From an uncultured Gammaproteobacteria bacterium (GTDB taxonomy: Bacteria; Patescibacteriota; Microgenomatia; Levybacterales; UBA12049): a DNA stretch of 64,000 nt. Shown here one piece after another: positions 1 through 64,000 of the stretch. Where the stretch lies: NCBI GenBank assembly GCA_964424775.1, contig CAYRJZ010000001.1, forward strand, positions 18,873 through 82,872, read 5' to 3'. How positions within the stretch are numbered: the stretch's first letter is position 1; every line of letters begins with the position of its first letter. Position numbers and translations under genes: made by a program. The notes under the pieces are model-generated. The model saw nothing but the letters and a program-made list of their open reading frames with translations. It did not search any database and was not told the DNA's origin.

Positions 1-1174
1 TACTCAGGTCAGCAAACTTCTGAAGTTGGTTACTTAAATCTGGATCGGTACGAACTAACCCTTCAAACCCTGATTTAGCTGCATTTGCATTCGTAAGCTC
101 TGTAACTGCACGAGTAACCTCACCTGCATCTGCTCCTGCTATAGGCGTATAGACACCTGCCCTATTTACTGTCGCATTTGCTTTAAGAAACGCACGTAAT
201 TCAGGAATTTCTTGATGGACTAATTGTTGATAAGCCACAATATCTGCAAACCTGTCTCCAATATTTGCTTCAATAATTACATTGTTCCTAATATCTCGGA
301 GAATCATATCTGGCCTATCGCCTAGATTTACCCGACGTAAAATATCATTTTTTTGATCAGGAGTTAGGGTATGACCAATCTCTTCAAACTTACTTGAGAT
401 ATGATCAAGTACTTCTTGTTGCTCAGTCGTAATTCTTGTTTTTTCTGAATTCAGTCTCTGTAATTCAGGATCTATTTCAACATGACTAAGATCACGAGAA
501 CGGGTACTAATATCCTTCATACGTTTATTTATCTTGGCAAGAAGCTTGGGGTCTGAGGCAAGAGTTCGTTCGAGGAGAAGTGCAACTTGGTCAGCAGGAA
601 GACTCCTGAGTTCAGGAAAAAGAATTCCTACAGATGGATCTTTCATTAATTCAGCAAGACCATTTGCTCGAATGGTATCCCAGTCACGCTTTGATGGAGG
701 AAACCCTTTTTCTTTTAATACATCTGCTTCATTTAGCGTTGGATTTGCTATCTTCATCTGAAGGACATCTAAATAATTAATTACCTTTGAAACATTTCCA
801 ATTGCTCTCTCAGCTTCCTCATGGTTGGTCTTAACTAACGATCTTTCATAATCACCAAGCCCATCAGTATCAACTGTTACTCCCCCTCTTCCCTTTTGAG
901 CCCGCTCTCCACCAAAATGCATGAGGAGTGACTCTTGATCATTGAGCCCAAAATTAGGTGCATGATATGCGTCAAGTCGCTCCATGACAGCATGTCCAGA
1001 CCCCGTTTCTTTCTTTACCTGTGTTAACTCTTGTGCAACGGTAAATGAGTCTTCTAATGCTCGTTCAACACTTCTTGAAGAGAGCCTTCTCACTGCGTCA
1101 ACATCTGGTGTAAGGAGAAGTGCATCTGTTGCTTTAAAAACTCGTGGTTCTTCTGGTGTTGGCAGTGATGACAT
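1..1174 (-). CDS. hypothetical protein, 5'-complete and 3'-partial; continues beyond the window start
   Basis: Manual translation of the minus strand gives an uninterrupted ORF from the ATG at 1172-1174 (MSSLPTPEEPRVFKATDALL...) to position 1. It is not in the ORF track because it runs off the window. The two plus-strand track ORFs inside it (534-761, 984-1349) look like antisense artefacts. No family recognised. Confidence 0.5.
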   Translation of the reverse strand, partial: MSSLPTPEEPRVFKATDALLLTPDVDAVRRLSSRSVERALEDSFTVAQELTQVKKETGSGHAVMERLDAYHAPNFGLNDQESLLMHFGGERAQKGRGGVTVDTDGLGDYERSLVKTNHEEAERAIGNVSKVINYLDVLQMKIANPTLNEADVLKEKGFPPSKRDWDTIRANGLAELMKDPSVGILFPELRSLPADQVALLLERTLASDPKLLAKINKRMKDISTRSRDLSHVEIDPELQRLNSEKTRITTEQQEVLDHISSKFEEIGHTLTPDQKNDILRRVNLGDRPDMILRDIRNNVIIEANIGDRFADIVAYQQLVHQEIPELRAFLKANATVNRAGVYTPIAGADAGEVTRAVTELTNANAAKSGFEGLVRTDPDLSNQLQKFADLS

Positions 1175-1179
1175 AATTA

Positions 1180-1485
1180 TTACTGGCTATTTTCCATCTG
1201 AGCCAGTTCAGACTCTATTTTTCCAATTAAATCCTTCTTTTTTAAATCCAGAAAAACATTTATATAGATATCCCATCGAAGGGATAGTTCACGAAGAGCT
1301 TGAGTCAGCTCTCCAAGCGTTTGTGCTTTCTCTACTCGAGATAAAATAAAATGAGCGGAAGCAGCAGCTTCATCTGTCAAAATCTGCTCTCTTTCTAATC
1401 CGGCAATGACCGCATCTGCAAGATCATCATAAACTTTCTTTTTCATTTCCACAGAAAGAGGTTGACGTGAAACATCCATATACAT
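1180..1485 (-). CDS. hypothetical small alpha-helical protein (101 aa)
   Basis: ORF-track entry. Its stop lies 5 nt from the start of the downstream minus-strand ORF, an operon-like arrangement. Divergent from the T4SS-like module. No family recognised. Confidence 0.4.
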   Translation of the reverse strand: MYMDVSRQPLSVEMKKKVYDDLADAVIAGLEREQILTDEAAASAHFILSRVEKAQTLGELTQALRELSLRWDIYINVFLDLKKKDLIGKIESELAQMENSQ

Positions 1486-1593
1486 CTACTATAGCCTTCT
1501 TTTAAAATTAATGTCAAACGTAATTCAAGGTAAATAAGTTCAGTTAGAATTTTCACAAAAAGTAGTACTATTTAGCTCCTCTTTTGAGCTATT

Positions 1594-2922
1594 TTGAGTT
1601 ACTTGCATACAAATTTTTCACGTTATACACTTTTAGCAATAGATATACTCCCTGCCCGCCTCAGAATTCTTTTTGTGGCTACCAGGGCTACATTTGTTAT
1701 GGAAAACCATCCTATACCACAAGACGTAACCGGGTTTCAGTTTAAGCTCATCGGGAGTATGACTATTAAACAATTTGCGTATGTGGCAGCGGGGTCAGTT
1801 GTAGCTGTATTAACATACTATATTCCATTCCCTTTCCTCTTCAAGCTTATTGTTATTCCAATTTCTGGTGGATTAGGTGTCGCACTTGCCTTTCTTCCAA
1901 TCGAAGGACGGCCTCTTGACGTTATGCTGGGGAATTTCTTGAAAGATCTCTTCAATCCTACACAGTATATCTACCAGAAAACAGGAGGGACACTTCTCCT
2001 TTCGACTATTGATCTTGCGCATATACAGAGACAAACAACACAACTAGCAGCTAAATCTCATACTGATGAAAAAATAGTAAAAGCCCGAGCCGAACAACTC
2101 TCAAAATTACTTAGAACAGTGAGTACATCAACAAAAACCCAACTAGATGAAAAAGAAGAAGTATTTCTTAAGGCACTTTTTAATCCGCAGGCTCAAGGGC
2201 CAATGATGGTTACACAAAATGGACAGCCATCAATTCAGGAACACAGACTTTCAGAAGCTGAACTACTTCGTGCAAAAGTCGGACCTAACTTAGAACAGCA
2301 GGAAGATGCTCTTGAGAAGGAAGCTGAGGCCATAAAAAAAGAGCTTGAATTAGCAAAAGTCGAGGAACATACTCTTGAGGTTAATCATCAAGAGACAACA
2401 GAGGTACATACTGAAGTGGTAACGCTTGAGCAGCAATTGCAAGATATTATGCAGCAAAAACAACAGCTTGAGCAGGATCTTCTCAAGTTAAAAGAACAGA
2501 TGGAGCAACCTCAGAAAAAAGTTCAGCCACAACAGCCAGCTCAACCTATTGCTCCAGCAATAAATGTGCACAGCATTCCAACGGATCAGGCAAAACAGGT
2601 TGGCCTTCCCGCTGTCTCTGATCATCCAAATGTTGTAGCTGGAATTGTTCGTGATTCACGTGGAAATGTTCTTCCTAATATCCTTGTTGAAATAAAAGAT
2701 ACAAATGGCAATCCTGTTCGAGCCTTTAAAACAAATGGACTCGGTCAATTCGCATCCGCAACAGCACTCGCTAACGGGACCTACACAATTGAATTTGAAG
2801 ACACCAGAGGAAAACATCGCTTTGAAGTTGTGCAAATTGAAGCAAAAGGAGAAGTTATGCTTCCTCTTGAAGTAATCTCAATTGATGATAGAGAATTATT
2901 AAGAAGAGAGTTATTTAGTTAA
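1594..2922 (+). CDS. PrgI/VirB3-like membrane protein with Q-rich coiled coil and C-terminal carboxypeptidase-regulatory-like beta-sandwich domain
   Basis: The N-terminal segment FQFKLIGSMTIKQFAYVAAG plus two hydrophobic helices resembles PrgI/TcpE-type small T4SS membrane proteins encoded upstream of VirB4. The middle is E/Q/K-rich coiled coil (QQKQQLEQDLLKLKEQMEQ). The C-terminus (VVAGIVRDSRGNVLPNILVEIKDTNGNPVRAFKTNGLGQF...GTYTIEF) matches the CarboxypepD_reg/Cna-B-like fold pattern. An alternative start at 1699 (MENHPIP...) is possible. Confidence 0.55.
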   Translation: MSYLHTNFSRYTLLAIDILPARLRILFVATRATFVMENHPIPQDVTGFQFKLIGSMTIKQFAYVAAGSVVAVLTYYIPFPFLFKLIVIPISGGLGVALAFLPIEGRPLDVMLGNFLKDLFNPTQYIYQKTGGTLLLSTIDLAHIQRQTTQLAAKSHTDEKIVKARAEQLSKLLRTVSTSTKTQLDEKEEVFLKALFNPQAQGPMMVTQNGQPSIQEHRLSEAELLRAKVGPNLEQQEDALEKEAEAIKKELELAKVEEHTLEVNHQETTEVHTEVVTLEQQLQDIMQQKQQLEQDLLKLKEQMEQPQKKVQPQQPAQPIAPAINVHSIPTDQAKQVGLPAVSDHPNVVAGIVRDSRGNVLPNILVEIKDTNGNPVRAFKTNGLGQFASATALANGTYTIEFEDTRGKHRFEVVQIEAKGEVMLPLEVISIDDRELLRRELFS

Positions 2923-2923
2923 T

Positions 2924-3583
2924 ATGAAATCACCTGCCCAAAAAATACATGCAACAACGCAAAAGTTTACTGAAATCATAGACATAGTTGACAATGTCGT
3001 CATTCTCGCTGGAGGAAATGCAGCACTTGTTATTGAGATCACAGCGAGTAACTTTGCTCTTCTCTCAAAAAAAGAACAAGACTCAAAGATATTTGCCTAC
3101 GCCTCACTTCTCAACTCACTTACCTTCCCTATTGAAATTCTCATACGTAATAAAAGAATTGATATTACATCATACTTAAAAGAATTAGATGAAGAAGAAC
3201 TGACTACAAAAAATGAACTACTTGCACAGCACATCCGTCTTTACCGAGAATTTGTTCGTGAGATGGTACGAGTAAATGTCGTTCTCAATAAGACTTTCTA
3301 TATTGTTATTCCTTTCTCTTCCCTTGAAGCAGGTCTAAGTGGCGTTAAACAATCATTTGGCAAAAATGAGGCAGAAAAGCAGGCATTTGCAGAGGCAGCC
3401 AAAAAAGCTCTTAATGGAAAAGCTGAGTCTGTTCATGCACAACTTGCCAAACTATCAGTTGCATCAAAAACACTTGAAAAAGAAGAGCTTATTAAACTCT
3501 TCTATGATATTTTTAATGACTCCACCATACAAGGGACACAAGCACAAAGTGATATCGGAAGTCCGATTATTAAAGGAGCGTAA
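2924..3583 (+). CDS. VirB4-family N-terminal-like protein (possible N-terminal fragment of a split VirB4)
   Basis: The motif IIDIVDNVVILAGGNAALVIEITASNFALLSKKEQDSKIFAYASLLNS resembles the extreme N-terminus of Gram-positive-type VirB4 ATPases (PrgJ/TcpF/Orf16-like). It ends with TAA 2 nt before the ATG of the VirB4 ATPase ORF, which is in a different frame. Confidence 0.5.
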   Translation: MKSPAQKIHATTQKFTEIIDIVDNVVILAGGNAALVIEITASNFALLSKKEQDSKIFAYASLLNSLTFPIEILIRNKRIDITSYLKELDEEELTTKNELLAQHIRLYREFVREMVRVNVVLNKTFYIVIPFSSLEAGLSGVKQSFGKNEAEKQAFAEAAKKALNGKAESVHAQLAKLSVASKTLEKEELIKLFYDIFNDSTIQGTQAQSDIGSPIIKGA

Positions 3584-3585
3584 AG

Positions 3586-5505
3586 ATGAAATTACCATTT
3601 GGAAAAACAAAACCATCAACTCAACAGACTACACCCCAACCAGGACAACCTAGTCCAGCCATTCAACATTTGGAAAAAGGAATGGTAAGTCTTGTTGATG
3701 TTATTGCCCCCTCCTCTGTTGAGGTAGACTTCAAGTATATTCGTGTTGGCGAAAAATTTTATTCCACTCTCTTTATTGTGGGCTACCCACGCTACGTTTC
3801 ACCTAATTGGCTGCAACCAATTATTGATTATGACCACACTTTGGATATCGCAATGTATTGTTATCCAACTTCATCCTCAGATGTTCTTGACGATATTAAA
3901 AGAAAGATTGCAGAAATGGAGGCAACATTACAAAGTGATGCAGAGAATGGACATCCACCAGATCCACGAGTTGAGGCAGCGCTCGAAGATGCCCTTGCTC
4001 TTCAAGAAGAACTTGCAAAAGGAGTTGAACGTTTTTTCCAGTTCAGCTTTTATATTACACTTTCTGCTGATAGCTTAAACGAACTTGAAGATGCAAGTAA
4101 ACAACTAAAAACGACACTTGCTTCGCTTCTTTTGTCTGCAAAGACGGCAACCCTTCAGATGGAAGAAGGGTTTAAATCAACTATTCCCTTCGCACAAGAT
4201 AGGCTTTTCATTACACGAAATATGGACACAACATCCCTTGCTTCAACTTTCCCTTTTACATCAGCAGTTCTCACTCAAAATAAAGGAGTTATGTACGGCA
4301 TAAATCAACAAAATGGCTCACTTATCATCTTTGACCGATTCTCACTTGAAAATGCAAACGAAGTTGTTCTCGGTAAGTCTGGAGCAGGAAAATCATATCT
4401 TATAAAGCTGGAAATTATGAGACAGTTCATGTTGGGAACAGAAGTCATTGTTGTAGATCCTGAAGGGGAATATGAGGCACTCGCACGAACCTTGGGTGGT
4501 GAAGCGGTATCATTCACCTCATCCTCCCCTATTAAAATTAATCCTTTTGATCTTTCACAACTTTATGAACCAGGAGAAAACGAGTTGGGTTTGAAGATTC
4601 TCTCTCTTCATGGGCTTCTTAAGCTTATCATGGGGCAGCTTGATGCAGAACATGATGCGATTTTAGATAAAGCTCTTGTTGAAACATATAGACAAAAAGG
4701 AATTACACCAGATCCTGAAACACAGAAAAAAGCACCTCCTCTTCTTGAAGATCTCTATAAAACATTACTGGGTATGGAGACACAACCTGCAAAAGAGATG
4801 GCATATCGACTTGAAAAATTTATCCAAGGAAGTGCCGCCGGCATTTTCAATCAACCGTCTAACTTCGATATCACCAATCCTCTCACCATTTTCTCGATTA
4901 AAAACCTTGAAGAAGAGTTACGACCAATAGCAATGCATATAATTCTTGATTTTGTCTGGACGAAAGTGAAAAAGTCACTTAAGAAAAGACTTCTTATTTT
5001 GGATGAAGCGTGGTATATGATGAAGTATGAAGACTCAGCCTCATTTGTGTATTCAATTGCAAAAAGAGCACGAAAATATTACTTAGGTTTAACTACAGCA
5101 ACTCAAGACGTTGAGGACTTTCTCAAAACTGACTATGGGAAGGCAGTCCTCACAAATTCATCTATCCAGATACTATTAAAACAAGGAACTGCTGAGGTAG
5201 ATATGGTGGGAGAGGTATTCTATCTATCAGAGGGAGAAAGAGAGCTACTATTATCCGCTGACATAGGAGAAGGCCTTTTCTTTGCTGGACAGAACCACGT
5301 AGCCATGAAGGTACTCGGAGCGCAATTTGAACATGAAATAATTACTTCAAATCCTCAAGAAGTTTTGGCAGCACAACAAACACAAAATGGTCAGGCATAT
5401 CAACCGTCTACACCTACACCTACACCTACAGCTGAACCAACGGTTACGCCTCAAGAGATAGCCAACCAACCGCTACCTCAACCTCCCCTATCACAAATTC
5501 CGTAG
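3586..5505 (+). CDS. virB4: type IV secretion/conjugation ATPase, VirB4/TrbE/CagE family
   Basis: Carries the VirB4 N-domain signature (EVDFKYIRVGEKFYSTLFIVGYPRYVSPNWLQPII), Walker A (VVLGKSGAGKSYLIKLE) and Walker B with the family-typical DEAW box (RLLILDEAWYMM). The C-terminus has a Pro/Thr-rich tail (TPTPTPTAEPTVTPQE). Confidence 0.85.
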   Translation: MKLPFGKTKPSTQQTTPQPGQPSPAIQHLEKGMVSLVDVIAPSSVEVDFKYIRVGEKFYSTLFIVGYPRYVSPNWLQPIIDYDHTLDIAMYCYPTSSSDVLDDIKRKIAEMEATLQSDAENGHPPDPRVEAALEDALALQEELAKGVERFFQFSFYITLSADSLNELEDASKQLKTTLASLLLSAKTATLQMEEGFKSTIPFAQDRLFITRNMDTTSLASTFPFTSAVLTQNKGVMYGINQQNGSLIIFDRFSLENANEVVLGKSGAGKSYLIKLEIMRQFMLGTEVIVVDPEGEYEALARTLGGEAVSFTSSSPIKINPFDLSQLYEPGENELGLKILSLHGLLKLIMGQLDAEHDAILDKALVETYRQKGITPDPETQKKAPPLLEDLYKTLLGMETQPAKEMAYRLEKFIQGSAAGIFNQPSNFDITNPLTIFSIKNLEEELRPIAMHIILDFVWTKVKKSLKKRLLILDEAWYMMKYEDSASFVYSIAKRARKYYLGLTTATQDVEDFLKTDYGKAVLTNSSIQILLKQGTAEVDMVGEVFYLSEGERELLLSADIGEGLFFAGQNHVAMKVLGAQFEHEIITSNPQEVLAAQQTQNGQAYQPSTPTPTPTAEPTVTPQEIANQPLPQPPLSQIP

Positions 5506-5535
5506 TAAGAAAAATCATGCTACGATTAAAGATAT

Positions 5536-6750
5536 ATGGATGACGAGCAGTATCGAGATGATCAAGATCAACAAGAAAATTCGGAAGATAATTCATCTTC
5601 ACAAAGACCAAGTATTAACCAATTAAGACGGTCTCTTCAAAATAGACAAGTTGGCAGATCTTCACCTTTTAGATTACCCGGACTCTCAAAGATTGGTGGG
5701 AAGTCAGGATCTGGTGGCATAGGGACAACGATCAAAACAGGTGCACAAGCAGCTCGTGTAGTAGCTTTCTTTGGAACAGGTCCTGGAATTGTAGTGCTGA
5801 TTTTGCTTCTCATTTTAGTAATTATTATTCTCTTTTTTCTTGTCTTTGACCTCTCAAGTAAAGGTGTCTCAGTAACGTTGACGAAGACTGGTCCGGAGGA
5901 AGTTGAAAATGGAGAGTCTATTACTTATGATCTCAAAGTAAACTATACCGGTTCACCTCGAGAAATTGTTGTGACTGACAAAATCCCCCTCGATACTGAA
6001 TTTGTTGCTGCATCAGGCGCTGGTAATCCGACATACGACCCAACCACAAGAACAGTAACATGGAGAATCCCAATCTCCAGGAGTGGCACAAGGACAGGAA
6101 GCGCATCAGGTGATATCGTCGCGCTCCTCCCATCTACCATTCCCACGGATCCCTCAGGAGTGGATACGATAAAGGAAACCATCCTTTCTCATTTCCGTAA
6201 CTACCCTGATCTAATAACACAGTATAAAGATGCTTCCTCTACAACAGGTATCCCTTGGCAGGTTTTTGCTGGAATGCACTGGCGTGAAGGTGATGCTCTC
6301 CCAAATTACTCACTAACAAGTGGACGACCTATTGGCGATTTTGAACCAGACAGAAATGCAGCAGGAGATTGTACTGGACCAATAGGGGCTGTCGATGGAA
6401 AGGCTGATATAAATTGTACTTATGCAAACGCAGTTGATGATATTATGTTTGCTGCAGATCATCTCATCGGAAAAATCGGCAAGGTGCCTTCCTCTTATGA
6501 AGAAATCGTTCAGGCATTTTCACGATATAATGGTACTGGTAATGAAAATTGCGGAAGATCACCTTATCCCCACTGTCCACCAGTATTTGAATCAGAAGAT
6601 AGTGCCTACACCCTTAATTTCTTTGATGAAAAGCATGGTACTATGTATGCAATATACTGTAGCGATGGGACTCAGTGTGCATATGGAACGAGAGATCAAA
6701 GACCAGGCGCGCTTACCGTTACCAAATGGGTTGCAGAAGGATTAAATTAA
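5536..6750 (+). CDS. membrane-anchored surface protein with adhesin-type (DUF11/Cna-B-like) repeat and possible lysozyme-like/transglycosylase-like C-terminal domain
   Basis: Acidic disordered N-terminus, then a single strong TM (GIVVLILLLILVIIILFFLVF). The following repeat-like beta domain (SVTLTKTGPEEVENGESITYDLKVNYTGS...TVTWRIPISRSG) resembles the conserved repeat domain of surface adhesins. The Cys-containing C-terminus carries AFSRYNGTGNE, reminiscent of the AYNAG motif of SLT domains; this call is weak. Confidence 0.5.
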   Translation: MDDEQYRDDQDQQENSEDNSSSQRPSINQLRRSLQNRQVGRSSPFRLPGLSKIGGKSGSGGIGTTIKTGAQAARVVAFFGTGPGIVVLILLLILVIIILFFLVFDLSSKGVSVTLTKTGPEEVENGESITYDLKVNYTGSPREIVVTDKIPLDTEFVAASGAGNPTYDPTTRTVTWRIPISRSGTRTGSASGDIVALLPSTIPTDPSGVDTIKETILSHFRNYPDLITQYKDASSTTGIPWQVFAGMHWREGDALPNYSLTSGRPIGDFEPDRNAAGDCTGPIGAVDGKADINCTYANAVDDIMFAADHLIGKIGKVPSSYEEIVQAFSRYNGTGNENCGRSPYPHCPPVFESEDSAYTLNFFDEKHGTMYAIYCSDGTQCAYGTRDQRPGALTVTKWVAEGLN

Positions 6751-6754
6751 GACT

Positions 6755-7345
6755 ATGAACAGAAAAACGCTCTTATTTTTTAGTGTCATCTTCATCATTA
6801 TCGTTCTCCTCTTTCTTTCTCTCATTGTCTTTAGCTTAAGATCACCTCAAAACGGAACAGACAATCAACGTATGCCAAACAACTCACCTGTTCCTACACA
6901 AATTAGTATTGCTCCAAATAGAGTTACTCCTACACAGCCACAAGCAAAGCCAGTACTTATATCTGAACTTCCGAGGGAAGGATTTGCTATACGGACGAAT
7001 GCTCCTGAAGTTATAAATTCAGAACGCGAAATCGCGAAAATACGATCAAGTCTACCATTTATCAGAGATCTCAGTGGTGTGAACAAAAGAAAAATTTCTA
7101 TCGTTATTCCAGGAGCAGAATATCAGGACGATCCTTGGAAATTGACTGTACAAATTTTTGGACCTGATTATCAAATTGCTTCCTCCTCCTCAAATTATCT
7201 GTTAGAGAAAGCATTATTTATCCAAGGAGCAAACTCTGCGTTCTCTTGGATAAGAGAGAATGGAGCAGATTCTAACAAAATCATTATCAAATGGGGAGAT
7301 CAAGCATTCATCCAGCAAAGAGCTGAACAATGGATATCAGAGTAA
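6755..7345 (+). CDS. hypothetical membrane-anchored/secreted protein (N-terminal TM)
   Basis: ORF with an N-terminal hydrophobic anchor (LLFFSVIFIIIVLLFLSLIVF) and a Pro/Thr-rich linker. Sits within the T4SS-like module. Confidence 0.45.
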   Translation: MNRKTLLFFSVIFIIIVLLFLSLIVFSLRSPQNGTDNQRMPNNSPVPTQISIAPNRVTPTQPQAKPVLISELPREGFAIRTNAPEVINSEREIAKIRSSLPFIRDLSGVNKRKISIVIPGAEYQDDPWKLTVQIFGPDYQIASSSSNYLLEKALFIQGANSAFSWIRENGADSNKIIIKWGDQAFIQQRAEQWISE

Positions 7346-7361
7346 CACTTCTTCTCGATCT

Positions 7362-8957
7362 ATGTATAAAGTGAGAATTAATAAAAAATTATTCCTTCTT
7401 CTTACGTCGGTTATTGTCGGATTAGGAATATTCTTTCTATCGACAAAGTTTGGCGAAAACATTTTACCTTCCAAGACAACTGTTTCAGGTATAAAAAAAG
7501 GCGTGCTCCAATCTCAGACTGCTTATGCAGCAGTCGATGTAACAAAATACACTCAATCTCCCTACAACCTTCCTACTCCTGGAGAACCAGAAGAATTAAG
7601 CAGCGAAGCAATAACAATTGCAAACTCCGTCGGTTCGCATGTTGCATCTTTCCAAACTTATCTAACTAGCAAGCACGACGCTCAACTCGTTGATCCATTT
7701 TTATCAGCAATCTGGGCAGCAGCAATTGAAGGAATTACTTCTCCTTATTTCTGGAACTGCAATGATAATGATTCAATAACGGTAAATGATGGATGTGCTG
7801 GCAATTTTTCATCCGGAAATTGGCAAGTAGGATTTGGGATTCAAGTTTCTCAAGCAGCCAATCACATAGTTGAAGATTTTAATGCAGCATATGGGGATGG
7901 AAAAGCAGACGATGCAACTTTTGTAGGTGGAATAGGACAAGCAGTACTTGATTCCGGTAGTATATCTAATCCATCAACATTCCCAAATAAAAAACTTTCA
8001 GAAATATCTGCTGCAGCAATAAATGGAGATTCAGCATCACAACAAGCACTTGCTGTTTTACTCATGGATCAAAAATTAGGTGCAATTGCTGTTGCTCGGG
8101 AAATTGCATCAGACATTGCTGGCAATGGGTCGTGGCGGGGAGCAATGGAAGGATGGGATAGTCCTCCCGACTCCACATATTACACAGATAACATGCAAAA
8201 GTTTTCAAACAGAATGGCTTATCTTGCACAACACTACACTGGCGTCAGCGGTACAGTACCGGGTGGAGGTGTTGGTGGTGGATCATTTACTCTCAGTCTT
8301 GTTCTCAAACCGACAAAAGATGATGTCTATGTCACCAATATTGCAACCGCTTATGCTATCGGCGGCACTGGTGGAACAGGTAGCTCTTCTGCAACGACAA
8401 ATGGGCCAGTCAACCCTGATGCGACCTGTCCTGGAGAAGGACCAATTACTTGCGGAACTCGTGCAGGCAGTGCGCAAGCCTCTGCTTGTCACTGTACTGC
8501 CTCTTATGAAGAAAATGTCACAGGGTGTAATGGATACTGTTCATGGTGTCACCCACCTGATGATGGGGCTGTCTACGCTATTGATATTGCAAATCCCTTA
8601 GACGCACCTGTCTTTATTCCAAAGATATCTGTTGGAGGTGAAGTTCGTACTGTTACCTGTATAGGCTATGGAAACCAAACAGGAAGTACGGAGCCAAATC
8701 AGATCATTCAAATACTCAGTTGCTCTGATGATAAGACGGATGAGGCAGTCTGGATGCAATTTCATCATAGTAAAAAAAGTAATCCAGTTACCGAAGGGAA
8801 AACATATAAATCAGGAGAAACAGTCGGATACTCTGCTGAAATGGAGGTATTTGCTTCAGATCCTCACGTCCATTACCAAATAGGTGTAAGTGGGCCATGC
8901 GGCGCAGGTGGGACAGCAAGTTGCAGGAATGCAGACGAGTTCGTACAATGTAATTAA
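7362..8957 (+). CDS. secreted/membrane-anchored Cys- and Gly-rich protein with C-terminal M23 (LytM-like) peptidase-like domain
   Basis: The likely start is the ATG at 7362 (MYKVRINKKLFLLLTSVIVGLGIFF), because the track start at 7260 overlaps the upstream gene. N-terminal TM anchor, a Gly-rich segment (GGGVGGGSF...GGTGGTGSSS) and many Cys. The C-terminus has HxxxD (CHPPDD) and ...DPHVHYQIGV, resembling the HxH motif of M23 peptidases. Confidence 0.55.
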   Translation: MYKVRINKKLFLLLTSVIVGLGIFFLSTKFGENILPSKTTVSGIKKGVLQSQTAYAAVDVTKYTQSPYNLPTPGEPEELSSEAITIANSVGSHVASFQTYLTSKHDAQLVDPFLSAIWAAAIEGITSPYFWNCNDNDSITVNDGCAGNFSSGNWQVGFGIQVSQAANHIVEDFNAAYGDGKADDATFVGGIGQAVLDSGSISNPSTFPNKKLSEISAAAINGDSASQQALAVLLMDQKLGAIAVAREIASDIAGNGSWRGAMEGWDSPPDSTYYTDNMQKFSNRMAYLAQHYTGVSGTVPGGGVGGGSFTLSLVLKPTKDDVYVTNIATAYAIGGTGGTGSSSATTNGPVNPDATCPGEGPITCGTRAGSAQASACHCTASYEENVTGCNGYCSWCHPPDDGAVYAIDIANPLDAPVFIPKISVGGEVRTVTCIGYGNQTGSTEPNQIIQILSCSDDKTDEAVWMQFHHSKKSNPVTEGKTYKSGETVGYSAEMEVFASDPHVHYQIGVSGPCGAGGTASCRNADEFVQCN

Positions 8958-9430
8958 TGACTCTCAGGCTTCATAAGTTCTTATTAGCTGGAATATTTTT
9001 ATTTGCTTTACTAGTTATTATCTTACTTGTATTTATTAATTTCTCACCATCTTCTCAATCTCCTTCAACCTCACCTGCTCCCACTTCTTTACCGATTGAT
9101 GAGCGTGGAACATCACACATAAAAGCAACAAGTATTAATCCCCCAGAAGACACTTCAGGCACCACTATTCTTAATCCATCTCAAAAAATTGAATATACAC
9201 TAAATCAAGACTCAGTATCACCAAGTGAAGTTACTGTACGAGTTTCACCAACTATTCCTGTAAAAATAAGACAAAATACTGATGGGAAAATTGAAGTGTT
9301 TCCTGATCCTCCCTACTTCTGGAAGCCTGATGTTCTTTATAAAATCACACTGCTTGATAAGGACAACCAGGTAATTACGACCTACTCTATTAAAGTACCG
9401 CGTATAAAACTTCCAGAAGTTGTTGATTAA
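8957..9430 (+). CDS. hypothetical membrane-anchored Ser/Pro/Thr-rich protein
   Basis: N-terminal TM (LLAGIFLFALLVIILLVFINF) followed by a low-complexity S/P/T region. The start overlaps the stop of the upstream gene by 1 nt. Confidence 0.45.
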   Translation: MTLRLHKFLLAGIFLFALLVIILLVFINFSPSSQSPSTSPAPTSLPIDERGTSHIKATSINPPEDTSGTTILNPSQKIEYTLNQDSVSPSEVTVRVSPTIPVKIRQNTDGKIEVFPDPPYFWKPDVLYKITLLDKDNQVITTYSIKVPRIKLPEVVD

Positions 9431-10184
9431 TATGAAAAAATTGCTTGTTTCATCTTTATTTCTTTTATTATTTGGATCTTTCTTGACATCAATGGTAGAA
9501 GCTGCAACCACTTCAACCAGCTGTTTCACAACGAAAGTTGGTGATCCAACTGGTGACAAACCAGAACTTCCAGCAGAGTGCAATAGCGGAACAAGTGGCG
9601 GTGGTGCAGTTGGGCCATGTCAGGCAGCTCCTCCTGCAAATTTTACCAGCGAGGGAGAGTATAGAAAAGCTATTTCTGATAAATGGAGAATAAGTCTTTT
9701 TCTTCCTCTTCATCAAATGCAAAATGCATGGAAGGAATTTCATGAAATCGACTGTACTGGAATTCTCCAAGACATAAGTGGCTCTGTTGTGGGAAGCTGG
9801 GAAAATGGCTGGTCTGAGCAATTTTCATGCCCAGGCGATGATGGGGTCAATCTCTATATATCCAGTCAGTTTTCAGGGGAATGGGTCGAGACACATTTAG
9901 TGCATGAGTTAACTCACATTTGGCAAAATTGTAGCTCCAGAGGGGAATCGAACAGATTAGAAAATAACACTGCATATGATGCAGAAGGAGGAATCACTAA
10001 TTACTCACGAACAAAGTGTGGTTTTGATGTTGATGTGTATAAAGAAGATCATGCCGAATCAATTTCCCTCTACCTTAACCCTCAAAGCGGAGAGTCTACT
10101 TGTGCTACAACTAATGTAAATCCTTTTACGAATGGTGGATTCCCAGAGCATGCAAAAGCTGCAAGAAATGGAACAGGAAAATGA
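9420..10184 (+). CDS. secreted putative zinc metalloprotease (HExxH)
   Basis: Classical signal peptide (MKKLLVSSLFLLLFGSFLTSMVEAA), the zincin motif HLVHELTHIW and multiple Cys in the mature part (about 10). Confidence 0.5.
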   Translation: MLINMKKLLVSSLFLLLFGSFLTSMVEAATTSTSCFTTKVGDPTGDKPELPAECNSGTSGGGAVGPCQAAPPANFTSEGEYRKAISDKWRISLFLPLHQMQNAWKEFHEIDCTGILQDISGSVVGSWENGWSEQFSCPGDDGVNLYISSQFSGEWVETHLVHELTHIWQNCSSRGESNRLENNTAYDAEGGITNYSRTKCGFDVDVYKEDHAESISLYLNPQSGESTCATTNVNPFTNGGFPEHAKAARNGTGK

Positions 10185-10825
10185 AAAATAATAAATCTCT
10201 ATTATTTTTAGTTATACTTCTTGGAGTTGGAGTTATACTACTTCTTATTTTAATTATTTCATCATTTTTCAGTTCTCCCCAGAATACAAATGACAATGCA
10301 AATAGGCTTCCAACACCAGTTCGCAATACGACAAATCCAGATGATACTAAGTCTTTTGAATTTACCCCTCTTCAACGAACAATCATTGGTCAAACAAAGG
10401 ATGAGAATATTAAAAAATTAGAAAAAGTCATTTCAGAAAAAGAGCAAGATGGAATAAAGACATATATCACACAATCGTACATAAAACAGTACACGAATGA
10501 GATTCGAACAAAAAATGGCGTGGTTATTTTTGAAACTACACGAACTGAGATTTCATCTCCCCCTCCTCCTAAGTTAAATACTTTTCAAGATTTGTATGGT
10601 CAACCCGAACTTGTATTGGATAGTGTTTCTGAGTTAGGAAAACATGTTTCAGCGTATATTTATGCTAGTAAAGGCTTTACATTATTTGCTAATAGGTACA
10701 CCAAAACAGTGTATGATGTTCATAGATATCTTCCTATGAGCCTTAGTGAGTATCAAAAAGAATATTCTCGCTACCTTCAACCTGCCCCTCCCTATCCTCA
10801 GGAAAGACCAGACGCTGCGAATTAA
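10181..10825 (+). CDS. hypothetical membrane-anchored protein
   Basis: N-terminal TM (LLFLVILLGVGVILLLILIISSFF) and a 4-nt overlap with the upstream gene. Last gene of the plus-strand module, convergent with dnaN. Confidence 0.45.
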   Translation: MKNNKSLLFLVILLGVGVILLLILIISSFFSSPQNTNDNANRLPTPVRNTTNPDDTKSFEFTPLQRTIIGQTKDENIKKLEKVISEKEQDGIKTYITQSYIKQYTNEIRTKNGVVIFETTRTEISSPPPPKLNTFQDLYGQPELVLDSVSELGKHVSAYIYASKGFTLFANRYTKTVYDVHRYLPMSLSEYQKEYSRYLQPAPPYPQERPDAAN

Positions 10826-11931
10826 TTCTGTAACCTGATAGGCATTATGAGATGAAGAAATGATTCATTATCTTTTATCTTAAATACTCCTGGATTAAGA
10901 GGACCAGTCATCTCAAATGTCAGAATGTCTGAGGGTATATTTGATAAGACATCTAATAGATAACGAGCGTTAAAGGCGATCTCATTTTCCTCTCCCTCTA
11001 AATTAGCCTCAACATCAACAGTGTTATCACCAAGGGACGGATTTTTTGAGAGAACAACGATCTTATCACTCTTTAAGGAAAGTGTAATGATATTTGCAGC
11101 GTCTCTTGCAAAGATGGAACAAATCTTTACAGCTTTTAACAACTCTTCCCTGTCAAAAGCCGTTCGTGAGGCATGGTCAGATGGAATTATCTTTTCAAAA
11201 GGAGGAAATTCTGCTCCAATGAGACGACCAATAAGAAGTGTCTCTCCTAACTCAAATATAACTTGATTGCTTCCTTTTGAAACATGAATAGAGACAGTCT
11301 CTGCTTCATCTTTCATCGAAAGGACCTCGCGCATTACTCGTGCTGGAACGATGAGTGATTCTTCTGTTCCTGTTCTACCGTTCTGAAGGGAGAGATGTTT
11401 TAAAGAAAGTCTGTATCCATCAGTTGCAACTAAAAGAAACCCACTTGCTTCACTTCTTAAAAGTGTTACCGAGAGAGCAGGACGAGTAGTATCATTACTT
11501 GCTGAGAAAACGACCATGCCCGCATCTTTTTTCAGATCTGCAAACTGTACTGTTGCGAGAAGTTCTCCCTTTTCTTCATATAATTTAGGGAAATCTTCTT
11601 TTGCTAGTGTTTGAAATGAGCTTTTCGTTTTTTTACTCTCTACTATTAATGATCCATCAGTTGTTGTTAAGGTTACTGTCTCATGAGGAAGTGAGGAAAT
11701 AAGCTCGGTAAATGTCTTTGCAGGTATTGTGGTCCCACCTTCTTCATGAATCTCTGCTTGAACTGATGTATGAATTCCTATCTCAAGGTCAGTACTACTG
11801 AGTGTAACACTGCCATTCTTTGCTTCAATGAGAATATTAAGAAGTACTGGAAGATCGTTGCGACTTGAGATAGCGTGATTTAAGAATGTTAATTTTTTCT
11901 GGAGATTTTCGCTGGTAACGCTTATCTTCAT
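10822..11931 (-). CDS. dnaN: DNA polymerase III beta subunit (sliding clamp)
   Basis: Typical DnaN N-terminus (MKISVTSENLQKKLTFLNHAISSRNDLPVLLNILIEA), 369 aa with three-domain length, immediately downstream of dnaA. Confidence 0.9.
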   Translation of the reverse strand: MKISVTSENLQKKLTFLNHAISSRNDLPVLLNILIEAKNGSVTLSSTDLEIGIHTSVQAEIHEEGGTTIPAKTFTELISSLPHETVTLTTTDGSLIVESKKTKSSFQTLAKEDFPKLYEEKGELLATVQFADLKKDAGMVVFSASNDTTRPALSVTLLRSEASGFLLVATDGYRLSLKHLSLQNGRTGTEESLIVPARVMREVLSMKDEAETVSIHVSKGSNQVIFELGETLLIGRLIGAEFPPFEKIIPSDHASRTAFDREELLKAVKICSIFARDAANIITLSLKSDKIVVLSKNPSLGDNTVDVEANLEGEENEIAFNARYLLDVLSNIPSDILTFEMTGPLNPGVFKIKDNESFLHLIMPIRLQN

Positions 11932-12200
11932 ATATATCTATTAGATGTTGTAGTAGTGTATATGGAAATGTATAAATCTACCCCATAATACAATACTGTT
12001 TTAAGAAACGTCTCAAAAAACCAGGCTAATATGAAAAAACGGTACATCTATAAAAATATATAATAATTAATGAAAGCACGAGATATAGCCTGGGGATAAA
12101 TGTGGATAAGATGTTGATAAAAATGGGGATGAGTTAGGGATAACTCGACCATAAAAGTTATCCCTAAGTTTTACCCACGGATACGATTTGTTATCCCCTG
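11932..12200. promoter_or_regulatory. candidate oriC segment: AT-rich dnaA-dnaN spacer with clustered DnaA boxes
   Basis: TGTGGATAA at 12101-12109, TGGGGATAA at 12091-12099, GGGATAAC/GTTATCCC variants at about 12137-12165 and 12190-12197, and a highly AT-rich stretch at 11932-12080 that could serve as a DNA unwinding element. Confidence 0.5.
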
Positions 12201-13568
12201 GATATCCTCACTCACCTTAGCTTTATTCTCCACAAGTGATTCAATTTTATCCACACCATGCATAATCGTTGTATGGTCACGTCCTCCCAAGAGTCCACCT
12301 ATTTCTACATAAGTTAATCCCAACTCCTCTTTGAGAAGATACATAGCGACCTGGCGAGCTTTGACAAGATTGGCATCTCTCTTTGGTCCACGAAGTTGGG
12401 TTGGTTTTATTCCATAAAAGTCACAGACACCCTTAAGTACGTCCTCAGCATGGATATGCTCACGTTTCTCTTCCTGCATCAGTCCCAAGGCTCGTTGTGC
12501 CACTTCAATCGTTATATCTGATCCCATACTTGTTGCCTGTGTTATAACTCGAAGCAGGAGCCCTTCAAGGCTTCGTGCATCCTGAACGCGCTCAGCAATC
12601 ATTTTTGCAACATCAATTGGGAGTTGATGGCCATACTTCTCTGCTTTTTTGAGAAGGATAGCTGTCTTGAGTTCAAAGTCAGGAGTCTCGATATCAACTG
12701 TTAGTCCCCCAGCAAAGCGTGAAGAGAGTCTTTTCTCAAGTTTTTTTATCTCATGTGGTGGGCGGTCAGAGGAAAGGCAAATCTGCGCCCCATTATCAAT
12801 GAGAATATTAAAAGTATGGAATAACTCTTCTTGTACTCGATCCTTCCCTTCAATAAATTGAATATCATCAATAAGGAGAAGAACAGCTGAGCGGAACTTT
12901 CTCTTCATTTGAGAGGTGTTATTATTTCTAATTGCTTCAACGACTTCATTGGTGAATTCCTCACTTGTAATATAAATAATTTTTTTATCAGGTTGTTTGA
13001 GGTAGACTGAATTTGCAATAGCATGCATGAGATGAGTCTTCCCCACTCCAACCGGTCCGTAAATAAAGAGCGGGTTGTATGATGTCCCAATATGATCAGC
13101 AACTGTTGCTGAAGCAGTAAAAGCAAGCTGATTGCTACTGGAGACGGCGAAATTACTGAAGGTATAATCGGCACGTACACGCGGAAGGTGTCCAACAGCT
13201 ATTGTTTTTTGAGATGTAGTATGAGAAGTCATGTGAAGAGGCTGTGTTTCATTCTTTCCAGTAGGAGTGTTCGTAAATAAAGGACCTTCTTTCTCATCGC
13301 TAGAGGGAATGTGGGTAAATGTCTTCGTTGTAAAAAAAAGAGTAACGTCTTCTTTTGTGTGTTTTTCAAGTGATGCCTTAATATCCGCTTGGAAGCGTTT
13401 TTGTAAAAGATCGACAATCATTGTTGAAGGTGCGGCTATTGTTGCAATTTTATCTTCCCACGAAAGAAGCTCAGTGTGTTTGAAGAAAGTAACAAAACTT
13501 GCCTTTGACACCTTTTTTTCAAGATCTGATAATACATTTGTCCATAGTGTGGATAACTCAGATTCCAT
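12171..13568 (-). CDS. dnaA: chromosomal replication initiator DnaA
   Basis: AAA+ Walker A (GPVGVGKTHLMHAIAN) and the C-terminal DnaA-box-binding domain (DHTTIMHGVDKIE). The probable start is at 13568 (MESELSTLWTNVLSDL, a DnaA-like N-terminus); the track ORF extends to 13685 through DnaA-box DNA. Confidence 0.9.
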   Translation of the reverse strand: MESELSTLWTNVLSDLEKKVSKASFVTFFKHTELLSWEDKIATIAAPSTMIVDLLQKRFQADIKASLEKHTKEDVTLFFTTKTFTHIPSSDEKEGPLFTNTPTGKNETQPLHMTSHTTSQKTIAVGHLPRVRADYTFSNFAVSSSNQLAFTASATVADHIGTSYNPLFIYGPVGVGKTHLMHAIANSVYLKQPDKKIIYITSEEFTNEVVEAIRNNNTSQMKRKFRSAVLLLIDDIQFIEGKDRVQEELFHTFNILIDNGAQICLSSDRPPHEIKKLEKRLSSRFAGGLTVDIETPDFELKTAILLKKAEKYGHQLPIDVAKMIAERVQDARSLEGLLLRVITQATSMGSDITIEVAQRALGLMQEEKREHIHAEDVLKGVCDFYGIKPTQLRGPKRDANLVKARQVAMYLLKEELGLTYVEIGGLLGGRDHTTIMHGVDKIESLVENKAKVSEDIQGITNRIRG

Positions 13569-13717
13569 AAACGATTCCTTTTGCTGGATTTCCCAAAAAT
13601 TAGGGCAAGAAGCGGGATCTCTACAGGGCGTGTAGTAGTCAGTGTAGTAATGTGGATAACTGATGTCAAGAACGAAAATAGACATACTTTTCCTTTGAGG
13701 CCAAATATGATATACTT
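13540..13717. promoter_or_regulatory. dnaA upstream region with DnaA boxes and the rpmH/dnaA divergent promoter region
   Basis: TGTGGATAA at 13548-13556 and 13651-13659, within the AT-rich divergent region between dnaA and rpmH. Confidence 0.4.
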
Positions 13718-13726
13718 ATGAGTGAA

Positions 13727-13861
13727 ATGGAAAAATTTGTAACACTCAAAAAGGTTAAAAGACAGCGAAAACACGGATTTTTAGCTCTTTCCTCATCTCA
13801 TAATGGGAAAAAAGTTCTTCAGCGCCGACGATCAAAAGGAAGAAAATCACTTACTATCTAA
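13727..13861 (+). CDS. rpmH: 50S ribosomal protein L34
   Basis: Absent from the ORF track. Manual translation gives M(SEM)EKFVTLKKVKRQRKHGFLALSSSHNGKKVLQRRRSKGRKSLTI, which aligns along its whole length with the canonical L34 sequence (MKRTFQPS.LKR.R.HGFRARM.TKNGR.VL.RRR.KGRKRLTV). An alternative ATG is at 13718. Confidence 0.8.
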   Translation: MEKFVTLKKVKRQRKHGFLALSSSHNGKKVLQRRRSKGRKSLTI

Positions 13862-13862
13862 C

Positions 13863-14192
13863 ATGCTTCCTAAAGACTTTCGTCTTCCCGTTACTCCCTA
13901 CTCTCCGTTTACTCACACCTACAAAACACCTTTTTTCTTGTTAAAGATAAGAAGTAATAATAGTACGCGCTCTCGATTTGGATTTACGGTAAGTAAAAAA
14001 ATTGATACTCGAGCTGTTGTGAGAAACCAGTCAAGAAGAAAACTTCAAATGTCTCTCCACGAACTTCTACCACACGTAAAGCCAGGATATGATTTTCTTT
14101 TTATTGCCAGTTCTAATATAAAAGAATGTTCTATGGATGAACTAAAATTGTGTATAAATGATCTCTTCCAAAAAAATGATTTTCTTCAATGA
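13863..14192 (+). CDS. rnpA: ribonuclease P protein component
   Basis: Basic protein with RnpA-like motifs (FGFTVSKKIDTRAVVRNQSRRKL). The start is placed at the ATG 1 nt after the rpmH stop; the track start at 13803 overlaps rpmH. Confidence 0.8.
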   Translation: MLPKDFRLPVTPYSPFTHTYKTPFFLLKIRSNNSTRSRFGFTVSKKIDTRAVVRNQSRRKLQMSLHELLPHVKPGYDFLFIASSNIKECSMDELKLCINDLFQKNDFLQ

Positions 14193-14413
14193 AACGCACT
14201 TTCCTTTCTTTCATTCATTTTTATCAAGTTGTCATATCACCTCTTCTTCATCAAACTCTAGGTGTTCCACCGGGTGGAGGCTGTCGGTATACTCCAACAT
14301 GCTCTGAGTATGCTTCGCAGGTAATAAAAGAGTATGGTATACTACGAGGATCGATTAAGTCTCTCAAAAGAGTTCTTTCTTGTCAGCCTTTTTTCCATGG
14401 GAAACATATTTGA
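14189..14413 (+). CDS. yidD: membrane protein insertion efficiency factor YidD
   Basis: Cys-containing signature C-R-Y-T-P-T-C-S-E-Y-A, the expected size (74 aa) and the position between rnpA and yidC. Confidence 0.8.
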   Translation: MKRTFLSFIHFYQVVISPLLHQTLGVPPGGGCRYTPTCSEYASQVIKEYGILRGSIKSLKRVLSCQPFFHGKHI

Positions 14414-15218
14414 AGTTATCATCCTTGCCCCAATTACCAATCTCTTATTGGCAATTTACCAAGTAGTTCAGGCTACAGGTTTGCCGTATGGGCTTGGTTT
14501 TTCTGTCATTCTTCTGACTCTTGCTATGCGTTTTATCCTCGCTCCTCTTACCTCTCAGCAACTCCGATCCGCTCAGAAAATGCAGAGTGTGGCACCAGAA
14601 GTTGCAAAGTTAAAAGAAAAGTATAAAAATAATCCACAACGACTCCAAGCAGAAACAATGCTTCTTTATAAAAATAATGGTATTAACCCGGCCGCTGGAT
14701 GTCTTCCTGTTCTTCTGCAGCTTCCAATTCTCTGGGGATTATATTCAGTACTGCAGCATTTAGTAAAAGAAACATCAGTTGATGCTATCAATAAATTTGC
14801 TTATGCAGATTGGTTAAAGCTGACGACTCTTTGGGACACACATTTTTTTGGGATTCCCCTCGCAAAAACACCATCCGAACTTCTTCCTGTCCTTGGTTTC
14901 GGCATAGTTCTTCTTCCTTTCCTCACTGGATTTACTCAGTTCATTCAATCAAAGATGATGATTCCACATAAAGAAGAGGAAAAGAATGTCTCAAAGAAGA
15001 AAAAAGAAGTGAAAACAAAGACAGAACCAGATTTTGCTACCGCGTTTCAAACCCAGACTGTTTACATTTTTCCATTTATGATCGGGTTTTTCTCTTTTAC
15101 GTTTCCTGCTGGTTTGTCACTCTACTGGATAACTTTCACACTTTTTGGTATCATACAGCAGTATAAAATTCAGGGAGCGGGTAGTTTGACTCCTCATCTC
15201 TCTCGAATTAAAAAATAA
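14397..15218 (+). CDS. yidC: membrane protein insertase YidC/Oxa1 family (short form)
   Basis: Multi-TM protein in the conserved rnpA-yidD-yidC-jag context, with a basic C-terminal tail (KKKKEVKTKTE). The start is probably MGNIFEV at 14397. Confidence 0.8.
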   Translation: MGNIFEVIILAPITNLLLAIYQVVQATGLPYGLGFSVILLTLAMRFILAPLTSQQLRSAQKMQSVAPEVAKLKEKYKNNPQRLQAETMLLYKNNGINPAAGCLPVLLQLPILWGLYSVLQHLVKETSVDAINKFAYADWLKLTTLWDTHFFGIPLAKTPSELLPVLGFGIVLLPFLTGFTQFIQSKMMIPHKEEEKNVSKKKKEVKTKTEPDFATAFQTQTVYIFPFMIGFFSFTFPAGLSLYWITFTLFGIIQQYKIQGAGSLTPHLSRIKK

Positions 15219-15220
15219 GT

Positions 15221-15685
15221 ATGGCAGATTTGAATGAACAACAAATTATTAAAGAGGTTGTAGAAGACCTTCTTTCTCGACTTCAAGTGCAGGCTACTGC
15301 AGAGGTAATTCTTATAGATGAGGGGAATGGTGCAGAGGTCATTCTTGAGACTGAAGAAAGCGGTATCATTATTGGGTACCATGGTGAAATTCTTGAAGCA
15401 CTTCAGTTAATTAGCTCTCTTATGGTTTCACGAAAGTTAGATAGATTTGTTCGAATTTCACTTGAAGTTGGCGACTATAAGAAGAATAGAAGTGAGTATT
15501 TAGAGCGTCTTGCTATGCAAACAAAAGAGCGTGTGCTCGATGAAGGTAGGCCTCATACCCTGTCATCACTTAAATCTTGGGAAAGACGAATAGTTCACAT
15601 GCTTCTTCAAAACGATGACCAAGTCGTCTCTGAATCAATGGGTGAAGGAAAAGACCGTGTCCTGGTGGTCAAACCTCGCGAATAA
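15221..15685 (+). CDS. khpB: Jag/KhpB-like RNA-binding protein (KH + R3H domains)
   Basis: C-terminal R3H-like segment (SSLKSWERRIVHMLLQNDDQV) in the conserved position after yidC. Confidence 0.7.
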   Translation: MADLNEQQIIKEVVEDLLSRLQVQATAEVILIDEGNGAEVILETEESGIIIGYHGEILEALQLISSLMVSRKLDRFVRISLEVGDYKKNRSEYLERLAMQTKERVLDEGRPHTLSSLKSWERRIVHMLLQNDDQVVSESMGEGKDRVLVVKPRE

Positions 15686-16985
15686 TCCCACCTCTTCTCT
15701 ACTCTTACTTTATATTTTTCTTATTCCTGTTCAATTAAATCTTTATTTTTGGCCATCCTTCTCGTTTCTTGGAGGGTTGAGGAGTGATTTACTTGCTCCC
15801 TCACTCTTCGCAACTGATGTACTCTTTTTCCCTCTATTCATTCTCTCTTTTCCTCTTTTCCTTCAAATCTCATCGCGCATAAAAGTCATTCTTATTGGAT
15901 GTCTCACCTACTTTATAGTTATCTCATTAGTAGCTTCTTCTCCCCTCCTCTCTTTTTATGGAATTTTCAGATTATTTCAAGGAATATATCTGGGATTTCT
16001 ACTAGTTGTTTATTTAAAAAATCGTATCTGGAGAGAACATCTTAAAAACACAATAATGGCGAGTGCATTTTTTGTTATTATCATTGGTCTTTTTCAGTAT
16101 CTTTCTCAGCACTCTCTCGGGGGATTGTTATACTTTCTTGGAGAGAGAACTTTTTCATCTCAAACACCGGGAATTGCCAATGTCTCAGTTAATGGAAATC
16201 TCATCCTCAGACCATATGTCACTTTTCCCCATCCAAATGTTCTTGGAGGTTTTTTAGTAACAGTTCTTGTCTACATTTTGGCTATAACTCCAATAACGAC
16301 TCTTAAAAAAGAGAAGCTCACACTTCCTTTTCTTCTCCTTCTTTTTACGAGCATTCTTTTCACTTTCAGTCGTACTTCCATTCTTGTTGCTTGTGGGGTT
16401 ATTGGATATTACGTCGTGAAGGATTCTAAAAAAGGAGTTATTTTCCTTACCGTTCTCAGCATACTTCTTTTGCTTTTGTCTCTTCCTGGACAATATCTTT
16501 TTTCCAGCTCCCTTCTTGAAGAGTCATCACTGAAGAGAATATTTCTCTTTCAGTCTGCATGGATTCTTTTTACACAACATCCGTTTTTTGGAGGAGGAGT
16601 TTTTCATTTTCTTCCCTCCCTTCTTTCTTTCTCCCCTACTCTTCCTCTCTCCTTTCTCCAACCTGTCCACTCACTTTTCGCACTGATGCTTGTTGAGGTT
16701 GGGGTAATTGGAGTATTAGTGATCGTCTTTCTTTGCAAAACTCTTTTTACAAAAATTGAGGGAACTATTTTCTCTCGCCTCCCCTTTTTCTTGTTGCTTA
16801 TAGGGCTTGGCAGTATGGATCACTATTTATGGACTCTTCATCAAGGACACATGATTCTGGGACTGATTCTTGCTGGGATTTTTCACACAACAGGTAAAAA
16901 GGATCAAGTTCGGCGATCTAGTAAAGGAAATTACTCGAAAAGAACGAAAAAGCGAGTGTCGAAAATCTCGATTCCTCAGCCATAG
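15615..16985 (+). CDS. polytopic membrane protein, O-antigen ligase (Wzy_C)-like
   Basis: At least 10 predicted TM helices, with a Wzy_C-like stretch (LLFTSILFTFSRTSILVACGVIGYYVV). The track start overlaps jag by 70 nt, so the true start is uncertain. Confidence 0.5.
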   Translation: MTKSSLNQWVKEKTVSWWSNLANNPTSSLLLLYIFLIPVQLNLYFWPSFSFLGGLRSDLLAPSLFATDVLFFPLFILSFPLFLQISSRIKVILIGCLTYFIVISLVASSPLLSFYGIFRLFQGIYLGFLLVVYLKNRIWREHLKNTIMASAFFVIIIGLFQYLSQHSLGGLLYFLGERTFSSQTPGIANVSVNGNLILRPYVTFPHPNVLGGFLVTVLVYILAITPITTLKKEKLTLPFLLLLFTSILFTFSRTSILVACGVIGYYVVKDSKKGVIFLTVLSILLLLLSLPGQYLFSSSLLEESSLKRIFLFQSAWILFTQHPFFGGGVFHFLPSLLSFSPTLPLSFLQPVHSLFALMLVEVGVIGVLVIVFLCKTLFTKIEGTIFSRLPFFLLLIGLGSMDHYLWTLHQGHMILGLILAGIFHTTGKKDQVRRSSKGNYSKRTKKRVSKISIPQP

Positions 16986-17073
16986 TTCGAAAATTCCTCG
17001 AAATGGCTTTCAAACATATGAAATTGGTAGCACTCCTCCCCTTTCTCTTTGGTGTACAATAAGGATACTGCCT

Positions 17074-19731
17074 ATGGATACTGCCAAACCTCGACTTGTC
17101 GTTGATAAAGAAGGTTTTTTAGGAAATTCACTCCTGAGTATTTTTGATGATTCACTTCTCACAATTATTGTCACCAAAACTGTTCCTGAAACAAATAGAA
17201 GTATTTTGCATATTCCTTTTACGAAACGTATCCCAAAGATTCCAGATAATTCTTTTTCAGAGATTTTTTTAGTCTACAATGGTGAAAAGGAACTCCTTGA
17301 AGCACTTCCAGCATTTCTAAAAAAAGCACGTGAAGAAGGAGCTAGATTTTATTTCATTACTAGTATTTTCCATCTTCCGCGTGGATTTGCTGCAAGACTC
17401 CAGAAACAATATCCAGAAGTTTTTTTACTCATTACCGGAGATATTTTTAGTAACACTATCCATCCTTCCTCCCCAGTCTCAGCGCTTCTTCATGAGGCAA
17501 AAGAATATGGACATGTAATGCTCTATGAATCAGGGCTTCATGCTGTCTACCCTGTTGCACTGAAAGACGTAATAGAAGCAATACAAGCAATACGCAGTGC
17601 AAGTGTTATAGAACAGAGAGTTTTTGCACTTTATCCAAAATACCCACCAACAAGTATAACGCTTACACGCATACTCCAGAAATTATACCCCCTCCTCCAG
17701 GTAGATTTCTCAAAGAAAAAAAAGTTACATGAAAAAATAGAATTTCCAGACAATCCACTTTACGTCTTTGGGGGAAATTATCCACTTGAGCAGCGGCTAA
17801 AAGAGCTTGATCTTACCTTTACTCCCCTTCTTCCGAGACAAGGACAGAAAAAGAAAATAAAACGCATTCGCACCAAATCACAAAGACGATATATTTTCTT
17901 AGCAATTTCCATTTTTTTCTTCCTTTTCGCACTTCCCAGCATGACAACACTTGGGTTTGCGACAGGGGGAGGTTTTATGCTTCTTCAAAGTCAAAAGGCT
18001 TTTGAGAGTGGAAAGTTTGAGGAAGCAAGACAAGCAGCCTTCACTGGTCATACTTTTTTCACCATTGCCAAAAGATCAATTGAGACAGTGAAAATGAGTT
18101 TTGGAAGAGTTATAGGAAATGACGAGTTACTTGGCCTAGAACGAACAATGGAGAATGGTGAAAAAGTTGCTGACATCCTCCAAAACGGCGCGATAGCAGC
18201 TGCAAGTATCCAAAACGTCGTGCAAGGAAGTTCTCCAAAACCAAAGGAAGAATTCCTTGAAGGGAGTAACAAATTGAAAGAAGCTCTGACTCTTCTTCAA
18301 GAAATGCAGGTAGAAGGATCAATTCCACAGGCATATGCAAAAAAACTTGAGCCACTTAAGCCTATGGTTACATTAATGCTCAATACTATTGATACCTATC
18401 CAGAATTATTAGGATTTGAGCAAAGAAAACAGTATTTAGTACTTTTCCAAAATAATTTTGAATTACGAGCAACAGGGGGATTTATAGGCTCATACGGTCT
18501 TTTAACGCTTGAGCAGGGAAGAGTTGTTTCATTTGTGATCCAGGATGTCTATGAAACAGATGGGCAGTTAAAAGAGCATGTTGATCCGCCTTTCGCACTA
18601 AGACGATACATGGGTGCAAGTCACTGGTATTTGAGGGATAGTAATTATGCGATCGATTTCCCTACAGCTGCTGCTCAGTCAGCAGAGTTTCTAAGAAAAG
18701 TCACAAAGACAAAAGTTGATGGAGTCATCGCAGTCGATACCACATTCCTCAGCAGCATGCTTGATGTAACAGGCCCAATACATCTTCCAGATTATAAAGA
18801 AACAATCACTCGTGACAACTTCTTTTTGACTACTCAAAAACATGTTGAGGAAGAGTTTTTTCCTGGATCCACACAGAAGCGTGACTATCTTCGAGCACTC
18901 CATTCAGCCATTGAGCAGAAATTGGATAGTAATAAGTTACCATATCAAAAACTTTTGATGCTTCTCGCAGAAGGGGTAGATCAAAAACATGTGATAGTTG
19001 CTTTTGCGGATCAGTCAATTCAACGACTCTATACTGTCAATAATGTGTCCGGAAGTTTGTGGGAGGGGAGAGTGGATAATGAACAGACAGCAACTGATTT
19101 CTTAAGTGTGAATGAAATGAATATTGGTCTTAATAAAGTGAACTATTACATAAAGCGGGGGATTACACAGGATGTCTCAATTGATGGGGAAGGGAATGTG
19201 AATGAAAAGGTAGAAATAGCATATATAAATACAAGTGATACCTCATCACCTTTTGGTGGAGAGTATAAGGCGTATCTTCGCTTTGTCCTTCCTGAGAACG
19301 CAGTTATGTCAGGATTGCTCATTGATAATGTCGAGACACCCACAACACCCGCTATTACTGACCCAGCAAGATACACTGCACGCAACTTTATCGCCCCAAA
19401 AGAAATTGAAATTGAGACTATGCAAAGTAATGGCCATTCTGTAATCGGTATGTATATTACGGTCCCAACTCGTTCTCAGAAAAAATACACATTGTCATAT
19501 ACACTTCCAGAGCGATTTCCCATTGAGAGTCCTGAGTCGATCTATTCACATAGAATAGTGAAGCAGCCCGGCACACTCAACGATTCATATAGGTTAACGA
19601 TTCGTTATCCTCTCTCACTTCAACTCTTTAAATCATCAAGTGGGGTAAGTAATATTGGTGGAAAACTTATCTACGAATCAGAACTAGATACGGACGAAGA
19701 TCTCCAAGTAACGTTTATTCCCTCGAATTAA
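17074..19731 (+). CDS. large DUF4012-family membrane-anchored protein with N-terminal cytoplasmic domain
   Basis: The family-typical motif NNFELRATGGFIGSYGLLTLEQGRVVSFVIQDVYETDG sits in the extracytoplasmic part after a TM (IFLAISIFFFLFALPSMTTLGF). A roughly 300-aa N-terminal alpha/beta domain precedes the TM. The start is taken at the ATG at 17074 to avoid overlap with the upstream gene. Confidence 0.6.
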   Translation: MDTAKPRLVVDKEGFLGNSLLSIFDDSLLTIIVTKTVPETNRSILHIPFTKRIPKIPDNSFSEIFLVYNGEKELLEALPAFLKKAREEGARFYFITSIFHLPRGFAARLQKQYPEVFLLITGDIFSNTIHPSSPVSALLHEAKEYGHVMLYESGLHAVYPVALKDVIEAIQAIRSASVIEQRVFALYPKYPPTSITLTRILQKLYPLLQVDFSKKKKLHEKIEFPDNPLYVFGGNYPLEQRLKELDLTFTPLLPRQGQKKKIKRIRTKSQRRYIFLAISIFFFLFALPSMTTLGFATGGGFMLLQSQKAFESGKFEEARQAAFTGHTFFTIAKRSIETVKMSFGRVIGNDELLGLERTMENGEKVADILQNGAIAAASIQNVVQGSSPKPKEEFLEGSNKLKEALTLLQEMQVEGSIPQAYAKKLEPLKPMVTLMLNTIDTYPELLGFEQRKQYLVLFQNNFELRATGGFIGSYGLLTLEQGRVVSFVIQDVYETDGQLKEHVDPPFALRRYMGASHWYLRDSNYAIDFPTAAAQSAEFLRKVTKTKVDGVIAVDTTFLSSMLDVTGPIHLPDYKETITRDNFFLTTQKHVEEEFFPGSTQKRDYLRALHSAIEQKLDSNKLPYQKLLMLLAEGVDQKHVIVAFADQSIQRLYTVNNVSGSLWEGRVDNEQTATDFLSVNEMNIGLNKVNYYIKRGITQDVSIDGEGNVNEKVEIAYINTSDTSSPFGGEYKAYLRFVLPENAVMSGLLIDNVETPTTPAITDPARYTARNFIAPKEIEIETMQSNGHSVIGMYITVPTRSQKKYTLSYTLPERFPIESPESIYSHRIVKQPGTLNDSYRLTIRYPLSLQLFKSSSGVSNIGGKLIYESELDTDEDLQVTFIPSN

Positions 19732-19986
19732 TTAGAAAATATCTCCTCGGCGATGAAGTGTTAGGGGAGGTAAATCATCAAATGACTCTGGTTGAAAAAG
19801 GAGATCATCCTCAGTGAACGGATAAGTTGAACTTGGTGCGATAACAGCGCGCTCCTCAGGAGTTGGTGGTAATGGTGAGGGAGAATAGAAAGATTCACCA
19901 GGTGTTTCTCGTCTAGTTATTCGAAGTCGTATACCGTGTTTTCCCGTAAGGACTTCGTGGTGTAATTTACCAATTCGTTCAGCCAT
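19732..19986 (-). CDS. hypothetical small protein (84 aa)
   Basis: ORF-track entry only, co-directional with pgk. No family recognised. Confidence 0.25.
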   Translation of the reverse strand: MAERIGKLHHEVLTGKHGIRLRITRRETPGESFYSPSPLPPTPEERAVIAPSSTYPFTEDDLLFQPESFDDLPPLTLHRRGDIF

Positions 19987-20052
19987 AAAAATAGAATACG
20001 TGAGAGTGTGAGAAAGAGCGTGACTAAAAGGTAACAGAATGCTGACAAAATT

Positions 20053-21234
20053 TTATTTTCTGACAGGAGAGGTAAGGGCATCAATTCCAGGAAGTGAGCC
20101 GTTTTCTATGAATGAGAGCATTGCGCCGCCTCCTGTTGAGATATGGGTAATTTTATCTAGATGCTCTTTTTTGGTCAATGCAGCAAGAGTCTCTCCTCCA
20201 CCTACAATTGAGATGGCATGTTCATTTTCTGCTATCGCATAGTAGATAAAATCTGTACCTCGTTTGTACATTTCATTTTCAATATAACCAAATGGACCAT
20301 TCCAAAGAATGGTTTTGGCAGTAGCGATTGCTGATCCATAGATTGCCTGTGTCTGAGGCCCTATATCTAAAATAGTATCGTGAGGAGATATGTCGTGAAT
20401 CGATTTCTCCTGTGTGTGTATACCATTTTTTGCACCAATAATTGCATCAACAGGAAGAAGTAGGGAAGTGTTCTTACTCTTGGCAAACTGAAGAAGTTCC
20501 TTAGCTGTTTTTACTTCAGTTGACTCATACAGACTATTGCCGATTTCTTTCCCTAACGATTTGAGAAATGTATTTGCAAGTCCTCCTCCCAACAAAACCT
20601 CATCTGACAAAGTAAGAAGCTTTTTGAGAAGTTTGATCTTGGTTGAGATTTTTGCTCCACCTAAGAGTGTTATGAAGGGATGTTTGGGATGAGTGAGGAG
20701 GGGTGAAATATTCTCAACTTCTTTTTTCATTAGGAGGCCTCCAAATGAAGGAAGAAGTGATGGCAATGTAACAATTGATGCAGCTTTTCGATGCGAAACG
20801 CTAAAAGCATCATTCACGAAAATATCAGCACACGAAGCAAGGTATTTGGCAAAAATGAGATTATTCTCTTCCTCACCCTTGTTAAAACGAATGTTTTCAA
20901 GTAGATATATTAGGTTTGGATCATCCATTCGTGTTTTTTCTCTAAGTAGGGATTCTAAATCAGGCACAAGCATGACTTTTTTATCGGGAAGAAACTGCTG
21001 AAGTCGTTTTGCGACACTGTGAAGAGAAAGGGTTGGATCGAACCCTTTTGGTTTGCCGAGGTGGGAAAGAAGGATAAGGATATTGTCTCGCTCAAGCAAA
21101 TGCTCAAGTGTCGGAAGTATCTGTCGAATGCGCTCATCATTTATAATGTGATGTTTCTCATTGAGTGAGACATTAAAGTCAACACGAATAAGAACTTTTT
21201 TTTTGACGATAGGCAGTTCATCAATATATTTCAT
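20053..21234 (-). CDS. pgk: phosphoglycerate kinase
   Basis: PGK N-terminus (MKYIDELPIVKKKVLIRVDFNVSL) and length (393 aa). Confidence 0.9.
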   Translation of the reverse strand: MKYIDELPIVKKKVLIRVDFNVSLNEKHHIINDERIRQILPTLEHLLERDNILILLSHLGKPKGFDPTLSLHSVAKRLQQFLPDKKVMLVPDLESLLREKTRMDDPNLIYLLENIRFNKGEEENNLIFAKYLASCADIFVNDAFSVSHRKAASIVTLPSLLPSFGGLLMKKEVENISPLLTHPKHPFITLLGGAKISTKIKLLKKLLTLSDEVLLGGGLANTFLKSLGKEIGNSLYESTEVKTAKELLQFAKSKNTSLLLPVDAIIGAKNGIHTQEKSIHDISPHDTILDIGPQTQAIYGSAIATAKTILWNGPFGYIENEMYKRGTDFIYYAIAENEHAISIVGGGETLAALTKKEHLDKITHISTGGGAMLSFIENGSLPGIDALTSPVRK

Positions 21235-21235
21235 A

Positions 21236-22573
21236 TTAAATTTTTACATATGACGAGATGGTTGATAATGAGCCAGGGAGATTGAGGCGGGTAAGAACAT
21301 CTTCTACATAGGAAGAGAGATTTTGAAGATAGATATCCTTTTCATTCTTCTCCATGTCCCAGAGCACCTGTTTGAAAGCGCCAAGACTTAGTTTCCTCGT
21401 TTTATAGATAAATTGTTCGTCAGTCCAATTTTTTTCCTTCATCGTTCCTTGTGTCTCACGAATCCATGTATACATCTCATCCCTCAGATCTGAAGGAAGC
21501 GAGTCAAAGAAAATATTCTGTAACCCGGTTGCGAGATGGATCTCTAAAGTTTGATGCTGAACAAACTGTGAATAAAGAGAGAGGGGAAGAGTAGAAGCCC
21601 CGTGCTGGACAACTCCACCTATGTGATATTTCTCACGTGCTATTCTGCCAATTTCCTTAATCGCTTCAAAATCTATTGAGACGTCTTTGATTCTTCCGTC
21701 AGAAAGTGGTGTGCCTCCATGACTGCTCCCAGTTTGGATACTAATTTTACTTAAACCATCTCGAGGAACTTTTGTTGTAAATTGAGTCATAAACGCTTCA
21801 AAATCCTCACTCGTACTATTCTGATCCCCGATATGCCCAATCTCTCCTCCTATTGATACCTCCTCAGTCTTTTCTTCTATTGATCGTATAAAGTGTGTGA
21901 GGCGTGCTGTTATCTCAGAATTTATTTTTTGCTGTTCAATAACTGAAGGAAGAGTAAGATCAACAAGTGGTGAAGCATCAATATCGATATTAAGAAAATG
22001 AGCGTTCAGGGATGTCTTTATGAGTTCCTCAATACGCTCTACTTCTTTCTGTGGGTCTTCTGTATACTTCTTTTTACTGAGTTGAAAATGATCACCTTGT
22101 AAAAAGACTGGCCCGATGAAGGACTCCTTTATCGCCGCAGCGAGTACACATGAAGTATATTCCTGGGGAGTTTGGTCGGTATACTCCATTTCAGATCTCG
22201 CAATCTCAAAGACAACAGCCCCGGTAGAGTGGATCTTCATGAGACGGAATATACAACGTGCAGACTCAAAAGTGAGTGTGCGTATATTGAATGCTGCGGT
22301 TGTAAATGGCGCTTTTTTTCCTTCTCCTACAGATCTGTAGTAGGGGCGAATGGATGAAGGAGGACATTTGAGAAGGAGAGAAAGGGAATAAATGAGGGTG
22401 TGAAATTCTCTTTTCAATTCTTCATCTTTAGCAAAAACTGCGTTATAAATAAGGTCGTCAATAAAGACATTTCTTAGATGTTGTTCGTTGTGAATAGTAA
22501 CCTGAGTAGAAAGATCAAGGCAGGTTGATGCATGATTGATGAAATCTTGTCTCGTACTCCATAATCCATGCAT
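21236..22573 (-). CDS. putative class II fructose-bisphosphate aldolase family protein (long form)
   Basis: Metal-binding-like His motifs (LQGDHFQ, SSHGG, VQHGAS) and glycolytic context between pgk and pgi. The family assignment is tentative. Confidence 0.45.
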   Translation of the reverse strand: MHGLWSTRQDFINHASTCLDLSTQVTIHNEQHLRNVFIDDLIYNAVFAKDEELKREFHTLIYSLSLLLKCPPSSIRPYYRSVGEGKKAPFTTAAFNIRTLTFESARCIFRLMKIHSTGAVVFEIARSEMEYTDQTPQEYTSCVLAAAIKESFIGPVFLQGDHFQLSKKKYTEDPQKEVERIEELIKTSLNAHFLNIDIDASPLVDLTLPSVIEQQKINSEITARLTHFIRSIEEKTEEVSIGGEIGHIGDQNSTSEDFEAFMTQFTTKVPRDGLSKISIQTGSSHGGTPLSDGRIKDVSIDFEAIKEIGRIAREKYHIGGVVQHGASTLPLSLYSQFVQHQTLEIHLATGLQNIFFDSLPSDLRDEMYTWIRETQGTMKEKNWTDEQFIYKTRKLSLGAFKQVLWDMEKNEKDIYLQNLSSYVEDVLTRLNLPGSLSTISSYVKI

Positions 22574-22627
22574 ATCTTTTGCAGTATAGCATACAGTAAG
22601 ATCAGAAACGGATGATATAATAGACTT

Positions 22628-24241
22628 GTGATGATCACAACGTCTCCTGAATGGAAAAAGCTAGAAAAGCATTTTTCCCACATTTCTTCATACCATCTAC
22701 GTGATCTTTTTGCTGAAGATCTCAAAAGAGCTGATAAATTCACACTCATACTTAATGAACTCTATTTTGATTACTCAAAACACAGAATTACACCTGAAAC
22801 AATGGAACTACTGTTTGAGTTGGCACGAAAAGCAGGGCTTGAGCAAGCACGAGAGGCAATGTTTGCTGGAGAAAAGATTAATACAACAGAGAAAAGAGCG
22901 GTACTCCATACAGCACTCAGGAAGAGCTCTGGGGAAGTACTTGTCGATGGAAAAAATGTTATTACCCAGATAGAGAGTGTTTTACGGAAAATGGAGCATT
23001 TTTCTGACAAAGTCCGAAGCGGGGAGTGGAAGGGATATTCCGGAAAAAGAATGAGACACGTTGTTAATATTGGGATCGGGGGATCAGATCTCGGACCAGT
23101 TATGGCTTATGAGGCTTTAAAGTTCTATTCTGACAGATCAATTACTTTTCATTTTGTCTCAAATATTGATAGTACCCATATTGCAGAAGTACTCCTTCAA
23201 TGTCAGCCGGAAGAAACGCTTTTTATTATTGCTTCAAAAACATTTACAACTGAGGAGACAATGACAAATGCTAAGACTGCAAAAGAATGGTTACTCAAGC
23301 GTGGTGCGCCAACGGAGAGTATAAAAGAACATTTTGTTGCGTTATCAACAAATTCTCAAGAAGTCATAAAGTTTGGGATAGATGAGGAGAATATGTTTGA
23401 GTTCTGGGACTTTGTAGGAGGAAGGTACTCACTTCCCTCAGCAATTGGTCTATCCCTTATGATTGCAATAGGGAAAGAGCATTTTTCAGAAATGCTTCGT
23501 GGATATGAAACAGTCGATGAACATTTTCAGACAGCTCCTCTTGAGAAAAATATTCCTGTAATCATGGGACTTCTCGGTATTTGGTATAACAATTTTTTTG
23601 GATCTGAAACCTACGCAATCCTTCCATATTCTCAATATCTTCATAGGTTTCCTGCATACCTTCAACAATTAGAGATGGAGAGTAATGGCAAGTCAGTAAC
23701 AAAAGATGGAGAAAAAGTGAGTTACCAGACGGGTCAGATCATCTGGGGTGAGGCAGGGACAAATGGACAACATGCATTCTACCAACTTCTCCATCAAGGG
23801 ACAAAGATTGTTCCTGCTGATTTCATTGGTATAAAAGAAGCGCTTCATTCACTGGGTGACCATCAGCAAAAACTCCTTGCCAATCTTATAGCACAGACTG
23901 AAGCATTGGCTTTCGGGAAAACGGGTGATGAGGTAAGAGCAGAAGGAGTCAGCGAGGAGTTGATCCCACACAAGGTTTTTGAAGGAAATAGACCTACATC
24001 AACACTTCTTTTGTCAAAACTAACTCCAGAGACCCTGGGTATGTTGATTGCACTTTATGAACACAAAGTGTTTGTTCAAGGAGTAATCTGGGGAATTAAC
24101 TCTTTTGACCAAATGGGAGTAGAACTCGGAAAAGTGCTTGCCAAAAAAATTAAGGATGAATTAACGGTGCAAAAAATAGTAGATACACATGATGATTCAA
24201 CTAATCGGTTAATTTCATACGTCCTACATGATGAAAAGTGA
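22628..24241 (+). CDS. pgi: glucose-6-phosphate isomerase
   Basis: PGI family sequence across its length ([26 protein letters not shown]), 537 aa. Confidence 0.85.
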
Positions 24242-24800
24242 TTACCAACTTTTATTGAGGTATATACATAGTGTCGCTGAAGCACATCAAGAGAAATTAG
24301 GTGAGTTCGGAAATCCTATAAGAAAGTTGCCATCAGGAAGTGAAAATCCCTATTTTTTTCATCCATTATGGTGTTCTCTTACTCTCTTTTGTGAGCCAAA
24401 ACTTCCAGATGAAGTGCGCCTTCCAGGGGCACTTGCGCTTCTGTTCCATGACATTCTTGAAGACACAACAATTGATCTCCCTGAGGATTTAAGTGATGAT
24501 GTAAGAAGTCTTGTTCAAGAATTAACGGTAGAGAAAGAAGAACAGTATAATTTTAGTGGTTGGGAAAAAGAAAAGTTAACAATTCTTCAGAAACCTCCTC
24601 ATATTCAGTTACTTAAACTTTTTGACAAAGTCTCCTCTGTCTATGACATGGCAGTAAAGAAGGAGCGCTATCCTGAATGGATACGTATCGTTGAGGGATT
24701 AATAGAAAATGTAGAAGCTGAATACGGTGTACTAAATATTACCCTGCTTGCACGTGCCCTTACAAAGCAGTACAGAGAGAATCCTACATATTTCGGCTAG
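24228..24800 (+). CDS. HD-domain phosphohydrolase, small alarmone hydrolase-like
   Basis: H...HD motif arrangement (FFHPLW ... [11 protein letters not shown]) resembling the (p)ppGpp hydrolase HD domain of RelA/SpoT. Stand-alone, 190 aa. Confidence 0.45.
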
Positions 24801-25716
24801 CTGCAATGCGCGACAATTTTTGTGATGTTTTGAGGAGGGAGCCGGCTTGTTGTAATTCGACCATTTCAGGTAACACCCCTCCATAATGGATATGAGACAA
24901 TTTGTGGGCGGCTTTTGCTGCATCAAGAGAAACAGCCCCTTCGTGATACATCTCCCACCCAATCATACGAAGAGTATCAATATCATCATAGGTCGGTAGT
25001 AGCAGTACTCTTTCTTTCTCGTCATCTGTAAGGTTTATCAGCGTGGCCGCTTCATCTCCTAATACTTTACCTATTGCTGCTTTGTAATCTGTAGCAAGTG
25101 GAGAAGGTCCGTGTATAGTAAGCGCTCTGAGCCCTTGTGTATAAATGACTCTCGCTTGCAAAGGAGTAAAATGTCTATCTTCAACAATCTGACGACTCGA
25201 TGATGGGGGAGAGGGAATCTCAGATAAGTATGTTCCATCCTCTAAGCGTTGACGAGGTGGCATTTTGTCAATATAGACAATACCATTTTCTCCTAGGCAA
25301 AAGTTAGCATACACAGCGTCAAGTGTAATAGGAAAGTCTGCATCAAATACCTTCTGATGAACAGTAAGTACCTCTTCCATGAGAGTAATGATATTCGGTG
25401 AATCCGGCGCTTCTAATGAAAGCAGACGTTGAATATCTGGTCCAGCAAATGGTACATCTTCATGTAAAATGACATGTCCTGGAGTTTCATGCTTCGACTC
25501 ATCAAAATTGACTGATCGGGCAGTCTGTACCCCAATAGACTCAGCAATATCATCAAATCGATTCATGAGAAACTGAAGCCGTCTACTCTCTTCTTGCGGG
25601 ACTCCACCATTTTTCTCCCCATAATTTTTTCTGAGAAAAACGAAAGTAGGATTTTCAGGGCTCCTTTTCTGTTCAAGAGTAGAGTAATATCCTGCAGATA
25701 GATCAGTTAGTTCCAC
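24784..25716 (-). CDS. hypothetical protein (310 aa)
   Basis: ORF-track entry. No family recognised. Confidence 0.4.
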   Translation of the reverse strand: MELTDLSAGYYSTLEQKRSPENPTFVFLRKNYGEKNGGVPQEESRRLQFLMNRFDDIAESIGVQTARSVNFDESKHETPGHVILHEDVPFAGPDIQRLLSLEAPDSPNIITLMEEVLTVHQKVFDADFPITLDAVYANFCLGENGIVYIDKMPPRQRLEDGTYLSEIPSPPSSSRQIVEDRHFTPLQARVIYTQGLRALTIHGPSPLATDYKAAIGKVLGDEAATLINLTDDEKERVLLLPTYDDIDTLRMIGWEMYHEGAVSLDAAKAAHKLSHIHYGGVLPEMVELQQAGSLLKTSQKLSRIAASRNM

Positions 25717-25856
25717 AAAAGTTACTGTAACTTTTTGTTGAGTTTGTAACTTGACAGAAAAGAACGATAATACTAGACAGAATCCTGACTTTATGACAAA
25801 AGAGAATAATAAAGAAAAAGATTGTTAAATCAATTAAAAATATTTACAATACAAGA

Positions 25857-27161
25857 ATGGATAGTGTTACAACTGAGGCAAATTACCCTTTACAGTTTAG
25901 AAAAGAAGATGCAAAAAAATTAGGTGAACATCTTCGTCTGAGGCATTGCGTAAACCTTGTCGGTATGAAGAGGGTTGGGATTAGTAACTTTCTACGTTTT
26001 TTTCTGTTTCATAAGGAAGTTATTCCTACCTATATCGATAAGACCCAAAAACATCTCCTTATCCCTGTTGACCTCAATGATCTTGTTGAGCGGGAATTAT
26101 ATCCTTTTTGGACACTTACCTTTAAGCGAATAGTTGACAGTAGTGAAGCAAGTGATCTACCTGACGCGCTCAAACAGAAAATTGCGTCAACTTTTCTAGC
26201 ATCAATTCAGTCTCAAGATCTTTTCTTGCTCATTGATGGAGTAAGGCGATCCTTAACACTCCTTGTGGAGGAAGGCTATCTTCCAACGCTTTTTCTTCTT
26301 CGTTTTGACCGCATAAAGGATGTGGTGACGCCAGAATTCTTTTCTAATTTGGAGGGGCTTCGTGACTCACTCTATTCCAAACTTTCTCTCGTCTTCACAA
26401 GTTATCGCACGCTTGATGAGCTTTCGCCTGAAGTATTTACGAAAGCCTCTTTGTCTGCATTTTCTGAGGTAATGTATTTACTTCCTTCTCAAAGAGGGGA
26501 TTTGCAGATAATCTTTGAAACCTATAAAAAAAGATACTCATTGCCAATTGATGAGGAGCTAACAGAGCATCTTTTTGCTTTGGTTGGAGGATACGTCCAG
26601 TTTCTTCAGATTGCACTTATTCTCCTTCATGAGAAAGCGGCACAGCTTCCCACAAAAGATGAGCTAACAGCCCTTTTACTTCAAGACGAGCGAATTCTCC
26701 TTCAATCAGAGGAGTTATGGGAGAGTCTCTTGCCACAGGAGAAATTAATACTTATTAAATTATGTAAAGAAGAGAAAATAGCCCAAGAAGATCTTAAAGC
26801 AGCTGAATATCTTCTTAAAGCAGGAGTCATCATAAGGGATGGAACGCTCTTCCATCTCTTTAGTCCACTTTTTACTCATTACGTAAGTCAACAAATTGAG
26901 AGTGATCAGAAAGGGAAAGGGGTTGTTTTTAGCAAGAAGGAACACCTTCTCTTTAGTTTTTTGCATGACCATTTAGGTGAGATAAGTGAGAGGGAACAGA
27001 TTATTGAGGCTGTTTGGCCTGAATACGTTGAGTTTGGGGTATCCGATTGGTCGATCGATAGACTTGTTGCGCGAGTGAGGAGTAAGTTAAAAGATCAGGC
27101 AAGTCCTTATGAGATAAAAACAGTCAGAACACGAGGCTATGTGCTCATCTCCAAAGTGTAA
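25857..27161 (+). CDS. transcriptional regulator with OmpR/PhoB-type C-terminal winged-helix domain and N-terminal ATPase-like domain
   Basis: The C-terminus (EREQIIEAVWPEYVEFGVSDWSIDRLVARVRSKL...IKTVRTRGYVLI) matches the trans_reg_C pattern. The N-terminus has a P-loop-like GMKRVGIS. There is no receiver domain. Confidence 0.55.
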   Translation: MDSVTTEANYPLQFRKEDAKKLGEHLRLRHCVNLVGMKRVGISNFLRFFLFHKEVIPTYIDKTQKHLLIPVDLNDLVERELYPFWTLTFKRIVDSSEASDLPDALKQKIASTFLASIQSQDLFLLIDGVRRSLTLLVEEGYLPTLFLLRFDRIKDVVTPEFFSNLEGLRDSLYSKLSLVFTSYRTLDELSPEVFTKASLSAFSEVMYLLPSQRGDLQIIFETYKKRYSLPIDEELTEHLFALVGGYVQFLQIALILLHEKAAQLPTKDELTALLLQDERILLQSEELWESLLPQEKLILIKLCKEEKIAQEDLKAAEYLLKAGVIIRDGTLFHLFSPLFTHYVSQQIESDQKGKGVVFSKKEHLLFSFLHDHLGEISEREQIIEAVWPEYVEFGVSDWSIDRLVARVRSKLKDQASPYEIKTVRTRGYVLISKV

Positions 27162-27255
27162 TTCCCGAGTATAAACCGATTGATTCCCGAAGAGTTCGCA
27201 TTGCCCAGTTATTCCTCATTTGATACAATCGTGCTCAAGGCAGAAAAGAAATTCT

Positions 27256-29355
27256 ATGGATAAAGTTTATTTACATGGTCAAGTAGAAGACGCTCATTAT
27301 AAAAGATGGGAAGAAAAAGGGTACTTTATGCCCGAGGTCAATCCTGATGGGGAACCTTTTACGATTATTCTTCCACCACCAAATGCAAATGGGTCCCTTC
27401 ACTTTGGTCACGCCATGATGGTACTTGAGGATATTCTTATTCGCTTCAAACGAATGCAAGGATATGCGGCTCTTTGGGTTCCTGGAGCTGATCATGCTGG
27501 GTTTGAGACGCAGTTCGTATTTGAAAAAAAACTTCAAGAACAAGGAAAGTCACGCCTCGACTATGATCGTGAGACTCTCTATCAGATGATTTGGGATTAT
27601 GTTGAAGAGAATAAGGGTGGAATGGAGGCGCAACTGAGAAAATTGGGTTTTTCTCTTGACTGGAGTAGGCGTACTTTTACACTTGATGAAAATGTAGTAA
27701 AAGTCGTTTATAAAACATTTAAAAAAATGTATGAAGAAAATCTTATTTATCGAGATTTACGTCTTGTTAACTACTGCACGCGTGATGGAACGTCTTTTTC
27801 TGACTTAGAAGTCGTGTATGAAGAAAAAAAAAGTCCACTCTATTACATTAAATACGGACCTCTCGTTCTTGCAACAACCCGTCCCGAAACAAAATTTGGA
27901 GATACAGCTGTGGCTGTGCACCCTGAGGATAAGCGTTATAGGGAGTATATCGGGAAGACTATTGATATAGAAACTGTTCTTGGACCAGCGAAAATAACAG
28001 TTGTTGGTGATGAAATGGTTGATCCTACATTTGGTACAGGAGTAGTAAAAATTACTCCAGCGCATGACTTTAATGATTTTGAAGTAGCAAAGAGGCACAA
28101 CTTGCCATTGAAACAAGTTATCGGATTTGATGGGAAGCTTAATGAGCATGCGGGTAAATTTGCGGGTATGTATGTTAAGCAGGCACGATCGGCGATTGTT
28201 GAAGAAATGCAAGTAAAGGGATTAATGGAGAGAATTGATGAAGAGTATTCTCATCGTGTAGGAGTATGTTACAAATGTAAAATGGTTATTGAGCCACTCC
28301 CGAAAGAACAGTGGTTTGTGAAAGTTAAACCTCTTGCGCAAAAAGCAATGGAGTCAGTTGAAAAGGGAGACATAAAGATTCATCCTGAGAACTTTGTGAC
28401 TCATTATAATCAGTGGCTGGAGAATTTAAGGGATTGGAATATTAGTCGTCAAATCGTCTGGGGAATTCGAATTCCTGCTTGGAAAAATACTCAAACAGGG
28501 GAGTGGAAAGTAACAGATGGAGAAGCGCCGTCAGGTTCAGAGTGGGTACAAGATGAAGATACATTTGATACGTGGTTTTCTAGTGGTCAGTGGCCATTTG
28601 CTACATTACAAACAACAAAGCAAGGTGACTATGAAAAATTTTATCCTACTTCAGTCATGGAAACCGGATACGATATCCTTCGTGCATGGGTTTCACGAAT
28701 GGTGATGCTTGGATATTTTGTCACTGGCAAAAAGCCATTCTCTGAAATCGTCCTTCATGGCCTAGTAAATGATCCTTATGGTAAGAAGATGAGTAAATCA
28801 AAGGGAAATGTCGTTAATCCACTTGAAGTTATTGAGCAGTATGGAGCGGATGCGGTCAGATTTGCTCTTGTGTACGGGACTGCGTTAGGACATGATCAAA
28901 GTCTTTCTTATCCTAAATTAGATGCGATGAGGAAATTTACTAATAAATTGTGGAATATGGCGCGTTTTCTTGAGATGAAGAGGACTCCTGATTCGGAATT
29001 AGTTGAGATCTCAGAACTTCACAAATTTGATCTTCATCCACAAGATAAAGAGATGATAATAAAGACAGAGCAACTCTCAAAGGATGTTACCCGACTTCTT
29101 GATGTCTATGATTTTAATCATTCATCACAAATGCTCTATGAATTTGCTTGGCATGAATTCGCAGACAAATATATTGAGGATGTAAAAAATAGAATGGATA
29201 AAAACAGCAGTACAGTTGCTCAGTCCCTCTTTGTTGTCCTATTACATCTCCTTCATCCATTTATGCCATTTGTTACTGAGGAGATTTATCTTAAAATCCC
29301 AGGACATAAGGAAACATTAATGGTCAGTCCATGGCCAACGTCAACAGCTGAATAG
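27256..29355 (+). CDS. valS: valyl-tRNA synthetase (short form)
   Basis: Class I aaRS HIGH (PPPNANGSLHFGHA) and KMSKS (KMSKSKGN) motifs, with ValRS-like flanks. About 700 aa, lacking the C-terminal coiled-coil extension. The start is probably MDKVYLH at 27256. Confidence 0.7.
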   Translation: MDKVYLHGQVEDAHYKRWEEKGYFMPEVNPDGEPFTIILPPPNANGSLHFGHAMMVLEDILIRFKRMQGYAALWVPGADHAGFETQFVFEKKLQEQGKSRLDYDRETLYQMIWDYVEENKGGMEAQLRKLGFSLDWSRRTFTLDENVVKVVYKTFKKMYEENLIYRDLRLVNYCTRDGTSFSDLEVVYEEKKSPLYYIKYGPLVLATTRPETKFGDTAVAVHPEDKRYREYIGKTIDIETVLGPAKITVVGDEMVDPTFGTGVVKITPAHDFNDFEVAKRHNLPLKQVIGFDGKLNEHAGKFAGMYVKQARSAIVEEMQVKGLMERIDEEYSHRVGVCYKCKMVIEPLPKEQWFVKVKPLAQKAMESVEKGDIKIHPENFVTHYNQWLENLRDWNISRQIVWGIRIPAWKNTQTGEWKVTDGEAPSGSEWVQDEDTFDTWFSSGQWPFATLQTTKQGDYEKFYPTSVMETGYDILRAWVSRMVMLGYFVTGKKPFSEIVLHGLVNDPYGKKMSKSKGNVVNPLEVIEQYGADAVRFALVYGTALGHDQSLSYPKLDAMRKFTNKLWNMARFLEMKRTPDSELVEISELHKFDLHPQDKEMIIKTEQLSKDVTRLLDVYDFNHSSQMLYEFAWHEFADKYIEDVKNRMDKNSSTVAQSLFVVLLHLLHPFMPFVTEEIYLKIPGHKETLMVSPWPTSTAE

Positions 29356-29416
29356 TTACTGCTCAGCATGAAATTTCTCTTCCTGATGGTATAATGAGTG
29401 TACTTTCATTGAGTTT

Positions 29417-29848
29417 ATGAGTAAGCCACAAAAAAAGACACCACAAGGGATGAAAGAAATTAATGTGTATAAATCCCCGAGCTTTTCCCGATATATTCCC
29501 GAATATCTCAAGAAGCAAAATCCTTTCTATGTAAAGGTAATTCTGGTCAGTTTTATTTCGGGATTTCTCTTAATGGCGATTAGTATGAAGGGGTATCAGT
29601 TCGTTCAGGTAACAGAAGCATTACAAAGTGCCCAATCACAAAGAAGTGAACTTGAGGCAGAAAGAAAGTATTGGCTTGACGTAAGTGAGAAATACAGTGG
29701 GTATAGAGATGCGTATTTTAAAGTTGCCTTAGTATCCTACCAATTAGGAGATGTTGATCTTGCAAAGAAATATCTTATTGAGGCGATGGCCCTTGATCCA
29801 AATTTTAAAGAGGGAAGGGAATTCGGTCAGAAAACAGGACTCTTGTAA
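29417..29848 (+). CDS. hypothetical membrane-anchored protein with TPR-like C-terminus
   Basis: One TM (VILVSFISGFLLMAISM) and a helical repeat-like tail. Confidence 0.4.
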   Translation: MSKPQKKTPQGMKEINVYKSPSFSRYIPEYLKKQNPFYVKVILVSFISGFLLMAISMKGYQFVQVTEALQSAQSQRSELEAERKYWLDVSEKYSGYRDAYFKVALVSYQLGDVDLAKKYLIEAMALDPNFKEGREFGQKTGLL

Positions 29849-29850
29849 TC

Positions 29851-30531
29851 TTACTCAGACTTTTCTTCGTTTTCAGAAGATTCATCAGATTTTTCTTCAT
29901 TTTCACTATCTTCACCTTCAGTAGGTGACTCTGCACCTTCTTCACCTTCAGTCTCCTCAGGTGTAGGTTCTTCTTCAACAACAATTTCAGCAATTTTTGC
30001 AACAACTTGTCCTTCATCCGTAAGGATTACAACACCTTCAGGTGCTTTCAAGTCAGCAACGGTAATTTGATCATCAACTGCAGCTAAATTCTCAATTGAG
30101 ACCTCGATGTTTTCAGGGAGTGCTTCAGGAAGTGCTTCTACTTCAACTTCATTAAGCGTTTGGAGAAGGGTCCCGACATTTTCAGTAACAGCAGGAGATT
30201 CATTAATAAGAATGACTGGTACCATTGTTTTTACTTTTTCTTTCAAGTTAACCTGATAGAAATCAACGTGGAGAGGAGTTTGGGTACGAAAGTCCATATG
30301 CATGTTTTTAACAAGCACTGGGCGTTTTTTATCTTCGACGAAAAGATCAATAAGACCAGTCTCTCCAACTTCTTTAAAGACAGCCATGAAATCAGTTAAA
30401 GGAAGCTGAAGTGCAACAGATGATAGATCTTTTCCATAGACATTTGCAGGAAGAATTCCGTCGCGTCGAAGTTTCTTGATTTTTTTACCAAGTATCGTGC
30501 GAACTGAGGCTTTAAGTTGTGGATGTTTCAT
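29851..30531 (-). CDS. rplY: 50S ribosomal protein L25/general stress protein Ctc
   Basis: L25/Ctc N-domain (LKASVRTILGKKIKKLRRDGILPANVYGK) and an acidic E/S-rich C-terminal tail. The probable start is MKHPQL at 30531. Confidence 0.75.
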   Translation of the reverse strand: MKHPQLKASVRTILGKKIKKLRRDGILPANVYGKDLSSVALQLPLTDFMAVFKEVGETGLIDLFVEDKKRPVLVKNMHMDFRTQTPLHVDFYQVNLKEKVKTMVPVILINESPAVTENVGTLLQTLNEVEVEALPEALPENIEVSIENLAAVDDQITVADLKAPEGVVILTDEGQVVAKIAEIVVEEEPTPEETEGEEGAESPTEGEDSENEEKSDESSENEEKSE

Positions 30532-30640
30532 ACAATTTGTACAGCTTATCATTGATAAGCTTTGATTGCAAGTATAACATAATCTCACACCCTTGTCAAA
30601 CTATAGGACTGCAAATTGTAGTCATGTGTATAATAGAAGG

Positions 30641-31120
30641 ATGCGAATAATTGGAATAGATCCGGGTATTGGGAGACTAGGATGGGGAGTTGTTGAGATA
30701 GAATCTCAAAAACAGAAAGCTCTTGCGTTCGGTTGTATTGAGACACCTCCTAAGCTTTCTGAAGAAAAACGTATCGAGCAAATCTACCGAGAATTAATGA
30801 CAATATTTACCGAGTATACCCCGAAAGCACTCGCAATTGAGGAGTTGTTTTTCAGTAAGAATGTCACGACTGCCTTTTCTGTTGGACAGGCAAGGGGTGT
30901 TGCCCTTCTCGTCGCTGCCCAACATAAAGTCACCATTGCACAGTATAATCCAGGCGAGGTAAAGATTGCAGTGACCGGGTATGGAAAAGCAGAGAAAAAG
31001 CAAATTGGACAGATGGTGAAAATTATTCTGAAATTAAAAGAAATTCCACGACTTGATGATACGACCGATGCCCTTGCTATTGCTCTTACCCATGCCTTTT
31101 CTGCAAAATATCCTTCATAA
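30641..31120 (+). CDS. ruvC: crossover junction endodeoxyribonuclease RuvC
   Basis: RuvC N-terminus (MRIIGIDPGIGRLGWGVVE). Confidence 0.85.
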   Translation: MRIIGIDPGIGRLGWGVVEIESQKQKALAFGCIETPPKLSEEKRIEQIYRELMTIFTEYTPKALAIEELFFSKNVTTAFSVGQARGVALLVAAQHKVTIAQYNPGEVKIAVTGYGKAEKKQIGQMVKIILKLKEIPRLDDTTDALAIALTHAFSAKYPS

Positions 31121-31149
31121 GTCCTGTGTTATAATGCCAATACCGCTTT

Positions 31150-31731
31150 ATGATAGGCATGTTGGAAGGTCAGGTCGCACTTAAGATTAATCCTCATCTT
31201 ATAATTAATGTTTCTGGAGTAGGGTATAAAGTACTCGTTCCGTCTCCACTTTTTGCATCATCCGTTTTAGATTCCAAACTTCGACTTTTTACCTATACCC
31301 ATGTAAGAGAAGACGCACTTGAGCTTTTCGGGTTTTCCAGTGTTGAGGATTTAAAACTATTTGAGTACCTCATAAGTGTCTCAGGAGTTGGAGGAAAGAC
31401 TGCTCTTGGTATTTTTTCAGTTGGAGGTCGATCCGAAATAGTTTCTGCAATTGTAACCGGAAATGTTTCATTTTTTACATCAGTACCACGCTTGGGCAAG
31501 AAAAATGCTCAGAAGATCATTATTGAGTTGAAGAATAAGCTCGGGGGAGTTGAGGACCTTGATCTTTCGAACTCAGAAAGCCCAGAAACAACAGAAGTCA
31601 TTGCTGCGCTTGAACACTTTGGGTATTCACAACGTGAAGCAGAGGTTGCACTCCAGGCAATAAAGACGGATGGGATTAAATCTGAGGAGATGATAAAACT
31701 TGCACTACAGTATTTAGGAAAGGGAAGATAG
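31150..31731 (+). CDS. ruvA: Holliday junction branch migration protein RuvA
   Basis: RuvA N-terminus (MIGMLEGQV...VSGVGYKVLVP) and HhH motifs. Confidence 0.85.
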   Translation: MIGMLEGQVALKINPHLIINVSGVGYKVLVPSPLFASSVLDSKLRLFTYTHVREDALELFGFSSVEDLKLFEYLISVSGVGGKTALGIFSVGGRSEIVSAIVTGNVSFFTSVPRLGKKNAQKIIIELKNKLGGVEDLDLSNSESPETTEVIAALEHFGYSQREAEVALQAIKTDGIKSEEMIKLALQYLGKGR

Positions 31732-31734
31732 GAG

Positions 31735-32760
31735 ATGGATGATACAAAAAAAAGAGATATTTTAGAAGTCGAACCGGAAGAAGAGAAAGTTCTCACCACA
31801 CTTCGTGCGTCGAGTTGGGATGAGTTCATTGGACAGAGTGGCATTAAGAAATCTTTACGTATTGCTATTGATGCAGCAAGAGAACGTGATGAGGCATTGG
31901 AGCATGTTCTTCTCTACGGCCCACCGGGACTTGGGAAAACAACGCTTTCTCATATTATTGCAAAAGAGATGGGGAAAAATATTCGTGTCACATCAGGTCC
32001 GGCAATAGAGCGAGCAGGGGACTTGGCATCAATTCTTACCAATTTAGAAAAGGGTGACATACTTTTTATTGATGAGATTCATAGATTGCAAAAACTTGTT
32101 GAAGAAACGCTTTATCCAGCAATGGAGGACTATGCTCTCGACATTATTTTAGGAAAAGGTCCCTCTGCACGAACACTTCGTCTTGATCTTCCTCAATTTA
32201 CTATAGTTGGAGCAACAACTCGTGTTGGAGCGATTGCCGCTCCACTTCGAGATCGTTTTGGTGTGGTGCACAGGCTTAATTTTTATGAATCATCTGAGAT
32301 GGGAAGAATAATTAAGGAGGCAGGAGGGAAGTTAGGAGTAGAAATAGATGAGGATAGTATTCATGAAATTGCGATAAGAGCACGTGGAACCCCACGAATT
32401 GGCCTAAAACTCTTGAAGAGAGTACGAGATTACGCTCAGATTCATGCTAGAGGTATTATTTCTCCTAAAGAAGTAATCGAAACGATGAGTATGCTTGAAG
32501 TAGATCATCAGGGACTTGACCCACTGGACAAAAAATATCTTTTAGCAATTATGGAAAAACATAGCGGAGGGCCTGTTGGGGTTGAGACGATAGCATCAAC
32601 GATTTCTGAGGATACTACTACACTTGAAGATATGGTTGAACCTTACTTGCTTCAACTGGGTTTTATTAAAAGGTCCCCACGCGGAAGAATAGCAACGAAG
32701 GCAGCATTTGATCATTTTAATCTTTCTCATAAAGATGAGCTTCAGCAACCTCTCCTTTAA
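31735..32760 (+). CDS. ruvB: Holliday junction branch migration ATPase RuvB
   Basis: AAA+ Walker A ([18 protein letters not shown]) and the RuvB family sequence throughout. Confidence 0.9.
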
Positions 32761-35120
32761 TAACTAAATCCTATCTCAAATATGGGATGAAAGAATGGGG
32801 TAAAAAGAATAATTCCTTGGAGGAGAAGCGTAATAAGGACTGTGATAACAAGGAATTTATTGGGGCGTAGGATGTTTCTCCCCCTGACAAGAAACGCAAG
32901 TACCATATGAGAGATGACAAGTGTGGTAAAGACAATCGTTCGGGCAGTCGTTTCATTTGTTATTTGATAGAAGAAAGAGAAAAGAAGAATAAGAAAAATG
33001 CTTAAAGAAAGCCCAATACTCCCTGTGATGAGGAGACGTCTCTTATTGAGAATAGGGACACGTGGATCACGAGGAGGCTGTTTAATCGCATAAGGGTCTC
33101 TTGTGTCACTTGCCAGTGCAAGTGCAGGTAAGCCATCGGTTACTAAGTTGATCCATAAAATTTGTGTAGGAAGAAGGGGGGCAGGCATACCAAAGAGTGT
33201 TGCAAGAAACACAAGAAAGAGCTCTGAAATATTACCGGCAACGAGGTATGTAATTGCCTTTACGATGTTGTGGTAAATACGCCTTCCTTCTTCTATAGCT
33301 CGAACTATTGTTGCATAGTTATCGTCTGCAATAATAATGTCACTAGCTTCTTTTGCTACATCTGTTCCTGATTCTCCCATGGCAACACCTACATTAGCTT
33401 TTTTCAGAGCTAAGGCATCATTTACTCCATCTCCCGTGACACCTATCACATATCCTTGCTTCTGAAAAAGTGTTGTTAATCGAAGTTTGTCTTGTGGTTT
33501 GGTGCGTGCAAATATTCGGGTTTTGGTAATTATTTTGCTTAACTCTTCATCCGAGAGTTTTTCTAAATCATCCCCAGTTAAGACATCACCATCGTTTTGA
33601 AGGAGGCCAATTTCTTTCGCAATTGCCATTGCAGTTAATTCGTTGTCTCCTGTGACCATAATTGTTTCAATACCAGCTTTTTTAGCAAGAGCGATTGCAT
33701 GTGCAACTTCTTCACGAGGTGGGTCATAAATTCCGACAAAGCCAAGAAATGTTAAATTTTTCTCATGTTGCTCACGGGATGCCTTTGAAAATGTTCCACT
33801 TTTACTTCCAAATGCGATAACACGCAATCCAAGGGATGCGTATTCGGTAAAGGCTTTTTCAACCTCTTTTCTTTTTGACTCGCTTACCTTACTTCGTTCA
33901 AGAACAGCTTCAGGTGCACCCCGAACAAAGACATGGGTAGTTCTTTTATCTTTCCAGACGGTCGTGATAGTCTTAGTTTTGGAATCAAAGACAAATTCAT
34001 CGATAATTTTCCCTTTAGTGATCTCATCTTTAATCGTTTTTTGTTCTTTAAGGCTCCAGACGAGAAGTGCTCCATCAGTTTTATCCCCGACAATTTCATA
34101 TCCGGCACTTCCTTTATGTATAAGTGAGGCTGTATTCCCAAGGACTGAAGCAAAGCGCATGTGTTCAAGGTTTTTGGGATAATCAAACCACACTTTTTTC
34201 ACCTGCATACTATTTTGCGTTAAGGTACCTGTCTTATCGGTGAGAATGTACTGAACTGATCCTAAAGTCTCAACGGATGGCATCTTTCGAACAATTGCCC
34301 GTCTTTTTGCCATACGACTTGTTCCAAGTGCTAGTGCAATGGTGATAACAGCGGGGAGCGAAACAGGCACAGCAGCAATTGCAATACTCGTAGCTAGGAG
34401 CAGGAGAGGCGTAAATTCTCTTCCTTGAAAAATGCCAAATGGAATAATAAGAAATGCAATGACAACAGCAATGACAGATAGCGTTCGTCCGAGTCGTGTG
34501 AGTTGAATTTGAAGAGGTGTTTTATCATTTTCGATAGCTGAGAGTGTTTGAGCAACTTGGCCAAATTTGGTCTGCATACCAATTTTTGTTACCTCCATAT
34601 ACCCATTTCCTTTTGTAATAAGCATTCCCATATAAACCTCGTTTCCACCTTCTTTCATAACTGGTAGTGATTCGCCGGTCAGAAGTGATTCGTCACTTTC
34701 CAAATGGTGCTCTTTTAAAAGCACTCCATCTGCTGGTATTCGATCACCTTCATTTAAAAAGACGATATCCCCAGGGACTAACTCTTCACTGCTGATTTGT
34801 TCTTCTTTTCCTTCTCGAATAACTCGAGCAAGCGGGGTAGTATAGGATTTTAGTTTTTCAAGAGACTTTTCAGCTTTATATTCTTGAACAAATCCGAAAA
34901 TACTGTCTAAAAAGATAATCGAGAAGATAAAGATACTATCGAGTGGCTCACCAATGATAAATGATAATGTGGCTGCAAAGACGAGGATAAGATTTATGAC
35001 ACTGACAAATTGAGAGAGAAACAATTTAATAGGTGATGATTTCAATTCAGTCTGAATAACATTTTTACCAAATTCTTTTTGTTTTTGAACGACTTGAGCA
35101 AGAGTGAGTCCTTGATCCAT
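32757..35120 (-). CDS. cation-transporting P-type ATPase (P2-like)
   Basis: DKTGTLT phosphorylation motif and the [21 protein letters not shown] hinge motif, with N- and C-terminal TM bundles. Confidence 0.85.
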
Positions 35121-35142
35121 GGGTTATACCATTGTAACAGTT

Positions 35143-36903
35143 TTAGAGACAGTGTTGTTGGTAACGAATAAGGTATGTATTGAGATGTGGGACAGTTGAA
35201 CTTCTTTGCGCGAGCTGCTGGAGGGCAAGACAATCCTGAGGATCTAGGTTGAGGAGTTTTTGCAGAAGCGGCTCTTGATACTCAAGCATTTGAGTAAACT
35301 GATAAAAATTTAGAGCTCGTACAAGAGCGTTTCGTGAATTATCATGAAGGTTAGACATAGTGAATGATCCTTTTGTTTTTTGATATTCTGCAATAACATG
35401 AGCGTTTTTAGGAGTATTCTTCACTAAAATGATCATGTAAGGATCAAGATACACCGTTTTCCAGTTTTCATTCTCAATGATATCTTTGATAAATTGCTGA
35501 GCCCAGGGAGTCATATCATTATGAGAAAAAAGTATTGTGTTAAATCCATATTTTCTTTCAATTCTTTGAAAGACTGATGGGTCTTGTTGCATAGGGATGT
35601 ATACCTCTTTAAAAAAATGAGCAGGATACGCTTCAGGTCTGCCATCAATAAAGACTTTCTCTTGAGGATACAGTCTAAAGATAAGATAGCTTCCTATATC
35701 AAAATTATTAAAGATAGGACCTTTTAGTTTTTCACGTTGAAAGAAATCTATTCCCATTGACGCTCCAGTCTCAGGGCTCGGAGAAAGCTGTCGAAGTGAG
35801 GAAACTTCTCTTATTTGCAATATATAAACGAAACAAAGCAATACAGCGGTCATCAAAAAGAGAAGAAGTGTTCTTTTAGGGTATGCTTCATCAACTCTTG
35901 TTTGTATTTCGGAAATAATAATTGTTAGAGTTCGGATAAAAGGAAGAAAGACAGCAAGGGAAAAGAGTGGAAAGTTCCTTACTGCAAGAAGCGCGATAAC
36001 TGAAAATGAAATACAGAGCAGCCAATCGATAATTCGAGTTTTTTTAACTGCGAGAAGAAGAGACGTGAAGAGAAGACCAAGACTTATTTGGAGGTAAAGC
36101 CACGATGTTTTTTGAAATCCAAGTTGAGAGAGGAGAAATGGGGTTTGGTTCTCCTCAATTGAATAACCATAGTTATGAAAGACAGTAAATGGATAAATTG
36201 CTCCATGAATTCCGTTTGGGTTAATAAGCGTAATTACGCTACTTATTCCAAGAATAAGAGTGAGCGTTAATACATTTTTATCATGAATAGTTCTCTTTCT
36301 CATAAGTTCGTCTAGCCAAAAAATTCCTATGACTCCCAATCCGATGAAGAAGTAGATATGTGAGTTGACCCACAGTAATTCAATGAAAGGCAAGAGAAAA
36401 ATAAGGCGAGTATATTTTTCTCTAAACTTAAAAAGGATGACTAAAAAGAGTGAAAGAAAGAGATAGCTGAATAGTTCAGGGCGAATGTCAGTCCTTTCAA
36501 AAAGAACTCGAAGGAGGAGAAGTGAGACAATTGAGGTCGCGATAAGAGAGTATTTTTTTAAAGCTGAAAAGTAGAGGAGCCCAAATGAAGTGAATATGAG
36601 AAAGAAAGTTAAGATCATGAGACCTTGAAAACTAAATTGGTGATAGAGAAGCGAAAATATTATCTCAGGGAGATAATGGTGATTGATGAAGGGAAAGTCT
36701 GGGTAGGTGTAGGAGAAGAGATTGGTTTTGGGGATGGAGCCGTTTAGACGGATAATATCACCAAGGAAAATATGCCTTCCCAGATCTTGTGTGATTGCAC
36801 TAATACTATGAAAGTATCCAACGGATAAAAGAGTAAAAGTGAGAATTATGAAGAGAAAAGCAAAAAGTTGATGAAGAGGAGTGGATCTATTTGCGTTTTT
36901 CAT
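35143..36903 (-). CDS. large polytopic membrane protein, possibly GT-C-type glycosyltransferase or similar
   Basis: More than 12 predicted TM helices and a soluble C-terminal domain. No confident family. Confidence 0.4.
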   Translation of the reverse strand: MKNANRSTPLHQLFAFLFIILTFTLLSVGYFHSISAITQDLGRHIFLGDIIRLNGSIPKTNLFSYTYPDFPFINHHYLPEIIFSLLYHQFSFQGLMILTFFLIFTSFGLLYFSALKKYSLIATSIVSLLLLRVLFERTDIRPELFSYLFLSLFLVILFKFREKYTRLIFLLPFIELLWVNSHIYFFIGLGVIGIFWLDELMRKRTIHDKNVLTLTLILGISSVITLINPNGIHGAIYPFTVFHNYGYSIEENQTPFLLSQLGFQKTSWLYLQISLGLLFTSLLLAVKKTRIIDWLLCISFSVIALLAVRNFPLFSLAVFLPFIRTLTIIISEIQTRVDEAYPKRTLLLFLMTAVLLCFVYILQIREVSSLRQLSPSPETGASMGIDFFQREKLKGPIFNNFDIGSYLIFRLYPQEKVFIDGRPEAYPAHFFKEVYIPMQQDPSVFQRIERKYGFNTILFSHNDMTPWAQQFIKDIIENENWKTVYLDPYMIILVKNTPKNAHVIAEYQKTKGSFTMSNLHDNSRNALVRALNFYQFTQMLEYQEPLLQKLLNLDPQDCLALQQLAQRSSTVPHLNTYLIRYQQHCL

Positions 36904-37747
36904 AGAAGTCGAGAGTTTTTTTACCTATCTCAGCAATTGTTTCTTTAACTGATTGTTCATCATTTCCAATATCTGAGGTCAGTACACCGACAAAGAAAAC
37001 TTTCCCATTGTGCTCAAGAATTCCTACATCATGAAGATACCCAACAGCGTCTCCTGTTTTGTGATATATCTTTGCAGATGAAGGAAGCTTGAGCGAAAGT
37101 CTATCTTCAATATCTGTCTCTGTCATAAAGCCTAGTAACTCTTTTGTTTTAGCAGGGCTAGTTACCTCATTTTTATATATTTTTTCAAAAAGAAGGTACA
37201 TATCTTCAGGTGAAGTTTTATTCTCTTCCATGTCTGTTTGTGACAACCCCCACTCTTCAATAGTGTTTTGAACAATTGGTGTCCCAATTTTATTGCTAAG
37301 TATATGTGCTGCAGTATTATCAGACTGTTTAAGTGCTAACTTTGCAAGTGTTTTTATAGAATAAGTGCTTCCAGGCTTTTGGTACCTCAAGCTTCCGGTA
37401 CCATAGTCTTGAATGTCATTTTCCTGAAGAGTAATTTGTTCGTCAAAATCAATTTTTCCCTTATTCTCAAGATAATACAAGACAGCAACAATGGGGACTT
37501 TATTCACTGACGCAGCAGTAAATAATTCCTGTTCATTTATGCCAAATCTTTGGTCTGTTGAAAGGTCTGCAAAGTAAATTCCATAGTTACCTTTTTTGTT
37601 TTTTATAATTGATTCATATTCTTTTTTTAGCTCCTGAGGGTAATTTGCAGGTGAGGAAAGAACAGTAAAGCGGGGAAGTGAGGGAAGGTTACGACCGATG
37701 AGCAGAACAACAAGCGTATAGATAATAATAGTAAGTAATTTTCTCAT
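36887..37747 (-). CDS. class A beta-lactamase-related serine hydrolase
   Basis: SxxK (ASVNK), SDN (QSDNTAAHIL) and KTG (HKTGDAVG) motifs in the canonical order, with an N-terminal signal/anchor. Confidence 0.6.
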   Translation of the reverse strand: MRKLLTIIIYTLVVLLIGRNLPSLPRFTVLSSPANYPQELKKEYESIIKNKKGNYGIYFADLSTDQRFGINEQELFTAASVNKVPIVAVLYYLENKGKIDFDEQITLQENDIQDYGTGSLRYQKPGSTYSIKTLAKLALKQSDNTAAHILSNKIGTPIVQNTIEEWGLSQTDMEENKTSPEDMYLLFEKIYKNEVTSPAKTKELLGFMTETDIEDRLSLKLPSSAKIYHKTGDAVGYLHDVGILEHNGKVFFVGVLTSDIGNDEQSVKETIAEIGKKTLDFYEKRK

Positions 37748-37794
37748 GGACAGGAGACTTTCTTATTAAAGCGAAGGAGGTAGAGCTTGTCAAA

Positions 37795-39339
37795 CTAGAG
37801 TGACTCCGTTTGGGAGCGATATTGCAACGCTTCTGCAATGTGGGCTGGAGTAATTTCTTCCTCGTTTTCAAGATCTGCAATCGTACGGGCAACTTTTATT
37901 GTTCTGTAAAAAGCTCTTCCTGAAAGATTAAGGGATGAGACAGCACTTTTGAGAAGAGAGAGGCATTCATCTGTGAGATGACAAAATTCTTTCACATTTT
38001 TCGTGGTGAGTTCAGCGTTGGAAAGAATTCCATGTTCTCGGTAGCGATTTATTTGTTTTTCCCGGGCAGTTCTTACTCTCTCACGAATTAACTCTGATGA
38101 TTCACTTTTTTCAGAATTTTTCTCTGTTAATTTTTCTACCTTTACTGCAGGAACAGTCAGATGAAGATCAATTCTATCAAGGAGGGGACCTGAAATCTTT
38201 TTCTGGTAACGAAGAATTGTACCTGATGGACAGGAGCACTCTTTAGTAGGATCACCAAAATATCCACAGGGACATGGATTTTGTGCAGCAACCACCATGC
38301 ACTTTGCGGGAAAACTCACTTTATTCTGTGCTCGTGCGATATGAACTACTCCATCTTCAATTGGTTGTCGAAGTGTTTCAAGAACGTGACGCGGGAATTC
38401 AGGTAATTCGTCTAAAAAGAGTACACCACGATGAGCAAGTGTTATTTCGCCGGGGCGGGGATTGCTACTGCCTCCAATAAGCCCAACAAGAGAGGTCGTA
38501 TGATGAGGCGATCTGAAAGGACGACGATTTACAATTTGTTCTCCTTTTAATAATCCTGAAATGCTATAAATTTTTGTTACCTCAATGGCCTCATCAAAGG
38601 TGAGAGGAGGGAGAATAGAAGGAAGGGTACGCGCAAGAAGTGTTTTTCCAGCACCTGGGGGTCCTTTCAAAAGCAAGTTATGACCACCGGCAGCAGCAAT
38701 CTCAAGAGCTCGCTTTGCCTGTTCCTGACCTTTTATATCACTCATATCAAAATCGTATTTTTCATCCAAACTTTCGGAGAAGGGGGTAAAGGGAAATATT
38801 TCTAGAAGTTTATCTCCAGACAAATGTTTGAATAAAGAAAGGAGTGAGTCTACTGAGTAAACATCTATTCCTTCAATAATTGCTGCTTCAGGTGCATTTG
38901 ATGAGGGGAGATAGAAAGTTGTAAAGTGAGACTTCTTTGCCATAATTGCTTGAGGAAGTACACCGGGTATGCTTCTAATTGTCCCATCTAAAGATAACTC
39001 ACCAGTTATGATGGCTGATGAGAGATCTGCTTTTAATTGCCCTGAGGCAATGAGAACTCCAATAGCAATTGGAAGATCATAGTATGGTCCTTCTTTAGGA
39101 AGGTCAGCAGGAGCTAAATTGACAGTGATTCTTTTTGACGGGAAGTCAGCTCCACTATTTCTAATAGCTGAGCGGACTCGCTCTTTCGCTTCATCCACTG
39201 ATTTATCAGGGAGGCCTACAATGGTAAAAGAGGGGAGACCTTGAGATGCGATATCCACTTCAACCTCAATTGGGACAGCATCAAGACCAATAACTGCTGA
39301 AGAATAAATCTTTGCCAGCATACTATTATTACTCAACAA
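37795..39339 (-). CDS. comM: Mg-chelatase-like AAA+ ATPase, ComM/YifB family
   Basis: YifB N-terminus (MLAKIYSSAVIGLDAVPIEVEVDIASQGLPSFTIVGLPDKSVDEAKERVRSAI) and Walker A (LLLKGPPGAGKT). Confidence 0.8.
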   Translation of the reverse strand: MLSNNSMLAKIYSSAVIGLDAVPIEVEVDIASQGLPSFTIVGLPDKSVDEAKERVRSAIRNSGADFPSKRITVNLAPADLPKEGPYYDLPIAIGVLIASGQLKADLSSAIITGELSLDGTIRSIPGVLPQAIMAKKSHFTTFYLPSSNAPEAAIIEGIDVYSVDSLLSLFKHLSGDKLLEIFPFTPFSESLDEKYDFDMSDIKGQEQAKRALEIAAAGGHNLLLKGPPGAGKTLLARTLPSILPPLTFDEAIEVTKIYSISGLLKGEQIVNRRPFRSPHHTTSLVGLIGGSSNPRPGEITLAHRGVLFLDELPEFPRHVLETLRQPIEDGVVHIARAQNKVSFPAKCMVVAAQNPCPCGYFGDPTKECSCPSGTILRYQKKISGPLLDRIDLHLTVPAVKVEKLTEKNSEKSESSELIRERVRTAREKQINRYREHGILSNAELTTKNVKEFCHLTDECLSLLKSAVSSLNLSGRAFYRTIKVARTIADLENEEEITPAHIAEALQYRSQTESL

Positions 39340-39462
39340 TAGAACTTTTCTTTCTATTCTTCAAGAGTATAGTGATTTAGTAACTAATAAATAGTTAATT
39401 CTATAGGAATTTGAATCGTATAAATATTTATGATATAGACACCCCAACAATAGCCTATAATA

Positions 39463-39496
39463 TTTGACTTTCCCCTTTGTCTTTAGTATAATATTA
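39463..39496 (+). promoter_or_regulatory. near-consensus sigma70 promoter (TTGACT-17-TATAAT)
   Basis: tttgactttcccctttgtctttagtataat: the -35 TTGACT, a 17-nt spacer, then the -10 TATAAT. It reads into the GC-rich segment downstream. Confidence 0.5.
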
Positions 39497-39502
39497 CTTA
39501 TT

Positions 39503-39915
39503 CTAGCCTCAGAAATTGGTGTTAGAAGTACATTAATAAGTGTTGTATGTTATCTAGTAATCCGTACTAGCTTTTAGCTCCGGTAAACGGAATTAAAAGC
39601 TGGTGCGGATATCATGGTTTCCGAGTGGGAGCCTACGTACCGGAGGTAACGAGGAAATGTCTTGCGATCCTGAAAAAAACCGACAAGTTGATCCCGAGAG
39701 GGAGCAAGTTTTCATTAACGAGGATTGGGACGATCCCGATCCTGACGATCCCGGCCCAACCGGGTACAAACGAGGCTCAGGTCGGATCAAAGATGATCTA
39801 GGCGCCTCGGCAGACGAACTTTGTCTTCATGTTGATGACAACCCCAATTGGGGTGTCTTCGACAAGTGGCCAATTCCTCAAGAGTAACCATGTGAAGCTG
39901 GTCCGCCAACTCGGC
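39503..39915 (+). ncRNA. candidate structured ncRNA of unknown family (RNase P RNA, 6S RNA or other housekeeping RNA not excluded)
   Basis: Sits in a 740-bp intergenic gap in an otherwise compact genome. The local GC (about 50%) is well above the flanking DNA. There is a perfect hairpin AGCUUUUAGCUCCGG-UAAA-CGGAAUUAAAAGCU near the 5' end and an 8-bp GC hairpin (GGUCCGCC-AACU-GGCGGACC) at the 3' end. The overlapping ORFs use atypical GC-rich codons. Confidence 0.35.
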
Positions 39916-40083
39916 GGACCATGCAGTTTACTAGATACGACATGAAAATAGATTTATTTTCTTACTTCATCATATGCGATGAATATTTGGAAAAGGGTCA
40001 AAAATAAATGAAGTCCATAGTTCATGGAGCATACAACACATACAAAACAATTTTTTTACCAATCAATCCTCAGTTAACTATTT

Positions 40084-41025
40084 TTACTGTTTCTTTGATT
40101 TACGCTGAACAAAAGTTAAATCTCTTCCTTCATCTCCGCTTTCTTTGCCTCGCCTGTTCGAAAAGAACTCAGGATGAGTAGCGGTATCTCGTCTATACAT
40201 CTCAATGTTCGAATCTGGAACACCACCTTCTATGATGATCTGATCTGCAATATGTCCAGCAATATCAACGTAATGAAGTCTAGAACCATCAGGTTGAGTC
40301 ACGTACTTTCTTCTTGAACTTCTCCAGTTGTCATAATTTGGCCACTTACTATAAAGGTCGTCTTCTTTATTTTGGTAACTGTCCATTTCAATACCCGGAA
40401 CCATTCCTATGTGAATATTTTGAGGGTCATAACCTTGTAGCTTGAGATCATAAATTGCAACGAGTGGGAGATTGGCATCTGCTTGTTTCGCACCTGCATG
40501 AATTAGTCCTACTACTTTTTTTATATCTCCATTTTCATCAATTTTCCAAGCTGTAACTATACAGACCGGGCAATCTGCTTGTTTTACCATAATTGCTATG
40601 TCTTCTTCTTCAGTAAAGATTGCATCAGCCTGAACTGCCAATTCCTGTTCACCTCTCTTGGGATTTTCTTTCAGTGTGTCTTGAGTAATCCAGGCAACGC
40701 GTGCAGCATCAGGTCCAGGACTAATTCTTACCCTGTTTTCTAATGGTGCTAAGTCAAGGTCATAAAATACAGCTTCGGTATTTGCTCTTGCCTGAATTTT
40801 TGCCTCTTCTGTTTTAGCTACACTTAAATCAGACATGTTTCCTCTTCCAAAGGTACTTCCATGAACGACATCAGGATATTTTTCAGATAGCTTCGGAAAA
40901 TGGAGGATACCCTTTACTCCTGGCAGCTCGTGAATCTCGGTATACACCTGAGGCTCATATTTTGCCATTGCTTCTTCTTGTGTTAATACTGCACCTTTCT
41001 CTATATCCATAATTAAATAATACAT
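40084..41025 (-). CDS. putative YfiH/PgeF (DUF152, laccase-domain) family protein
   Basis: Motifs ADCPVCIVTA and GLIHAGAKQ resemble the conserved ADC(L/V)P and HAGWRG blocks of YfiH. Tentative. Confidence 0.4.
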   Translation of the reverse strand: MYYLIMDIEKGAVLTQEEAMAKYEPQVYTEIHELPGVKGILHFPKLSEKYPDVVHGSTFGRGNMSDLSVAKTEEAKIQARANTEAVFYDLDLAPLENRVRISPGPDAARVAWITQDTLKENPKRGEQELAVQADAIFTEEEDIAIMVKQADCPVCIVTAWKIDENGDIKKVVGLIHAGAKQADANLPLVAIYDLKLQGYDPQNIHIGMVPGIEMDSYQNKEDDLYSKWPNYDNWRSSRRKYVTQPDGSRLHYVDIAGHIADQIIIEGGVPDSNIEMYRRDTATHPEFFSNRRGKESGDEGRDLTFVQRKSKKQ

Positions 41026-41111
41026 GTAGTTAATTTCTAAAGAAAGTGACTTCTTGCAGATATAAATTATTGTGGGTTGTGAAATTATTCATATAAATAG
41101 GTGAGGAGAGT

Positions 41112-42686
41112 TTGTGGTACCATACAGCGATGGCAAGAGAAGAAAAAAAGAAAATAGTAAATGCTACTTTAATTGTTAATCCAGTGAGTGGAGTAGGGGA
41201 CCCACGAGAAAGACGGAAAAAAATAATGAGTCTTGCACGAAGTTACGGATGGGAAGGGGAGTATATCGAAACGACCAAAACAAAGAGTGCGGGTGAGATA
41301 GCAAAAAGGGAAGTGGGGAGGGGAGTGAAACATATTATTGTTTGCGGTGGAGATGGAACAGTGATGGAAGTACTGGAGGCCATTGTTGGGAAAAAAGTAG
41401 CACTCGGTATCGTTCCACTGGGTACAGGAAATCTTCTCGCACGCAATCTATCTCTTCCTTTAGACATAGAGGAATCGTTAAAGGTAGCACTTTTTGGAAA
41501 TCATCAAAAAATAGATGTAGGAGTAGCGAATGGAACATATTTTGGTGTTATTGCCGGAATTGGTCTGGATGCAGAAGTAGTGCAGGCTGCAAAAAGAGAG
41601 ATGAAGGATAAATGGGGAATTTTAGCTTATGTTTTCACGACAATTAAAAGTCTTTCAAATCGTACTGCTCTTTTTGAAATAACACTTGATAAGAAGAAGA
41701 AAATTCGTACTCGAGCAAAGTCAGTTATGGCAGCAAATATGGGAAAACTTGTGGGAGGAGTGGATTTAGTTCCTTCAACTCACCCACGAAGTGGAACACT
41801 TCAGCTAGGTATTGTGAAAGCGCGGGGTATGAGAGAGTGGTTGAGTGTCTTTTTACACGCACTGCGGGGAAAAATTGAAAAGAGTCCTCATTATGATGTA
41901 TACACAGCTAGTCATATTGAGATCAAAGTCCTCAACGGGAAAAAGTTTTATGAGTGTGATGGTAACCACTTTCTTCCCACAGACCACTTAGTTATTAAAA
42001 TATTTCATAATGATGTCACAGTAATCGTCTCTCCTGATGTTTTGGCAAAGAAAAAAGGAGACAAGGTTCTGTTATTTGATTTTGATGGGACAGTTGCTGA
42101 TTCCCTTGAAATGGTTGTGAGAGTCTATAACACACTGGCAGATAAATATAATTATCCTCATCTCACTGCCCAAAAAAGAGAGGATTTACGTGGGATGAGT
42201 GCAAGGGAAGTTATTAAGAATTTGCCTATCCCATCCTACAAAGTTCCTCTTTATCTCAATGAAGGGAGAAAATTGTTTAAGGAACAGATTGAGGATCTTA
42301 AGCCATTTCCACAACTTTCTGAAGCTTTAAATTTGCTCTCAACGCAGTATACACTTGGGATTGTTACTTCAAATGAACCTGAGTTAGTTAAAAAATTCTT
42401 GCTCAAACACCATATAGATTATTTTGCTTTTGTCTACTCAGATGGAAGTATCTTTGGGAAGGGAAAGGTGATGAAGAATGTCATTAGAAAATATAAGTTT
42501 AATGCAAAGAATGTTTTATATGTCGGAGATGAGGTTCGAGATATAGATGCTGCTCGGGATGCTGGTCTGAGGGTGGCAAGTGTAACTTGGGGATTTAATT
42601 CAAAAGAAATTTTGCGTCAGAACAGGCCGGATTTTGTCATCGATACTCCTCTTAAATTAGCCTCACTCGATCTTTTTAAGGAGTAA
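41112..42686 (+). CDS. fusion protein: diacylglycerol-kinase-like lipid kinase (DAGK_cat, YegS/BmrU-like) + HAD-superfamily phosphatase
   Basis: N-terminal DAGK_cat motifs (IIVCGGDGTVMEVLEAI, GIVPLGTGNLLARNL). The C-terminal HAD domain has DxDGT motif I (LLFDFDGTVADS) and motif IV (YVGDEVRDIDAARDAG). The start could be the TTG at 41112 or the ATG at 41130. Confidence 0.65.
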   Translation: MWYHTAMAREEKKKIVNATLIVNPVSGVGDPRERRKKIMSLARSYGWEGEYIETTKTKSAGEIAKREVGRGVKHIIVCGGDGTVMEVLEAIVGKKVALGIVPLGTGNLLARNLSLPLDIEESLKVALFGNHQKIDVGVANGTYFGVIAGIGLDAEVVQAAKREMKDKWGILAYVFTTIKSLSNRTALFEITLDKKKKIRTRAKSVMAANMGKLVGGVDLVPSTHPRSGTLQLGIVKARGMREWLSVFLHALRGKIEKSPHYDVYTASHIEIKVLNGKKFYECDGNHFLPTDHLVIKIFHNDVTVIVSPDVLAKKKGDKVLLFDFDGTVADSLEMVVRVYNTLADKYNYPHLTAQKREDLRGMSAREVIKNLPIPSYKVPLYLNEGRKLFKEQIEDLKPFPQLSEALNLLSTQYTLGIVTSNEPELVKKFLLKHHIDYFAFVYSDGSIFGKGKVMKNVIRKYKFNAKNVLYVGDEVRDIDAARDAGLRVASVTWGFNSKEILRQNRPDFVIDTPLKLASLDLFKE

Positions 42687-42749
42687 TTTTTACTTTTTTC
42701 TTACCAGAGAAAGTAATCTTTTATTGCAGAGTTACTGCACAATACCTCT

Positions 42750-45008
42750 ATGAGACTTGTGTATATTGCGAATAGGCTCCCAGTTCGCATTGAGAAAAAG
42801 GAGAATGAGCCTTTTCATCTTCGACCCAGTCCAGGAGGGCTGGCTTCTGGACTTAATTCTTACTTAACATCACTTCCTCTCGAACAAAAGAAAGAAGGCT
42901 CATTATGGGCTGGTTGGCCTGGGTCACCAGTGGAAGAAGCGGATCAAAAGTTACTCACAGATATGCTTCTTCATGAGCATTCTGCTCTCCCAATCTTTCT
43001 CTCAACAGAGCAGGTGAACAGTTATTACAATGGTTTTTGTAATAAAGTGATCTGGCCACTTTTTCATTACTTCCTCAACTTTGTAGAGCCAAGTGAGGAG
43101 TATTGGCAGATGTATAGAGAGGTAAATAAACAGTTTGCTCTCCAGATAGCACCTTTTTTAAAAGAAGATGATCTCGTTGGAGTTCATGATTATCAGTTGT
43201 TACTAGTTCCTCAGTATCTTCGTGAGATTTATCCCAATCTTGCAATTAGTTTGTTTCTCCATATTCCTTTTCCATCAGGTGAGATTTGTCGCTGGTTACC
43301 CACACCTTGGAGAAGGGAAATACTTGAGGGGATGCTCGGAGCAGATCTTATTGGGTTTCACACCCACGAATATAGGCAGCACTTTCTCATGACTGCACTC
43401 AGATCACTTGGAGTTGAGAATAGAACAGGAAAAATTCTCGTGACGAATAGGCTTGTCGATACTGGTGTTTTTCCAATGGGTATTGATGTTCAGAAATTTC
43501 ATACTGCTTCAATAAGTAAAGTTGTTGAGGAGAAGTCGGTACAACTTAAAAAATCCCTTGGAGACAAGAAATTAATCTTTTCTGTTGATAGGCTGGATTA
43601 TACAAAAGGAATTGCGAATAGATTACTGGGTTACGAACAGTTTTTAAAAAAGCATCCCGAGTGGCATGGAAAAGTAACACTTGTGGTAAGTTCTGAACCA
43701 TCACGTGTTGATATTGATCAGTATAAGGCTATGAAGCGATCGATTGATGAGTTGATAGGCCGTATCAACGGACTTTATGGTAATCTTGTCTGGCAGCCTA
43801 TTCTTTATCAGTTTACATCACTCTCTTTTGAGGATATTGTTGCACTTTATAAAGCCAGCGATATTGCACTTATCACGCCACTTCGAGATGGGATGAATCT
43901 TATTGCAAAAGAGTACATCGCCAGTCTATCAGACTATAAAGGGGTCCTCATCTTAAGCGAAATGGCAGGTGCTGCAAAGGAATTAAAGGAAGCACTCTCG
44001 GTTAATCCATTAGACACTGAAGAAGTGGCACAGGCAATTTATCAAGGCCTCACAATGCCTCTTTCTGAGCAAAAGAAGAGAAATAAAAGTATGAGAAAGA
44101 GACTAGAAAAGTATGACGTCAGACAGTGGGCGAATGATTTAAACGAATCGCTCATAAAGGTGAAAAAAGAACAGCAAGGTCAACAAAGTGCGCATTTTTC
44201 TGAGGAACAGCAGTTCAGACTTACTGAAAGTTATTTAGCTTCCTCTCGCAGGCTTATTTTGCTTGATTATGATGGGACCTTAGTTCCATATGCGAACAAG
44301 CCTCATCTTGCTCGACCCACAAAAAGAGTATTAAACCTCTTGGTAGAGTTAACAAAGGACTATCGTAATGAAGTTGTCCTCATGAGTGGGCGAGATAAAA
44401 AGACACTTGATAAGTGGTTGAATATTCCAAAATTAACGCTTGTTGCAGAACATGGTGTCTGGAAGAAAGAAAGAAATGAGTACTACTGGAAGATGATGAG
44501 AAAATTCTCATCTGAGTGGAAATCTTCATTATTTCCACTTCTCAATCAATGGGTAGATAGAGTGCCCGGATCGTTTATAGAAGAGAAAGAGTATTCACTT
44601 GCATGGCATTACCGTCTTGTTGATCAGGCGACTACTCAAAACAGTATAAAAGAAATACTTTTTGAATTGACTGAATTTGCCTCAACAACAAATGCAGAGG
44701 TAATTCACGGGAATAAGGTCATTGAGGTGAAGAATATTGGAGCGGATAAGGGAACAGCAACACAACAGTGGCTCATGAAGAAGGATTATGATTTTATACT
44801 TGCTATCGGCGATGATACAACAGATGAAGATATGTTTGAGGTGCTCCCAAGGAAGGCATTTACTATTAAAGTGGGCGAGGAGACATCACGTGCCCAATAT
44901 AGAATAGGAGATAGTACAGATGTACTAGAACTTCTTGAGACTTTTATTTACCACTCACAGAGGAATAGTGATGAGAGAATAATTACTCTCCCATCACTCT
45001 CATCTTGA
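42750..45008 (+). CDS. otsA: bifunctional trehalose-6-phosphate synthase/phosphatase (OtsA-OtsB fusion)
   Basis: GT20 N-terminal domain (MRLVYIANRLPVRI...PSPGGLASGL) and a C-terminal T6PP HAD domain (LILLDYDGTLVP, IGDDTTDEDMFEV). Confidence 0.8.
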   Translation: MRLVYIANRLPVRIEKKENEPFHLRPSPGGLASGLNSYLTSLPLEQKKEGSLWAGWPGSPVEEADQKLLTDMLLHEHSALPIFLSTEQVNSYYNGFCNKVIWPLFHYFLNFVEPSEEYWQMYREVNKQFALQIAPFLKEDDLVGVHDYQLLLVPQYLREIYPNLAISLFLHIPFPSGEICRWLPTPWRREILEGMLGADLIGFHTHEYRQHFLMTALRSLGVENRTGKILVTNRLVDTGVFPMGIDVQKFHTASISKVVEEKSVQLKKSLGDKKLIFSVDRLDYTKGIANRLLGYEQFLKKHPEWHGKVTLVVSSEPSRVDIDQYKAMKRSIDELIGRINGLYGNLVWQPILYQFTSLSFEDIVALYKASDIALITPLRDGMNLIAKEYIASLSDYKGVLILSEMAGAAKELKEALSVNPLDTEEVAQAIYQGLTMPLSEQKKRNKSMRKRLEKYDVRQWANDLNESLIKVKKEQQGQQSAHFSEEQQFRLTESYLASSRRLILLDYDGTLVPYANKPHLARPTKRVLNLLVELTKDYRNEVVLMSGRDKKTLDKWLNIPKLTLVAEHGVWKKERNEYYWKMMRKFSSEWKSSLFPLLNQWVDRVPGSFIEEKEYSLAWHYRLVDQATTQNSIKEILFELTEFASTTNAEVIHGNKVIEVKNIGADKGTATQQWLMKKDYDFILAIGDDTTDEDMFEVLPRKAFTIKVGEETSRAQYRIGDSTDVLELLETFIYHSQRNSDERIITLPSLSS

Positions 45009-45042
45009 ACATTGATCAGAAGAGGACTATAATTGCCTCGAT

Positions 45043-45807
45043 ATGGAGTTTTTATTTTTAGTACCCATACTCTTAATACTTCTTATTTCTATCAAACAGA
45101 TCAACCAGTATGAGAGGGGAATTAAGTTCTCATTCGGGAAATATTCGGGAATGATGCAGCCTGGATGGAGACTCGTTATCCCAGTTTTTCAAGGTTACAG
45201 AAGGGTAGATATTCGTACCAAAGCAGTGGATGTTCCAGATCAGGAAGCTATTACAAAAGATAATGTTTCAACTCGAATTTCAGCTGTTATTTATTACAAA
45301 GTTATTGATGCTGCAAAAGCAGTACTCGAAGTAGAGGATTACTATTTTGCAGTTCATCAATTGGCACAAACTACAATGAGAAATATTGTTGGAGAAGTTG
45401 AGTTGAATGACCTTTTGGCAAATAGAGATAAAATTGCGAGTAGAATTAGTGACATTATTCGTGAGACAGCAGGTGGGTGGGGAATAGAAGTATCATCGGT
45501 TGAGCTTAAAGATATTATTCTTCCAGAAGACATGAAGCGAACAATGGCCAAACAGGCTGAAGCAGAGCGAGAAAAAAGAGCAACAATTATTAACTCAGAA
45601 GGTGAGGTTATCGCTGCAGAAAACTTAGCAAAGGCAGCAAATCTTATGGCTAAAACACCTGGAGCTCTTCATCTACGTACCCTTAACTCAATAAATGATA
45701 TCTCAAGTGATCAGTCAAATACGGTCGTTTTTGTAACCCCTATTGAAATTCTTCGTGCAATTGAAGGCGTTGCGAATAATTTAATTCAGAAAAAAGAAAA
45801 GAAATAA
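45043..45807 (+). CDS. SPFH/Band-7 (stomatin-like) membrane protein
   Basis: N-terminal TM, then the stomatin/prohibitin core (YERGIKFSFGKYSGMMQPGWRLVIPVFQ...RVDIRTKAVDVPDQEAITKDNVSTRISAVIYYKV). Confidence 0.8.
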   Translation: MEFLFLVPILLILLISIKQINQYERGIKFSFGKYSGMMQPGWRLVIPVFQGYRRVDIRTKAVDVPDQEAITKDNVSTRISAVIYYKVIDAAKAVLEVEDYYFAVHQLAQTTMRNIVGEVELNDLLANRDKIASRISDIIRETAGGWGIEVSSVELKDIILPEDMKRTMAKQAEAEREKRATIINSEGEVIAAENLAKAANLMAKTPGALHLRTLNSINDISSDQSNTVVFVTPIEILRAIEGVANNLIQKKEKK

Positions 45808-46029
45808 AATTTATTAGCCTCAAAAGAAACCTCAGAGATAGGGAGTGGGGGAAGTAGAAAAAAATACGAATGATACAGTTTGATACTATTAATATAGTAT
45901 GATATAGTTATTTCACAGAATTTCACACCACTTTTCACGGAAACACTTATAAGACGTATGTATACAATTGCATAGTGATGTGGATAACTTTAGCTTGACT
46001 TATCAAGATGTTTTTACGTAAGATAATGT

Positions 46030-47169
46030 ATGGTGCAGAAAAATTTTCTTCAAGGTCTGACCTTTGATGACGTTCTCCTCCTCCCGGACTTTAGTGACTT
46101 TTCTCGAAGCGATATTGATGTCTCAACCCCTCTTACAAAAAAGATAAAACTGACCATACCTTTCGTATCCTCTCCTATGGATACGGTAACTGAGGCTAAA
46201 ATGGCTATTGCGCTTGCTACTATAGGCGGAATTGGCATCATCCATCGGAATCTGCCAATAGCTTCACAGGCAGCTCAGGTTGCGAAGGTTAAAGCGAAAG
46301 GACACCTCGTAGGCGCTGCTGTTGGTGCAAGTCGCGATGCTCAAGAGCGAATTACTGCACTTGTTAAAGCACAAGTTGATGTTATTGTCGTTGATTCAGC
46401 ACATGGCTACTCCACCGGAGTGATCGAGACGACAAAATGGATCAAGCAAAAATATTCTGCGACGCAGGTGATAGCTGGAAGTATTGCCACCTATGATGGA
46501 GCAAAAGCTCTTATTGATGCAGGAGCGGATGGCCTTCGTGTAGGTATGGGGCCAGGTGCGATCTGTACGACACGAATTATTTCAGGTATGGGTGTTCCAC
46601 AGATTACAGCACTTCAGGAGGTAGTGAGGATAGCAGGCCCTGCAAAGGTACCCGTTATTGCAGATGGTGGTATTAAATATTCTGGGGATATTGTCAAAGC
46701 TCTTGCTGTTGGTGCATCAAGTGTCATGATGGGATCTTTTTTTGCATCATGTAAGGAATCTCCAGGAGATGTTGTCGAACTCCCCCGCTCTTCAGTCCCC
46801 CATCGTTTTCAAAGCATCCTGACGGATAAGGAAAAGTATCTTTTTAAGACATATCGTGGAATGGGATCTGTGGGGGCAATGAAGCAAGGAGCAAAGATTA
46901 AGTCTGAGGATGAATTCCATGGAAAAAGCTATTATAAAGAGCGGGTGCTCGTTGCTGAAGGAGTAGAAGGACTTGTCCCAATTAAAGGAACTGTTGAGGA
47001 TGTGGTCGAACAGGCATTAGGAGGTATACGATCAGGAATGTATTATGTTGGTGCGAAAAATATAAAGGAATTGTGGAAAAAAGCACAATTTATCCAGATA
47101 ACTCAGGCATCACTTACTGAATCCCATCCGCATGATATCCTCGTCACAAATTCCGGAGAAAATTATTAA
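46030..47169 (+). CDS. guaB: IMP dehydrogenase (short form lacking CBS subdomain)
   Basis: IMPDH/GMPR TIM-barrel sequence with the catalytic Cys loop ([23 protein letters not shown]) and GSFFA. 379 aa with no CBS pair. Context includes guaA, purA and add. Confidence 0.75.
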
Positions 47170-48188
47170 AGATAGGCAGAGAGTCCGCCTTTTGGAGCAA
47201 AAGCAGCGGCAAAAGCAATTTTATTGCATTTCTTTAACTCAGATTCAGTAAGCAAATTATTCTTCAGGAGAAATCCAAATTGTCTTTTCAAATGTGCCTT
47301 CTCAATCATCTCAGGCCAGTCTGTATTAATAGTAAAAAGAATATCTTCCTTAATAAAAGTCTTAAGGATATAGCGGAGTTCTTCAATATCTTTGACAGCT
47401 TGAGTAACGAGATTTGACAGCGGACAAACTTCAAGAACAATTTTTCTTTTCCTCAGTTCCTTTAGAAGTTTTGGATCATACGCTGCCATAATGCCATGTC
47501 CAATACGATGCGGCTGGATTGTTTCAAGCGCCTCCCAGACATCATTGGCACTTCTTACCTCCCCTGTATGCGCTGTTACTTTTAGTCCAGCTCTTTTGGC
47601 TCGTTGTACCAATTTTGTGTAGTCACTAAATTTAAATGATTTGGTTGCAGGGCCGGCAAAATCGATACCTACTACTCCCCTTCTTTTGTACTTTATTGCT
47701 TTTTCGACAATTATTTCATTCTGTTCGTATGAAAATTCTCGTGCGAGACAAAAAATGATACCTGCAGAGAGGCGTGGGTACTCAAGGAGTGAGCGTTCCA
47801 TGCCACGAAGCATAGCCATGATGACATGGTCGAGATCAACTGTTCCATTATGATTGTGCTTCATGGGATTGTTGCGAAGCTCAATAAGCGTTGTGTTATT
47901 TGATCTGTACGCTCCACCCATAATTTCATACGTTGCCTCCTCAACTGCGTGTGTTCCAGATGAGAGACGATCGAGGAGCGGGTGATATATCTCTTTAAAA
48001 TACTCTTCCATGGGCTTGGTGTGTTCAAGTGAAAGACGAATATAGTCTCGAAACTCCTGATAGTCCTTTTGAGGAAGTTTGAATCCTTGGTCATGAGCGA
48101 TTTTCCAGTAAATAGCAGGGTGAATAGAGGCTCCTAGATGAGCATGAAGTTCTGCTAAGGGGTAAGAAGGGGAAAAAGATTGTTCCAT
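47166..48188 (-). CDS. adenosine/adenine deaminase family metallohydrolase
   Basis: N-terminal metal-binding HxH motif (ELHAHLGAS), HTGE, and the C-terminal TINTDWP (the SLNTDDP-type motif). Confidence 0.65.
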   Translation of the reverse strand: MEQSFSPSYPLAELHAHLGASIHPAIYWKIAHDQGFKLPQKDYQEFRDYIRLSLEHTKPMEEYFKEIYHPLLDRLSSGTHAVEEATYEIMGGAYRSNNTTLIELRNNPMKHNHNGTVDLDHVIMAMLRGMERSLLEYPRLSAGIIFCLAREFSYEQNEIIVEKAIKYKRRGVVGIDFAGPATKSFKFSDYTKLVQRAKRAGLKVTAHTGEVRSANDVWEALETIQPHRIGHGIMAAYDPKLLKELRKRKIVLEVCPLSNLVTQAVKDIEELRYILKTFIKEDILFTINTDWPEMIEKAHLKRQFGFLLKNNLLTESELKKCNKIAFAAAFAPKGGLSAYL

Positions 48189-48209
48189 AATCGATTATAT
48201 CACTTCAGA

Positions 48210-49826
48210 TTATGATACATCGAGGCTTTCATATCCTGGAAGTCCCACAATTGCATCGTGCTCAGCTCCATTGGTAAAGACAACGACTGGGACACCTGTT
48301 CGTTCTTGTAAAAATCCGAGGAATCGTTGAGCGTTTTCGGGCATTTCCTCTATTGTCTGAGCACGTGCAGCCGCTTCTCCATCCCAGCCTGGTAACTCAA
48401 CATAATTATCTTCATCAACAGTAACGCTTTTGAGATAATCAAGTTTTGGCTGATAGCCAACTATTTGTCCTTCTTTTTTATAAGAATGATACATACGTAC
48501 TGGGACATCTTCTCGTTGGATATCCATATGGGTAACACCCAGAACATTCGCTCCACCTTGCATGAGATTATAATTGAGGAAGGCAAGATCCCAGTGATTC
48601 ATATCCCTCCATCTACCTGTTGTCGTACCAACTTCACTGGCAATTCGTCGTATTTCCGTAGCCCAAACTTGCTCAGGTGTTGCATTCTCAGGTACGTTAT
48701 TATGTTCTCGTGAGAGATCAATATGGGTAGGCATCCGTCTTTCACCGACACTTGAAGGATTGTGTTTGGCAACTGCTAAGCGCTGATGGATTATATCTTT
48801 GGTATAAAACCCAGTTCCTGAGTTAACACCATAAAAAGTTGTGTTTGATGATGTCGTATCAGGATAGGTCCCCACCCAAGGATCTAGCCCAACAGCTTGA
48901 GCTCCTTCGAAAATAACTCCCTTTCGGGGATCTTGAGAGGATTCTTTGTGGTGTTCAAATGTATCCTGCACCATACCCCGATCTCTAAGCCATTGCCTTT
49001 GTTCTGCGAGGCGATCAAGGAATTCGGGAAGTGTCCCTACTGTAGCGTCAACTCCCTGTTGTTCTCTTTTCTTCTTAAAGTCAGGTACCTGCATCTCTGC
49101 AAGTGATTTTCCATACCCTGCAAACATTTTTTCATAATTTCGATACCTCTCTGTAAAATGATCTTGCCAATCCTCATCCAGGAGATTGCCAATCAGAGAT
49201 CCTGTTCTATCTAAGCGATGGGCATAAGCTGGACTGATGCCTCGACCGGTTCCTCCTTTTGATTTGCCTGATAATTCGTTGTTGAGTTTTTCCTCAGCAC
49301 GTTCAAGATCTGTTACCGCTGCTGCAAATGGTGAAAGAAGGACTCGGCCTTCAGTGCTTCCTACAACGTCTTCGATGTATCCAATTTCTGTTCTCAGGTC
49401 TTCTACATTGATGACCATTCCTTGGTCCATAATGACCGTTGCACGCTCATTAAAAATAGCGGATGGGACTTGATGAAGATCAATTTTTTCCCCATTCACT
49501 TCAACGGTATGCCCAGCGTTACTTCCCCCATTCCAACGGATTGCATCAATTGTATCCACATTGTCATTCTCAAGAACAATGTCTGTCAGGGCAGCAACAA
49601 CTTTTCCTTTTCCCTCATCCCCTAATTGAGCCCCTTCAATTCCCCGGAGGCGTTTGTCACTGAGCGGCTCAGCTTGGATATCTGATCTACTGCGTACTCC
49701 AACAAGAGGAACTGGTCCATCGTATATTCGCGAGATATCTTGTGAAATGCCTAACCATGGTGTGGCGTAGAGAAGTTTTCTTTTTTCTGGAAGTGTGAGG
49801 AAGGATGGTTGCTCCGGACTCGGCAT
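48210..49826 (-). CDS. purA: adenylosuccinate synthetase with N-terminal extension
   Basis: PurA P-loop GAQLGDEGKGKVVAALTD and GGSNAGHTV. About 70 extra N-terminal residues plus internal insertions make it 538 aa. Confidence 0.7.
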   Translation of the reverse strand: MPSPEQPSFLTLPEKRKLLYATPWLGISQDISRIYDGPVPLVGVRSRSDIQAEPLSDKRLRGIEGAQLGDEGKGKVVAALTDIVLENDNVDTIDAIRWNGGSNAGHTVEVNGEKIDLHQVPSAIFNERATVIMDQGMVINVEDLRTEIGYIEDVVGSTEGRVLLSPFAAAVTDLERAEEKLNNELSGKSKGGTGRGISPAYAHRLDRTGSLIGNLLDEDWQDHFTERYRNYEKMFAGYGKSLAEMQVPDFKKKREQQGVDATVGTLPEFLDRLAEQRQWLRDRGMVQDTFEHHKESSQDPRKGVIFEGAQAVGLDPWVGTYPDTTSSNTTFYGVNSGTGFYTKDIIHQRLAVAKHNPSSVGERRMPTHIDLSREHNNVPENATPEQVWATEIRRIASEVGTTTGRWRDMNHWDLAFLNYNLMQGGANVLGVTHMDIQREDVPVRMYHSYKKEGQIVGYQPKLDYLKSVTVDEDNYVELPGWDGEAAARAQTIEEMPENAQRFLGFLQERTGVPVVVFTNGAEHDAIVGLPGYESLDVS

Positions 49827-49890
49827 TGCAAAGGCAGTATAGGGCGTTTATGTTGTGGAGTCAACATATAAATATAATGTATACTAAGTT

Positions 49891-51414
49891 ATGATCCTCG
49901 TTATCGATTTTGGTTCCCAAACAGCACAGCTTATTGAGAGAAGAGTAAAGGATTTTGGTGCTGAAACTCTTTTTATTACACCAGAAGAAGCCGTTCAAAA
50001 AATTGATGAACTCCATCCTCATGGAATAATTTTGTCAGGTGGACCTTCATCGGTCTATGGACCAGACTCCCCTACCATTGATGCAGAAATATTTGAAAAA
50101 GGAATTCCAATTCTTGCTATCTGTTATGGAATGCAGTTGATGATGCATCTCCATGGTGGGAAAGTAGTCTCGGGGAAAAAAGAATATGGTCCGGCAGTTA
50201 TTCAGATAAAAGAGAGACACTCACTTCTTGAAGGAGTTGGCGGCCAAACAACAGTCTGGATGAGTCATGGAGATGAGGTAATTGAGATACCTACTGAATT
50301 TCAGACAATTGCCTCAACGGATCATGTCCCCTACGCAGTCGTTGTGAATGATAATGAAAAATTATACGGAATGCTTTTTCATCCTGAAGTTGAACATACG
50401 GAATTTGGGGATACTATTTTAAAGAATTTTGTCACTCTCTGTGAAACTCCACTTAGCGAGAAAAAGATAAACATTGATGAATTAATTGAGGACATAAGTA
50501 AAACAGTGGGAGAGAAAAGGGTGATTGGGGCTGTGTCTGGCGGTGTCGATTCAACTGTCGCAGCTGCTTTAACGGCAAAAGCAATTGGTGAGAATTTCAT
50601 TCCCTTCTATGTTGATAACGGTCTTATGAGGAGCGGAACAACTGAGAGTGTGAAAGAAATATTCTCACATATTGGTGTACCAGTGCATATTGTTGAGTGT
50701 GAAGAGGAAATGTTAAACAGGCTTAAAGGTATTATTGACCCTGAAGAGAAAAGAAAAATTATCGGGAATTTTTATATTGAGCTTTTTGAGCGTGAGATGG
50801 AAAAACTTGAGAAAGAGGGAAAAGAAATGACTTATCTCCTGCAAGGGACAATTTACTCGGATGTAATTGAAAGTAAGGGGACAAAGCATGCATCAAAAAT
50901 CAAGTCACATCATAATGTGGGGGGACTTCCTGAGCATATGAAATTAACGCTTCTTGAGCCCCTCAGAACTTTTTACAAAGATGAAGTAAGACTTATTGGG
51001 AGTATGCTTGGACTGCCTGATGAATTTATTCACAAACAGCCTTTCCCTGGACCTGGATTTGGTGTGAGGATACGAGGGGAGGTCACCAAAGAGAGGCTTG
51101 AAAGAGAACGTATCGCAGATGTTATTGTTCTTGAAGAGTTAGAAAAAGCAAATATCCTGAAGGGCGTATTTATATCATTTCCCGTGATGACAGGAGCTGA
51201 ATCAACAGCTGTAAAGGGAGATGGACGATTTTTTGGAGAAGTGGTTGCGCTTCGAGTAGTTGAGTCTCGGGATGTTATGACTTCGAAGTGGTCTCATCTG
51301 CCCTATGACGTTCTCCAGGCAATTTCTTCACGAATTGTAAATGAAGTTCCGGGTGTATCACGAGTGGTTTATGATATAACGACCAAACCGCCGGCAACAA
51401 TGGAGTGGGAGTAA
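49891..51414 (+). CDS. guaA: GMP synthase (glutamine-hydrolysing)
   Basis: GATase N-terminus (MILVIDFGSQTAQLI, ICYGMQLM), the ATP-PPase SGGVDS motif and a C-terminal dimerisation domain. Confidence 0.9.
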   Translation: MILVIDFGSQTAQLIERRVKDFGAETLFITPEEAVQKIDELHPHGIILSGGPSSVYGPDSPTIDAEIFEKGIPILAICYGMQLMMHLHGGKVVSGKKEYGPAVIQIKERHSLLEGVGGQTTVWMSHGDEVIEIPTEFQTIASTDHVPYAVVVNDNEKLYGMLFHPEVEHTEFGDTILKNFVTLCETPLSEKKINIDELIEDISKTVGEKRVIGAVSGGVDSTVAAALTAKAIGENFIPFYVDNGLMRSGTTESVKEIFSHIGVPVHIVECEEEMLNRLKGIIDPEEKRKIIGNFYIELFEREMEKLEKEGKEMTYLLQGTIYSDVIESKGTKHASKIKSHHNVGGLPEHMKLTLLEPLRTFYKDEVRLIGSMLGLPDEFIHKQPFPGPGFGVRIRGEVTKERLERERIADVIVLEELEKANILKGVFISFPVMTGAESTAVKGDGRFFGEVVALRVVESRDVMTSKWSHLPYDVLQAISSRIVNEVPGVSRVVYDITTKPPATMEWE

Positions 51415-52182
51415 TTAGGAGTTGAGGATAAATTTCTCTATAACATCCGCTACCCCATCCTCTTCAACTGACGGAGCAATATAGTCAGCTATTTCTTTCA
51501 GATCCGGCACTGCGTTTCCCATGGCAACTTTGAGACCACATGCCATAAGGAGAGGGAAGTCATTATACCCATCCCCTACCCCAATCATTTCACTTGGTGA
51601 TATCCCAAGTAATTTTGAAAGTTCCAAAACTCCATGTTGTTTGGTCGCTTGCGTATGAGTGATAGTTAAAGAAATTTTATGCGCTTTCCAGTCGGGTACT
51701 CGATGGACTGAAAGTGTCGTTATGTGGGCAAGTGCGTTAATAATTTCTTCAATCTTTGCGGGGTCAACTTCAAGGGCGTAAATCATGTGACATTCTTCAA
51801 TGTGCTGTTCATTTTTGTAGAGAGTATCTTGATCATTCATACATGTATAGAACGGAATATCATAGGAGTGAAGAATATTACACACATCCTGAGCAGCAGA
51901 GTCTAAAAGAGGTTGTTTGTATAGGTATACTTCTTGTGAGAGATCAATTATTTTTGCCCCACCACTTAAAATTGAGTATCCTTGAAGAGAGAGTTTTTGA
52001 ATAATATGTTTGGCAATTGGATAGCAGCGGGAAGTCGCCAGGCCCACATGAACATACTTCTGTGCGTTATTCACCGCTTCGATAACACGCTTTGATGGAA
52101 GCCCATCGAATCTATTGGGGATAGTTGTTCCGTCAAGGTCAAGAATAAGTGCCTTATACTTCATTGAGAAATGATTGTACAT
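51415..52182 (-). CDS. Cof-type HAD phosphatase
   Basis: Motif I DLDGT (KALILDLDGTTIP) and the Cof C-terminal motif GVGDGYNDFPLLMACGLKVAMGNA. Confidence 0.75.
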   Translation of the reverse strand: MYNHFSMKYKALILDLDGTTIPNRFDGLPSKRVIEAVNNAQKYVHVGLATSRCYPIAKHIIQKLSLQGYSILSGGAKIIDLSQEVYLYKQPLLDSAAQDVCNILHSYDIPFYTCMNDQDTLYKNEQHIEECHMIYALEVDPAKIEEIINALAHITTLSVHRVPDWKAHKISLTITHTQATKQHGVLELSKLLGISPSEMIGVGDGYNDFPLLMACGLKVAMGNAVPDLKEIADYIAPSVEEDGVADVIEKFILNS

Positions 52183-52230
52183 GGAAGAGAATTTCTGTAC
52201 AAGATAACTCGTGCTACAATAGCCCTACCG

Positions 52231-54006
52231 ATGGACCAAGTTGCGCAAATTCGAGATAAAATTGATATTACTTCATACCTTTCAGAATTCCTTACTCTAA
52301 AAAAAGCCGGTCGGAATTTTAAGGCTGTTTGTCCATTTCATAATGAAAAGTCACCCTCATTTATGGTCTCACCTGAACGCCAGATGTGGCACTGTTTTGG
52401 CTGTAACAAGGGAGGAGATATTTATACCTTTCTCATGGAGTATGAGCATGTAGAGTTCCCGGAGGCTCTTCGTATTCTTGCCAAAAGAGCGGGGGTGGAA
52501 CTTGTACAGTCAAAACATGAAGCTGGTCTATCTTCAAAGAAAGAGAGAATTTACTCACTGAATAAATTAACTGCTGACTATTACCATTATATTCTGACCA
52601 AACACCCCGTTGGAAAAAAAGCACTTGAATACCTTAAGGAACGTGGTGTGAATGAAAAAGTTATGGAGACATTTCTTCTTGGATTTGCACCGGGAAGTGG
52701 AAATGGTCTTTCTCAGTATCTCGTTGGAAAGAAGAAATATGCTCGAGATGAAGTTATTGAAGCTGGACTTGCCTATCCTCGGGGACGAGATCTTGTGGAT
52801 TTTTTTAAGGGACGACTGATGTTTCCCCTCATTGATCACAGGGATAATATTGTTGGCTTCTCAGGCAGAATTTTAGAAGATAATAAAGAAACCTCAAAAT
52901 ACATTAATACTCGCGAGACGCTTGTTTACCATAAAGGAGAGCATTTTTATGGCCTTTCTGTTACGAAAGACGCTATCCGTAAAGCTGGGCATGCCATTAT
53001 GGTAGAGGGGGAATTTGATGTTATCTCGTGTTTTCAGGAAGGTGTCTCAAATGTTGTAGCAGTCAAAGGAACAGCACTTACAGAGATGCAGGTCTCACTC
53101 ATTGGCCGATACGCAAGTAAAATTTCTATTTGCTTTGATGGTGATAAGGCTGGACAGGAAGCAATGAAGAGAAGCCTTCCAATTATTGAGAAAAAAGGGC
53201 TTCAGGCAACAGTTATCGTTGTCCCTGATGGTAAAGATCCAGATGAAGCTTTGAAGAAAAATCCAACAGGTTTTAAGATCGCAGTTAAAAAAGACATTAG
53301 TGTCTACGACTACCTCTTTGATCAGGCACAAAAGGGTGGGGATAAAGAGACAGCAGAAGGCAAGAAAGACATTGCGGATGCATTCCTTCCAGTCATCCAG
53401 TCTATGTCAAATGAAATTATTAAAGAACATTATCTTCGCAAATTGAGCACGTCTCTTGGAACAACGTATGAGAGCATTGTCAAAGAGTTGCAACGACTGA
53501 AACAGAAAGAGCTGGTGACACACGTTAAAATCCCAGATATCCAAGTAAAAAGAACACGGGAAGAAGTTCTTGAAGAGTATCTCACATCACTTATTCTCCA
53601 GGCAGAGTCAGCGAAAGAAATGTTGCAACTGGCTCTTACTGAGTTATCAGAGGTCATTTCAAAAGATAAGGCGTATCACAAGATTTTTGATCATCTCCTC
53701 ACCCATTTAGATAACGACAAAAAATTTGATGGAAATATTTTTGGAATGAGTCTTCCAACAGAACTATTGGCAACATATAATACCAGCCTTCTCTTCCCCC
53801 TCCCCTCTTTTCAAAGTAGTGATCGGTATAAGGAAGAAGTTGAAAAAGTTGCGAAAGAGCTGCGAGATCTCTATCTTCGCGAGAGACTAAAAAAACTTTC
53901 AGAGCAAATAGCAACAAGTGAAAAAGATGGTAAAGCGGATGAACTGGAGAATCTTAAAAAAGAGTACTCCAAGTTGTTAACGCTCCTCCACAAGACATCA
54001 TCGTAG
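52231..54006 (+). CDS. dnaG: DNA primase
   Basis: CHC2 zinc finger (CPFHNEKSPSFMVSPERQMWHCFGC) and TOPRIM (MVEGEFDVIS). The probable start is MDQVAQI at 52231. Confidence 0.85.
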   Translation: MDQVAQIRDKIDITSYLSEFLTLKKAGRNFKAVCPFHNEKSPSFMVSPERQMWHCFGCNKGGDIYTFLMEYEHVEFPEALRILAKRAGVELVQSKHEAGLSSKKERIYSLNKLTADYYHYILTKHPVGKKALEYLKERGVNEKVMETFLLGFAPGSGNGLSQYLVGKKKYARDEVIEAGLAYPRGRDLVDFFKGRLMFPLIDHRDNIVGFSGRILEDNKETSKYINTRETLVYHKGEHFYGLSVTKDAIRKAGHAIMVEGEFDVISCFQEGVSNVVAVKGTALTEMQVSLIGRYASKISICFDGDKAGQEAMKRSLPIIEKKGLQATVIVVPDGKDPDEALKKNPTGFKIAVKKDISVYDYLFDQAQKGGDKETAEGKKDIADAFLPVIQSMSNEIIKEHYLRKLSTSLGTTYESIVKELQRLKQKELVTHVKIPDIQVKRTREEVLEEYLTSLILQAESAKEMLQLALTELSEVISKDKAYHKIFDHLLTHLDNDKKFDGNIFGMSLPTELLATYNTSLLFPLPSFQSSDRYKEEVEKVAKELRDLYLRERLKKLSEQIATSEKDGKADELENLKKEYSKLLTLLHKTSS

Positions 54007-54067
54007 AGCTTGCAATTTCCTCAAAGTGTGCTACTATAGGAGGTACCATAAGCCCTACACCTAGGAG

Positions 54068-55192
54068 GTGGGCTTTTTGTCGTTGGAAAACATCATGAGT
54101 AGCACTGCAGTCAAAATCAAACTCCCCACAATTCTTGAAGATGTTGTTGTCTCAGCTAAAAAGCGTGGTTATGTTACCCAAGAGGAAATTCTCGGTATAT
54201 ATTCCAAGCCTGAAGAACATATTGAAGAACTCGATTCACTCTATGACAAGCTGATGAAGCTTGATATTGACGTGTTTGAGAGTGTTTCACAAGAGCAGGA
54301 TGAATCAAAACCAATTGAGGATTTAGAGAAAGAACTCGAAGCACTCACTGTGCTCACAGAAGGAACAGTCTCTGATCCTGTCCGTATGTATCTGAAAGAA
54401 ATTGGCCGTATTCCACTCCTTACCTTCAATCAGGAAATTGAGTTAGCAAAACGCGTCGAAAAAGGTGATGATGTAGCCAAACAGACTCTTATTAACTCCA
54501 ATCTTCGTCTCGTTGTCTCAATTGCGAAAAAATATATCGGGAGAGGCCTTTCACTTCTTGATCTCATTCAGGAAGGCAATCAAGGGCTTATTCGTGCCGT
54601 TGAGAAATATGACTGGCAGCGAGGATTTAAGTTCTCAACATATGCAACATGGTGGATTAGACAATCAGTTACCCGTGCTATTGCAGATCAGGCTCGAACT
54701 ATTCGTATTCCTGTTCACATGGTCGAGAATATTAATAGATTTTTACGTGCATCTCGAAAGCTTATGCAGGAACTTGGTCGTGAACCTACCCCTGAAGAAG
54801 TAGCAGCAGTTCTCGGTATTGAGCCTGAAAAGGCACTTGAAATTATTAAGATTTCTCAGAACCCAGCATCTCTTGAAGCACCTGTTGGAGATGAAGAGGA
54901 TAGTAGACTTGGAGACTTTATTCATGACTCAAGCGCTCCTACGCTTTTTGACTCTGCATCCCGTGAATTACTCAAAGAACAGGCAGATCAGGTCTTAGGA
55001 ACGCTTTCAGACCGCGAGAGACGTGTTCTAGAAGAGCGATTCGGACTGAAAGATGGACGTCCAAAGACACTTGAAGAAGTTGGACGAATGTTTGCCGTTA
55101 CACGTGAGCGTATTCGACAGATCGAGGCAAAAGCACTCCGCAAGCTCCGCCACCCAAGTCGAGGAAATAAACTTAAAGATTACTTAGGTTAA
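54068..55192 (+). CDS. rpoD: RNA polymerase primary sigma factor
   Basis: Regions 2-4 are conserved ([34 protein letters not shown], and the region 4 block ...[28 protein letters not shown]). The start is ambiguous: the GTG at 54068 overlaps the SD (AGGAGG), with alternatives TTG at 54077 and ATG at 54095. Confidence 0.85.
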
Positions 55193-55984
55193 TCGGTAGT
55201 AAGAAGGTACGTTGTACTCTGGATGATTTTTCCCTCCATAGATAGTTCCTCCATCTTCCATAAGATGTTCTGAAATTTGTATATTTGTCCTTCTCCCTGT
55301 TCCTTGTTGCTGTTCTTGAACAACTTGATGAAGTGTTTCAAGTGCAGTTCGAAGCACACCTTCTTTTATGGAGGGAGTAATAAAATTCAGTCCAGTAAGG
55401 TGTACTGAAGTATTTGAAGGAATATATTGAGGTCCATCTTGAATATTTCTAAATTCGGAGAGTGCATGATTGATAGTCGTTCTTGTTGCCGTGCGAAGTC
55501 TTTCCTCTCCAACAATTTGCATAACGCGATCTGGATCAATGCTAAATAAAAGATCGAGCGTTACTGGTTCATTATCAATTCGTCTTGATAAATATTCAAT
55601 AGTTGCAGTTGAAGAGACAGGATTGGTATGCGCTGCCCCTACGCCTACGTCCGGATGTACCACTGCTACTGCAAGACATCGACTCGCAACACCAGTTGCA
55701 AAAGCTCGTCCATTTTCTGCAAGTTCTTTTTCAGATCTATTTCCCCGGTCATCAGTGCCCAAACTCTCTATCCCAGATTGAAGTCCAATTTTATTAAGAT
55801 GACGTCTTTCTTCAGATTTTGTAACCAGATCTAATTCAGAAAGAATTTCATGAACTCTATTAAGGAAGACATTCTTGGGAAGAGTGCCTTTTTTTAGGTG
55901 CTCAGTAAGTAAAACTAACTCTTGTGTTCGTATCTCAATAAGTACATCACTTGAAAGTGGGTTTCTGCCTTCAGATCGTGTCAT
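55184..55984 (-). CDS. hypothetical protein (266 aa)
   Basis: ORF-track entry, convergent with rpoD. No family recognised with confidence. Confidence 0.4.
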
Positions 55985-56028
55985 AGCTGGGGATTATACA
56001 GAGATAGGAATTTTCTGTCAAAAAAGAG

Positions 56029-56664
56029 CTATTTATTGAGGATGTCAAAAGAAAGTTTTGGTAAAGAAATATCTTTTCTTTTGTGTCTAATATAAAGAAA
56101 GTAGGGAACAATCCCTGTCATGTTAATAAAAGCCGCAATAAAGAAAAGTGTTCGAAAGCCATACTTCCCAACAATTGCACCTGCAATGATTGCTGCTAAG
56201 GCCATACTTAAAAAGACACCAGCATCCAAAACACTCCAGACAAATGAAGCTTTATCTTTATTTACGCCAGCACTAAATAAGGTATTTTTTGCAGGACTTG
56301 CAATACCAAGAGCGATACCGATCATTGCATAGAGGAAATAGACTTGTGCAACATCATTTACATAGGCAAGGCCAATATAGGAAATACTCAAAAGACTCAT
56401 CCCCAAAACCATGAGGAATAATTTATGGCGTGTTCTTTTTTTGGTGAGATACTTTCCACTTGCAAGACCGAAGATAACACGTGCGAGAAGATACGCACTG
56501 AAAGAGGAAGCAGCCTTTTCAACACTTCCATTTGGGAGTTGGGAAACGTAGATTGAGAAAATTGGCATGATGAAGTTCCAGCCAGACCAGAGAAGCATTT
56601 CCGCCAAAATAATAGCTTTGACAACTGAATTAACTTTTAGACGCGACAAATTCTCTTTTACCAT
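56029..56664 (-). CDS. six-TM MFS-like half-transporter / membrane protein
   Basis: About six hydrophobic helices with MFS-like loop composition. Only 211 aa. Confidence 0.45.
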   Translation of the reverse strand: MVKENLSRLKVNSVVKAIILAEMLLWSGWNFIMPIFSIYVSQLPNGSVEKAASSFSAYLLARVIFGLASGKYLTKKRTRHKLFLMVLGMSLLSISYIGLAYVNDVAQVYFLYAMIGIALGIASPAKNTLFSAGVNKDKASFVWSVLDAGVFLSMALAAIIAGAIVGKYGFRTLFFIAAFINMTGIVPYFLYIRHKRKDISLPKLSFDILNK

Positions 56665-56761
56665 ATATAAAAGTGTTCTCGGTAACGGGGCACGGTGAAT
56701 TGTGTCTCGAAGAAAGGGAACATATTTATTGTAAAAAACTTACCTATAAGTTGTAAACCCT

Positions 56762-57106
56762 TTACTTGGGATTCTTACATAGACAGTCTTTTTCGTTGAG
56801 AAGTCGATATTGCTCATCTATAGAATGGATAAATTCTGTCTGAGTCGCATCACCTATAGCGAGTGATTCTTCAAGAGGAGATGAGTGTCGGTAGCCACGT
56901 TTTTCCATCTCCTCAACGAGCGCCTCATGACGAGTGAAAAGAGCTCTTAGTTTACCGACCCATCTTTTGGTCTCTGGGTGTTGCATGTACCCTTTTCTAT
57001 TCTGAGTCAGTATCGTCCAGAGAGCATGAAGTTCATGATGTTCACCGAGCAAATGTTGCCGGCAAAGATTTGATGGTGGGACGTCCCAAATTCTCATAGC
57101 AAGCAT
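56762..57106 (-). CDS. pyrimidine dimer DNA glycosylase (T4 endonuclease V-like, Pyr_excise family)
   Basis: The N-terminus MRIWDVPPSNLCRQHLLGEHHELHALW closely parallels the endoV-family start (R.N.VPP.ELCDQHLLAEHRELP). Confidence 0.7.
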   Translation of the reverse strand: MLAMRIWDVPPSNLCRQHLLGEHHELHALWTILTQNRKGYMQHPETKRWVGKLRALFTRHEALVEEMEKRGYRHSSPLEESLAIGDATQTEFIHSIDEQYRLLNEKDCLCKNPK

Positions 57107-57179
57107 TGTAGCAAAATACTTTTATTTTGGTCTTGAGGCTAGAAGCATTACATGCTAAAATGGGCAGACAATTGAATAT

Positions 57180-57251
57180 TCCCCTGTAGCTCAGCGGTAG
57201 AGCAGGAAGCTGTTAACTTCAAGGTCCGTGGTTCGAATCCACGCGGGGGAG
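57180..57251 (+). tRNA. tRNA-Asn (anticodon GUU)
   Basis: Cloverleaf by hand: acceptor UCCCCUG/CGGGGGA, D-arm GCUC-AGCGGUA-GAGC, anticodon arm GGAAG-CUGUUAA-CUUCA (U33, GUU, A37), variable loop AGGUC, T-arm CGUGG-UUCGAAU-CCACG, discriminator G. CCA is not encoded. Confidence 0.85.
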
Positions 57252-57421
57252 CAGAGATAGATTTTTAGTCCATATAACTTCTAAATTGGTTGGTATATCA
57301 TCTTCTCTTCAGGTTCTAACATCGTCCATCAGGCGGAGAAAAAAGTATCAGCAATCCACTAATATAACTTGTTTTATCGATTATTTGACAATTACCTTGG
57401 AATGATCCATTCTAATTAGAA

Positions 57422-58513
57422 GTGTCAAAACAAAATCGTAAGAATAAAAATAAAATTTCTGCAAGAAAAAATACCTCGTTATCAACTATTAGGTTTTATC
57501 ATCCTCTTGTACTAATAGTCTTAGCAATTATTGTCTTACTCGCTGTTGCAAACATTCAAATAACACAAAGTCTTACATCGGGTGCACAACATGTCCTTGG
57601 AGAAGATGAGCAAAGTGAGGAGCAAAAGCAGGTAGAAGAACAACGGAAAGAAGATGAGAAAAAAGCTGAAGAAGCACAAGAGGAAAATTTTAAACAAGCA
57701 GAAGAACAACAGAAAGAAGTAGATAAAAGTACGACAACAAATACAACAGGTACCTCTGAAGTATCGAAAAAATCGATAAAATCGAAAACAGAAACCATTT
57801 CTCCGAGTAATCTGAAGATGAAAACAGAATTTGAAGACAAAAAGCAGGAAACGGAAATTGAGACAGCAGAAGGACAGAAGATCAAGACCAAGATTGAAGA
57901 TGATGGTACAACAAAGATTGAGATTGAAAATGGAACTGTAAAGTTGAAATATAGCATTGAGAACGGTCAAGTAGTTGTAAAAGTTGAAAATGAGGATGGA
58001 GAACAAGTAGAAATTGATGATAACGAGCTTGAAGAGTTGGAAACTGATGTTGAAGATGAACTAATGGATGATGATGTAAAACTAGTGCAAATTACTGATA
58101 ATCAACTTGCGATTACTCAAAAGCAAATAGCGGCTTTAACGAATTTTCCACTCTCTATCAATGTGGAGACCAAAGAGCTTGTTATTACCACTCCCGCAGG
58201 ACAAAAGCATATTACTGTACTCCCAGACGAAGCAGTAAAGAATTTACTTGCAACGGGAATTATTAACAGCATCGAAACTCCTCCCTCAGAGATTACTACT
58301 CAAGATCAGTTCGATATTTTTACTGGAGTAGTGGAACTTGAAACGCGCGATAATGAAATTGTTTATAAAATAAAAGGTAAAAAGACACATAATATACTCG
58401 GCATTATACCGGTTACAACGCCTGTAACTGCATTTGTCTCGACGGACACTGGACAGACAGTTGCAAAACAACAATCAATCCTTACAAATGTTATTGACTT
58501 CCTTTCATCTTAA
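57422..58513 (+). CDS. membrane-anchored acidic E/K/Q-rich low-complexity protein
   Basis: N-terminal TM (LVLIVLAIIVLLAVANI), then highly charged repetitive segments (EEQKQVEEQRKEDEKKAEEAQEE; KIETEIETAEGQKIKTKIEDDG). Confidence 0.5.
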   Translation: MSKQNRKNKNKISARKNTSLSTIRFYHPLVLIVLAIIVLLAVANIQITQSLTSGAQHVLGEDEQSEEQKQVEEQRKEDEKKAEEAQEENFKQAEEQQKEVDKSTTTNTTGTSEVSKKSIKSKTETISPSNLKMKTEFEDKKQETEIETAEGQKIKTKIEDDGTTKIEIENGTVKLKYSIENGQVVVKVENEDGEQVEIDDNELEELETDVEDELMDDDVKLVQITDNQLAITQKQIAALTNFPLSINVETKELVITTPAGQKHITVLPDEAVKNLLATGIINSIETPPSEITTQDQFDIFTGVVELETRDNEIVYKIKGKKTHNILGIIPVTTPVTAFVSTDTGQTVAKQQSILTNVIDFLSS

Positions 58514-58633
58514 TTAAATTAAACAGAGTTACGTTATTTTTATAAGATCTGTAGCTCCGTAAATACTTTTTAGGTTCAGGGATCATATATAACTAACATA
58601 AAAAAATTTTCATAATCTGTTAGAATAAATTTA

Positions 58634-59134
58634 ATGAGTAGAATGATTACATGTATCTGGTTCGCCAATAACGATGGTGAAGAAGCAGCAAATTACTATA
58701 TAGAGACTTTCAATTCAGCACCAGGTAATCACAGCGCAAAAATTGGAGACATAACCAAATCCCCAAAAGCATCTGAAGAAGTTTCAGGTAGACCTGAGGG
58801 ATCTGTTATGACCGCAGAATACGAACTGGATGGAATAAGTTTCATGGCTCTTAATGGAGGTCCTGTTGACCAGTTCAAACTTAATGGCGGAACATCTTTC
58901 ATTATTGAATGTGAAACGCAAGAAGAAATTGACTATTTTTGGGAAAAACTTTCAGCAGTTCCAGAAGCTGAACAATGTGGTTGGTGTACAGATAAATTTG
59001 GTATCACATGGCAAGTTACCCCAAGGATTTTGGATGAGATGATGAGAGATTCAGAAAAAGCTGACGCAGTCACAGCAGTATTCATGCCAATGAAAAAGCT
59101 TGACCTTGAAGCAATCAGAAAAGCCGGAGAGTAA
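58634..59134 (+). CDS. VOC-superfamily protein, PhnB/3-demethylubiquinone-9 3-methyltransferase-domain-like
   Basis: The C-terminal motif CGWCTDKFGITWQV matches this family's conserved CGW..D.FG.SWQ block. Confidence 0.6.
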   Translation: MSRMITCIWFANNDGEEAANYYIETFNSAPGNHSAKIGDITKSPKASEEVSGRPEGSVMTAEYELDGISFMALNGGPVDQFKLNGGTSFIIECETQEEIDYFWEKLSAVPEAEQCGWCTDKFGITWQVTPRILDEMMRDSEKADAVTAVFMPMKKLDLEAIRKAGE

Positions 59135-59203
59135 TCTTCTATCGTTGGTGGATATCACCTTTTAGCTTCAATTTTTATTCCCCGCCTTTGTCATAATTAT
59201 CCT

Positions 59204-59641
59204 ATGAAGATAGATGTAAATGCTCCTTTGATGGCAAGAAAAGAAATAACTATTGATGCACCTGTAGAGCTCGTATGGCAAATTCAATCGGATATAAATA
59301 ATTGGTCTAAATGGCAGAAAGATGTTTCATTTGCAAAGCTCCATGGGAAATTAGTAAAAGGTACCGTTTTTACTTGGAAGGCAATGGGGATGAATATTAC
59401 CTCTGAGTTGCAAGAAGTTATTGAACAAAAAACAATTGAATGGTCTGGAAAATCTATTGGAATGTATGCTATCCACAGATGGTCTTTTCAAAAACATGGA
59501 AGTAAAACAAAGGTGATAACAGAGGAATCATTGTCTGGATGGTTTCCCAAGTTAATAAAAGTTGTCAAACCGAATTTTCTTGAGCAATCCCTCTTTAAAG
59601 CGCTTCAAACATTAAAAAATTACGTAGAAGTCAAAAAGTAG
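59204..59641 (+). CDS. SRPBCC (START/Bet v1-like) family protein
   Basis: Family-typical EITIDAPVELVWQIQSDINNWSKW start. Confidence 0.6.
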   Translation: MKIDVNAPLMARKEITIDAPVELVWQIQSDINNWSKWQKDVSFAKLHGKLVKGTVFTWKAMGMNITSELQEVIEQKTIEWSGKSIGMYAIHRWSFQKHGSKTKVITEESLSGWFPKLIKVVKPNFLEQSLFKALQTLKNYVEVKK

Positions 59642-59858
59642 TTATTCAGTCAGGAGAAAAAAGATTTATTCAGAAGGATAACAAAACACCATGAATCTAC
59701 AGAGACTACGCCGTTTATAATAGTCTCAAAACTTCCGTATAACACGTCATTATTTCAATTAACTATAAACAAATCTTTCCTTGAAAGAAAAATGCCATAC
59801 AAGTTGTACTACATGTAGATAAGACAAAAGTATCTTATGAGAAGGGAGGTGGAAAAGA

Positions 59859-60221
59859 ATGTATAAATTATTAACAATTGCAGTTATTGCAGCGGTCGTT
59901 TTTGGAGGAGTCGTGACTTCTACCGATACAGCTTCCGCATACCGCGGCGATCCTGCAGTAAAAGGGCCAAATTACTCAGAAGAGCGTCATGAGGCAATGG
60001 AAAAAGCTTTTGAAGCTAAAGATTATAAGGCTTGGAAGAATCTCATGCAGGGTAAAGGAAGGGTAAGCCAAGTGATTACAAAGGATAACTTTGCAAAATT
60101 CGCAGAAGCTCATGAACTAGCTGAACAAGGCAAGTTAGAAGAAGCAAGAAAGATTCGTCAAGAACTCGGTTTGGGTTTACGAAATGGATCAGGTCACGGT
60201 ATGGGATGTCTGGGTAAGTAA
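59859..60221 (+). CDS. small secreted protein (signal peptide)
   Basis: Signal-like N-terminus (MYKLLTIAVIAAVVFGGVVTSTDTASA) and a GGAGG-like RBS upstream (gaagggaggtgg). Confidence 0.45.
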   Translation: MYKLLTIAVIAAVVFGGVVTSTDTASAYRGDPAVKGPNYSEERHEAMEKAFEAKDYKAWKNLMQGKGRVSQVITKDNFAKFAEAHELAEQGKLEEARKIRQELGLGLRNGSGHGMGCLGK

Positions 60222-60280
60222 TCTTAATGCTCATACATACGCCGCCCCGATTATAATCGGGGTTTTGGCGTAGAGAAAGG

Positions 60281-60853
60281 ATGTATGTCTTGTACTACAA
60301 TAATCACATGCAAAAAGAACAGTCACTATCAGATGAGGCCTTGGTTGAAATAATCAGAACAAGAAACAAGGAACGGTATACAGAAATAGTTCAGAGGTAT
60401 CAAAACAAGCTTTTACGGTATGCTCGATATTTAGTAAGTGATGAGCAAAAAGCTCAAGACATAGTGCAAGCCTCATTTATTAAAGCCTATATCAACTTGA
60501 ATGGGTTTAATACAAAAAAGAAGTTCTCAAGCTGGATATATCGAATTGTTCACAACGAAGCAATAAATGAGGTAAAAAAACACAAAAAAGAGATGCCAAT
60601 ACTTGATAATGTTGATTATCAAAGCACCCAAGACGTTGAGGAGAATTATAGCAATAAAGAAATTATGAAAGAGGTAGAACACTGCCTTAAGAATATGCCT
60701 GTGTTATACAGTGAGCCGTTGGCATTATATTATCTTGATGATAAATCATATGATGAAATAAGTGATATTTTGCATATTCCGATGGGAACTGTCGCAACGA
60801 GGATTAAGAGGGCAAAGTCCCTCATGAAAAAAATATGTCAAATGAACAAATAG
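60281..60853 (+). CDS. ECF-type RNA polymerase sigma factor
   Basis: Sigma-70 region 2 (IVQASFIKAYINL...FSSWIYRIVHNEAIN) and a region 4 HTH (SYDEISDILHIPMGTVATRIKRAK). Confidence 0.75.
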   Translation: MYVLYYNNHMQKEQSLSDEALVEIIRTRNKERYTEIVQRYQNKLLRYARYLVSDEQKAQDIVQASFIKAYINLNGFNTKKKFSSWIYRIVHNEAINEVKKHKKEMPILDNVDYQSTQDVEENYSNKEIMKEVEHCLKNMPVLYSEPLALYYLDDKSYDEISDILHIPMGTVATRIKRAKSLMKKICQMNK

Positions 60854-61377
60854 ATATCAGTGAGAAAGTCATGAATCAAATTCATGAGAGAGGTATCCGG
60901 ATGAAGCCAAGAGCTTATTTTATTTTTGGCGCAGTACTTTTGTTTGTTAGTATAGTATTCTCTATTATCGGCTCTATATTTTTACTGAGTCTCACGTTGT
61001 TTACTTTGCGAACTCACGGTCCTATGGGAGAGTATCGTTTTGAACAATTATTATCTAGCTTTCCTTGGTGGGCACCGCTATTGGCGATTGCAGGAGTTGG
61101 TGTCAGTATATGGTTATTAAAAAAATATAATTTTTCATATAGGCATAATTTTCGGGTAATAGTGTTAGGGATTATAATGGCTATATTCGTTGCTATCTTA
61201 GCAATTGAGTACTTTAATTTAGATAATGTATGGTTTCGACGTGGGCCGATGCAAGGAATTATGCGTCACTATATGCACAATTCACAACAACGACATGATG
61301 AATATTTCCCAAAAACCTTTTGGAATAGTGATAAGAATGGAAAATATAAATCGGGTATTTCTTTGAGCAGAAAATAG
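60835..61377 (+). CDS. putative membrane-bound anti-sigma factor / membrane protein
   Basis: Overlaps the sigma gene stop and has multiple TM helices. The assignment rests on position alone. Confidence 0.4.
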   Translation: MSNEQIDISEKVMNQIHERGIRMKPRAYFIFGAVLLFVSIVFSIIGSIFLLSLTLFTLRTHGPMGEYRFEQLLSSFPWWAPLLAIAGVGVSIWLLKKYNFSYRHNFRVIVLGIIMAIFVAILAIEYFNLDNVWFRRGPMQGIMRHYMHNSQQRHDEYFPKTFWNSDKNGKYKSGISLSRK

Positions 61378-61913
61378 CGGATTCATGAAAAGAAGTGCAG
61401 ATTATAGTTACTGAGTTGTAGCTCCCTAAGCTTTTTATTAAAGTAAAGAGCGGTTTATCTCTTCTCTCAGTTGTTATTTTACTTTTAGGTATTCTCATTG
61501 GAGCTATCGTTGGCATATTCTTTTATAAAGAGCTGACCGGTGACAATAAAGTAATTGTGAGTAATAATTATCAAAGAGAAGTATCTCCTCAAGAAAAAGC
61601 AGCAACTGAATATGGTTATGGCTATTTCGGATATGTTAAGAATAATTATCCAATCCCGAAGAAATTGGTAACTATTATTATTCAGGTATAGGTACTTTAC
61701 AAGCTGCATGTAGTACTGATGAGTCAACTGTCCTCCAATTACAAGCACATCGAGAACTTAGGAAAGCATTTCTGAGAGTTGAAGCTTTATCATTAAGAAA
61801 TAATTTCTTTAGTATGTTAAAAAACATATTCAATGTTAATTCACCTTTAGTTCATTTTTCTTCATGTGATCTTCATCATTGTTGGGCTAAAATCTATCCT
61901 ATACATTTAACAA

Positions 61914-62270
61914 ATGATGAGAAAGATCTGGAAAGAAATTTTTTTGTGGGGAATTTTTCTTTGGTTTGTTGGATATCTTTTGGGAATTATCTTTTTTACA
62001 TTTATTCCAGTACATCTCATCGGGTGGGTGATTATGCCAATTGGTATTACCCTTCTCTTTTATATAACTTCGAAAAGAATAACGTATTCTTTTCTGAAAA
62101 ATTATCTTCTTCTTGCTGCCGGGTGGGCTCTCCTTGCAATTGTTCTTGATTATTTTCTCCTCGTACAGCTTTTCCGTCCAGAAGATGGATATTACAAGAT
62201 GGATGTGTATCTCTACTACCTCATTACTTTCTTTCTTCCCCTTCTAGTCGGCTGGATAAAAACAAAATAG
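61914..62270 (+). CDS. hypothetical small membrane protein (3-4 TM)
   Basis: Hydrophobic ORF. The alternative overlapping-frame ORF at 61814-62149 is less convincing. Confidence 0.35.
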   Translation: MMRKIWKEIFLWGIFLWFVGYLLGIIFFTFIPVHLIGWVIMPIGITLLFYITSKRITYSFLKNYLLLAAGWALLAIVLDYFLLVQLFRPEDGYYKMDVYLYYLITFFLPLLVGWIKTK

Positions 62271-62290
62271 GTGTCTGGTATAATTTCAGT

Positions 62291-62713
62291 ATGGCTGAAC
62301 TCAAGACACTGCCGACACAGCAGAGCGCAACATCCTTTTTGGATACAATAGAACCTGAATCAAAAAGAAAAGATGGATACGTACTTCTCGATTTATTTAA
62401 GAAAGTCACTGGCGAGGAGCCTGTGATGTGGGGAGAGAGTATTGTTGGTTTTGGGAAGTATCACTATAAATCAGAGCGAAGCCGCCAGGAAGGAGACTGG
62501 CCACTTGTTGCCTACTCCCCGCGAAAACAGAATTTATCTTTGTACATTATGGCTGGAAATAAGGATAATCCTCTTCTGAAAAAATTAGGCAAGCATAAGG
62601 CAAGTGTTGGATGTCTTTATCTTAATTCACTCGCAGATGTCGACGTAGATGTCCTTTCAGAACTTATAAAAGAGTCATTTAGATATACGAAAGAAATGTA
62701 TAAAGTTAAATAA
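62291..62713 (+). CDS. DUF1801/YdhG-like small protein
   Basis: Block PVMWGESIVGFGKYHYKSE is typical of the DUF1801 family. Confidence 0.5.
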   Translation: MAELKTLPTQQSATSFLDTIEPESKRKDGYVLLDLFKKVTGEEPVMWGESIVGFGKYHYKSERSRQEGDWPLVAYSPRKQNLSLYIMAGNKDNPLLKKLGKHKASVGCLYLNSLADVDVDVLSELIKESFRYTKEMYKVK

Positions 62714-62723
62714 AAGTGAGTAT

Positions 62724-63080
62724 ATGGATAAAGGAATTAAGACAATTGATGAGTATTTAAAATTGTTCCCAGAGGATATAAAAATTAAGCTTCAACGTAT
62801 TCGTAAGACAATAGCAGAAGAAGCGCCGGATGCTGTTGAAGCAATTAGTTATCAGATGCCTACGTTTAAATTAGACGGAAAAAATCTCATTCACTTTGCT
62901 GGCTTTAAAGATCATCTCAGTCTTTTCCCAACAGCTTCAAAGTTAGAAGACCATCTCCCAGAAGTAGCAAAGTACCGTACGGGAAAAGGAACATTACAGT
63001 TCTCACTCGATGAAGAACTTCCAGTGGGAATAATTCGTAAAATTGTACAAATTAGAGTGTCTGAAATTAAATCTCATTAA
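62724..63080 (+). CDS. DUF1801/YdhG-like small protein
   Basis: Blocks MPTFKLDGKNLIHFAGFKDHLSLFP are typical of DUF1801. Confidence 0.55.
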   Translation: MDKGIKTIDEYLKLFPEDIKIKLQRIRKTIAEEAPDAVEAISYQMPTFKLDGKNLIHFAGFKDHLSLFPTASKLEDHLPEVAKYRTGKGTLQFSLDEELPVGIIRKIVQIRVSEIKSH

Positions 63081-63452
63081 TACACCCTTTTCCAAACGCC
63101 TCTTTACAAGCATAATAACTGGTCTTATAATCCGCTCACATGAGTGCACGCGCACTCAGAACAAGAGAAGGAGTGAAAGATGTTGCCCAAGATCAAAAGG
63201 CCATTGGTGATCTTCACTTGTCTATCAGTAATTGCAGCAATAATTGACTATGAAGTCAGATATAGGCTTGCAAAGCGACAAAAAAGGTAACACCCCTTAA
63301 CAAAGCACCGTAAAGTACGTACCCTAAGAATTTTCGTCTCATCGATTTGAGGTGGGAGCAAGAAGGCGCTGAGGATTTACGAGTTTACTCCAAGGTGCTT
63401 TCTTGCTATTTTATTTGATATACTCCTCGGTAGAGACAAGAGGTAGATCGTA

Positions 63453-63809
63453 ATGAATCAAGCCAGCATGATTGATAAATACATACTTGACCAGGAAGAA
63501 TGGAAAACAAAAATCCTTTTATCCTTGAGGAAAGTTATTCATGAGGCAGATGTCGAAATAACTGAAGAGTGGAAATGGGATGTTCCTGTCTTTACCCACA
63601 ATGGAATGGTATGTGCCATAAGTGCATTTAAAGATCATGTTAAGATCAATTTTTTCAAAGGAGCAAAATTAATAGATGAACATGGTCTAATTAATGCAGG
63701 CCTTGAGTCAAAAGCTCATCGTTCTATAGATTTTCATGAAGGAGATAATGTCAAAGAAGCAGAGTTAAAAGACCTTATTCAGGAAGCTGTAGCATTGAAC
63801 AAAAAGTAA
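63453..63809 (+). CDS. DUF1801/YdhG-like small protein
   Basis: WKWDVPVFTHNGMVCAISAFKDHVKINFFKG is a paralogous pattern to the 62724 gene. Confidence 0.55.
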   Translation: MNQASMIDKYILDQEEWKTKILLSLRKVIHEADVEITEEWKWDVPVFTHNGMVCAISAFKDHVKINFFKGAKLIDEHGLINAGLESKAHRSIDFHEGDNVKEAELKDLIQEAVALNKK

Positions 63810-63811
63810 TA

Positions 63812-64000
63812 TGGAAGAACAGAAAAAGCAAGTTGTGATATCTCGCATCTTTCCAGCAAATAGAGAAAGGCTCTGGCAGGCATTTACCTCAGTTGAAGAC
63901 ATGCTCAAGTGGCACTCTCCTCAAGGGATGACCAATCCTCGTGTAGAAGTTGATTTGAGAGTTGGTGGTAAGTATGCAATCGCGATGAAGTATGATGAGA
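63812..64000 (+). CDS. SRPBCC/AHSA1-like protein, 3'-partial (runs off the window)
   Basis: Manual translation gives MEEQKKQVVISRIFPANRERLWQAFTSVEDMLKWHSPQGM..., a Bet v1-like start. Truncated by the window end. Confidence 0.45.

Follow-up and report, generated by a model that had tools for sequence, protein, structure and literature searches.

Nearly all ultra-small Patescibacteria keep a chromosomal, non-conjugative T4SS beside the replication origin (2023-2025 papers; PMC12102498, PMC10633639). Quinonero-Coronel et al. (2025, Microb Genom, PMC12102498) described this system as relaxase-less and located near dnaA/dnaN in Microgenomatia. The homologue in Saccharibacteria (genes 0006-0019) was essential for epibiotic growth (Wang et al. 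2023, Cell, PMC10633639). In addition, pili that pass through the host envelope and may belong to a T4SS were reported for a cultivated Microgenomatia strain (preprint 10.64898/2026.06.21.733656).

We analyzed one 64-kb stretch of DNA, here called the window, from a Levybacteria-like organism of the class Microgenomatia (Patescibacteria/CPR). It carried a nine-gene locus that, with a probability of about 85%, was the core plus the wall-cutting part of the Patescibacteria T4SS, which is chromosomal and non-conjugative. With the same high confidence, the region was read as the right-hand two thirds of a vertically inherited chromosomal T4SS of Microgenomatia-type arrangement. The find was real but not new, since the monoderm origin, the absent relaxase and the dnaA/dnaN adjacency were already published (Quinonero-Coronel et al. 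2025; Wang et al. 2023). What was added here was that the Levybacteria slot held divergent proteins, missed by HMMs and predicted from structure to be lysozyme-like and LytM-fold, and that the slot between virB4 and dnaN was a variable, modular cassette.

Organization of the locus

The features of the region were as follows.

1 to 1174, minus strand: coiled-coil protein, N-terminal 391 aa of about 722 aa, C-terminally tail-anchored; runs off the window start (ORF start 1174)
1180 to 1485, minus strand: soluble 101-aa protein, co-transcribed with the preceding gene and divergent from the T4SS operon
1699 to 2922, plus strand: gene 1, PrgI/VirB3-like, two TM helices (residues ~26-66)
2924 to 3583, plus strand: gene 2, TrsD-like, detached N-terminal domain of VirB4, cytoplasmic
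3586 to 5505, plus strand: gene 3, VirB4 ATPase, Patescibacteria clade within the monoderm MPF_FATA class
5536 to 6750, plus strand: gene 4, acidic cytoplasmic tail, TM ~71-108, DUF11 Ig-like stalk 114-176, Cys-rich head 185-404
6755 to 7345, plus strand: gene 5, 196-aa exoprotein with N-terminal anchor
7362 to 8957, plus strand: gene 6, N-terminal TM anchor, predicted lytic-transglycosylase/lysozyme-like domain ~60-290, LytM/M23-fold domain ~350-531
8957 to 9430, plus strand: gene 7, N-terminally anchored, Big_5 (bacterial Ig-like) family
9432 to 10184, plus strand: gene 8, Sec signal, Cys-rich, putative zinc metallopeptidase by motif
10181 to 10825, plus strand: gene 9, 214-aa exoprotein with N-terminal anchor, last gene of the operon
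10822 to 13685, minus strand: dnaN (10822-11931) and dnaA with DnaA-box clusters, the origin region bounding the locus (Pfam on orthologues)

The initial annotation had described nine co-directional, tightly packed or overlapping genes next to the origin genes, and both points were confirmed. All nine were on the plus strand (1594/1699-10825), overlapping or separated by 1-30 nt, and from this spacing they appear to be translationally coupled. The start of gene 1 was most likely the ATG at 1699 and not the TTG at 1594, because its orthologue in a 97% relative was called at 407 aa. The stop of gene 9 overlapped that of the convergent dnaN by 4 nt, and dnaA followed. DnaA-box clusters were located at 12091-12255 and 13548-13659, and four of the five perfect TTATCCACA boxes in the window fell in the dnaN-dnaA region. 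The cumulative GC-skew minimum was at ~17-19 kb.

The module had also been called compact and minimal. This did not hold, because the left window edge cuts the module. In relatives, one of them with a 97% identical VirB4, 3-7 VirB2-like pilin genes were found directly upstream, and a corresponding pilin array would be expected immediately beyond the left edge. The coiled-coil protein was present in only 3 of 82 loci, and its gene would be a lineage-specific insertion that separates PrgI from the pilin genes. Its 722-aa full-length orthologue, in locus L081, had one C-terminal TM and no Pfam match. The 101-aa protein had homologues in 7 of the 82 loci (98% identity to the L081 copy; dN/dS 0.04).

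Core genes and conserved position

The calls of a PrgI/VirB3-like protein and of a VirB4 ATPase were upheld by profile searches. Gene 1 matched PF12666 with 31.8 bits (gathering 27) and PF13620 with 32.8 bits (gathering 32.3). Its C-terminal extension of ~300 aa combined a coiled coil with a beta-sandwich that was CarboxypepD_reg-like. Gene 3 scored 388 bits against NF045971 (NCBIfam, monoderm CD1110 family; cut-off 325) and matched PF19044 with E 2.5e-27. Walker A (GKSGAGKS) was at residue 263 and LLILDEAW at 469 (DEAW at 473), and the C-terminal tail was Pro/Thr/Gln-rich. Gene 2 matched positions 99-278 of the NF045975 VirB4_plasma model (E 6e-8), and gene 3 matched positions 293-893. The model was thus shared out between the two, which meant that gene 2 was a split-off N-domain of VirB4. 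Gene 2 also matched TrsD with E 2e-3, and PF26593 (TraC-like) was recorded for its 98% identical orthologue. An N-terminal TM segment or signal had been claimed for every protein except VirB4. This was correct for gene 1 and genes 4-9, but not for gene 2, which was cytoplasmic with no membrane anchor. The best 120 of thousands of VirB4 homologues were 72-100% identical to gene 3, and the named ones were all from Patescibacteria. The closest plasmid VirB4 was 37.5% identical (CD1110 family of Firmicutes/Actinobacteria).

The locus was compared with 80 related genomes. The order PrgI-TrsD-VirB4 was constant in every related locus whose upstream sequence was long enough (69 of 69). Of 62 informative loci, which spanned Levy-, Curtiss-, Gottesman-, Woyke- and Roizmanbacteria, 58 had the convergent dnaN-dnaA pair next, so that the dnaN-adjacent synteny was conserved. 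The core dN/dS was 0.017-0.028 compared to 0.018-0.034 for dnaN, dnaA and yidC. This meant that purifying selection on the core is as strong as that on these three genes.

No Pfam match to a relaxase, T4CP, integrase or VirB6/TrbL was obtained for the 49 ORFs scanned across the 64-kb window. This agreed with the reported lack of relaxase, integrase and VirB6. For the coupling protein, the reported absence was correct within the 64 kb and applies to the window only, since most Patescibacteria genomes carry T4CP homologues remote from virB4 (2025 survey, PMC12102498). The cluster and its surroundings yielded no VirB6-like polytopic channel subunit and nothing recognisable as VirB8-like. This counted against the T4SS reading, as no component accounted for substrate passage across the membrane.

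These data bear on whether the locus is an ICE, or a decaying ICE remnant beside dnaN, whose relaxase, coupling protein and integrase lie outside the window. VirB4, TrsD and PrgI are homologous to monoderm conjugation proteins, and the truncation at the left edge leaves part of the locus unseen. However, order and chromosomal position were shared across five Microgenomatia groups, and the core was constrained like dnaN and dnaA. No flanking direct repeats and no GC or compositional anomaly were found at the module. The 10 kb upstream in relatives held pilin genes and not relaxase or integrase genes, and no DNA-processing genes were among the neighbours listed for two relatives. Relaxases are also rare: of 3,035 Patescibacteria genomes, only 103 had one (PMC12102498). 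We regarded an ICE as very improbable and largely refuted. Synteny, dN/dS, the absences and the literature supported the earlier proposal of a chromosomally fixed, non-conjugative envelope apparatus of a reduced-genome episymbiont.

The exported cassette

Genes 4-9 were all predicted to be membrane-anchored or Sec-exported from their N-termini. By fold, the head of gene 4 was predicted to be lysozyme-like or lytic-transglycosylase-like, and one homologue of it was fused with a T4SS pilin domain. Gene 6 was, by fold, a candidate PrgK-like wall hydrolase in the VirB1 role. An M23-like peptidase had been annotated. Its LytM/M23 fold was recovered in gene 6, but Val replaced the canonical His of HxxxD (VYAID); one canonical zinc ligand short, the domain may be inactive. 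The annotated HExxH protein was gene 8, with HELTH at 158-162 invariant across eight aligned homologues, as were Glu 185, Glu 205 and His 240. It had no relative in Pfam or PDB, and its peptidase activity is putative, based on the motif. In relatives, the gene 8 domain was fused to M23-like, SLT-like or LT-like domains.

Iterative HMM searches placed the gene 5 family in 15 loci, and its TM-bearing N-terminus was kept in L081; no significant PDB match was obtained. The gene 7 family was present in 16 loci, and 13 of the 16 members matched PF13205 Big_5 (best E 3.8e-10), with the window copy itself below threshold. The gene 9 family occurred in 12 loci with dN/dS 0.10 and had no match in Pfam or PDB.

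The genes between virB4 and dnaN formed a fast-evolving, domain-shuffled cassette, which ranged in size from 20 bp to 8.3 kb in relatives and evolved 2-12 times faster than the core. The same slot in relatives held recognisable M23, CHAP, M15, SLT or Amidase_2 domains, as well as YkuD and a beta-lactamase-like protein. The cassette was nearly missing in L072, L069, L048 and L075 (gaps 20-500 bp), so its proteins are not indispensable at the virB4-dnaN position.

This variability, the assorted peptidoglycan enzymes and the Sec-type N-terminus of every cassette product would also fit a T4SS made of genes 1-3 only. Genes 4-9 would then be growth or division autolysins and surface proteins, or an arsenal attacking the host wall independently of the T4SS. 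Against this, genes 4-9 were apparently translationally coupled to virB4 and to one another, and the peptidase and lysozyme genes directly 3' of virB4 in S. epibionticum are essential (PMC12102498). The pilin fusion in one homologue of the gene 4 head also speaks against it. We considered the separation of genes 4-9 from the T4SS rather unlikely and retained the cassette as its cell-wall-cutting part.

The Cys-rich proteins had been proposed as cargo or as wall-remodelling accessories. Cargo was unlikely because each protein was a Sec substrate with an N-terminal signal or TM anchor and two had the fold of wall hydrolases. Of the two options, accessory wall remodelling was the better.

Possible function and comparison with known systems

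The system probably descended from monoderm (MPF_FATA) conjugation machinery and lost the DNA-processing parts. By homology, PrgI/VirB3 forms a membrane hairpin, and the VirB4 ATPase consists of two pieces, the TrsD-like N-domain and the ATPase body. PrgI may dock VirB4 at the membrane, by analogy with VirB3-VirB4 of other T4SSs, and the motor may power assembly of the channel and/or a VirB2-like pilus. The six downstream products, Sec-exported and mostly membrane-tethered, would remodel the cell wall locally. The parts for this, by fold, would be two lysozyme-like heads and a LytM-fold domain (genes 4 and 6) in the PrgK/VirB1 role. Gene 8 might act as an HExxH peptidase, and genes 5, 7 and 9 as spacer or scaffold proteins, gene 7 being Ig-like by family. 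At the contact site with the host, the apparatus would move macromolecules without conjugation, either taking up host nucleic acid or exporting effectors. The host-contact role was inferred because the Saccharibacteria homologue was essential and tubular structures were seen in the cultivated Microgenomatia strain.

A dedicated DNA-uptake (competence) machine like Helicobacter ComB or archaeal Ced, which would draw nucleotides from host or environmental DNA, was also weighed. Patescibacteria lack nucleotide synthesis. The 2025 survey, which noted comF/recG/radA beside the T4SS in class ABY1, leans towards an import of DNA or other macromolecules (PMC12102498). VirB4 matched CedB weakly, with 62.7 bits, but this was far under the cut-off of 700, and no com/ced partner genes were within the window. 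In S. epibionticum, competence needs ComEC and type IV pili, and comEC deletion leaves viability intact, yet the T4SS is essential. The 2026 preprint (10.64898/2026.06.21.733656) points to acquired RNA rather than DNA. We judged a dedicated DNA-uptake machine unlikely.

Relaxase-less T4SS machines repurposed from conjugation, some of them without a T4CP, also include Bordetella Ptl, Brucella VirB, Helicobacter ComB and archaeal Ced. However, Ptl, Brucella VirB and ComB belong to diderms and have a VirB7/9/10 core complex, and Ced has its own partner proteins. At the sequence level, the locus did not belong to any of the four.

Several features were shared with Gram-positive conjugative systems. 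The PrgI-like VirB3 resembled that of pCF10 (PrgH/I/J/K/L), and the split of VirB4 into TrsD and TrsE was that of the pGO1 subclass (pGO1/pSK41/pIP501: TrsC/D/E, TraG). Gene 6 was similar to pCF10 PrgK, a wall hydrolase that is membrane-anchored, has several domains, SLT-like and LytM among them, and is likewise degenerate in LytM (PMC11323569). However, the domain order was SLT-LytM without CHAP in gene 6 and LytM-SLT-CHAP in PrgK. Unlike these systems, the locus was without a relaxase, T4CP (PcfC/VirD4), PrgH/VirB6, recognisable PrgL/VirB8 and adhesin. It was chromosomal and vertically inherited under housekeeping-level constraint, and its VirB4 was at most 37.5% identical to any plasmid copy. 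Gram-positive T4SSs have no VirB2-like pilins, whereas the present system type is associated with them in relatives.

Compared with the Patescibacteria-clade T4SS (PMC12102498; S. epibionticum SEML1_0006-0019, PMC10633639), the locus showed no substantive difference. In both, the class nearest to VirB4 is monoderm MPF_FATA, virB4 has TrsD-like and PrgI/VirB3 genes as neighbours, there is no relaxase, and no T4CP lies beside virB4. VirB6 was undetectable, as reported for Microgenomatia. The 2025 survey (PMC12102498) listed few VirB1 homologues near virB4 outside Paceibacteria, whereas the Levybacteria slot held the divergent lysozyme-like and LytM-fold proteins predicted here. The position is chromosomal next to dnaA/dnaN, as in Microgenomatia and Paceibacteria, and VirB2-like pilin arrays lie upstream (here, in relatives). 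As in S. epibionticum, peptidase and lysozyme genes, here putative, directly follow virB4.

Core genes and left flank of the locus

[quoted passage not shown] Past the last of them (g9), the gene order was dnaN, dnaA, rnpA, yidC and the KhpB/Jag gene. The core genes (g1-g3), the cassette genes between virB4 and dnaN (g4-g9) and their neighbors were as follows.

Features of the T4SS locus and its neighbors (positions in the window)
1-1174, minus strand: N-terminal 391 codons of the orthologue of a 722-aa gene in the closest relative (locus L081), truncated by the window start
1180-1485, minus strand: gene of a protein of about 101 aa, counterpart of a 102-aa gene in L081
1699-2922, plus strand: g1, PrgI, matched above the Pfam gathering score, with a C-terminal CarboxypepD_reg-like domain
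2924-3583, plus strand: g2, TrsD-like (weak TrsD match), aligned to positions 99-278 of the full-length VirB4 model
3586-5505, plus strand: g3, VirB4, NCBIfam NF045971 (CD1110-family VirB4-like conjugal ATPases), 388 bits against a cut-off of 325
5536-6750, plus strand: g4, with an acidic cytoplasmic tail, a TM segment, a DUF11 Ig-like repeat and a Cys-rich head
6755-7345, plus strand: g5, cassette gene
7362-8957, plus strand: g6, SLT-like domain and LytM fold in the predicted structure
8957-9430, plus strand: g7, cassette gene
9432-10184, plus strand: g8, cassette gene
10181-10825, plus strand: g9, cassette gene
10822-11931, minus strand: dnaN, convergent, its stop codon overlapping the g9 stop by 4 nt

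Profile searches agreed with the initial annotation of nine co-directional genes that included PrgI and VirB4, and the VirB4 call withstood them. The Walker motifs of g3 were intact, with GKSGAGKS and DEAW present. In the case of g2, which had been assumed to be a membrane protein, the search gave the N-terminal part of the VirB4 model. Since g2 covered positions 99-278 and g3 covered positions 293-893, VirB4 was encoded in two pieces. It is likewise divided in the pGO1/pSK41 subclass of Gram-positive systems. The TrsD-like gene and the PrgI/VirB3 gene adjoined virB4, as in the Patescibacteria-clade T4SS. Residues ~100-407 of g1 formed an extension of ~300 aa, composed of a long coiled coil, a Pro/Gln-rich linker and the CarboxypepD_reg-like beta-sandwich. 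Canonical VirB3 proteins have no extension of this type. It was kept in the L081 orthologue, and the PrgI of the relative L082 was called at a similar length (403 aa). Going by the usual VirB3 hairpin topology, the extension would be cytoplasmic.

No VirB2-like pilin gene was found within the window. We inferred the left flank of the source from L081 (97% VirB4) and from L001 and L082. The gene order in L081 was a pilin (PF18895), the 722-aa gene (minus), the 102-aa gene (minus), the same nine genes and dnaN. The complete 1.08-Mb relative, L082, carried five T4SS_pilin genes ahead of the cluster. By iterative HMM search, 45 of the 82 loci contained VirB2-like pilin ORFs (166 in total), and these stood directly upstream of PrgI in arrays of 3-7 genes. 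Examples were L001 2512-5390, L082 138-3231 and L030 4892-8012, with 42 other loci. At the head of each array there was usually a protein of 280-650 aa in which a signal/TM segment and a Cys-rich ectodomain were followed by a C-terminal pilin domain; this protein is a candidate tip pilin or adhesin-bearing pilin. The earlier description of the module as compact and minimal was not retained, because relatives have pilin arrays just beyond the window edge, which cuts the locus. A divergent two-gene unit (window 1-1485, minus; L081 525-3004) separated the pilin array from PrgI. The ~722-aa protein of this unit was coiled-coil and tail-anchored, and neither gene had a Pfam match. The former protein was present in only 3/82 loci and the 101-aa protein in 7/82. 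This narrow distribution suggests that the unit was inserted into the T4SS locus in a particular lineage.

Chromosomal position and mobility

Relatives were collected from one genome for each GTDB species, and 80 loci were obtained. By record title, these were Levy-, Curtiss-, Gottesman-, Woyke-, Woese- and Roizmanbacteria and WWE3. The order PrgI-TrsD-VirB4 was found in each of the 69 loci whose upstream sequence was long enough. Convergent dnaN-dnaA(-rnpA-yidC-jag) followed downstream in 58 of the 62 informative loci, and the dnaN-adjacent position was confirmed as conserved. The dnaA/dnaN block was rearranged yet still adjacent in L069 and L078. This Levybacteria-type locus was also present in many GTDB representatives titled 'uncultured Gammaproteobacteria', 'Nevskiaceae' or 'Pseudomonadales' (L004, L005, L008, L009, L013, L017, L018 and ~30 others; L064; L072). 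The loci under those titles had VirB4 57-86% identical and shared the dnaN-dnaA synteny, and the titles appear to be mislabelled.

Among perfect DnaA boxes, 4/5 of the window total clustered at 12.1 and 13.6 kb, and the cumulative GC skew of the window turned at ~17-19 kb. Therefore, the locus abuts oriC, on the lagging strand. The T4SS operon, which together with dnaN spans window 1699-11931, was oriented head-on to the fork that departs from the neighboring origin, and its last stop codon overlapped that of dnaN. Such an orientation is unexpected if the locus profits from origin-proximal dosage, as has been proposed. The dN/dS values against L081 (VirB4 97.6% identical) were 0.017-0.028 for the core, indistinguishable from the 0.018-0.034 of dnaN, dnaA and yidC. 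VirB4 homologues numbered thousands. The best 120 were 72-100% identical, and the named ones were from Patescibacteria or Levybacteria. The nearest VirB4 among 72,556 plasmids was 37.5% identical and was a CD1110-family protein of a Firmicute. As an identity comparison rather than a tree, these values appeared to fit strongly with a monophyletic Patescibacteria clade.

The alternative that the module was a conjugative or mobile element was weighed against these data. A Pfam search gave no relaxase match in 49 window ORFs or among the called neighbors of two relatives. The window contained neither the oriT nor the relaxase by which a conjugative MPF_FATA T4SS/ICE is recognized. No type IV coupling protein (T4CP; VirD4/TcpA) or integrase was found within the 64-kb window. 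The T4CP may be located elsewhere in the source genome, as in most Patescibacteria. There were no flanking direct repeats, no att repeats and no GC anomaly at the module, and its distribution was not patchy. Synteny, selection, composition and the absence of repeats spoke against an ICE, and that reading was rejected. Conserved synteny, the oriC position and housekeeping-level dN/dS also exclude recent insertion of a mobile element. The proposal of a chromosomally fixed, non-conjugative apparatus was thus supported by the shared synteny, the core dN/dS and the lack of a relaxase or integrase. In the case of DNA import of the Ced/ComB type, the CedB score was 62.7 bits, where the cut-off is 700, and no partner genes were found in the window.

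The domain searches also agreed with the earlier statement that the 64 kb held no VirB6. Neither the window nor a set of 53 cassette proteins from relatives gave a VirB6/TrbL match, and topology gave no candidate near the cluster. The only polytopic proteins in the window were YidC, a Wzy_C protein, a P-type ATPase, a distant 586-aa 10-TM protein and a few small ORFs (211 aa or less, beyond 56 kb, two of them outside the Pfam scan). Polytopic first-cassette proteins were considered as VirB6 and rejected. They occurred only in more distant Microgenomatia and had no TrbL/VirB6 match. The 586-aa protein (window 35143-36903, minus; ~10 predicted TM segments, no Pfam match) was far from the T4SS cluster and adjoined a class-A beta-lactamase-like/PBP gene and the P-type ATPase. 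The other genes of the window had common housekeeping roles (glycolysis, LeuRS, RuvABC, purine salvage, primase, sigma factors), and an Rfam search over the window found only tRNA-Asn. Three DUF1801-family genes were close together at 62291-63809, the lowest-GC part of the window (~0.35). Just upstream (60281-61377) were an ECF-type sigma factor and a putative membrane anti-sigma partner.

Putative wall hydrolases and the virB4-dnaN cassette

Dedicated wall hydrolases of the VirB1/PrgK/TraG type were recognized by fold in g6 (SLT-like and LytM) and in the lysozyme-like head of g4. The structure of g6 was predicted from a 16-sequence alignment (pLDDT 72), and the PrgK LytM domain was among its structural matches. 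The complete Peptidase M23 zinc ligands, HxxxD and HxH, were not found in the g6 C-domain. Val replaced the canonical His of HxxxD, which was kept in only 1/10 homologues, and the Asp of HxxxD and the FHH and HVH motifs were retained. HPPDD was dropped as the HxxxD site, as the HMMER alignment to 5kqb put the true site at VYAID. The motif changes suggested that the g6 LytM domain is probably degenerate and may be non-catalytic. PrgK has a similar SLT and LytM pairing, and its LytM domain is non-catalytic by experiment (PMC11323569).

In the case of g4, the head (window 6091-6750; related proteins P0149-P0292) was lysozyme-like by predicted fold; Pfam has no model for it, and none of its relatives by sequence has a solved structure. 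Its family had 756 representatives at 50% clustering, including 295 with E below 1e-10, and one member was fused to a T4SS_pilin domain. By fold, g4 and g6 were two putative VirB1-role hydrolases that are invisible to HMMs.

TM/signal prediction placed an N-terminal signal or TM anchor on all six of g4-g9, as the initial annotation had stated. Since each had such a signal or anchor, g4-g9 were regarded as Sec substrates. The suggestion that the secreted Cys-rich proteins were T4SS cargo is therefore not likely. Pfam and NCBIfam searches with g4-g9 and their closest homologues gave nothing beyond the DUF11 repeat. PDB sequence/profile searches with g4, g8 and the families of g5, g7 and g9 gave no significant match. 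No VirB8 was recognized, although g5, g7 and g9 have a size and topology that would fit VirB8-like proteins (PrgL/TraM). Among these, g7 was Big_5-like, with 13/16 family members matching Big_5, and g5 and g9 gave no sequence match. A word-indexed homologue search with g9 returned 6 proteins. These three were not paralogues; pairwise hhalign of six cassette domain families showed none to be related. In g8, HELxH was invariant together with two Glu and one His, and its domain in relatives was joined to M23-like, SLT-like or LT-like domains.

In related loci, the virB4-dnaN interval ranged from 20 bp to 8.3 kb (median 2.6 kb), and almost all of its ORFs were membrane-anchored. The cassette domains recurred in differing combinations across loci (DUF11 anchor in 15 loci, g5 in 15, g7 in 16, g9 in 12, g8 domain in 6, g6 N-domain in 7 and g4 head in 3). 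The largest cassette proteins elsewhere carried M23, CHAP, M15_4, SLT, Amidase_2 or YkuD domains, and none was VirB6. L072, L069, L048 and L075 had no cassette, with virB4-dnaN gaps of 20-505 bp. The cassette dN/dS against L081 was 0.05-0.24, faster than the core, and g6 was only 67% identical to the L081 copy, compared to 97.6% for VirB4. These results indicated that the genes between virB4 and dnaN make up a cassette with rapid evolution and shuffled domains, whereas the core is as constrained as housekeeping genes.

A further reading, which we consider rather improbable, is that this stretch is a hypervariable plug-in slot of modular tethered enzymes aimed at the host envelope and not at the cell's own wall. 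If true, an anchor and an Ig-like stalk would carry swappable heads (lysozyme-like, LytM, CHAP, amidase, HExxH), and rapid turnover would track and help set host range. The T4SS/pilus would use the breach made by the slot enzymes, and the g4 head would represent a large peptidoglycan-hydrolase family unseen by Pfam.

Comparison with published systems

The locus is a further instance of a published system, whose existence, ancestry, relaxase loss and origin-proximal site are already known. The same system was described by Quinonero-Coronel et al. 2025 (PMC12102498) in a survey of 3,035 Patescibacteria genomes. In that survey, VirB4 formed a monophyletic clade within MPF_FATA, TrsD and PrgI/VirB3 adjoined virB4, VirB2-like pilin arrays were present, and the T4SS was near dnaA/dnaN in Microgenomatia and Paceibacteria. 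Relaxases were present in only 103 genomes, and T4CP homologues were mostly distant from virB4. VirB6 was scarce in Microgenomatia, and VirB8 was almost undetected. In Saccharibacteria, genes 0006-0019 were essential for epibiotic growth by Tn-seq, and the T4SS had no recognizable relaxase or coupling protein (Wang et al. 2023, PMC10633639). Judged by locus-tag numbers, these genes are also origin-proximal. PMC12102498 recounts that, in the same Tn-seq, peptidase and lysozyme genes downstream of virB4 were also essential. The requirement for epibiotic growth is shown only for S. epibionticum (PMC10633639). In the first cultivated Microgenomatia strain, a 2026 preprint (10.64898/2026.06.21.733656) described tubular structures penetrating the host envelope, possibly T4SS pili, and host RNA uptake.

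The Patescibacteria T4SS is among the few machines shown to be essential to the epibiotic lifestyle of a very large, mostly uncultured radiation. What is new here is the annotation of one Levybacteria-type locus with VirB1-role hydrolases assigned by fold, the PrgK-like SLT and LytM pairing in which LytM is probably degenerate, the cassette nature of the virB4-dnaN interval, and the pilin array that, judged from relatives, probably lies just outside the window. The g4/g6 and cassette findings single out proteins for enzyme assays on peptidoglycan from the host and from the cell itself. Compared to the conjugative MPF_FATA T4SS/ICE, the wall hydrolase was matched, and the relaxase, T4CP and VirB6/PrgH were not found in the window. 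Four features of the Patescibacteria-clade T4SS were matched here, namely a monoderm-type VirB4, adjacent TrsD/PrgI, no relaxase and the dnaA/dnaN position.

Follow-up and report, generated by a model that had tools for sequence, protein, structure and literature searches.

The T4SS that most resemble the one considered here have been described in Patescibacteria. In the retrieved passages of Quinonero-Coronel et al. 2025 (PMC12102498), 2,272 TrsD homologues are reported from this group, mostly adjoining virB4 and near dnaA. They rank first there in abundance among the T4SS components of Patescibacteria and are described as essential in Ca. Southlakia epibionticum, and in one system tested the T4SS of Patescibacteria was needed for epibiotic growth (Wang et al. 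2023, PMC10633639). According to the same passages of PMC12102498, the Gracilibacteria homologues are not adjacent to virB4 and TrsD has no assigned function. The TrsD family is stated there to show remote homology with the N-terminus of VirB4, with Guglielmini 2014 as the source; the statement is absent from the main text of that article (PMC4027160), and the attribution is given here by way of the retrieved part of PMC12102498. In R388, the N-terminal domain of VirB4 binds and is wrapped by VirB3 and forms the dimer interface (PMC9259494).

In this work we have investigated a pair of neighbouring genes on the forward strand of a 64,000-nt stretch of DNA, the window. ORF1 (219 aa; 2924..3583) starts with ATG and stops with TAA at 3581-3583, and ORF2 (639 aa; 3586..5505) also starts with ATG. 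The spacer between them is the dinucleotide AG (3584-3585), which gives a TAA-AG-ATG stop-start junction of the translational-coupling type (3581..3588), and the two frames differ (2924 mod 3 = 2; 3586 mod 3 = 1). The description of the pair in an earlier note is thus borne out exactly by the coordinates, and the peptides quoted in it, DNVVILAGGNAALVIEITASNFALLSKKEQ for ORF1 and EVDFKYIRVGEKFYSTLFIVGYP for ORF2, were both found in the respective translations. The final codons of ORF1 contain a Shine-Dalgarno motif for ORF2, AAAGGAG (3572..3578, forward strand), at a distance of 7 nt from the ORF2 ATG. Could ribosomes nevertheless read through this junction, by a programmed -1 frameshift or a bypass of the stop codon, and produce a single VirB4 of 858 aa? 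The distance of 2 nt, the -1 relation of the frames and a summed length that is normal for VirB4 would agree with such an event. However, the ORF2 frame is closed upstream by a TAA at 3571-3573, so that only 12 nt are open before the ATG and the open frames of ORF1 and ORF2 overlap by only 7 nt (AGGAGCG), a stretch in which inspection of the sequence found no slippery heptamer.

The comparison of orthologous loci, which the earlier note had proposed as a check, shows the split to be conserved. Among 76 related loci, taken as one genome per species, ORF1 and ORF2 are separate genes in 74. The junctions comprise 39 ATGA overlaps, 8 TAATG overlaps, 10 gaps of +1, 6 gaps of +2, 2 of +3, a few longer ones and 2 fused genes; the spacings seen are -4, -1, +1, +2, +3, +4, +8 and up to 150 nt, and every frame relation occurs, including pairs in the same frame which are split by a stop. 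The start of ORF2 carries signals of its own in these relatives: an SD-like core precedes it in 45/67 related loci, compared with 15/67 in a control window, and the protein begins with the conserved motif M-[KNSG]-L-[PF]-F-x-K (typically MKLPFxK). A frameshift or bypass that joins the two frames fits neither this variety of junctions nor a second gene with its own Shine-Dalgarno sequence and a conserved N-terminal methionine motif; judged from the sequences, it is effectively refuted, and we consider it very improbable.

The split form also occurs far beyond these loci, in finished Firmicutes plasmids and in protein clusters that number in the hundreds and come from NCBI, JGI, ENA and Logan, and the closest relatives of both proteins come from Patescibacteria/Levybacteria MAGs. 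ORF1 differs from its counterpart in one relative (L001) with pN 0.058 and pS 0.708, and ORF2 from its closest relative with pN 0.076 and pS 0.723; with pN/pS of about 0.08-0.1, these substitution patterns indicate that both genes are under strong purifying selection. An error in sequencing or assembly, or a recent pseudogenisation, could in principle have broken a single virB4 and left two adjacent ORFs in different frames, and this adjacency is the one point in favour of such an origin. It would have to have arisen in the same way in 74 of the 76 species-level assemblies, which are independent, in the hundreds of clusters and in the finished plasmids, and for each of the ORFs dN is much smaller than dS. 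On the comparative data this explanation is refuted, and its probability is close to nil. Of the three readings which the earlier note had placed side by side, the genuine split is therefore the one upheld, by the 74 of 76 loci and by purifying selection, whereas the frameshift is contradicted by the varying junction frames and the indel or pseudogene reading has fallen as well.

What is the product of ORF1? We assign it as a TrsD/TraD-like protein that corresponds to a detached N-terminal subdomain of VirB4 (2924..3583, forward strand), on the basis of NCBIfam, hhalign and Foldseek comparisons and of natural fusions. ORF1 matches the NCBIfam model VirB4_plasma (NF045975) at profile positions 99-278 of 894 (6e-8), and an ORF1 profile aligned by hhalign with residues 10-176 of the one-piece, 754-aa VirB4 of Carboxydocella pCCELLA01 (probability 97.8%, E 9e-13). 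Two Levybacteria genomes hold natural ORF1-ORF2 fusions, of 779 aa (L068) and 767 aa (L070), which align to ORF1 residues 5-199 and then to ORF2 residues 35-599. In a Foldseek search with the ORF1 model, the best 8 matches were all R388 TrwK/VirB4, with probabilities of 0.89-0.98; the model is moderately confident (pLDDT 67, pTM 0.59), and the TM-scores that it reaches against TrwK are only 0.33-0.37. A phmmer search of ORF1 against PDB sequences returned only noise. The claim that ORF1 represents the very N-terminal end of the one-piece VirB4 proteins of Gram-positive bacteria is well supported by the NF045975 match, the fusions and the hhalign result, and the 219-aa protein aligns to this part of VirB4 and not to an unrelated family.

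The relation of ORF1 to TrsD itself is more distant. The NCBIfam TrsD/TraD model NF041427 covers ORF1 almost from end to end (profile positions 11-200 of 201; 0.002), but the score of 18 bits is far below the curated cut-off of 200, and hhalign against pSK41 TrsD gave E 0.0056 and a probability of 6.5%. By sequence, therefore, ORF1 is TrsD-like in architecture and remote homology and is not a close member of the TrsD family. Its layout is that of TrsD: it is a stand-alone protein, encoded directly before virB4 and after a virB3/prgI-like gene, and has the usual size of about 200-230 aa. There are 906 ORF1 homologs, and the best 120 of the 906 are all 189-237 aa long, nearly all of them 216-228. 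PF26593 is a precomputed domain on 118 of the 120 homologs listed, and a local Pfam scan gave no PF26593 match to ORF1; a search for literature on PF26593 or TrsD yielded nothing useful beyond PMC12102498. Many representatives of the ORF1 family have disordered P/Q/T-rich C-terminal tails of 50-500 aa, which are absent from one-piece VirB4 and some of which end in a conserved PFVVEEL-like motif. These long tails hint at an additional or different role of the family members that carry them; ORF1 of the window is without a long tail.

ORF2 (3586..5505, forward strand) encodes a VirB4-type T4SS ATPase without the first ~180 residues of one-piece VirB4, as the NCBIfam, Pfam and PDB comparisons agree. 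A low-complexity leader with the conserved MKLPFxK start (residues 1-34) is followed by the remainder of the N-terminal domain (35-228), the P-loop C-terminal domain (229-590) and a P/T/Q-rich tail (590-639). Translation and alignment with pSK41 TrsE place the Walker A motif GKSGAGKS at residues 263-270 (4372..4395, forward strand) and the Walker B region ILDE at residues 471-474 (4996..5007, forward strand). The NCBIfam model conju_CD1110 matches ORF2 with 387.9 bits (cut-off 325; 9e-116), only at profile positions 178-733 of 752, and other VirB4/TraC models of NCBIfam match as well. In Pfam, P-loop_TraG scored 96 bits against a cut-off of 25.8, along with DUF87 and AAA_10. Residues 229-588 match the VirB4 C-terminal domain of PDB 4AG5 (2e-45); weaker similarity was seen to TrwK (1.5e-4), and pSK41 TrsE was matched with 3e-47. 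The missing beginning is a recurrent feature of these alignments: the ORF2 match begins at position 239 of 792 in TIGR00929, covers positions 293-893 of 894 in NF045975 and corresponds to residues 183-747 of the Carboxydocella VirB4 (1e-71). A complete N-terminal domain is thus not present in the ORF2 polypeptide, and the missing part is supplied by ORF1. The best 120 ORF2 homologs listed are all 614-799 aa long, in line with a conserved split. The gene context is that of a T4SS, with a PrgI/VirB3-like gene two genes upstream. That ORF2 is the rest of VirB4, as had been proposed, follows from the Carboxydocella and NF045975 alignments.

Taken together, the two products match non-overlapping, colinear parts of one full-length profile, NF045975. 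The same holds when both are aligned to a full-length VirB4, the second check proposed earlier: on the 754-aa Carboxydocella protein they occupy residues 10-176 and 183-747 in succession. A model of the concatenated ORF1 and ORF2 spans 799 columns of the 808-residue TrwK chain (E 1.6e-13). It was built from an unpaired alignment bridged by a natural fusion (P0294), which is acceptable in part, and we used it for linear colinearity with TrwK only; as a structure the 858-aa model is poor (pLDDT 61.7, pTM 0.36, TM 0.20, rmsd ~27 A) and has no bearing on domain packing. We also considered a gene duplication in which ORF1 would be an extra copy of a domain kept in ORF2, and rejected it because ORF2 lacks an ORF1-type segment.

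ORF1 and ORF2 are separate genes, conserved and syntenic among relatives and homologous to successive parts of VirB4. In the explanation that we find best, they are co-transcribed and translationally coupled and jointly encode one VirB4, with the ORF1 product docking on that of ORF2; we put the probability of this reading at roughly 85%. Of the VirB4 N-terminal domain, the first subdomain of ~180 residues is carried by ORF1, and the remainder lies in ORF2 along with the P-loop ATPase domain. The tight stop-start coupling, TAA-AG-ATG with its internal AAAGGAG here and an ATGA overlap in most relatives, would probably lead to near-equimolar output of the two proteins. The ORF1 product may then bind, without a covalent link, both to ORF2 and to the PrgI/VirB3-like membrane protein encoded upstream, and so rebuild a membrane-proximal N-terminal module, by analogy with the VirB3-wrapped, dimerising module of R388. 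Both the stoichiometry of such an assembly and a role of ORF1 in anchoring the ATPase are what we would expect from this arrangement.

Is it possible that ORF1, although derived from the VirB4 N-terminus, is now an independent accessory factor, for instance a chaperone of assembly, an adaptor that connects to pilins or to substrates, or a protein that regulates how VirB4 oligomerises? It would then not rebuild the N-terminal domain as a stoichiometric part of the structure. The disordered tails, some with the PFVVEEL-like end, would suit a tether or recruitment module, and both the Gracilibacteria homologues away from virB4 and the lack of any function assigned to TrsD, as given in the retrieved part of PMC12102498, are in keeping with this idea. 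However, ORF1 supplies exactly the segment absent from ORF2, tight translational coupling is the rule in related loci, ORF1 of the window lacks the long tail, and within one clade there is switching between the fused and the split form while neither part is lost, a pattern taken from an NJ tree that is suggestive only. We therefore regard an independent accessory role as unlikely. A more speculative thought, and a doubtful one, is that the detached N-terminal subunit is an exchangeable hub which tethers VirB4 to VirB3, to pilins or to host-derived cargo. Hints of this kind are the repeated acquisition of tails across Patescibacteria, some of the PFVVEEL type, and re-fusion by deletion of the junction (L068, L070). 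If the hub idea were true, the fission would be ancestral to the branch of monoderm T4SS that holds the Bacillus plasmids, pGO1 and Patescibacteria, and such an ancestral fission would point to the donor lineage of an essential Patescibacteria system.

The surroundings of the two genes also deserve attention. Directly upstream lies a gene for a PrgI/VirB3-like membrane protein (1702..2922, forward strand; Pfam PrgI PF12666, 2.4e-7, 31.6 bits against a cut-off of 27), which is separated from the ORF1 ATG by 1 nt; in the ORF list it begins with a TTG at 1594, and its likely start is the ATG at 1702. The product is rich in Q/E over a long middle part, carries an Ig-like/CarboxypepD_reg domain at its C-terminal end and also matches PF13620 (1e-7). 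Of 80 related Levybacteria-type loci, 79 have a homolog of this gene just upstream and on the same strand. Downstream of ORF2, the ORF list gives tightly packed genes for products of 404, 196, 565, 157, 254 and 214 aa (5536..10825, forward strand). These received no significant Pfam or NCBIfam assignment and probably encode further divergent components of the T4SS or the envelope; the 404-aa and 565-aa products are conserved only partly in related loci. The block is adjoined by dnaN (10822-11931, reverse strand; Pfam DNA_pol3_beta domains) and dnaA (12171-13685, reverse strand; Pfam Bac_DnaA, 2e-63), markers of the chromosomal origin region. In a scan of neighbouring ORFs we recognised neither a relaxase nor a coupling protein, and Rfam and tRNA scans of the window gave nothing relevant. 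The locus is a chromosomal, origin-proximal T4SS typical of Patescibacteria, of the Microgenomates/Levybacteria type.

For annotation, this means that ORF1 and ORF2 should be kept as two genes, with neither a frameshift flag nor a pseudogene label, and that ORF1 is better named a TrsD-like VirB4 N-terminal-domain protein than a hypothetical protein. Because of the natural fusions, the colinearity with one-piece VirB4 and the fold match, TrsD can be seen as the missing N-terminal subdomain of VirB4, which offers a concrete hypothesis for its role, namely anchoring of VirB4 to VirB3 or dimerisation.

How does this locus compare with known systems? With one-piece VirB4 proteins, those of Carboxydocella thermautotrophica pCCELLA01 (CD1110 family) and R388 (TrwK), ORF1 plus ORF2 are colinear and share the ATPase motifs and the fold. 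The difference is that VirB4/TrwK is a single polypeptide there, whereas the window has the first ~180 residues as a separate product, and the linker of the one-piece protein is replaced by the C-terminal tail of ORF1 and the low-complexity leader of ORF2. The order of a PrgI/VirB3-like protein, a protein of ~220-320 aa and a VirB4 of 620-672 aa recurs in pSK41, pGspE55-1, a Pontibacillus plasmid and pBMB67. In the staphylococcal plasmids pGO1/pSK41 (NF041427; the pGO1 subclass of MPF_FATA), a VirB3-like gene is followed by one for a protein of ~220 aa and then by that for a 672-aa VirB4; in pSK41 the second of these genes bears the annotation trsD, and pSK41 VirB4 (TrsE, 672 aa) lacks the N-terminal subdomain just as ORF2 does. 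However, pSK41 is conjugative and has both a relaxase and a coupling protein, its junction is a 14-nt gap, and its TrsD is only marginally similar to ORF1 in sequence. In pBMB67, pGspE55-1 and the Pontibacillus plasmid, PrgI, a middle protein of 227-318 aa and a DUF87/CD1110-type VirB4 of 621-636 aa follow one another in the same order. Among plasmids, these of Bacillus, Geobacillus and Pontibacillus match ORF1 best (E down to 3e-10), and they differ in that the trios are plasmid-borne, often conjugative, with the middle gene annotated as hypothetical only.

The split VirB4, a TrsD-like protein and an ATPase body, is therefore genuine and has already been described for Patescibacteria and Gram-positive plasmids. 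The earlier note was right about the two parts and lacked their name, TrsD/TraD-like protein and VirB4, and the fact that this is the normal arrangement in Patescibacteria, in pGO1/pSK41-type and in Bacillus plasmids; TrsD homologues adjoining VirB4 in Patescibacteria are already on record in the retrieved passages of PMC12102498. In the passages of that paper obtained by keyword search, we found neither the rare TrsD-VirB4 fusions (L068, L070) nor the PrgI-like gene upstream (79/80). As far as those passages and PMC10633639 describe them, the T4SS of Patescibacteria resemble the window in the set of PrgI/VirB3-like, TrsD-like and VirB4 proteins and in the chromosomal position beside dnaA, dnaN and rnpA. 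To that extent the locus shows no substantive difference from the published Patescibacteria T4SS and is one more instance of them.

In this work we have found that the VirB4-type ATPase of the T4SS locus is encoded by two separate, conserved and tightly coupled genes, the products of which are complementary parts of a one-piece VirB4. ORF1 (2924-3583, forward strand, 219 aa) and ORF2 (3586-5505, forward strand, 639 aa) lie in different frames and meet at GCG TAA AG ATG. The earlier note on this DNA had described the pair in these terms; its coordinates and junction were borne out and both peptides that it quoted were found in the products. A Shine-Dalgarno sequence, AAAGGAG (3572-3578, forward strand), lies within the final ORF1 codons, 7 nt 5' of the ORF2 ATG. 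The gene upstream of ORF1 stops at 2922, which leaves 1 nt between it and the ATG of ORF1. Between about 1702 and 10825 every gene is on the forward strand, with tiny gaps or overlaps, an arrangement which looks like one operon.

Is the split genuine, are the two frames joined by a programmed frameshift, or does the junction reflect an indel or a pseudogene? The earlier note had left these three readings side by side, and only the first has stood. A TAA at 3571-3573 shuts the ORF2 frame upstream of its ATG, so that only a 7-nt stretch could host a frameshift, and no slippery heptamer occurs between this TAA and the junction. Scanning a single genome for each species gave 80 related loci, 76 of them analysable for the junction, and in all 76 the homolog of ORF2 comes directly after that of ORF1, with the two-gene form kept in 74 and a fusion in 2. 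Besides these fusions there were 39 ATGA overlaps, 8 TAATG overlaps, gaps of 1 nt (10 loci), 2 nt (6, the class of the window) and 3 nt (2), and a few longer gaps. The relative frame varies among these loci, and some same-frame pairs are parted by a stop; since it differs from locus to locus, a conserved programmed frameshift is excluded, and a frameshift joining ORF1 and ORF2 is very improbable and effectively refuted. At 45 of 67 close junctions the start of ORF2 has an SD-like core before it, compared with 15 of 67 in a control window, and the related loci keep the M-[KNSG]-L-[PF]-F-x-K N-terminus of ORF2. We retrieved 906 ORF1 homologs from a 5.8-billion-protein set; the best 120 share 57-100% identity, are all 189-237 aa long (nearly all 216-228) and originate from Patescibacteria or Levybacteria metagenomes. 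The best 120 ORF2 homologs measure 614-799 aa, a range due to variable tail length, and an ORF1-like N-terminus is absent from all of them. The pN/pS values against the nearest relative are low (0.058/0.708 for ORF1, 0.076/0.723 for ORF2). The homolog sizes, the 76 loci, the conservation of the SD and of the ORF2 N-terminus and the low pN/pS together exclude sequencing error and pseudogenisation, so that an artefact, too, is effectively refuted, its probability being negligible. Many of the related MAG records (L002, L003, L007-L009 and others among the loci; CAY*/CAZ* accessions) bear the title 'uncultured Gammaproteobacteria bacterium', and 'Lysobacterales', 'Acidiferrales' or 'Limnocylindrales' is given for a few. 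All the same, these records carry the Levybacteria-type T4SS trio at 55-79% identity, and the titles look like taxonomic mislabels.

The profile matches of ORF2 mark it as an ATPase of the VirB4 type. Its NCBIfam conju_CD1110 score is 387.9 bits (cut-off 325); it matches Pfam P-loop_TraG, DUF87 and AAA_10, aligns over residues 229-588 with the solved VirB4 C-terminal domain 4AG5 (2e-45), and carries Walker A (GKSGAGKS, residues 263-270) and Walker B (ILDE, residues 471-474) motifs; of the features of a VirB4 it lacks only a complete N-terminal domain in one chain. Every full-length VirB4 profile matches it only from an internal position (178/752, 293/894, 239/792 and 272/800), and it is thus without the first ~180-290 profile positions. 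Its start (3586-3690) consists of a conserved M-K-L-P-F-x-K followed by a low-complexity P/Q/T segment of ~30 aa, and it ends in a P/T/Q-rich tail of ~50 aa (5350-5505). ORF1 matches positions 99-278 of the full-length VirB4 profile NF045975 (6e-8), exactly the stretch which ORF2 is without, and also, weakly, the Pfam TraC N-terminal model; the profile matches of the two products are colinear and do not overlap. In the one-piece 754-aa VirB4 of Carboxydocella thermautotrophica plasmid pCCELLA01, the ORF1 family profile aligns with residues 10-176 (hhalign probability 97.8%, E 9e-13) and ORF2 with residues 183-747 (1e-71), which bears out the remark in the earlier note that the ORF1 motif is that of the extreme N-terminus of Gram-positive VirB4. 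The eight best PDB matches of the AlphaFold model of ORF1 (pLDDT 67, pTM 0.59) were all chains of TrwK, the VirB4 of R388 (probability 0.89-0.98, with modest TM of 0.33-0.37), and no other PDB family among the matches was comparable. A low-confidence model of an artificial ORF1+ORF2 concatenation could be aligned linearly with the 808-residue TrwK chain over 799 columns (E 1.6e-13, TM 0.20), which supports colinearity only, not packing.

Natural in-frame fusions occur in two groundwater Levyibacteriota (Levybacteria) genomes, L068 (JACPGP010000016.1 3992-6331, 779 aa) and L070 (CP066685.1 3995-6298, 767 aa). In the L068 protein, residues 4-196 correspond to residues 5-199 of ORF1 and residues 210-774 to residues 35-599 of ORF2, with a 13-residue linker in place of ~55 junction residues; in both fusions the C-terminal tail of ORF1 and the MKLPFxK leader of ORF2 are absent. 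Because the colinear profile matches, the fusions, the pCCELLA01 alignment and the TrwK matches of the ORF1 model are four independent lines, we conclude that ORF1 is truly the VirB4 N-terminus. In a rough NJ tree of the ATPase the fused pair is nested within the clade of split loci, and the two-gene form is also that of the pSK41 outgroup and of the locus branching off first. The fusions thus look secondary, although the length of the rooting branch makes this only suggestive. When 1.84 billion representatives were searched with the family profile, 2,091 relatives of ORF1 came up at E <= 1e-3; fusions among the 150 best were limited to P0294 (787 aa) and one fragment, the others being ~205-245 aa long, or longer through a P/Q/T-rich disordered tail, not an ATPase. 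Many Patescibacteria TrsD-like proteins (within P0253-P0390 of this search) have such C-terminal tails of 50-500 aa, and a subset (e.g. P0338, P0340, P0347, P0351, P0354, P0365, P0384, P0387-P0390) has a conserved PFVVEELxDDYG-like end, a terminal peptide which may be a docking motif.

How could the two products work together? In R388, VirB3 wraps the VirB4 N-terminal domain (residues 15-400), and it is this domain alone that makes up the dimer interface of the central with the outer VirB4 subunits (PMC9259494). By our proposal, the ORF1 product would have two docking sites, one on ORF2 (in its N-terminal region, residues ~35-228) and one on the PrgI/VirB3-like membrane protein; docking there would rebuild the membrane-proximal module of VirB4, and translational coupling would keep the two products near-equimolar. 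The main rival is that the detached piece is now an accessory or adaptor factor, as the disordered tails and PFVVEEL-type terminal motif of many family members suggest, along with Gracilibacteria homologues which, in passages of PMC12102498, are reportedly unlinked to virB4; we consider this unlikely. The docking partner proposed here, the PrgI/VirB3-like gene (1594-2922, forward strand, likely start ATG 1702), lies directly 5' of ORF1, and 79 of 80 loci of the clade have such a gene directly upstream of the TrsD-like one. Its product is unusually long, with a PrgI domain, a Q/E-rich coiled-coil-like stretch and a C-terminal CarboxypepD_reg/Ig-like domain. By contrast, passages of PMC12102498 give only 22.6% for VirB3 homologues near virB4 in Microgenomatia, which suggests that the published HMMs miss the long form.

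Six close-packed ORFs (404, 196, 565, 157, 254 and 214 aa) follow virB4 at 5536-10825 on the forward strand. They have no significant Pfam or NCBIfam match, their conservation in related loci is patchy, and they probably encode very divergent VirB6/VirB8-like or envelope components; the start of the ORF at 7260-8957 is possibly mis-set, since 86 nt of it are shared with the ORF at 6755-7345. Upstream of the operon, 1-1590 holds no convincing ORF (its translations look non-coding) and no recognisable gene for a VirB2-like pilin, expected near such loci, and the first ~1.6 kb gave no Rfam family or tRNA. As dnaN (10822-11931, reverse), dnaA (12171-13685, reverse), rnpA (13803-14192, forward) and yidC (14334-15218, forward) directly follow the T4SS block, the locus adjoins the chromosomal replication origin.

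The order PrgI/VirB3-like, ORF1-like, short VirB4 recurs on Firmicutes plasmids: pSK41 (227 aa, annotated trsD of the TrsD/TraD family, and 672 aa), Geobacillus pGspE55-1 (318 and 636 aa), a Pontibacillus plasmid (274 and 621 aa) and B. thuringiensis pBMB67 (227 and 630 aa). In its size, its position and its remote homology to the N-terminus of VirB4, ORF1 is like TrsD, yet it resembles pSK41 TrsD only marginally, and its full-length match to the 201-position NCBIfam TrsD/TraD model is weak (E 0.002, 18 bits against a 200-bit cut-off). We therefore filed it in a broader 'detached VirB4 N-terminal subdomain' family (precomputed Pfam PF26593) and not as a close TrsD orthologue. The two-gene VirB4 arrangement is already known. 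Wang et al. 2023 found the T4SS cluster essential for epibiotic growth (PMC10633639). In the passages of Quinonero-Coronel et al. [quoted passage not shown] The window shows exactly the layout described there, beside dnaN, dnaA and rnpA, and given this published adjacency and origin placement, the split, correctly identified, is the rediscovery of an arrangement already on record. Those passages were not found to contain the natural re-fusions, by which colinearity is proved, or the junction-frame statistics; these two are the small additions of the present analysis.

Follow-up and report, generated by a model that had tools for sequence, protein, structure and literature searches.

A candidate structured mRNA for an orphan acidic microprotein within a lineage-specific insertion of a Patescibacteria genome

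A long, GC-rich region between genes of the 64-kb window (the whole stretch of DNA analyzed here) is, on balance, probably the source of a structured, monocistronic plus-strand mRNA for an orphan acidic microprotein, located in a lineage-specific insertion. The original prediction for this region was an unannotated structured non-coding RNA, perhaps a divergent housekeeping RNA. Here, we describe the locus, the putative transcript, its folding and its coding capacity, and weigh other readings where the relevant evidence is given.

The locus and its distribution

The stretch from 39340 to 40083 (about 740 bp) is the largest internal part of the window without an ORF of at least 100 aa. Its GC content over 39625-39924 is 0.53, compared to 0.25-0.30 in the flanking spacer and 0.394 (about 0.39) in the whole window, which bears out the initial estimate of about 50% and of a marked excess over the surroundings. 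The two ORFs reported here, at 39603-39887 on the plus strand and 39593-39790 on the minus strand, are both present. The description of their codons as GC-rich and atypical also holds for the plus-strand ORF, whose GC3 of 0.47 falls outside the range of the long ORFs of the window (0.31 +/- 0.06, maximum 0.43, in chunks of 76 codons). The term "unannotated" needs correction, however. A protein collection holds a 94-aa entry, with NCBI as its source, that is identical to the product of ORF 39603-39887; this suggests that a gene caller had already called the ORF in the source record, and the region is therefore probably no true gap in the source annotation.

The unit lies in an insertion of about 1.75 kb (39340-41111) that consists of the transcription unit and a YfiH-like gene. 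The insertion is missing from the next relatives, where ComM directly adjoins the DAGK/HAD gene or, in one locus (L002), a different gene of 254 aa. The ComM homologues at 80% and 77% identity are accompanied by neither the element nor the YfiH gene. Downstream of the YfiH homologues at 84% and 73% identity there is no gap, and the contig of the 64% homologue stops 25 nt past the gene and is uninformative on this point. No co-directional gene is found downstream of the unit.

The sole relative in the collections searched is L001, a syntenic Logan contig that is about 90% identical overall, in a mosaic fashion, with tracts of about 100% identity beside diverged parts. Of the 30 Patescibacteria loci that a ComM-based scan of genome contigs yielded, none resembles the element at the nucleotide level, and a metagenome scan with peptide patterns gave no confirmed relatives. 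Thirteen metagenome matches to the 18-mer of hairpin P3 (see below) were rejected as relatives, their flanks all being unrelated. Nothing resembling the element was found in three scans of viral collections, in a plasmid tblastn search or in a phage blastn search, and no third strain is on record in the cluster look-ups. Within these collections, the putative transcript is restricted to two closely related Patescibacteria (CPR) genomes, where it lies in a lineage-specific insertion. The codon and covariation tests below are comparisons of these two sequences, with a handful of events each.

Known RNA families do not account for the region. A cmscan of the whole window against Rfam 15 returned only a tRNA at gathering score, and a search of 39300-40120 at E<=10 returned no relevant family; the best matches there were snoRNA and miRNA models with E of 0.8-5, at 16-21 bits against gathering scores of 50-90, i.e. 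noise. RNase P RNA (class A/B), SRP RNA and 6S RNA are not matched even at E<=10, and the idea of a divergent member of these three housekeeping families falls with them. A tmRNA, which had not been recognized by eye either, has no Rfam match, and ARAGORN found only tRNA-Asn (57180-57252) in the window. ROOL, GOLLD, OLE, raiA, HEARO and the riboswitch and leader families gave no match at or near gathering score; the search that had been proposed, for RNase P, tmRNA, SRP, 6S, ROOL and GOLLD, thus matched no family. The unit is a lineage-specific curiosity rather than a missing housekeeping RNA.

Promoter and transcript

The following elements bear on the limits of the transcript:

39464-39492, plus strand: sigma70-type promoter, TTGACT-17-TATAAT, 11/12 match
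39464-39469, plus strand: -35 hexamer TTGACT of this promoter
39487-39492, plus strand: -10 hexamer TATAAT, after the 17-nt spacer
39938-40029, plus strand: possible 3' domain, AT-rich with small hairpins, which would belong to the RNA only if transcription passes 39937

The promoter originally placed at 39463-39496 is thus present. Both hexamers are identical in L001, and the 17-nt spacer differs at 5 of its 17 positions. Promoter-like sites as a class show no enrichment (4 found versus 2.9 expected); those within 39000-40400 are all on the plus strand, and the promoter scan found none on the minus strand of that interval.

Judging from the promoter position, transcription would start at about 39499-39500. 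An end near 39940 would then give an RNA of about 440 nt, and an end at the U7 run (40051-40057) one of about 560 nt. A scan for intrinsic (Rho-independent) terminators found no terminator-like site on the plus strand within the transcript. Hairpin H5 (see below) runs into AUGCAGUUUACU in the window and into GGCUAAACU in L001 rather than directly into a U-tract, and the U7 run begins 8 nt past the long-range helix rather than adjoining it. The possible 3' domain is about 60-65% identical to L001.

Folding of the RNA

A GC-regressed MFE scan of 2554 windows of 200 nt, covering both strands, placed all of its four most over-folded windows within 39451-40000 on the plus strand; once GC is corrected for, no other stretch of the 64 kb is as prone to fold. 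The MFE of 39498-39935 on the plus strand is -173.8 kcal/mol (z = -8.0), while the minus strand has z = -4.5. By part (window, then L001), z is -5.9 and -6.4 for the leader, -1.8 and -2.3 for the ORF core, and -4.3 and -3.9 for the 3' part. The excess folding is located in the untranslated regions, and the coding core is weakly structured. The individual elements are as follows:

39501-39527, plus strand: hairpin H0, 5'-terminal in the leader, in the MFE folds of both sequences and in RNAalifold (columns 2-29)
39537-39549, plus strand: 5' arm of the long-range helix, UAAGUGUUGUAUG, pairing with 40030-40042 (inverted repeat I8)
39551-39559, plus strand: 5' strand of the inner closing stem, UAUCUAGUA, pairing with 39929-39937
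39560-39610, plus strand: hairpin P2, with about 21 base pairs in its 51 nt, from the folds, inverted repeat I1 and RNAalifold
39616-39633, plus strand: hairpin P3, GGUUUCC-GAGU-GGGAGCC, 7 bp with two G-U pairs, from the folds and RNAalifold
39830-39864, plus strand: hairpin H4, 14 bp with the tip CCCC-AAUU-GGGG, inside the C-terminal ORF extension of the window
39897-39924, plus strand: hairpin H5, 11 bp, GC-rich, with a 5-nt loop and one bulged U, from the pair comparison with L001
39929-39937, plus strand: 3' strand of the inner closing stem, UACUAGAUA, pairing with 39551-39559
40030-40042, plus strand: 3' arm of the long-range helix, CAUACAACACAUA, with the U7 run then at 40051-40057

The leader is 157 nt long, and its part from 39521 to 39642 has only 3 changes in 122 nt relative to L001, all of them structure-neutral: A39560G converts an A-U to a G-U pair, and G39583U and A39585G fall in the apical loop of P2. 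The differences in H0 are in the loop or one-sided, and P3 is identical in L001 and unique within the window. G-U pairs are numerous in H0, P2, P3 and the long-range helix; the three in P2 would be A-C mismatches on the minus strand. Because the leader is almost invariant, it is uninformative on covariation either way, and its conservation could partly stem from recombination, given the mosaic make-up of the locus, in which other tracts reach about 100% identity. Two further features of the leader were considered and dropped. An anti-Shine-Dalgarno segment in P2 (39574-85) that might act as a switch with the ribosome site (39638-49, repeat I12) is contradicted by both L001 differences, which weaken the pairing, and a frame at 39614-39649 makes a poor leader peptide, having no ribosome site and continuing out of frame in L001.

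The 3' part is conserved in a different way. H5, with the core GGUCCGCC-AACUC-GGCGGACC at 39900-39920, was compared pair by pair with L001 by script: the architecture is shared, and five pairs are identical, six are changed on both sides and none is broken. At the position of H4, L001 has a 21-bp hairpin with the tip CCCCG-GACA-CGGGG, different stem sequences and no coding function, and the identity of this region is only 35-50%. The RNAalifold consensus of the two sequences retains both long-range helices and contains ten pairs with two-sided changes, which are confined to the 3' part. The non-coding parts are conserved, the leader in sequence and the 3' hairpins in pairing. Both hairpins of the original prediction are real, with shifted coordinates: 39560-39610 (51 nt) rather than 39570-39603 for the first, and 39900-39920 rather than 39892-39912 for the second, whose loop is the 5-nt AACUC rather than the 4-nt AACU and whose full 11-bp stem spans 39897-39924. 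The covariation that it had proposed to look for comes down, with two sequences, to the two-sided changes in 6 of the 11 pairs of H5 and in ten pairs of the consensus.

Two adjacent long-range helices, of 9 and 13 bp (22 bp in total), join the 5' and 3' parts of the RNA. Of the 13 possible pairs of the longer one, 12 form in the window and all 13 in L001, where A40040U supplies the thirteenth. Folding an RNA extended to 40066 gives these pairs probabilities of about 1.0 in either sequence, and the consensus keeps the helix as columns 42-52 paired with 542-552. Among dinucleotide shuffles, 1.3% contain a perfect complement of 10 nt or more. In the region of the 3' arm, TGGAGCATACAACAC is a conserved island amid diverged spacer. 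The inner closing stem has pair probabilities of 0.65-0.98 in the window and is about 75% paired in L001; seven of its pairs are retained in the consensus, and its ACUAGAU is a conserved island within the most diverged part of the alignment.

Could the 13-bp repeats at 39537-49 and 40030-42 instead be terminal inverted repeats at the DNA level, bounding the remnant or passenger of a mobile element with a foreign, GC-rich interior? The location of the unit in an insertion missing from the next relatives, the foreign look of its GC and GC3, and the conservation of the repeats would all fit. Yet the repeats have no flanking target-site duplication, there is no transposase, and no other paired copy of the repeats is found (allowing 2 mismatches) in the window, nor any in 34 related loci. 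The phage, plasmid and viral collections contain no match either. Moreover, the promoter is conserved even though it lies outside the repeats, and the abundant G-U pairs point to constraint at the level of RNA. We consider a remnant or passenger of this kind very improbable. As to a MITE or an IS-derived element in particular, the inverted repeat is present, but a flanking direct repeat is missing, as are further copies in the window and in 34 related loci.

The small ORF and its product

Two features define the putative coding region:

39642-39646, plus strand: GGAGG, resembling a Shine-Dalgarno motif, 10 nt before the ATG (7 nt before it in L001)
39657-39887, plus strand: small ORF of 76 codons plus stop, starting at ATG 39657, with an acidic product and a conserved core of codons 1-55 (39657-39821)

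Both the ATG and the GGAGG are kept in L001. The GGAGG has a predicted unpaired probability of 0.34 in the window (computed over 39643-39647, one base off the motif) and 0.54 in L001; because Shine-Dalgarno motifs are uncommon within the window, it is weak evidence. The 94-aa form that begins at GTG 39603 is not conserved, as the indels before the ATG add up to 2 nt and break this extension in L001. The conserved start is ATG 39657.

The original prediction held that protein-like conservation of the acidic ORF would refute a non-coding RNA, and the single homologue displays such conservation. The ORF differences by codon position number 4, 8 and 15, so that 15 of 27 are at third positions, and codons differ by 11 synonymous and 9 non-synonymous changes where 5.6 and 17.3 are expected; none of 20000 permutations was as protein-like (P<1e-4). 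A core of 24 codons, NEDWDDPDPDDPGPTGYKRGSGRI, has 8 synonymous changes, including CGA->AGG, and no non-synonymous change. The sole indel within the ORF is an in-frame insertion of TGG (3 nt) in L001 after codon 20, while the indels flanking the ORF on either side have lengths that are not multiples of 3. By the substitution criterion for small genes (sORF, PMC11109978), the ORF would be classed as a small gene. Synonymous changes affect about 20% of its codons, similar to the 19-26% in neighboring genes, and the ORF is therefore not merely frozen. Non-synonymous changes are about five times commoner per codon than in the neighbors (9/54 versus 23/508, 12/308 and 11/286), and the amino-acid identity to L001 is 83%. 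The stop is not conserved: L001 has TAA at codon 56, and the window ORF stops at codon 77. The last 21 codons of the latter overlap H4, which appears to evolve like RNA.

The product, an acidic orphan of 55-76 aa, has a pI of 4.1 and a GRAVY of -1.28, with no transmembrane segment. An AlphaFold2 model (pLDDT 53) predicts disorder and no fold, and is too poor for a fold search. A word-indexed search of 5.8 billion proteins returned the protein itself and one 55-aa relative, that of L001. An exhaustive HMMER search of 1.84 billion cluster representatives found no homologue besides the L001 relative; two long tandem-repeat proteins were dismissed as sums of weak matches. Pfam, NCBIfam, PHROGs and PDB sequences gave no match. 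Trypsin digestion of the product would release EQVFINEDWDDPDPDDPGPTGYK.

The strongest form of the original view is a novel large structured RNA that is purely non-coding, of about 390-510 nt (from 39537 or 39551 to 39937 or 40042), with an ORF that is incidental to a GC-rich sequence with many GAUCCC repeats. Such an RNA would account for the most fold-prone region of the window (z = -8), for the two-part closing helices, which are typical of large non-coding RNAs, and for the covarying 3' hairpins. It would also explain the in-frame stop in L001, the atypical codon usage, and a protein that is an orphan and predicted to be disordered. It is difficult to see, however, why the substitutions in 39657-39821 should then be protein-like, and why several of them weaken predicted helices: GGG->GGA breaks a C-G pair in CCCGG/CCGGG, and the hairpin GGAUUGGGA/UCCCGAUCC loses its closing pair through GAU->GAC. 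The absence of an Rfam match adds to these difficulties, and we regard the reading as improbable. What stands of the prediction is a separate and exceptionally structured plus-strand unit downstream of a consensus promoter; its core is protein-like and folds barely beyond shuffles (z = -1.8 and -2.3).

The coding signal might also belong to the opposite strand, where a Gly/Ser-rich ORF lies at 39593-39790 and has a counterpart in L001. The minus-strand frame is open in both genomes, its 10 synonymous and 10 non-synonymous changes are nearly equal to those of the plus frame, and the YfiH-like and ComM genes that flank it run in its direction. Against this, antisense frames with wobble positions in common are known to mimic coding signals. 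The start codon of the minus-strand frame is not conserved, its ends differ between the genomes, there is neither a Shine-Dalgarno motif at a usable distance nor a promoter-like site on that strand, and its low-complexity product mirrors the Asp-Pro codons. We give minus-strand coding very little credence, even less than the mobile element.

A small ORF with a strong promoter, an mRNA closed from 5' to 3' end, and a narrow, insertion-associated distribution together bring to mind a type I toxin-antitoxin-like locus, in which fold-back pairing would keep the mRNA inert as in hok/sok. The peptide, though, is acidic, strongly hydrophilic and devoid of transmembrane segments, the promoter scan detected no antisense promoter, and folding predicts a ribosome site that is accessible for the most part. 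With fold-back pairing as the sole shared feature, a hok/sok-like system is the least credible of the readings considered.

A model for the transcript

We favor a structured message for the microprotein, along the following lines. The consensus sigma70-type promoter would drive an RNA that contains, in order, the 157-nt hairpin-rich leader (H0, P2 and P3), the GGAGG, the ATG at 39657, the ORF and H4/H5. The ORF, of 55-76 codons, would be translated into an acidic, intrinsically disordered orphan protein. The helices 39551-59/39929-37 and 39537-49/40030-42 are predicted to close the RNA into a compact, multi-branched fold. The terminal hairpins and the 5'-3' closure may then shield the message from end-dependent RNases, and a message so shielded would be long-lived and strongly expressed. 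The leader is under tighter constraint than the protein and perhaps sets the level of translation, with the ribosome site predicted to be partly paired. We infer a stabilizing or regulatory role for the RNA structure from these features.

Alternatively, the RNA may have two functions, serving as the microprotein message while its leader (P2, P3 and the closing helices) binds a protein or another RNA. The leader is indeed far more conserved than the protein it precedes (3 of 122 nt changed, against 83% identity), the closed multi-branched fold is kept in both genomes, and the unit has its own strong promoter with no co-directional gene downstream. But a purely cis-acting regulator predicts a conserved 5' UTR equally well. 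A search of the 64-kb window for complementary targets yielded none, its best antisense matches of 11-12 nt (E >=1.4) being at chance level, and a covariance model of the leader, run on the window and on 34 related loci, matches only its two source sequences and no second copy. A dual function is unlikely on this evidence, although it deserves more weight than any of the alternatives above. Somewhat less probable still is a new class of such RNAs: end-closed, multi-domain Patescibacteria RNAs of about 500 nt, in which the leader and closing helices are functional and the center encodes the microprotein. The role at the RNA level would be protein binding, or that of a processing or stability module.

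What does the message model contribute? One false lead is removed, in that the gap does not hold the RNase P, tmRNA, SRP or 6S RNA of the organism. More generally, intergenic regions that are long and GC-rich within AT-rich genomes, the classic signature in searches for structured RNAs, are often unrecognized small protein genes. Combined here are an orphan acidic microprotein, a leader better conserved than the protein, and ends that pair over 22 bp, all within a recent insertion of a CPR genome. Should transcription and translation be confirmed, the unit (2 sequences) would join a very small number of Patescibacteria candidates for small-protein or dual-function RNAs; if the dual-function reading is the true one, it would represent a new RNA class in an uncultivated lineage of reduced genomes.

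Comparison with known systems

The large non-coding and housekeeping RNAs (OLE, ROOL, GOLLD, raiA, HEARO, RNase P, tmRNA, SRP and 6S) resemble the unit in their size class of 400-550 nt, in a multi-branched fold that terminal helices close, and in a GC content above that of the genome. The unit differs in that no covariance model matches it even at E<=10, its central third evolves in a protein-like manner, and it occurs in two genomes rather than phylum-wide.

The mRNAs of hok-type type I toxins also undergo fold-back (5'-3') pairing. As in those messages, long-range pairing between the leader and the 3' end encloses a small ORF in a compact, highly structured and presumably stable RNA. However, the peptide encoded here is acidic and hydrophilic and no membrane toxin, there is no promoter for an antisense RNA, and the ribosome site is not predicted to be sequestered.

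SgrS/SgrT, RNAIII/hld and SR1/SR1P are dual-function (coding) small RNAs. Like the putative transcript described here, they are independent RNAs, a few hundred nucleotides long, that have a promoter to themselves, fold stably and contain a short ORF, and their RNA part is better conserved than the peptide. The unit differs from them in showing no homology, in having no pairing target or seed region that we could find in the 64-kb window, and in an ORF that takes up a third to half of the RNA.

Close parallels are the small ORFs and low-ranking entries among the GC-IGR and DIMPL candidates (PMC11109978, PMC8723152), which likewise occupy long GC-rich intergenic regions of AT-rich genomes; in the pipeline for such regions, 2948 of 4714 proved to be known ORFs (PMC11109978). 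The start codon and the substitution pattern found here are similarly compatible with coding. Candidates with fewer than five representatives are low-ranking in the GC-IGR pipeline (PMC11109978), and the unit is among these, remaining a low-ranking candidate because only two sequences are available. Two differences set it apart: its stop is not conserved, and its UTRs hold far more conserved structure than a plain small ORF needs.

The proposed transcription unit and its predicted fold

The region at 39340-40083 is most likely a single-gene unit, a structured mRNA for a small acidic microprotein. No other internal stretch of the 64-kb window free of ORFs of 100 aa or more is as long, and a minus-strand gene lies on either side.

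Principal features of the region and its flanks
37795-39339, minus strand: ComM/YifB Mg-chelatase-like ATPase
39464-39492, plus strand: sigma70-type promoter, TTGACT-17-TATAAT, 11/12 positions matching
39537-49 with 40030-42, plus strand: predicted outer long-range helix, leader with 3' part (UAAGUGUUGUAUG with CAUACAACACAUA)
39551-59 with 39929-37, plus strand: predicted inner long-range helix, leader with 3' part (UAUCUAGUA with UACUAGAUA)
40084-41025, minus strand: Cu-oxidase_4/YfiH-like protein

GC content reaches 0.53 over 39625-39924, compared with 0.394 for the whole window. The predicted folding energy of the plus strand over 39498-39935 is -173.8 kcal/mol, which is 8 standard deviations below that of dinucleotide shuffles, while the minus strand gives z = -4.5; because G-U pairs are frequent, the fold is assigned to the plus strand. 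After GC correction, a scan of 2554 windows of 200 nt across both strands placed the four strongest excesses of folding in the 64 kb on the plus strand, all within 39451-40000. The original prediction of a textbook promoter ahead of a GC-rich, hairpin-rich segment is thus borne out, with folding beyond chance; the two hairpins that it named exist at slightly different coordinates (P2, a leader hairpin, at 39560-39610 and the GC hairpin, H5, at 39897-39924). It had also proposed a divergent housekeeping RNA (RNase P, 6S or SRP) and a comparison with Rfam that took in tmRNA, ROOL and GOLLD as well, and here it fared less well: at E<=10, Rfam 15 returned just snoRNA and miRNA noise over 39300-40120, and ARAGORN found no tmRNA. 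With no relevant match, readings as RNase P, tmRNA, SRP or 6S RNA (Rfam 15 and ARAGORN), or as ROOL, GOLLD, OLE, raiA, HEARO or a catalogued riboswitch or leader (Rfam 15), are unsupported.

Over the whole window, Rfam 15 at the gathering score returned one tRNA and nothing else; this tRNA-Asn (GUU) at 57180-57252 is the sole RNA gene that Rfam 15 and ARAGORN detect in the 64 kb. Three more stretches, of 320-440 nt, likewise have no ORF reaching 100 aa: 19732-20052 contains an 84-aa minus-strand ORF (19732-19986), and 61378-61813 and 63081-63452 contain just short, unconvincing ORFs. None of the three is prominent in the GC-corrected scan.

A small ORF with a conserved core

The coding test aligned the window with L001, a syntenic Logan contig about 90% identical over 14 kb, whose 55-aa product is the one relative found of the small ORF (39657-39887, plus strand, 76 codons). 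Read in the frame of ATG 39657, the alignment has 34 unchanged codons, 11 with synonymous and 9 with non-synonymous differences, and 4, 8 and 15 differences at codon positions one, two and three. In 20000 random redistributions of these substitutions, the means were 5.6 synonymous and 17.3 non-synonymous changes, and none was as protein-like as the observed pattern. A 24-codon core, NEDWDDPDPDDPGPTGYKRGSGRI, carries 8 synonymous changes, including CGA->AGG (arginine), and 0 non-synonymous ones. The sole indel within the ORF is an in-frame TGG; those around it are not multiples of three (net 2 nt just upstream, 2 nt and 4 nt downstream), so the extension to GTG 39603 is not conserved. Likewise, L001 has TAA at codon 56, so coding conservation does not extend to the last 21 codons of the window ORF.

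A GGAGG motif precedes ATG 39657 by 10 nt in the window and 7 nt in L001. Shine-Dalgarno-like motifs are uncommon in the window: about 12 of 38 long ORFs have one 3-12 nt before any of the first six candidate starts, and in just three or four of these does it fall at the first candidate start or no more than 3 codons from it; a GGAGG ahead of the small ORF is thus out of the ordinary for this genome.

The original prediction, which took the region for a probable ncRNA, had itself listed protein-like conservation of the acidic ORF among the findings that would refute it, and such conservation is what L001 reveals. A pure ncRNA would fit the fold, the atypical codon usage of the ORF (GC3 0.47, against 0.31 +/- 0.06) and the stop that interrupts its frame in L001, but it conflicts with the protein-like codon pattern and with synonymous changes that weaken local helices, and we consider it quite unlikely. 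The signal could instead reside on the minus strand, where the antisense frame sharing the wobble positions is open in both genomes; this frame shows 10 synonymous and 10 non-synonymous changes and lacks a promoter, a ribosome site and a start codon kept in both genomes, making a minus-strand gene extremely improbable.

Per codon, non-synonymous differences are about five times as common in the small ORF as in ComM, YfiH or a beta-lactamase-like gene. The 76-residue product, with 14 Asp and 9 Pro, has an acidic pI of 4.1; it matches no protein family that we found, and an AlphaFold2 model gives it no secondary structure (pLDDT 53). For a hydrophilic peptide, and with no sign of an antisense promoter, a hok-like toxin locus is scarcely credible. 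The ORF at 39603-39887 is present in a protein collection with NCBI as its source, which suggests that the source record already calls it.

Conservation of the leader and 3' part

The excess folding is located in the leader (z = -5.9 in the window, -6.4 in L001) and the 3' part (-4.3 and -3.9), outside the coding core (-1.8 and -2.3). Only 3/122 leader positions (39521-39642) differ from L001, all structure-neutrally (one A-U to G-U change at the P2 base and two changes in a loop); for comparison, the flanking genes have synonymous changes in roughly a fifth to a quarter of codons. An RNA acting both as message and as functional RNA would fit this better-conserved leader, but no target is visible in the 64-kb window, and we rate such a dual function as fairly unlikely.

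Nowhere in the 14-kb alignment is divergence greater than in the 3' part (35-50% identity), yet two of its hairpins are kept in both genomes: H4, long and with a CCCC/GGGG tip, and H5, with 11 GC-rich bp, a 5-nt loop and one bulged U, in which 6/11 pairs show two-sided changes and 0 are broken. Two adjoining helices are predicted to join the leader to the 3' part, with pair probabilities near 1, and their 3' arms are conserved islands amid diverged sequence. The outer helix forms 12/13 pairs in the window and 13/13 in L001, and the RNAalifold consensus (133 pairs, 10 with two-sided changes) retains both. As 1.3% of shuffles produce a perfect complement of 10 nt or longer, the long-range pairing is suggestive rather than proven.

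Part of the apical half of P2 (39574-39585) is complementary at 11/12 positions to 39638-39649, which holds the GGAGG site, and could form an alternative pairing that sequesters it. Both L001 differences weaken this pairing, and so we do not build upon it.

Distribution and origin of the unit

The host belongs to the Patescibacteria (CPR), near Levybacteria and Microgenomates. No further copy of the unit emerged from an exhaustive HMMER search of 1.84 billion representatives, two metagenome scans, three viral scans, phage and plasmid BLAST, a covariance model of the leader over 35 sources, or cluster look-ups. Two proteins, P0003 (1081 aa) and P0004 (863 aa), matched a 77-position profile in the HMMER search at E 1e-22 and 1e-12, through 16 and 10 matched stretches; these are false positives, weak matches summed over tandem repeats.

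Only 60-70 nt separate ComM from the DAGK/HAD gene in two of the nearest relatives (ComM 80% and 77% identical); a third (ComM 77% identical) has a different gene, of 254 aa, at about 70 nt upstream of ComM. Because all three lack both the gap and the YfiH gene at ComM, and YfiH homologues elsewhere have no comparable downstream gap, the unit and its YfiH-like neighbor together make up a lineage-specific insertion of about 1.75 kb (39340-41111). This context, and the inverted repeats, would suit a mobile-element remnant; with no target-site duplication and no other copies in the window or in related loci, that origin seems very unlikely.

Identity to L001 is mosaic, at about 99-100% over the DAGK-HAD and trehalose-6-phosphate synthase/phosphatase genes (41450-44150) and roughly 85-90% over the genes flanking them, a pattern suggestive of a recent exchange or recombination event between these lineages, or of a chimeric assembly. 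Given this tract, recombination may conceivably also account for the leader's conservation. In the 524-aa product of the DAGK-HAD gene (41112-42686), a diacylglycerol-kinase catalytic domain, with YegS_C, is fused to a HAD phosphatase domain; in the relative L047, the corresponding gene encodes just the 227-aa HAD part.

Proposed function and relation to known systems

That the region is transcribed and translated, where its RNA begins and ends, and what the structure does are all inferred. The strong promoter would drive a compact, end-closed, presumably long-lived mRNA, and the 5' leader, under more constraint than the protein, would govern stability or translation of the acidic microprotein. 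Because the ribosome site is predicted to be just partly paired (unpaired probability 0.34 in the window, 0.54 in L001), we favor stabilization or factor binding over a simple sequestration switch. The RNA and the convergent YfiH message may also overlap, at the 3' end of the latter.

In searches of GC-rich intergenic regions, 2948/4714 such regions were known ORFs, and motifs with <5 representatives rank low (PMC11109978); in those terms the unit is an sORF or a low-ranking candidate. A genuinely new class of dual-function RNA in CPR bacteria seems unlikely. The unit resembles both dual-function sRNAs and fold-back mRNAs in architecture, but none of the membership tests of either group places it there, and we file it as a structured small-protein mRNA.
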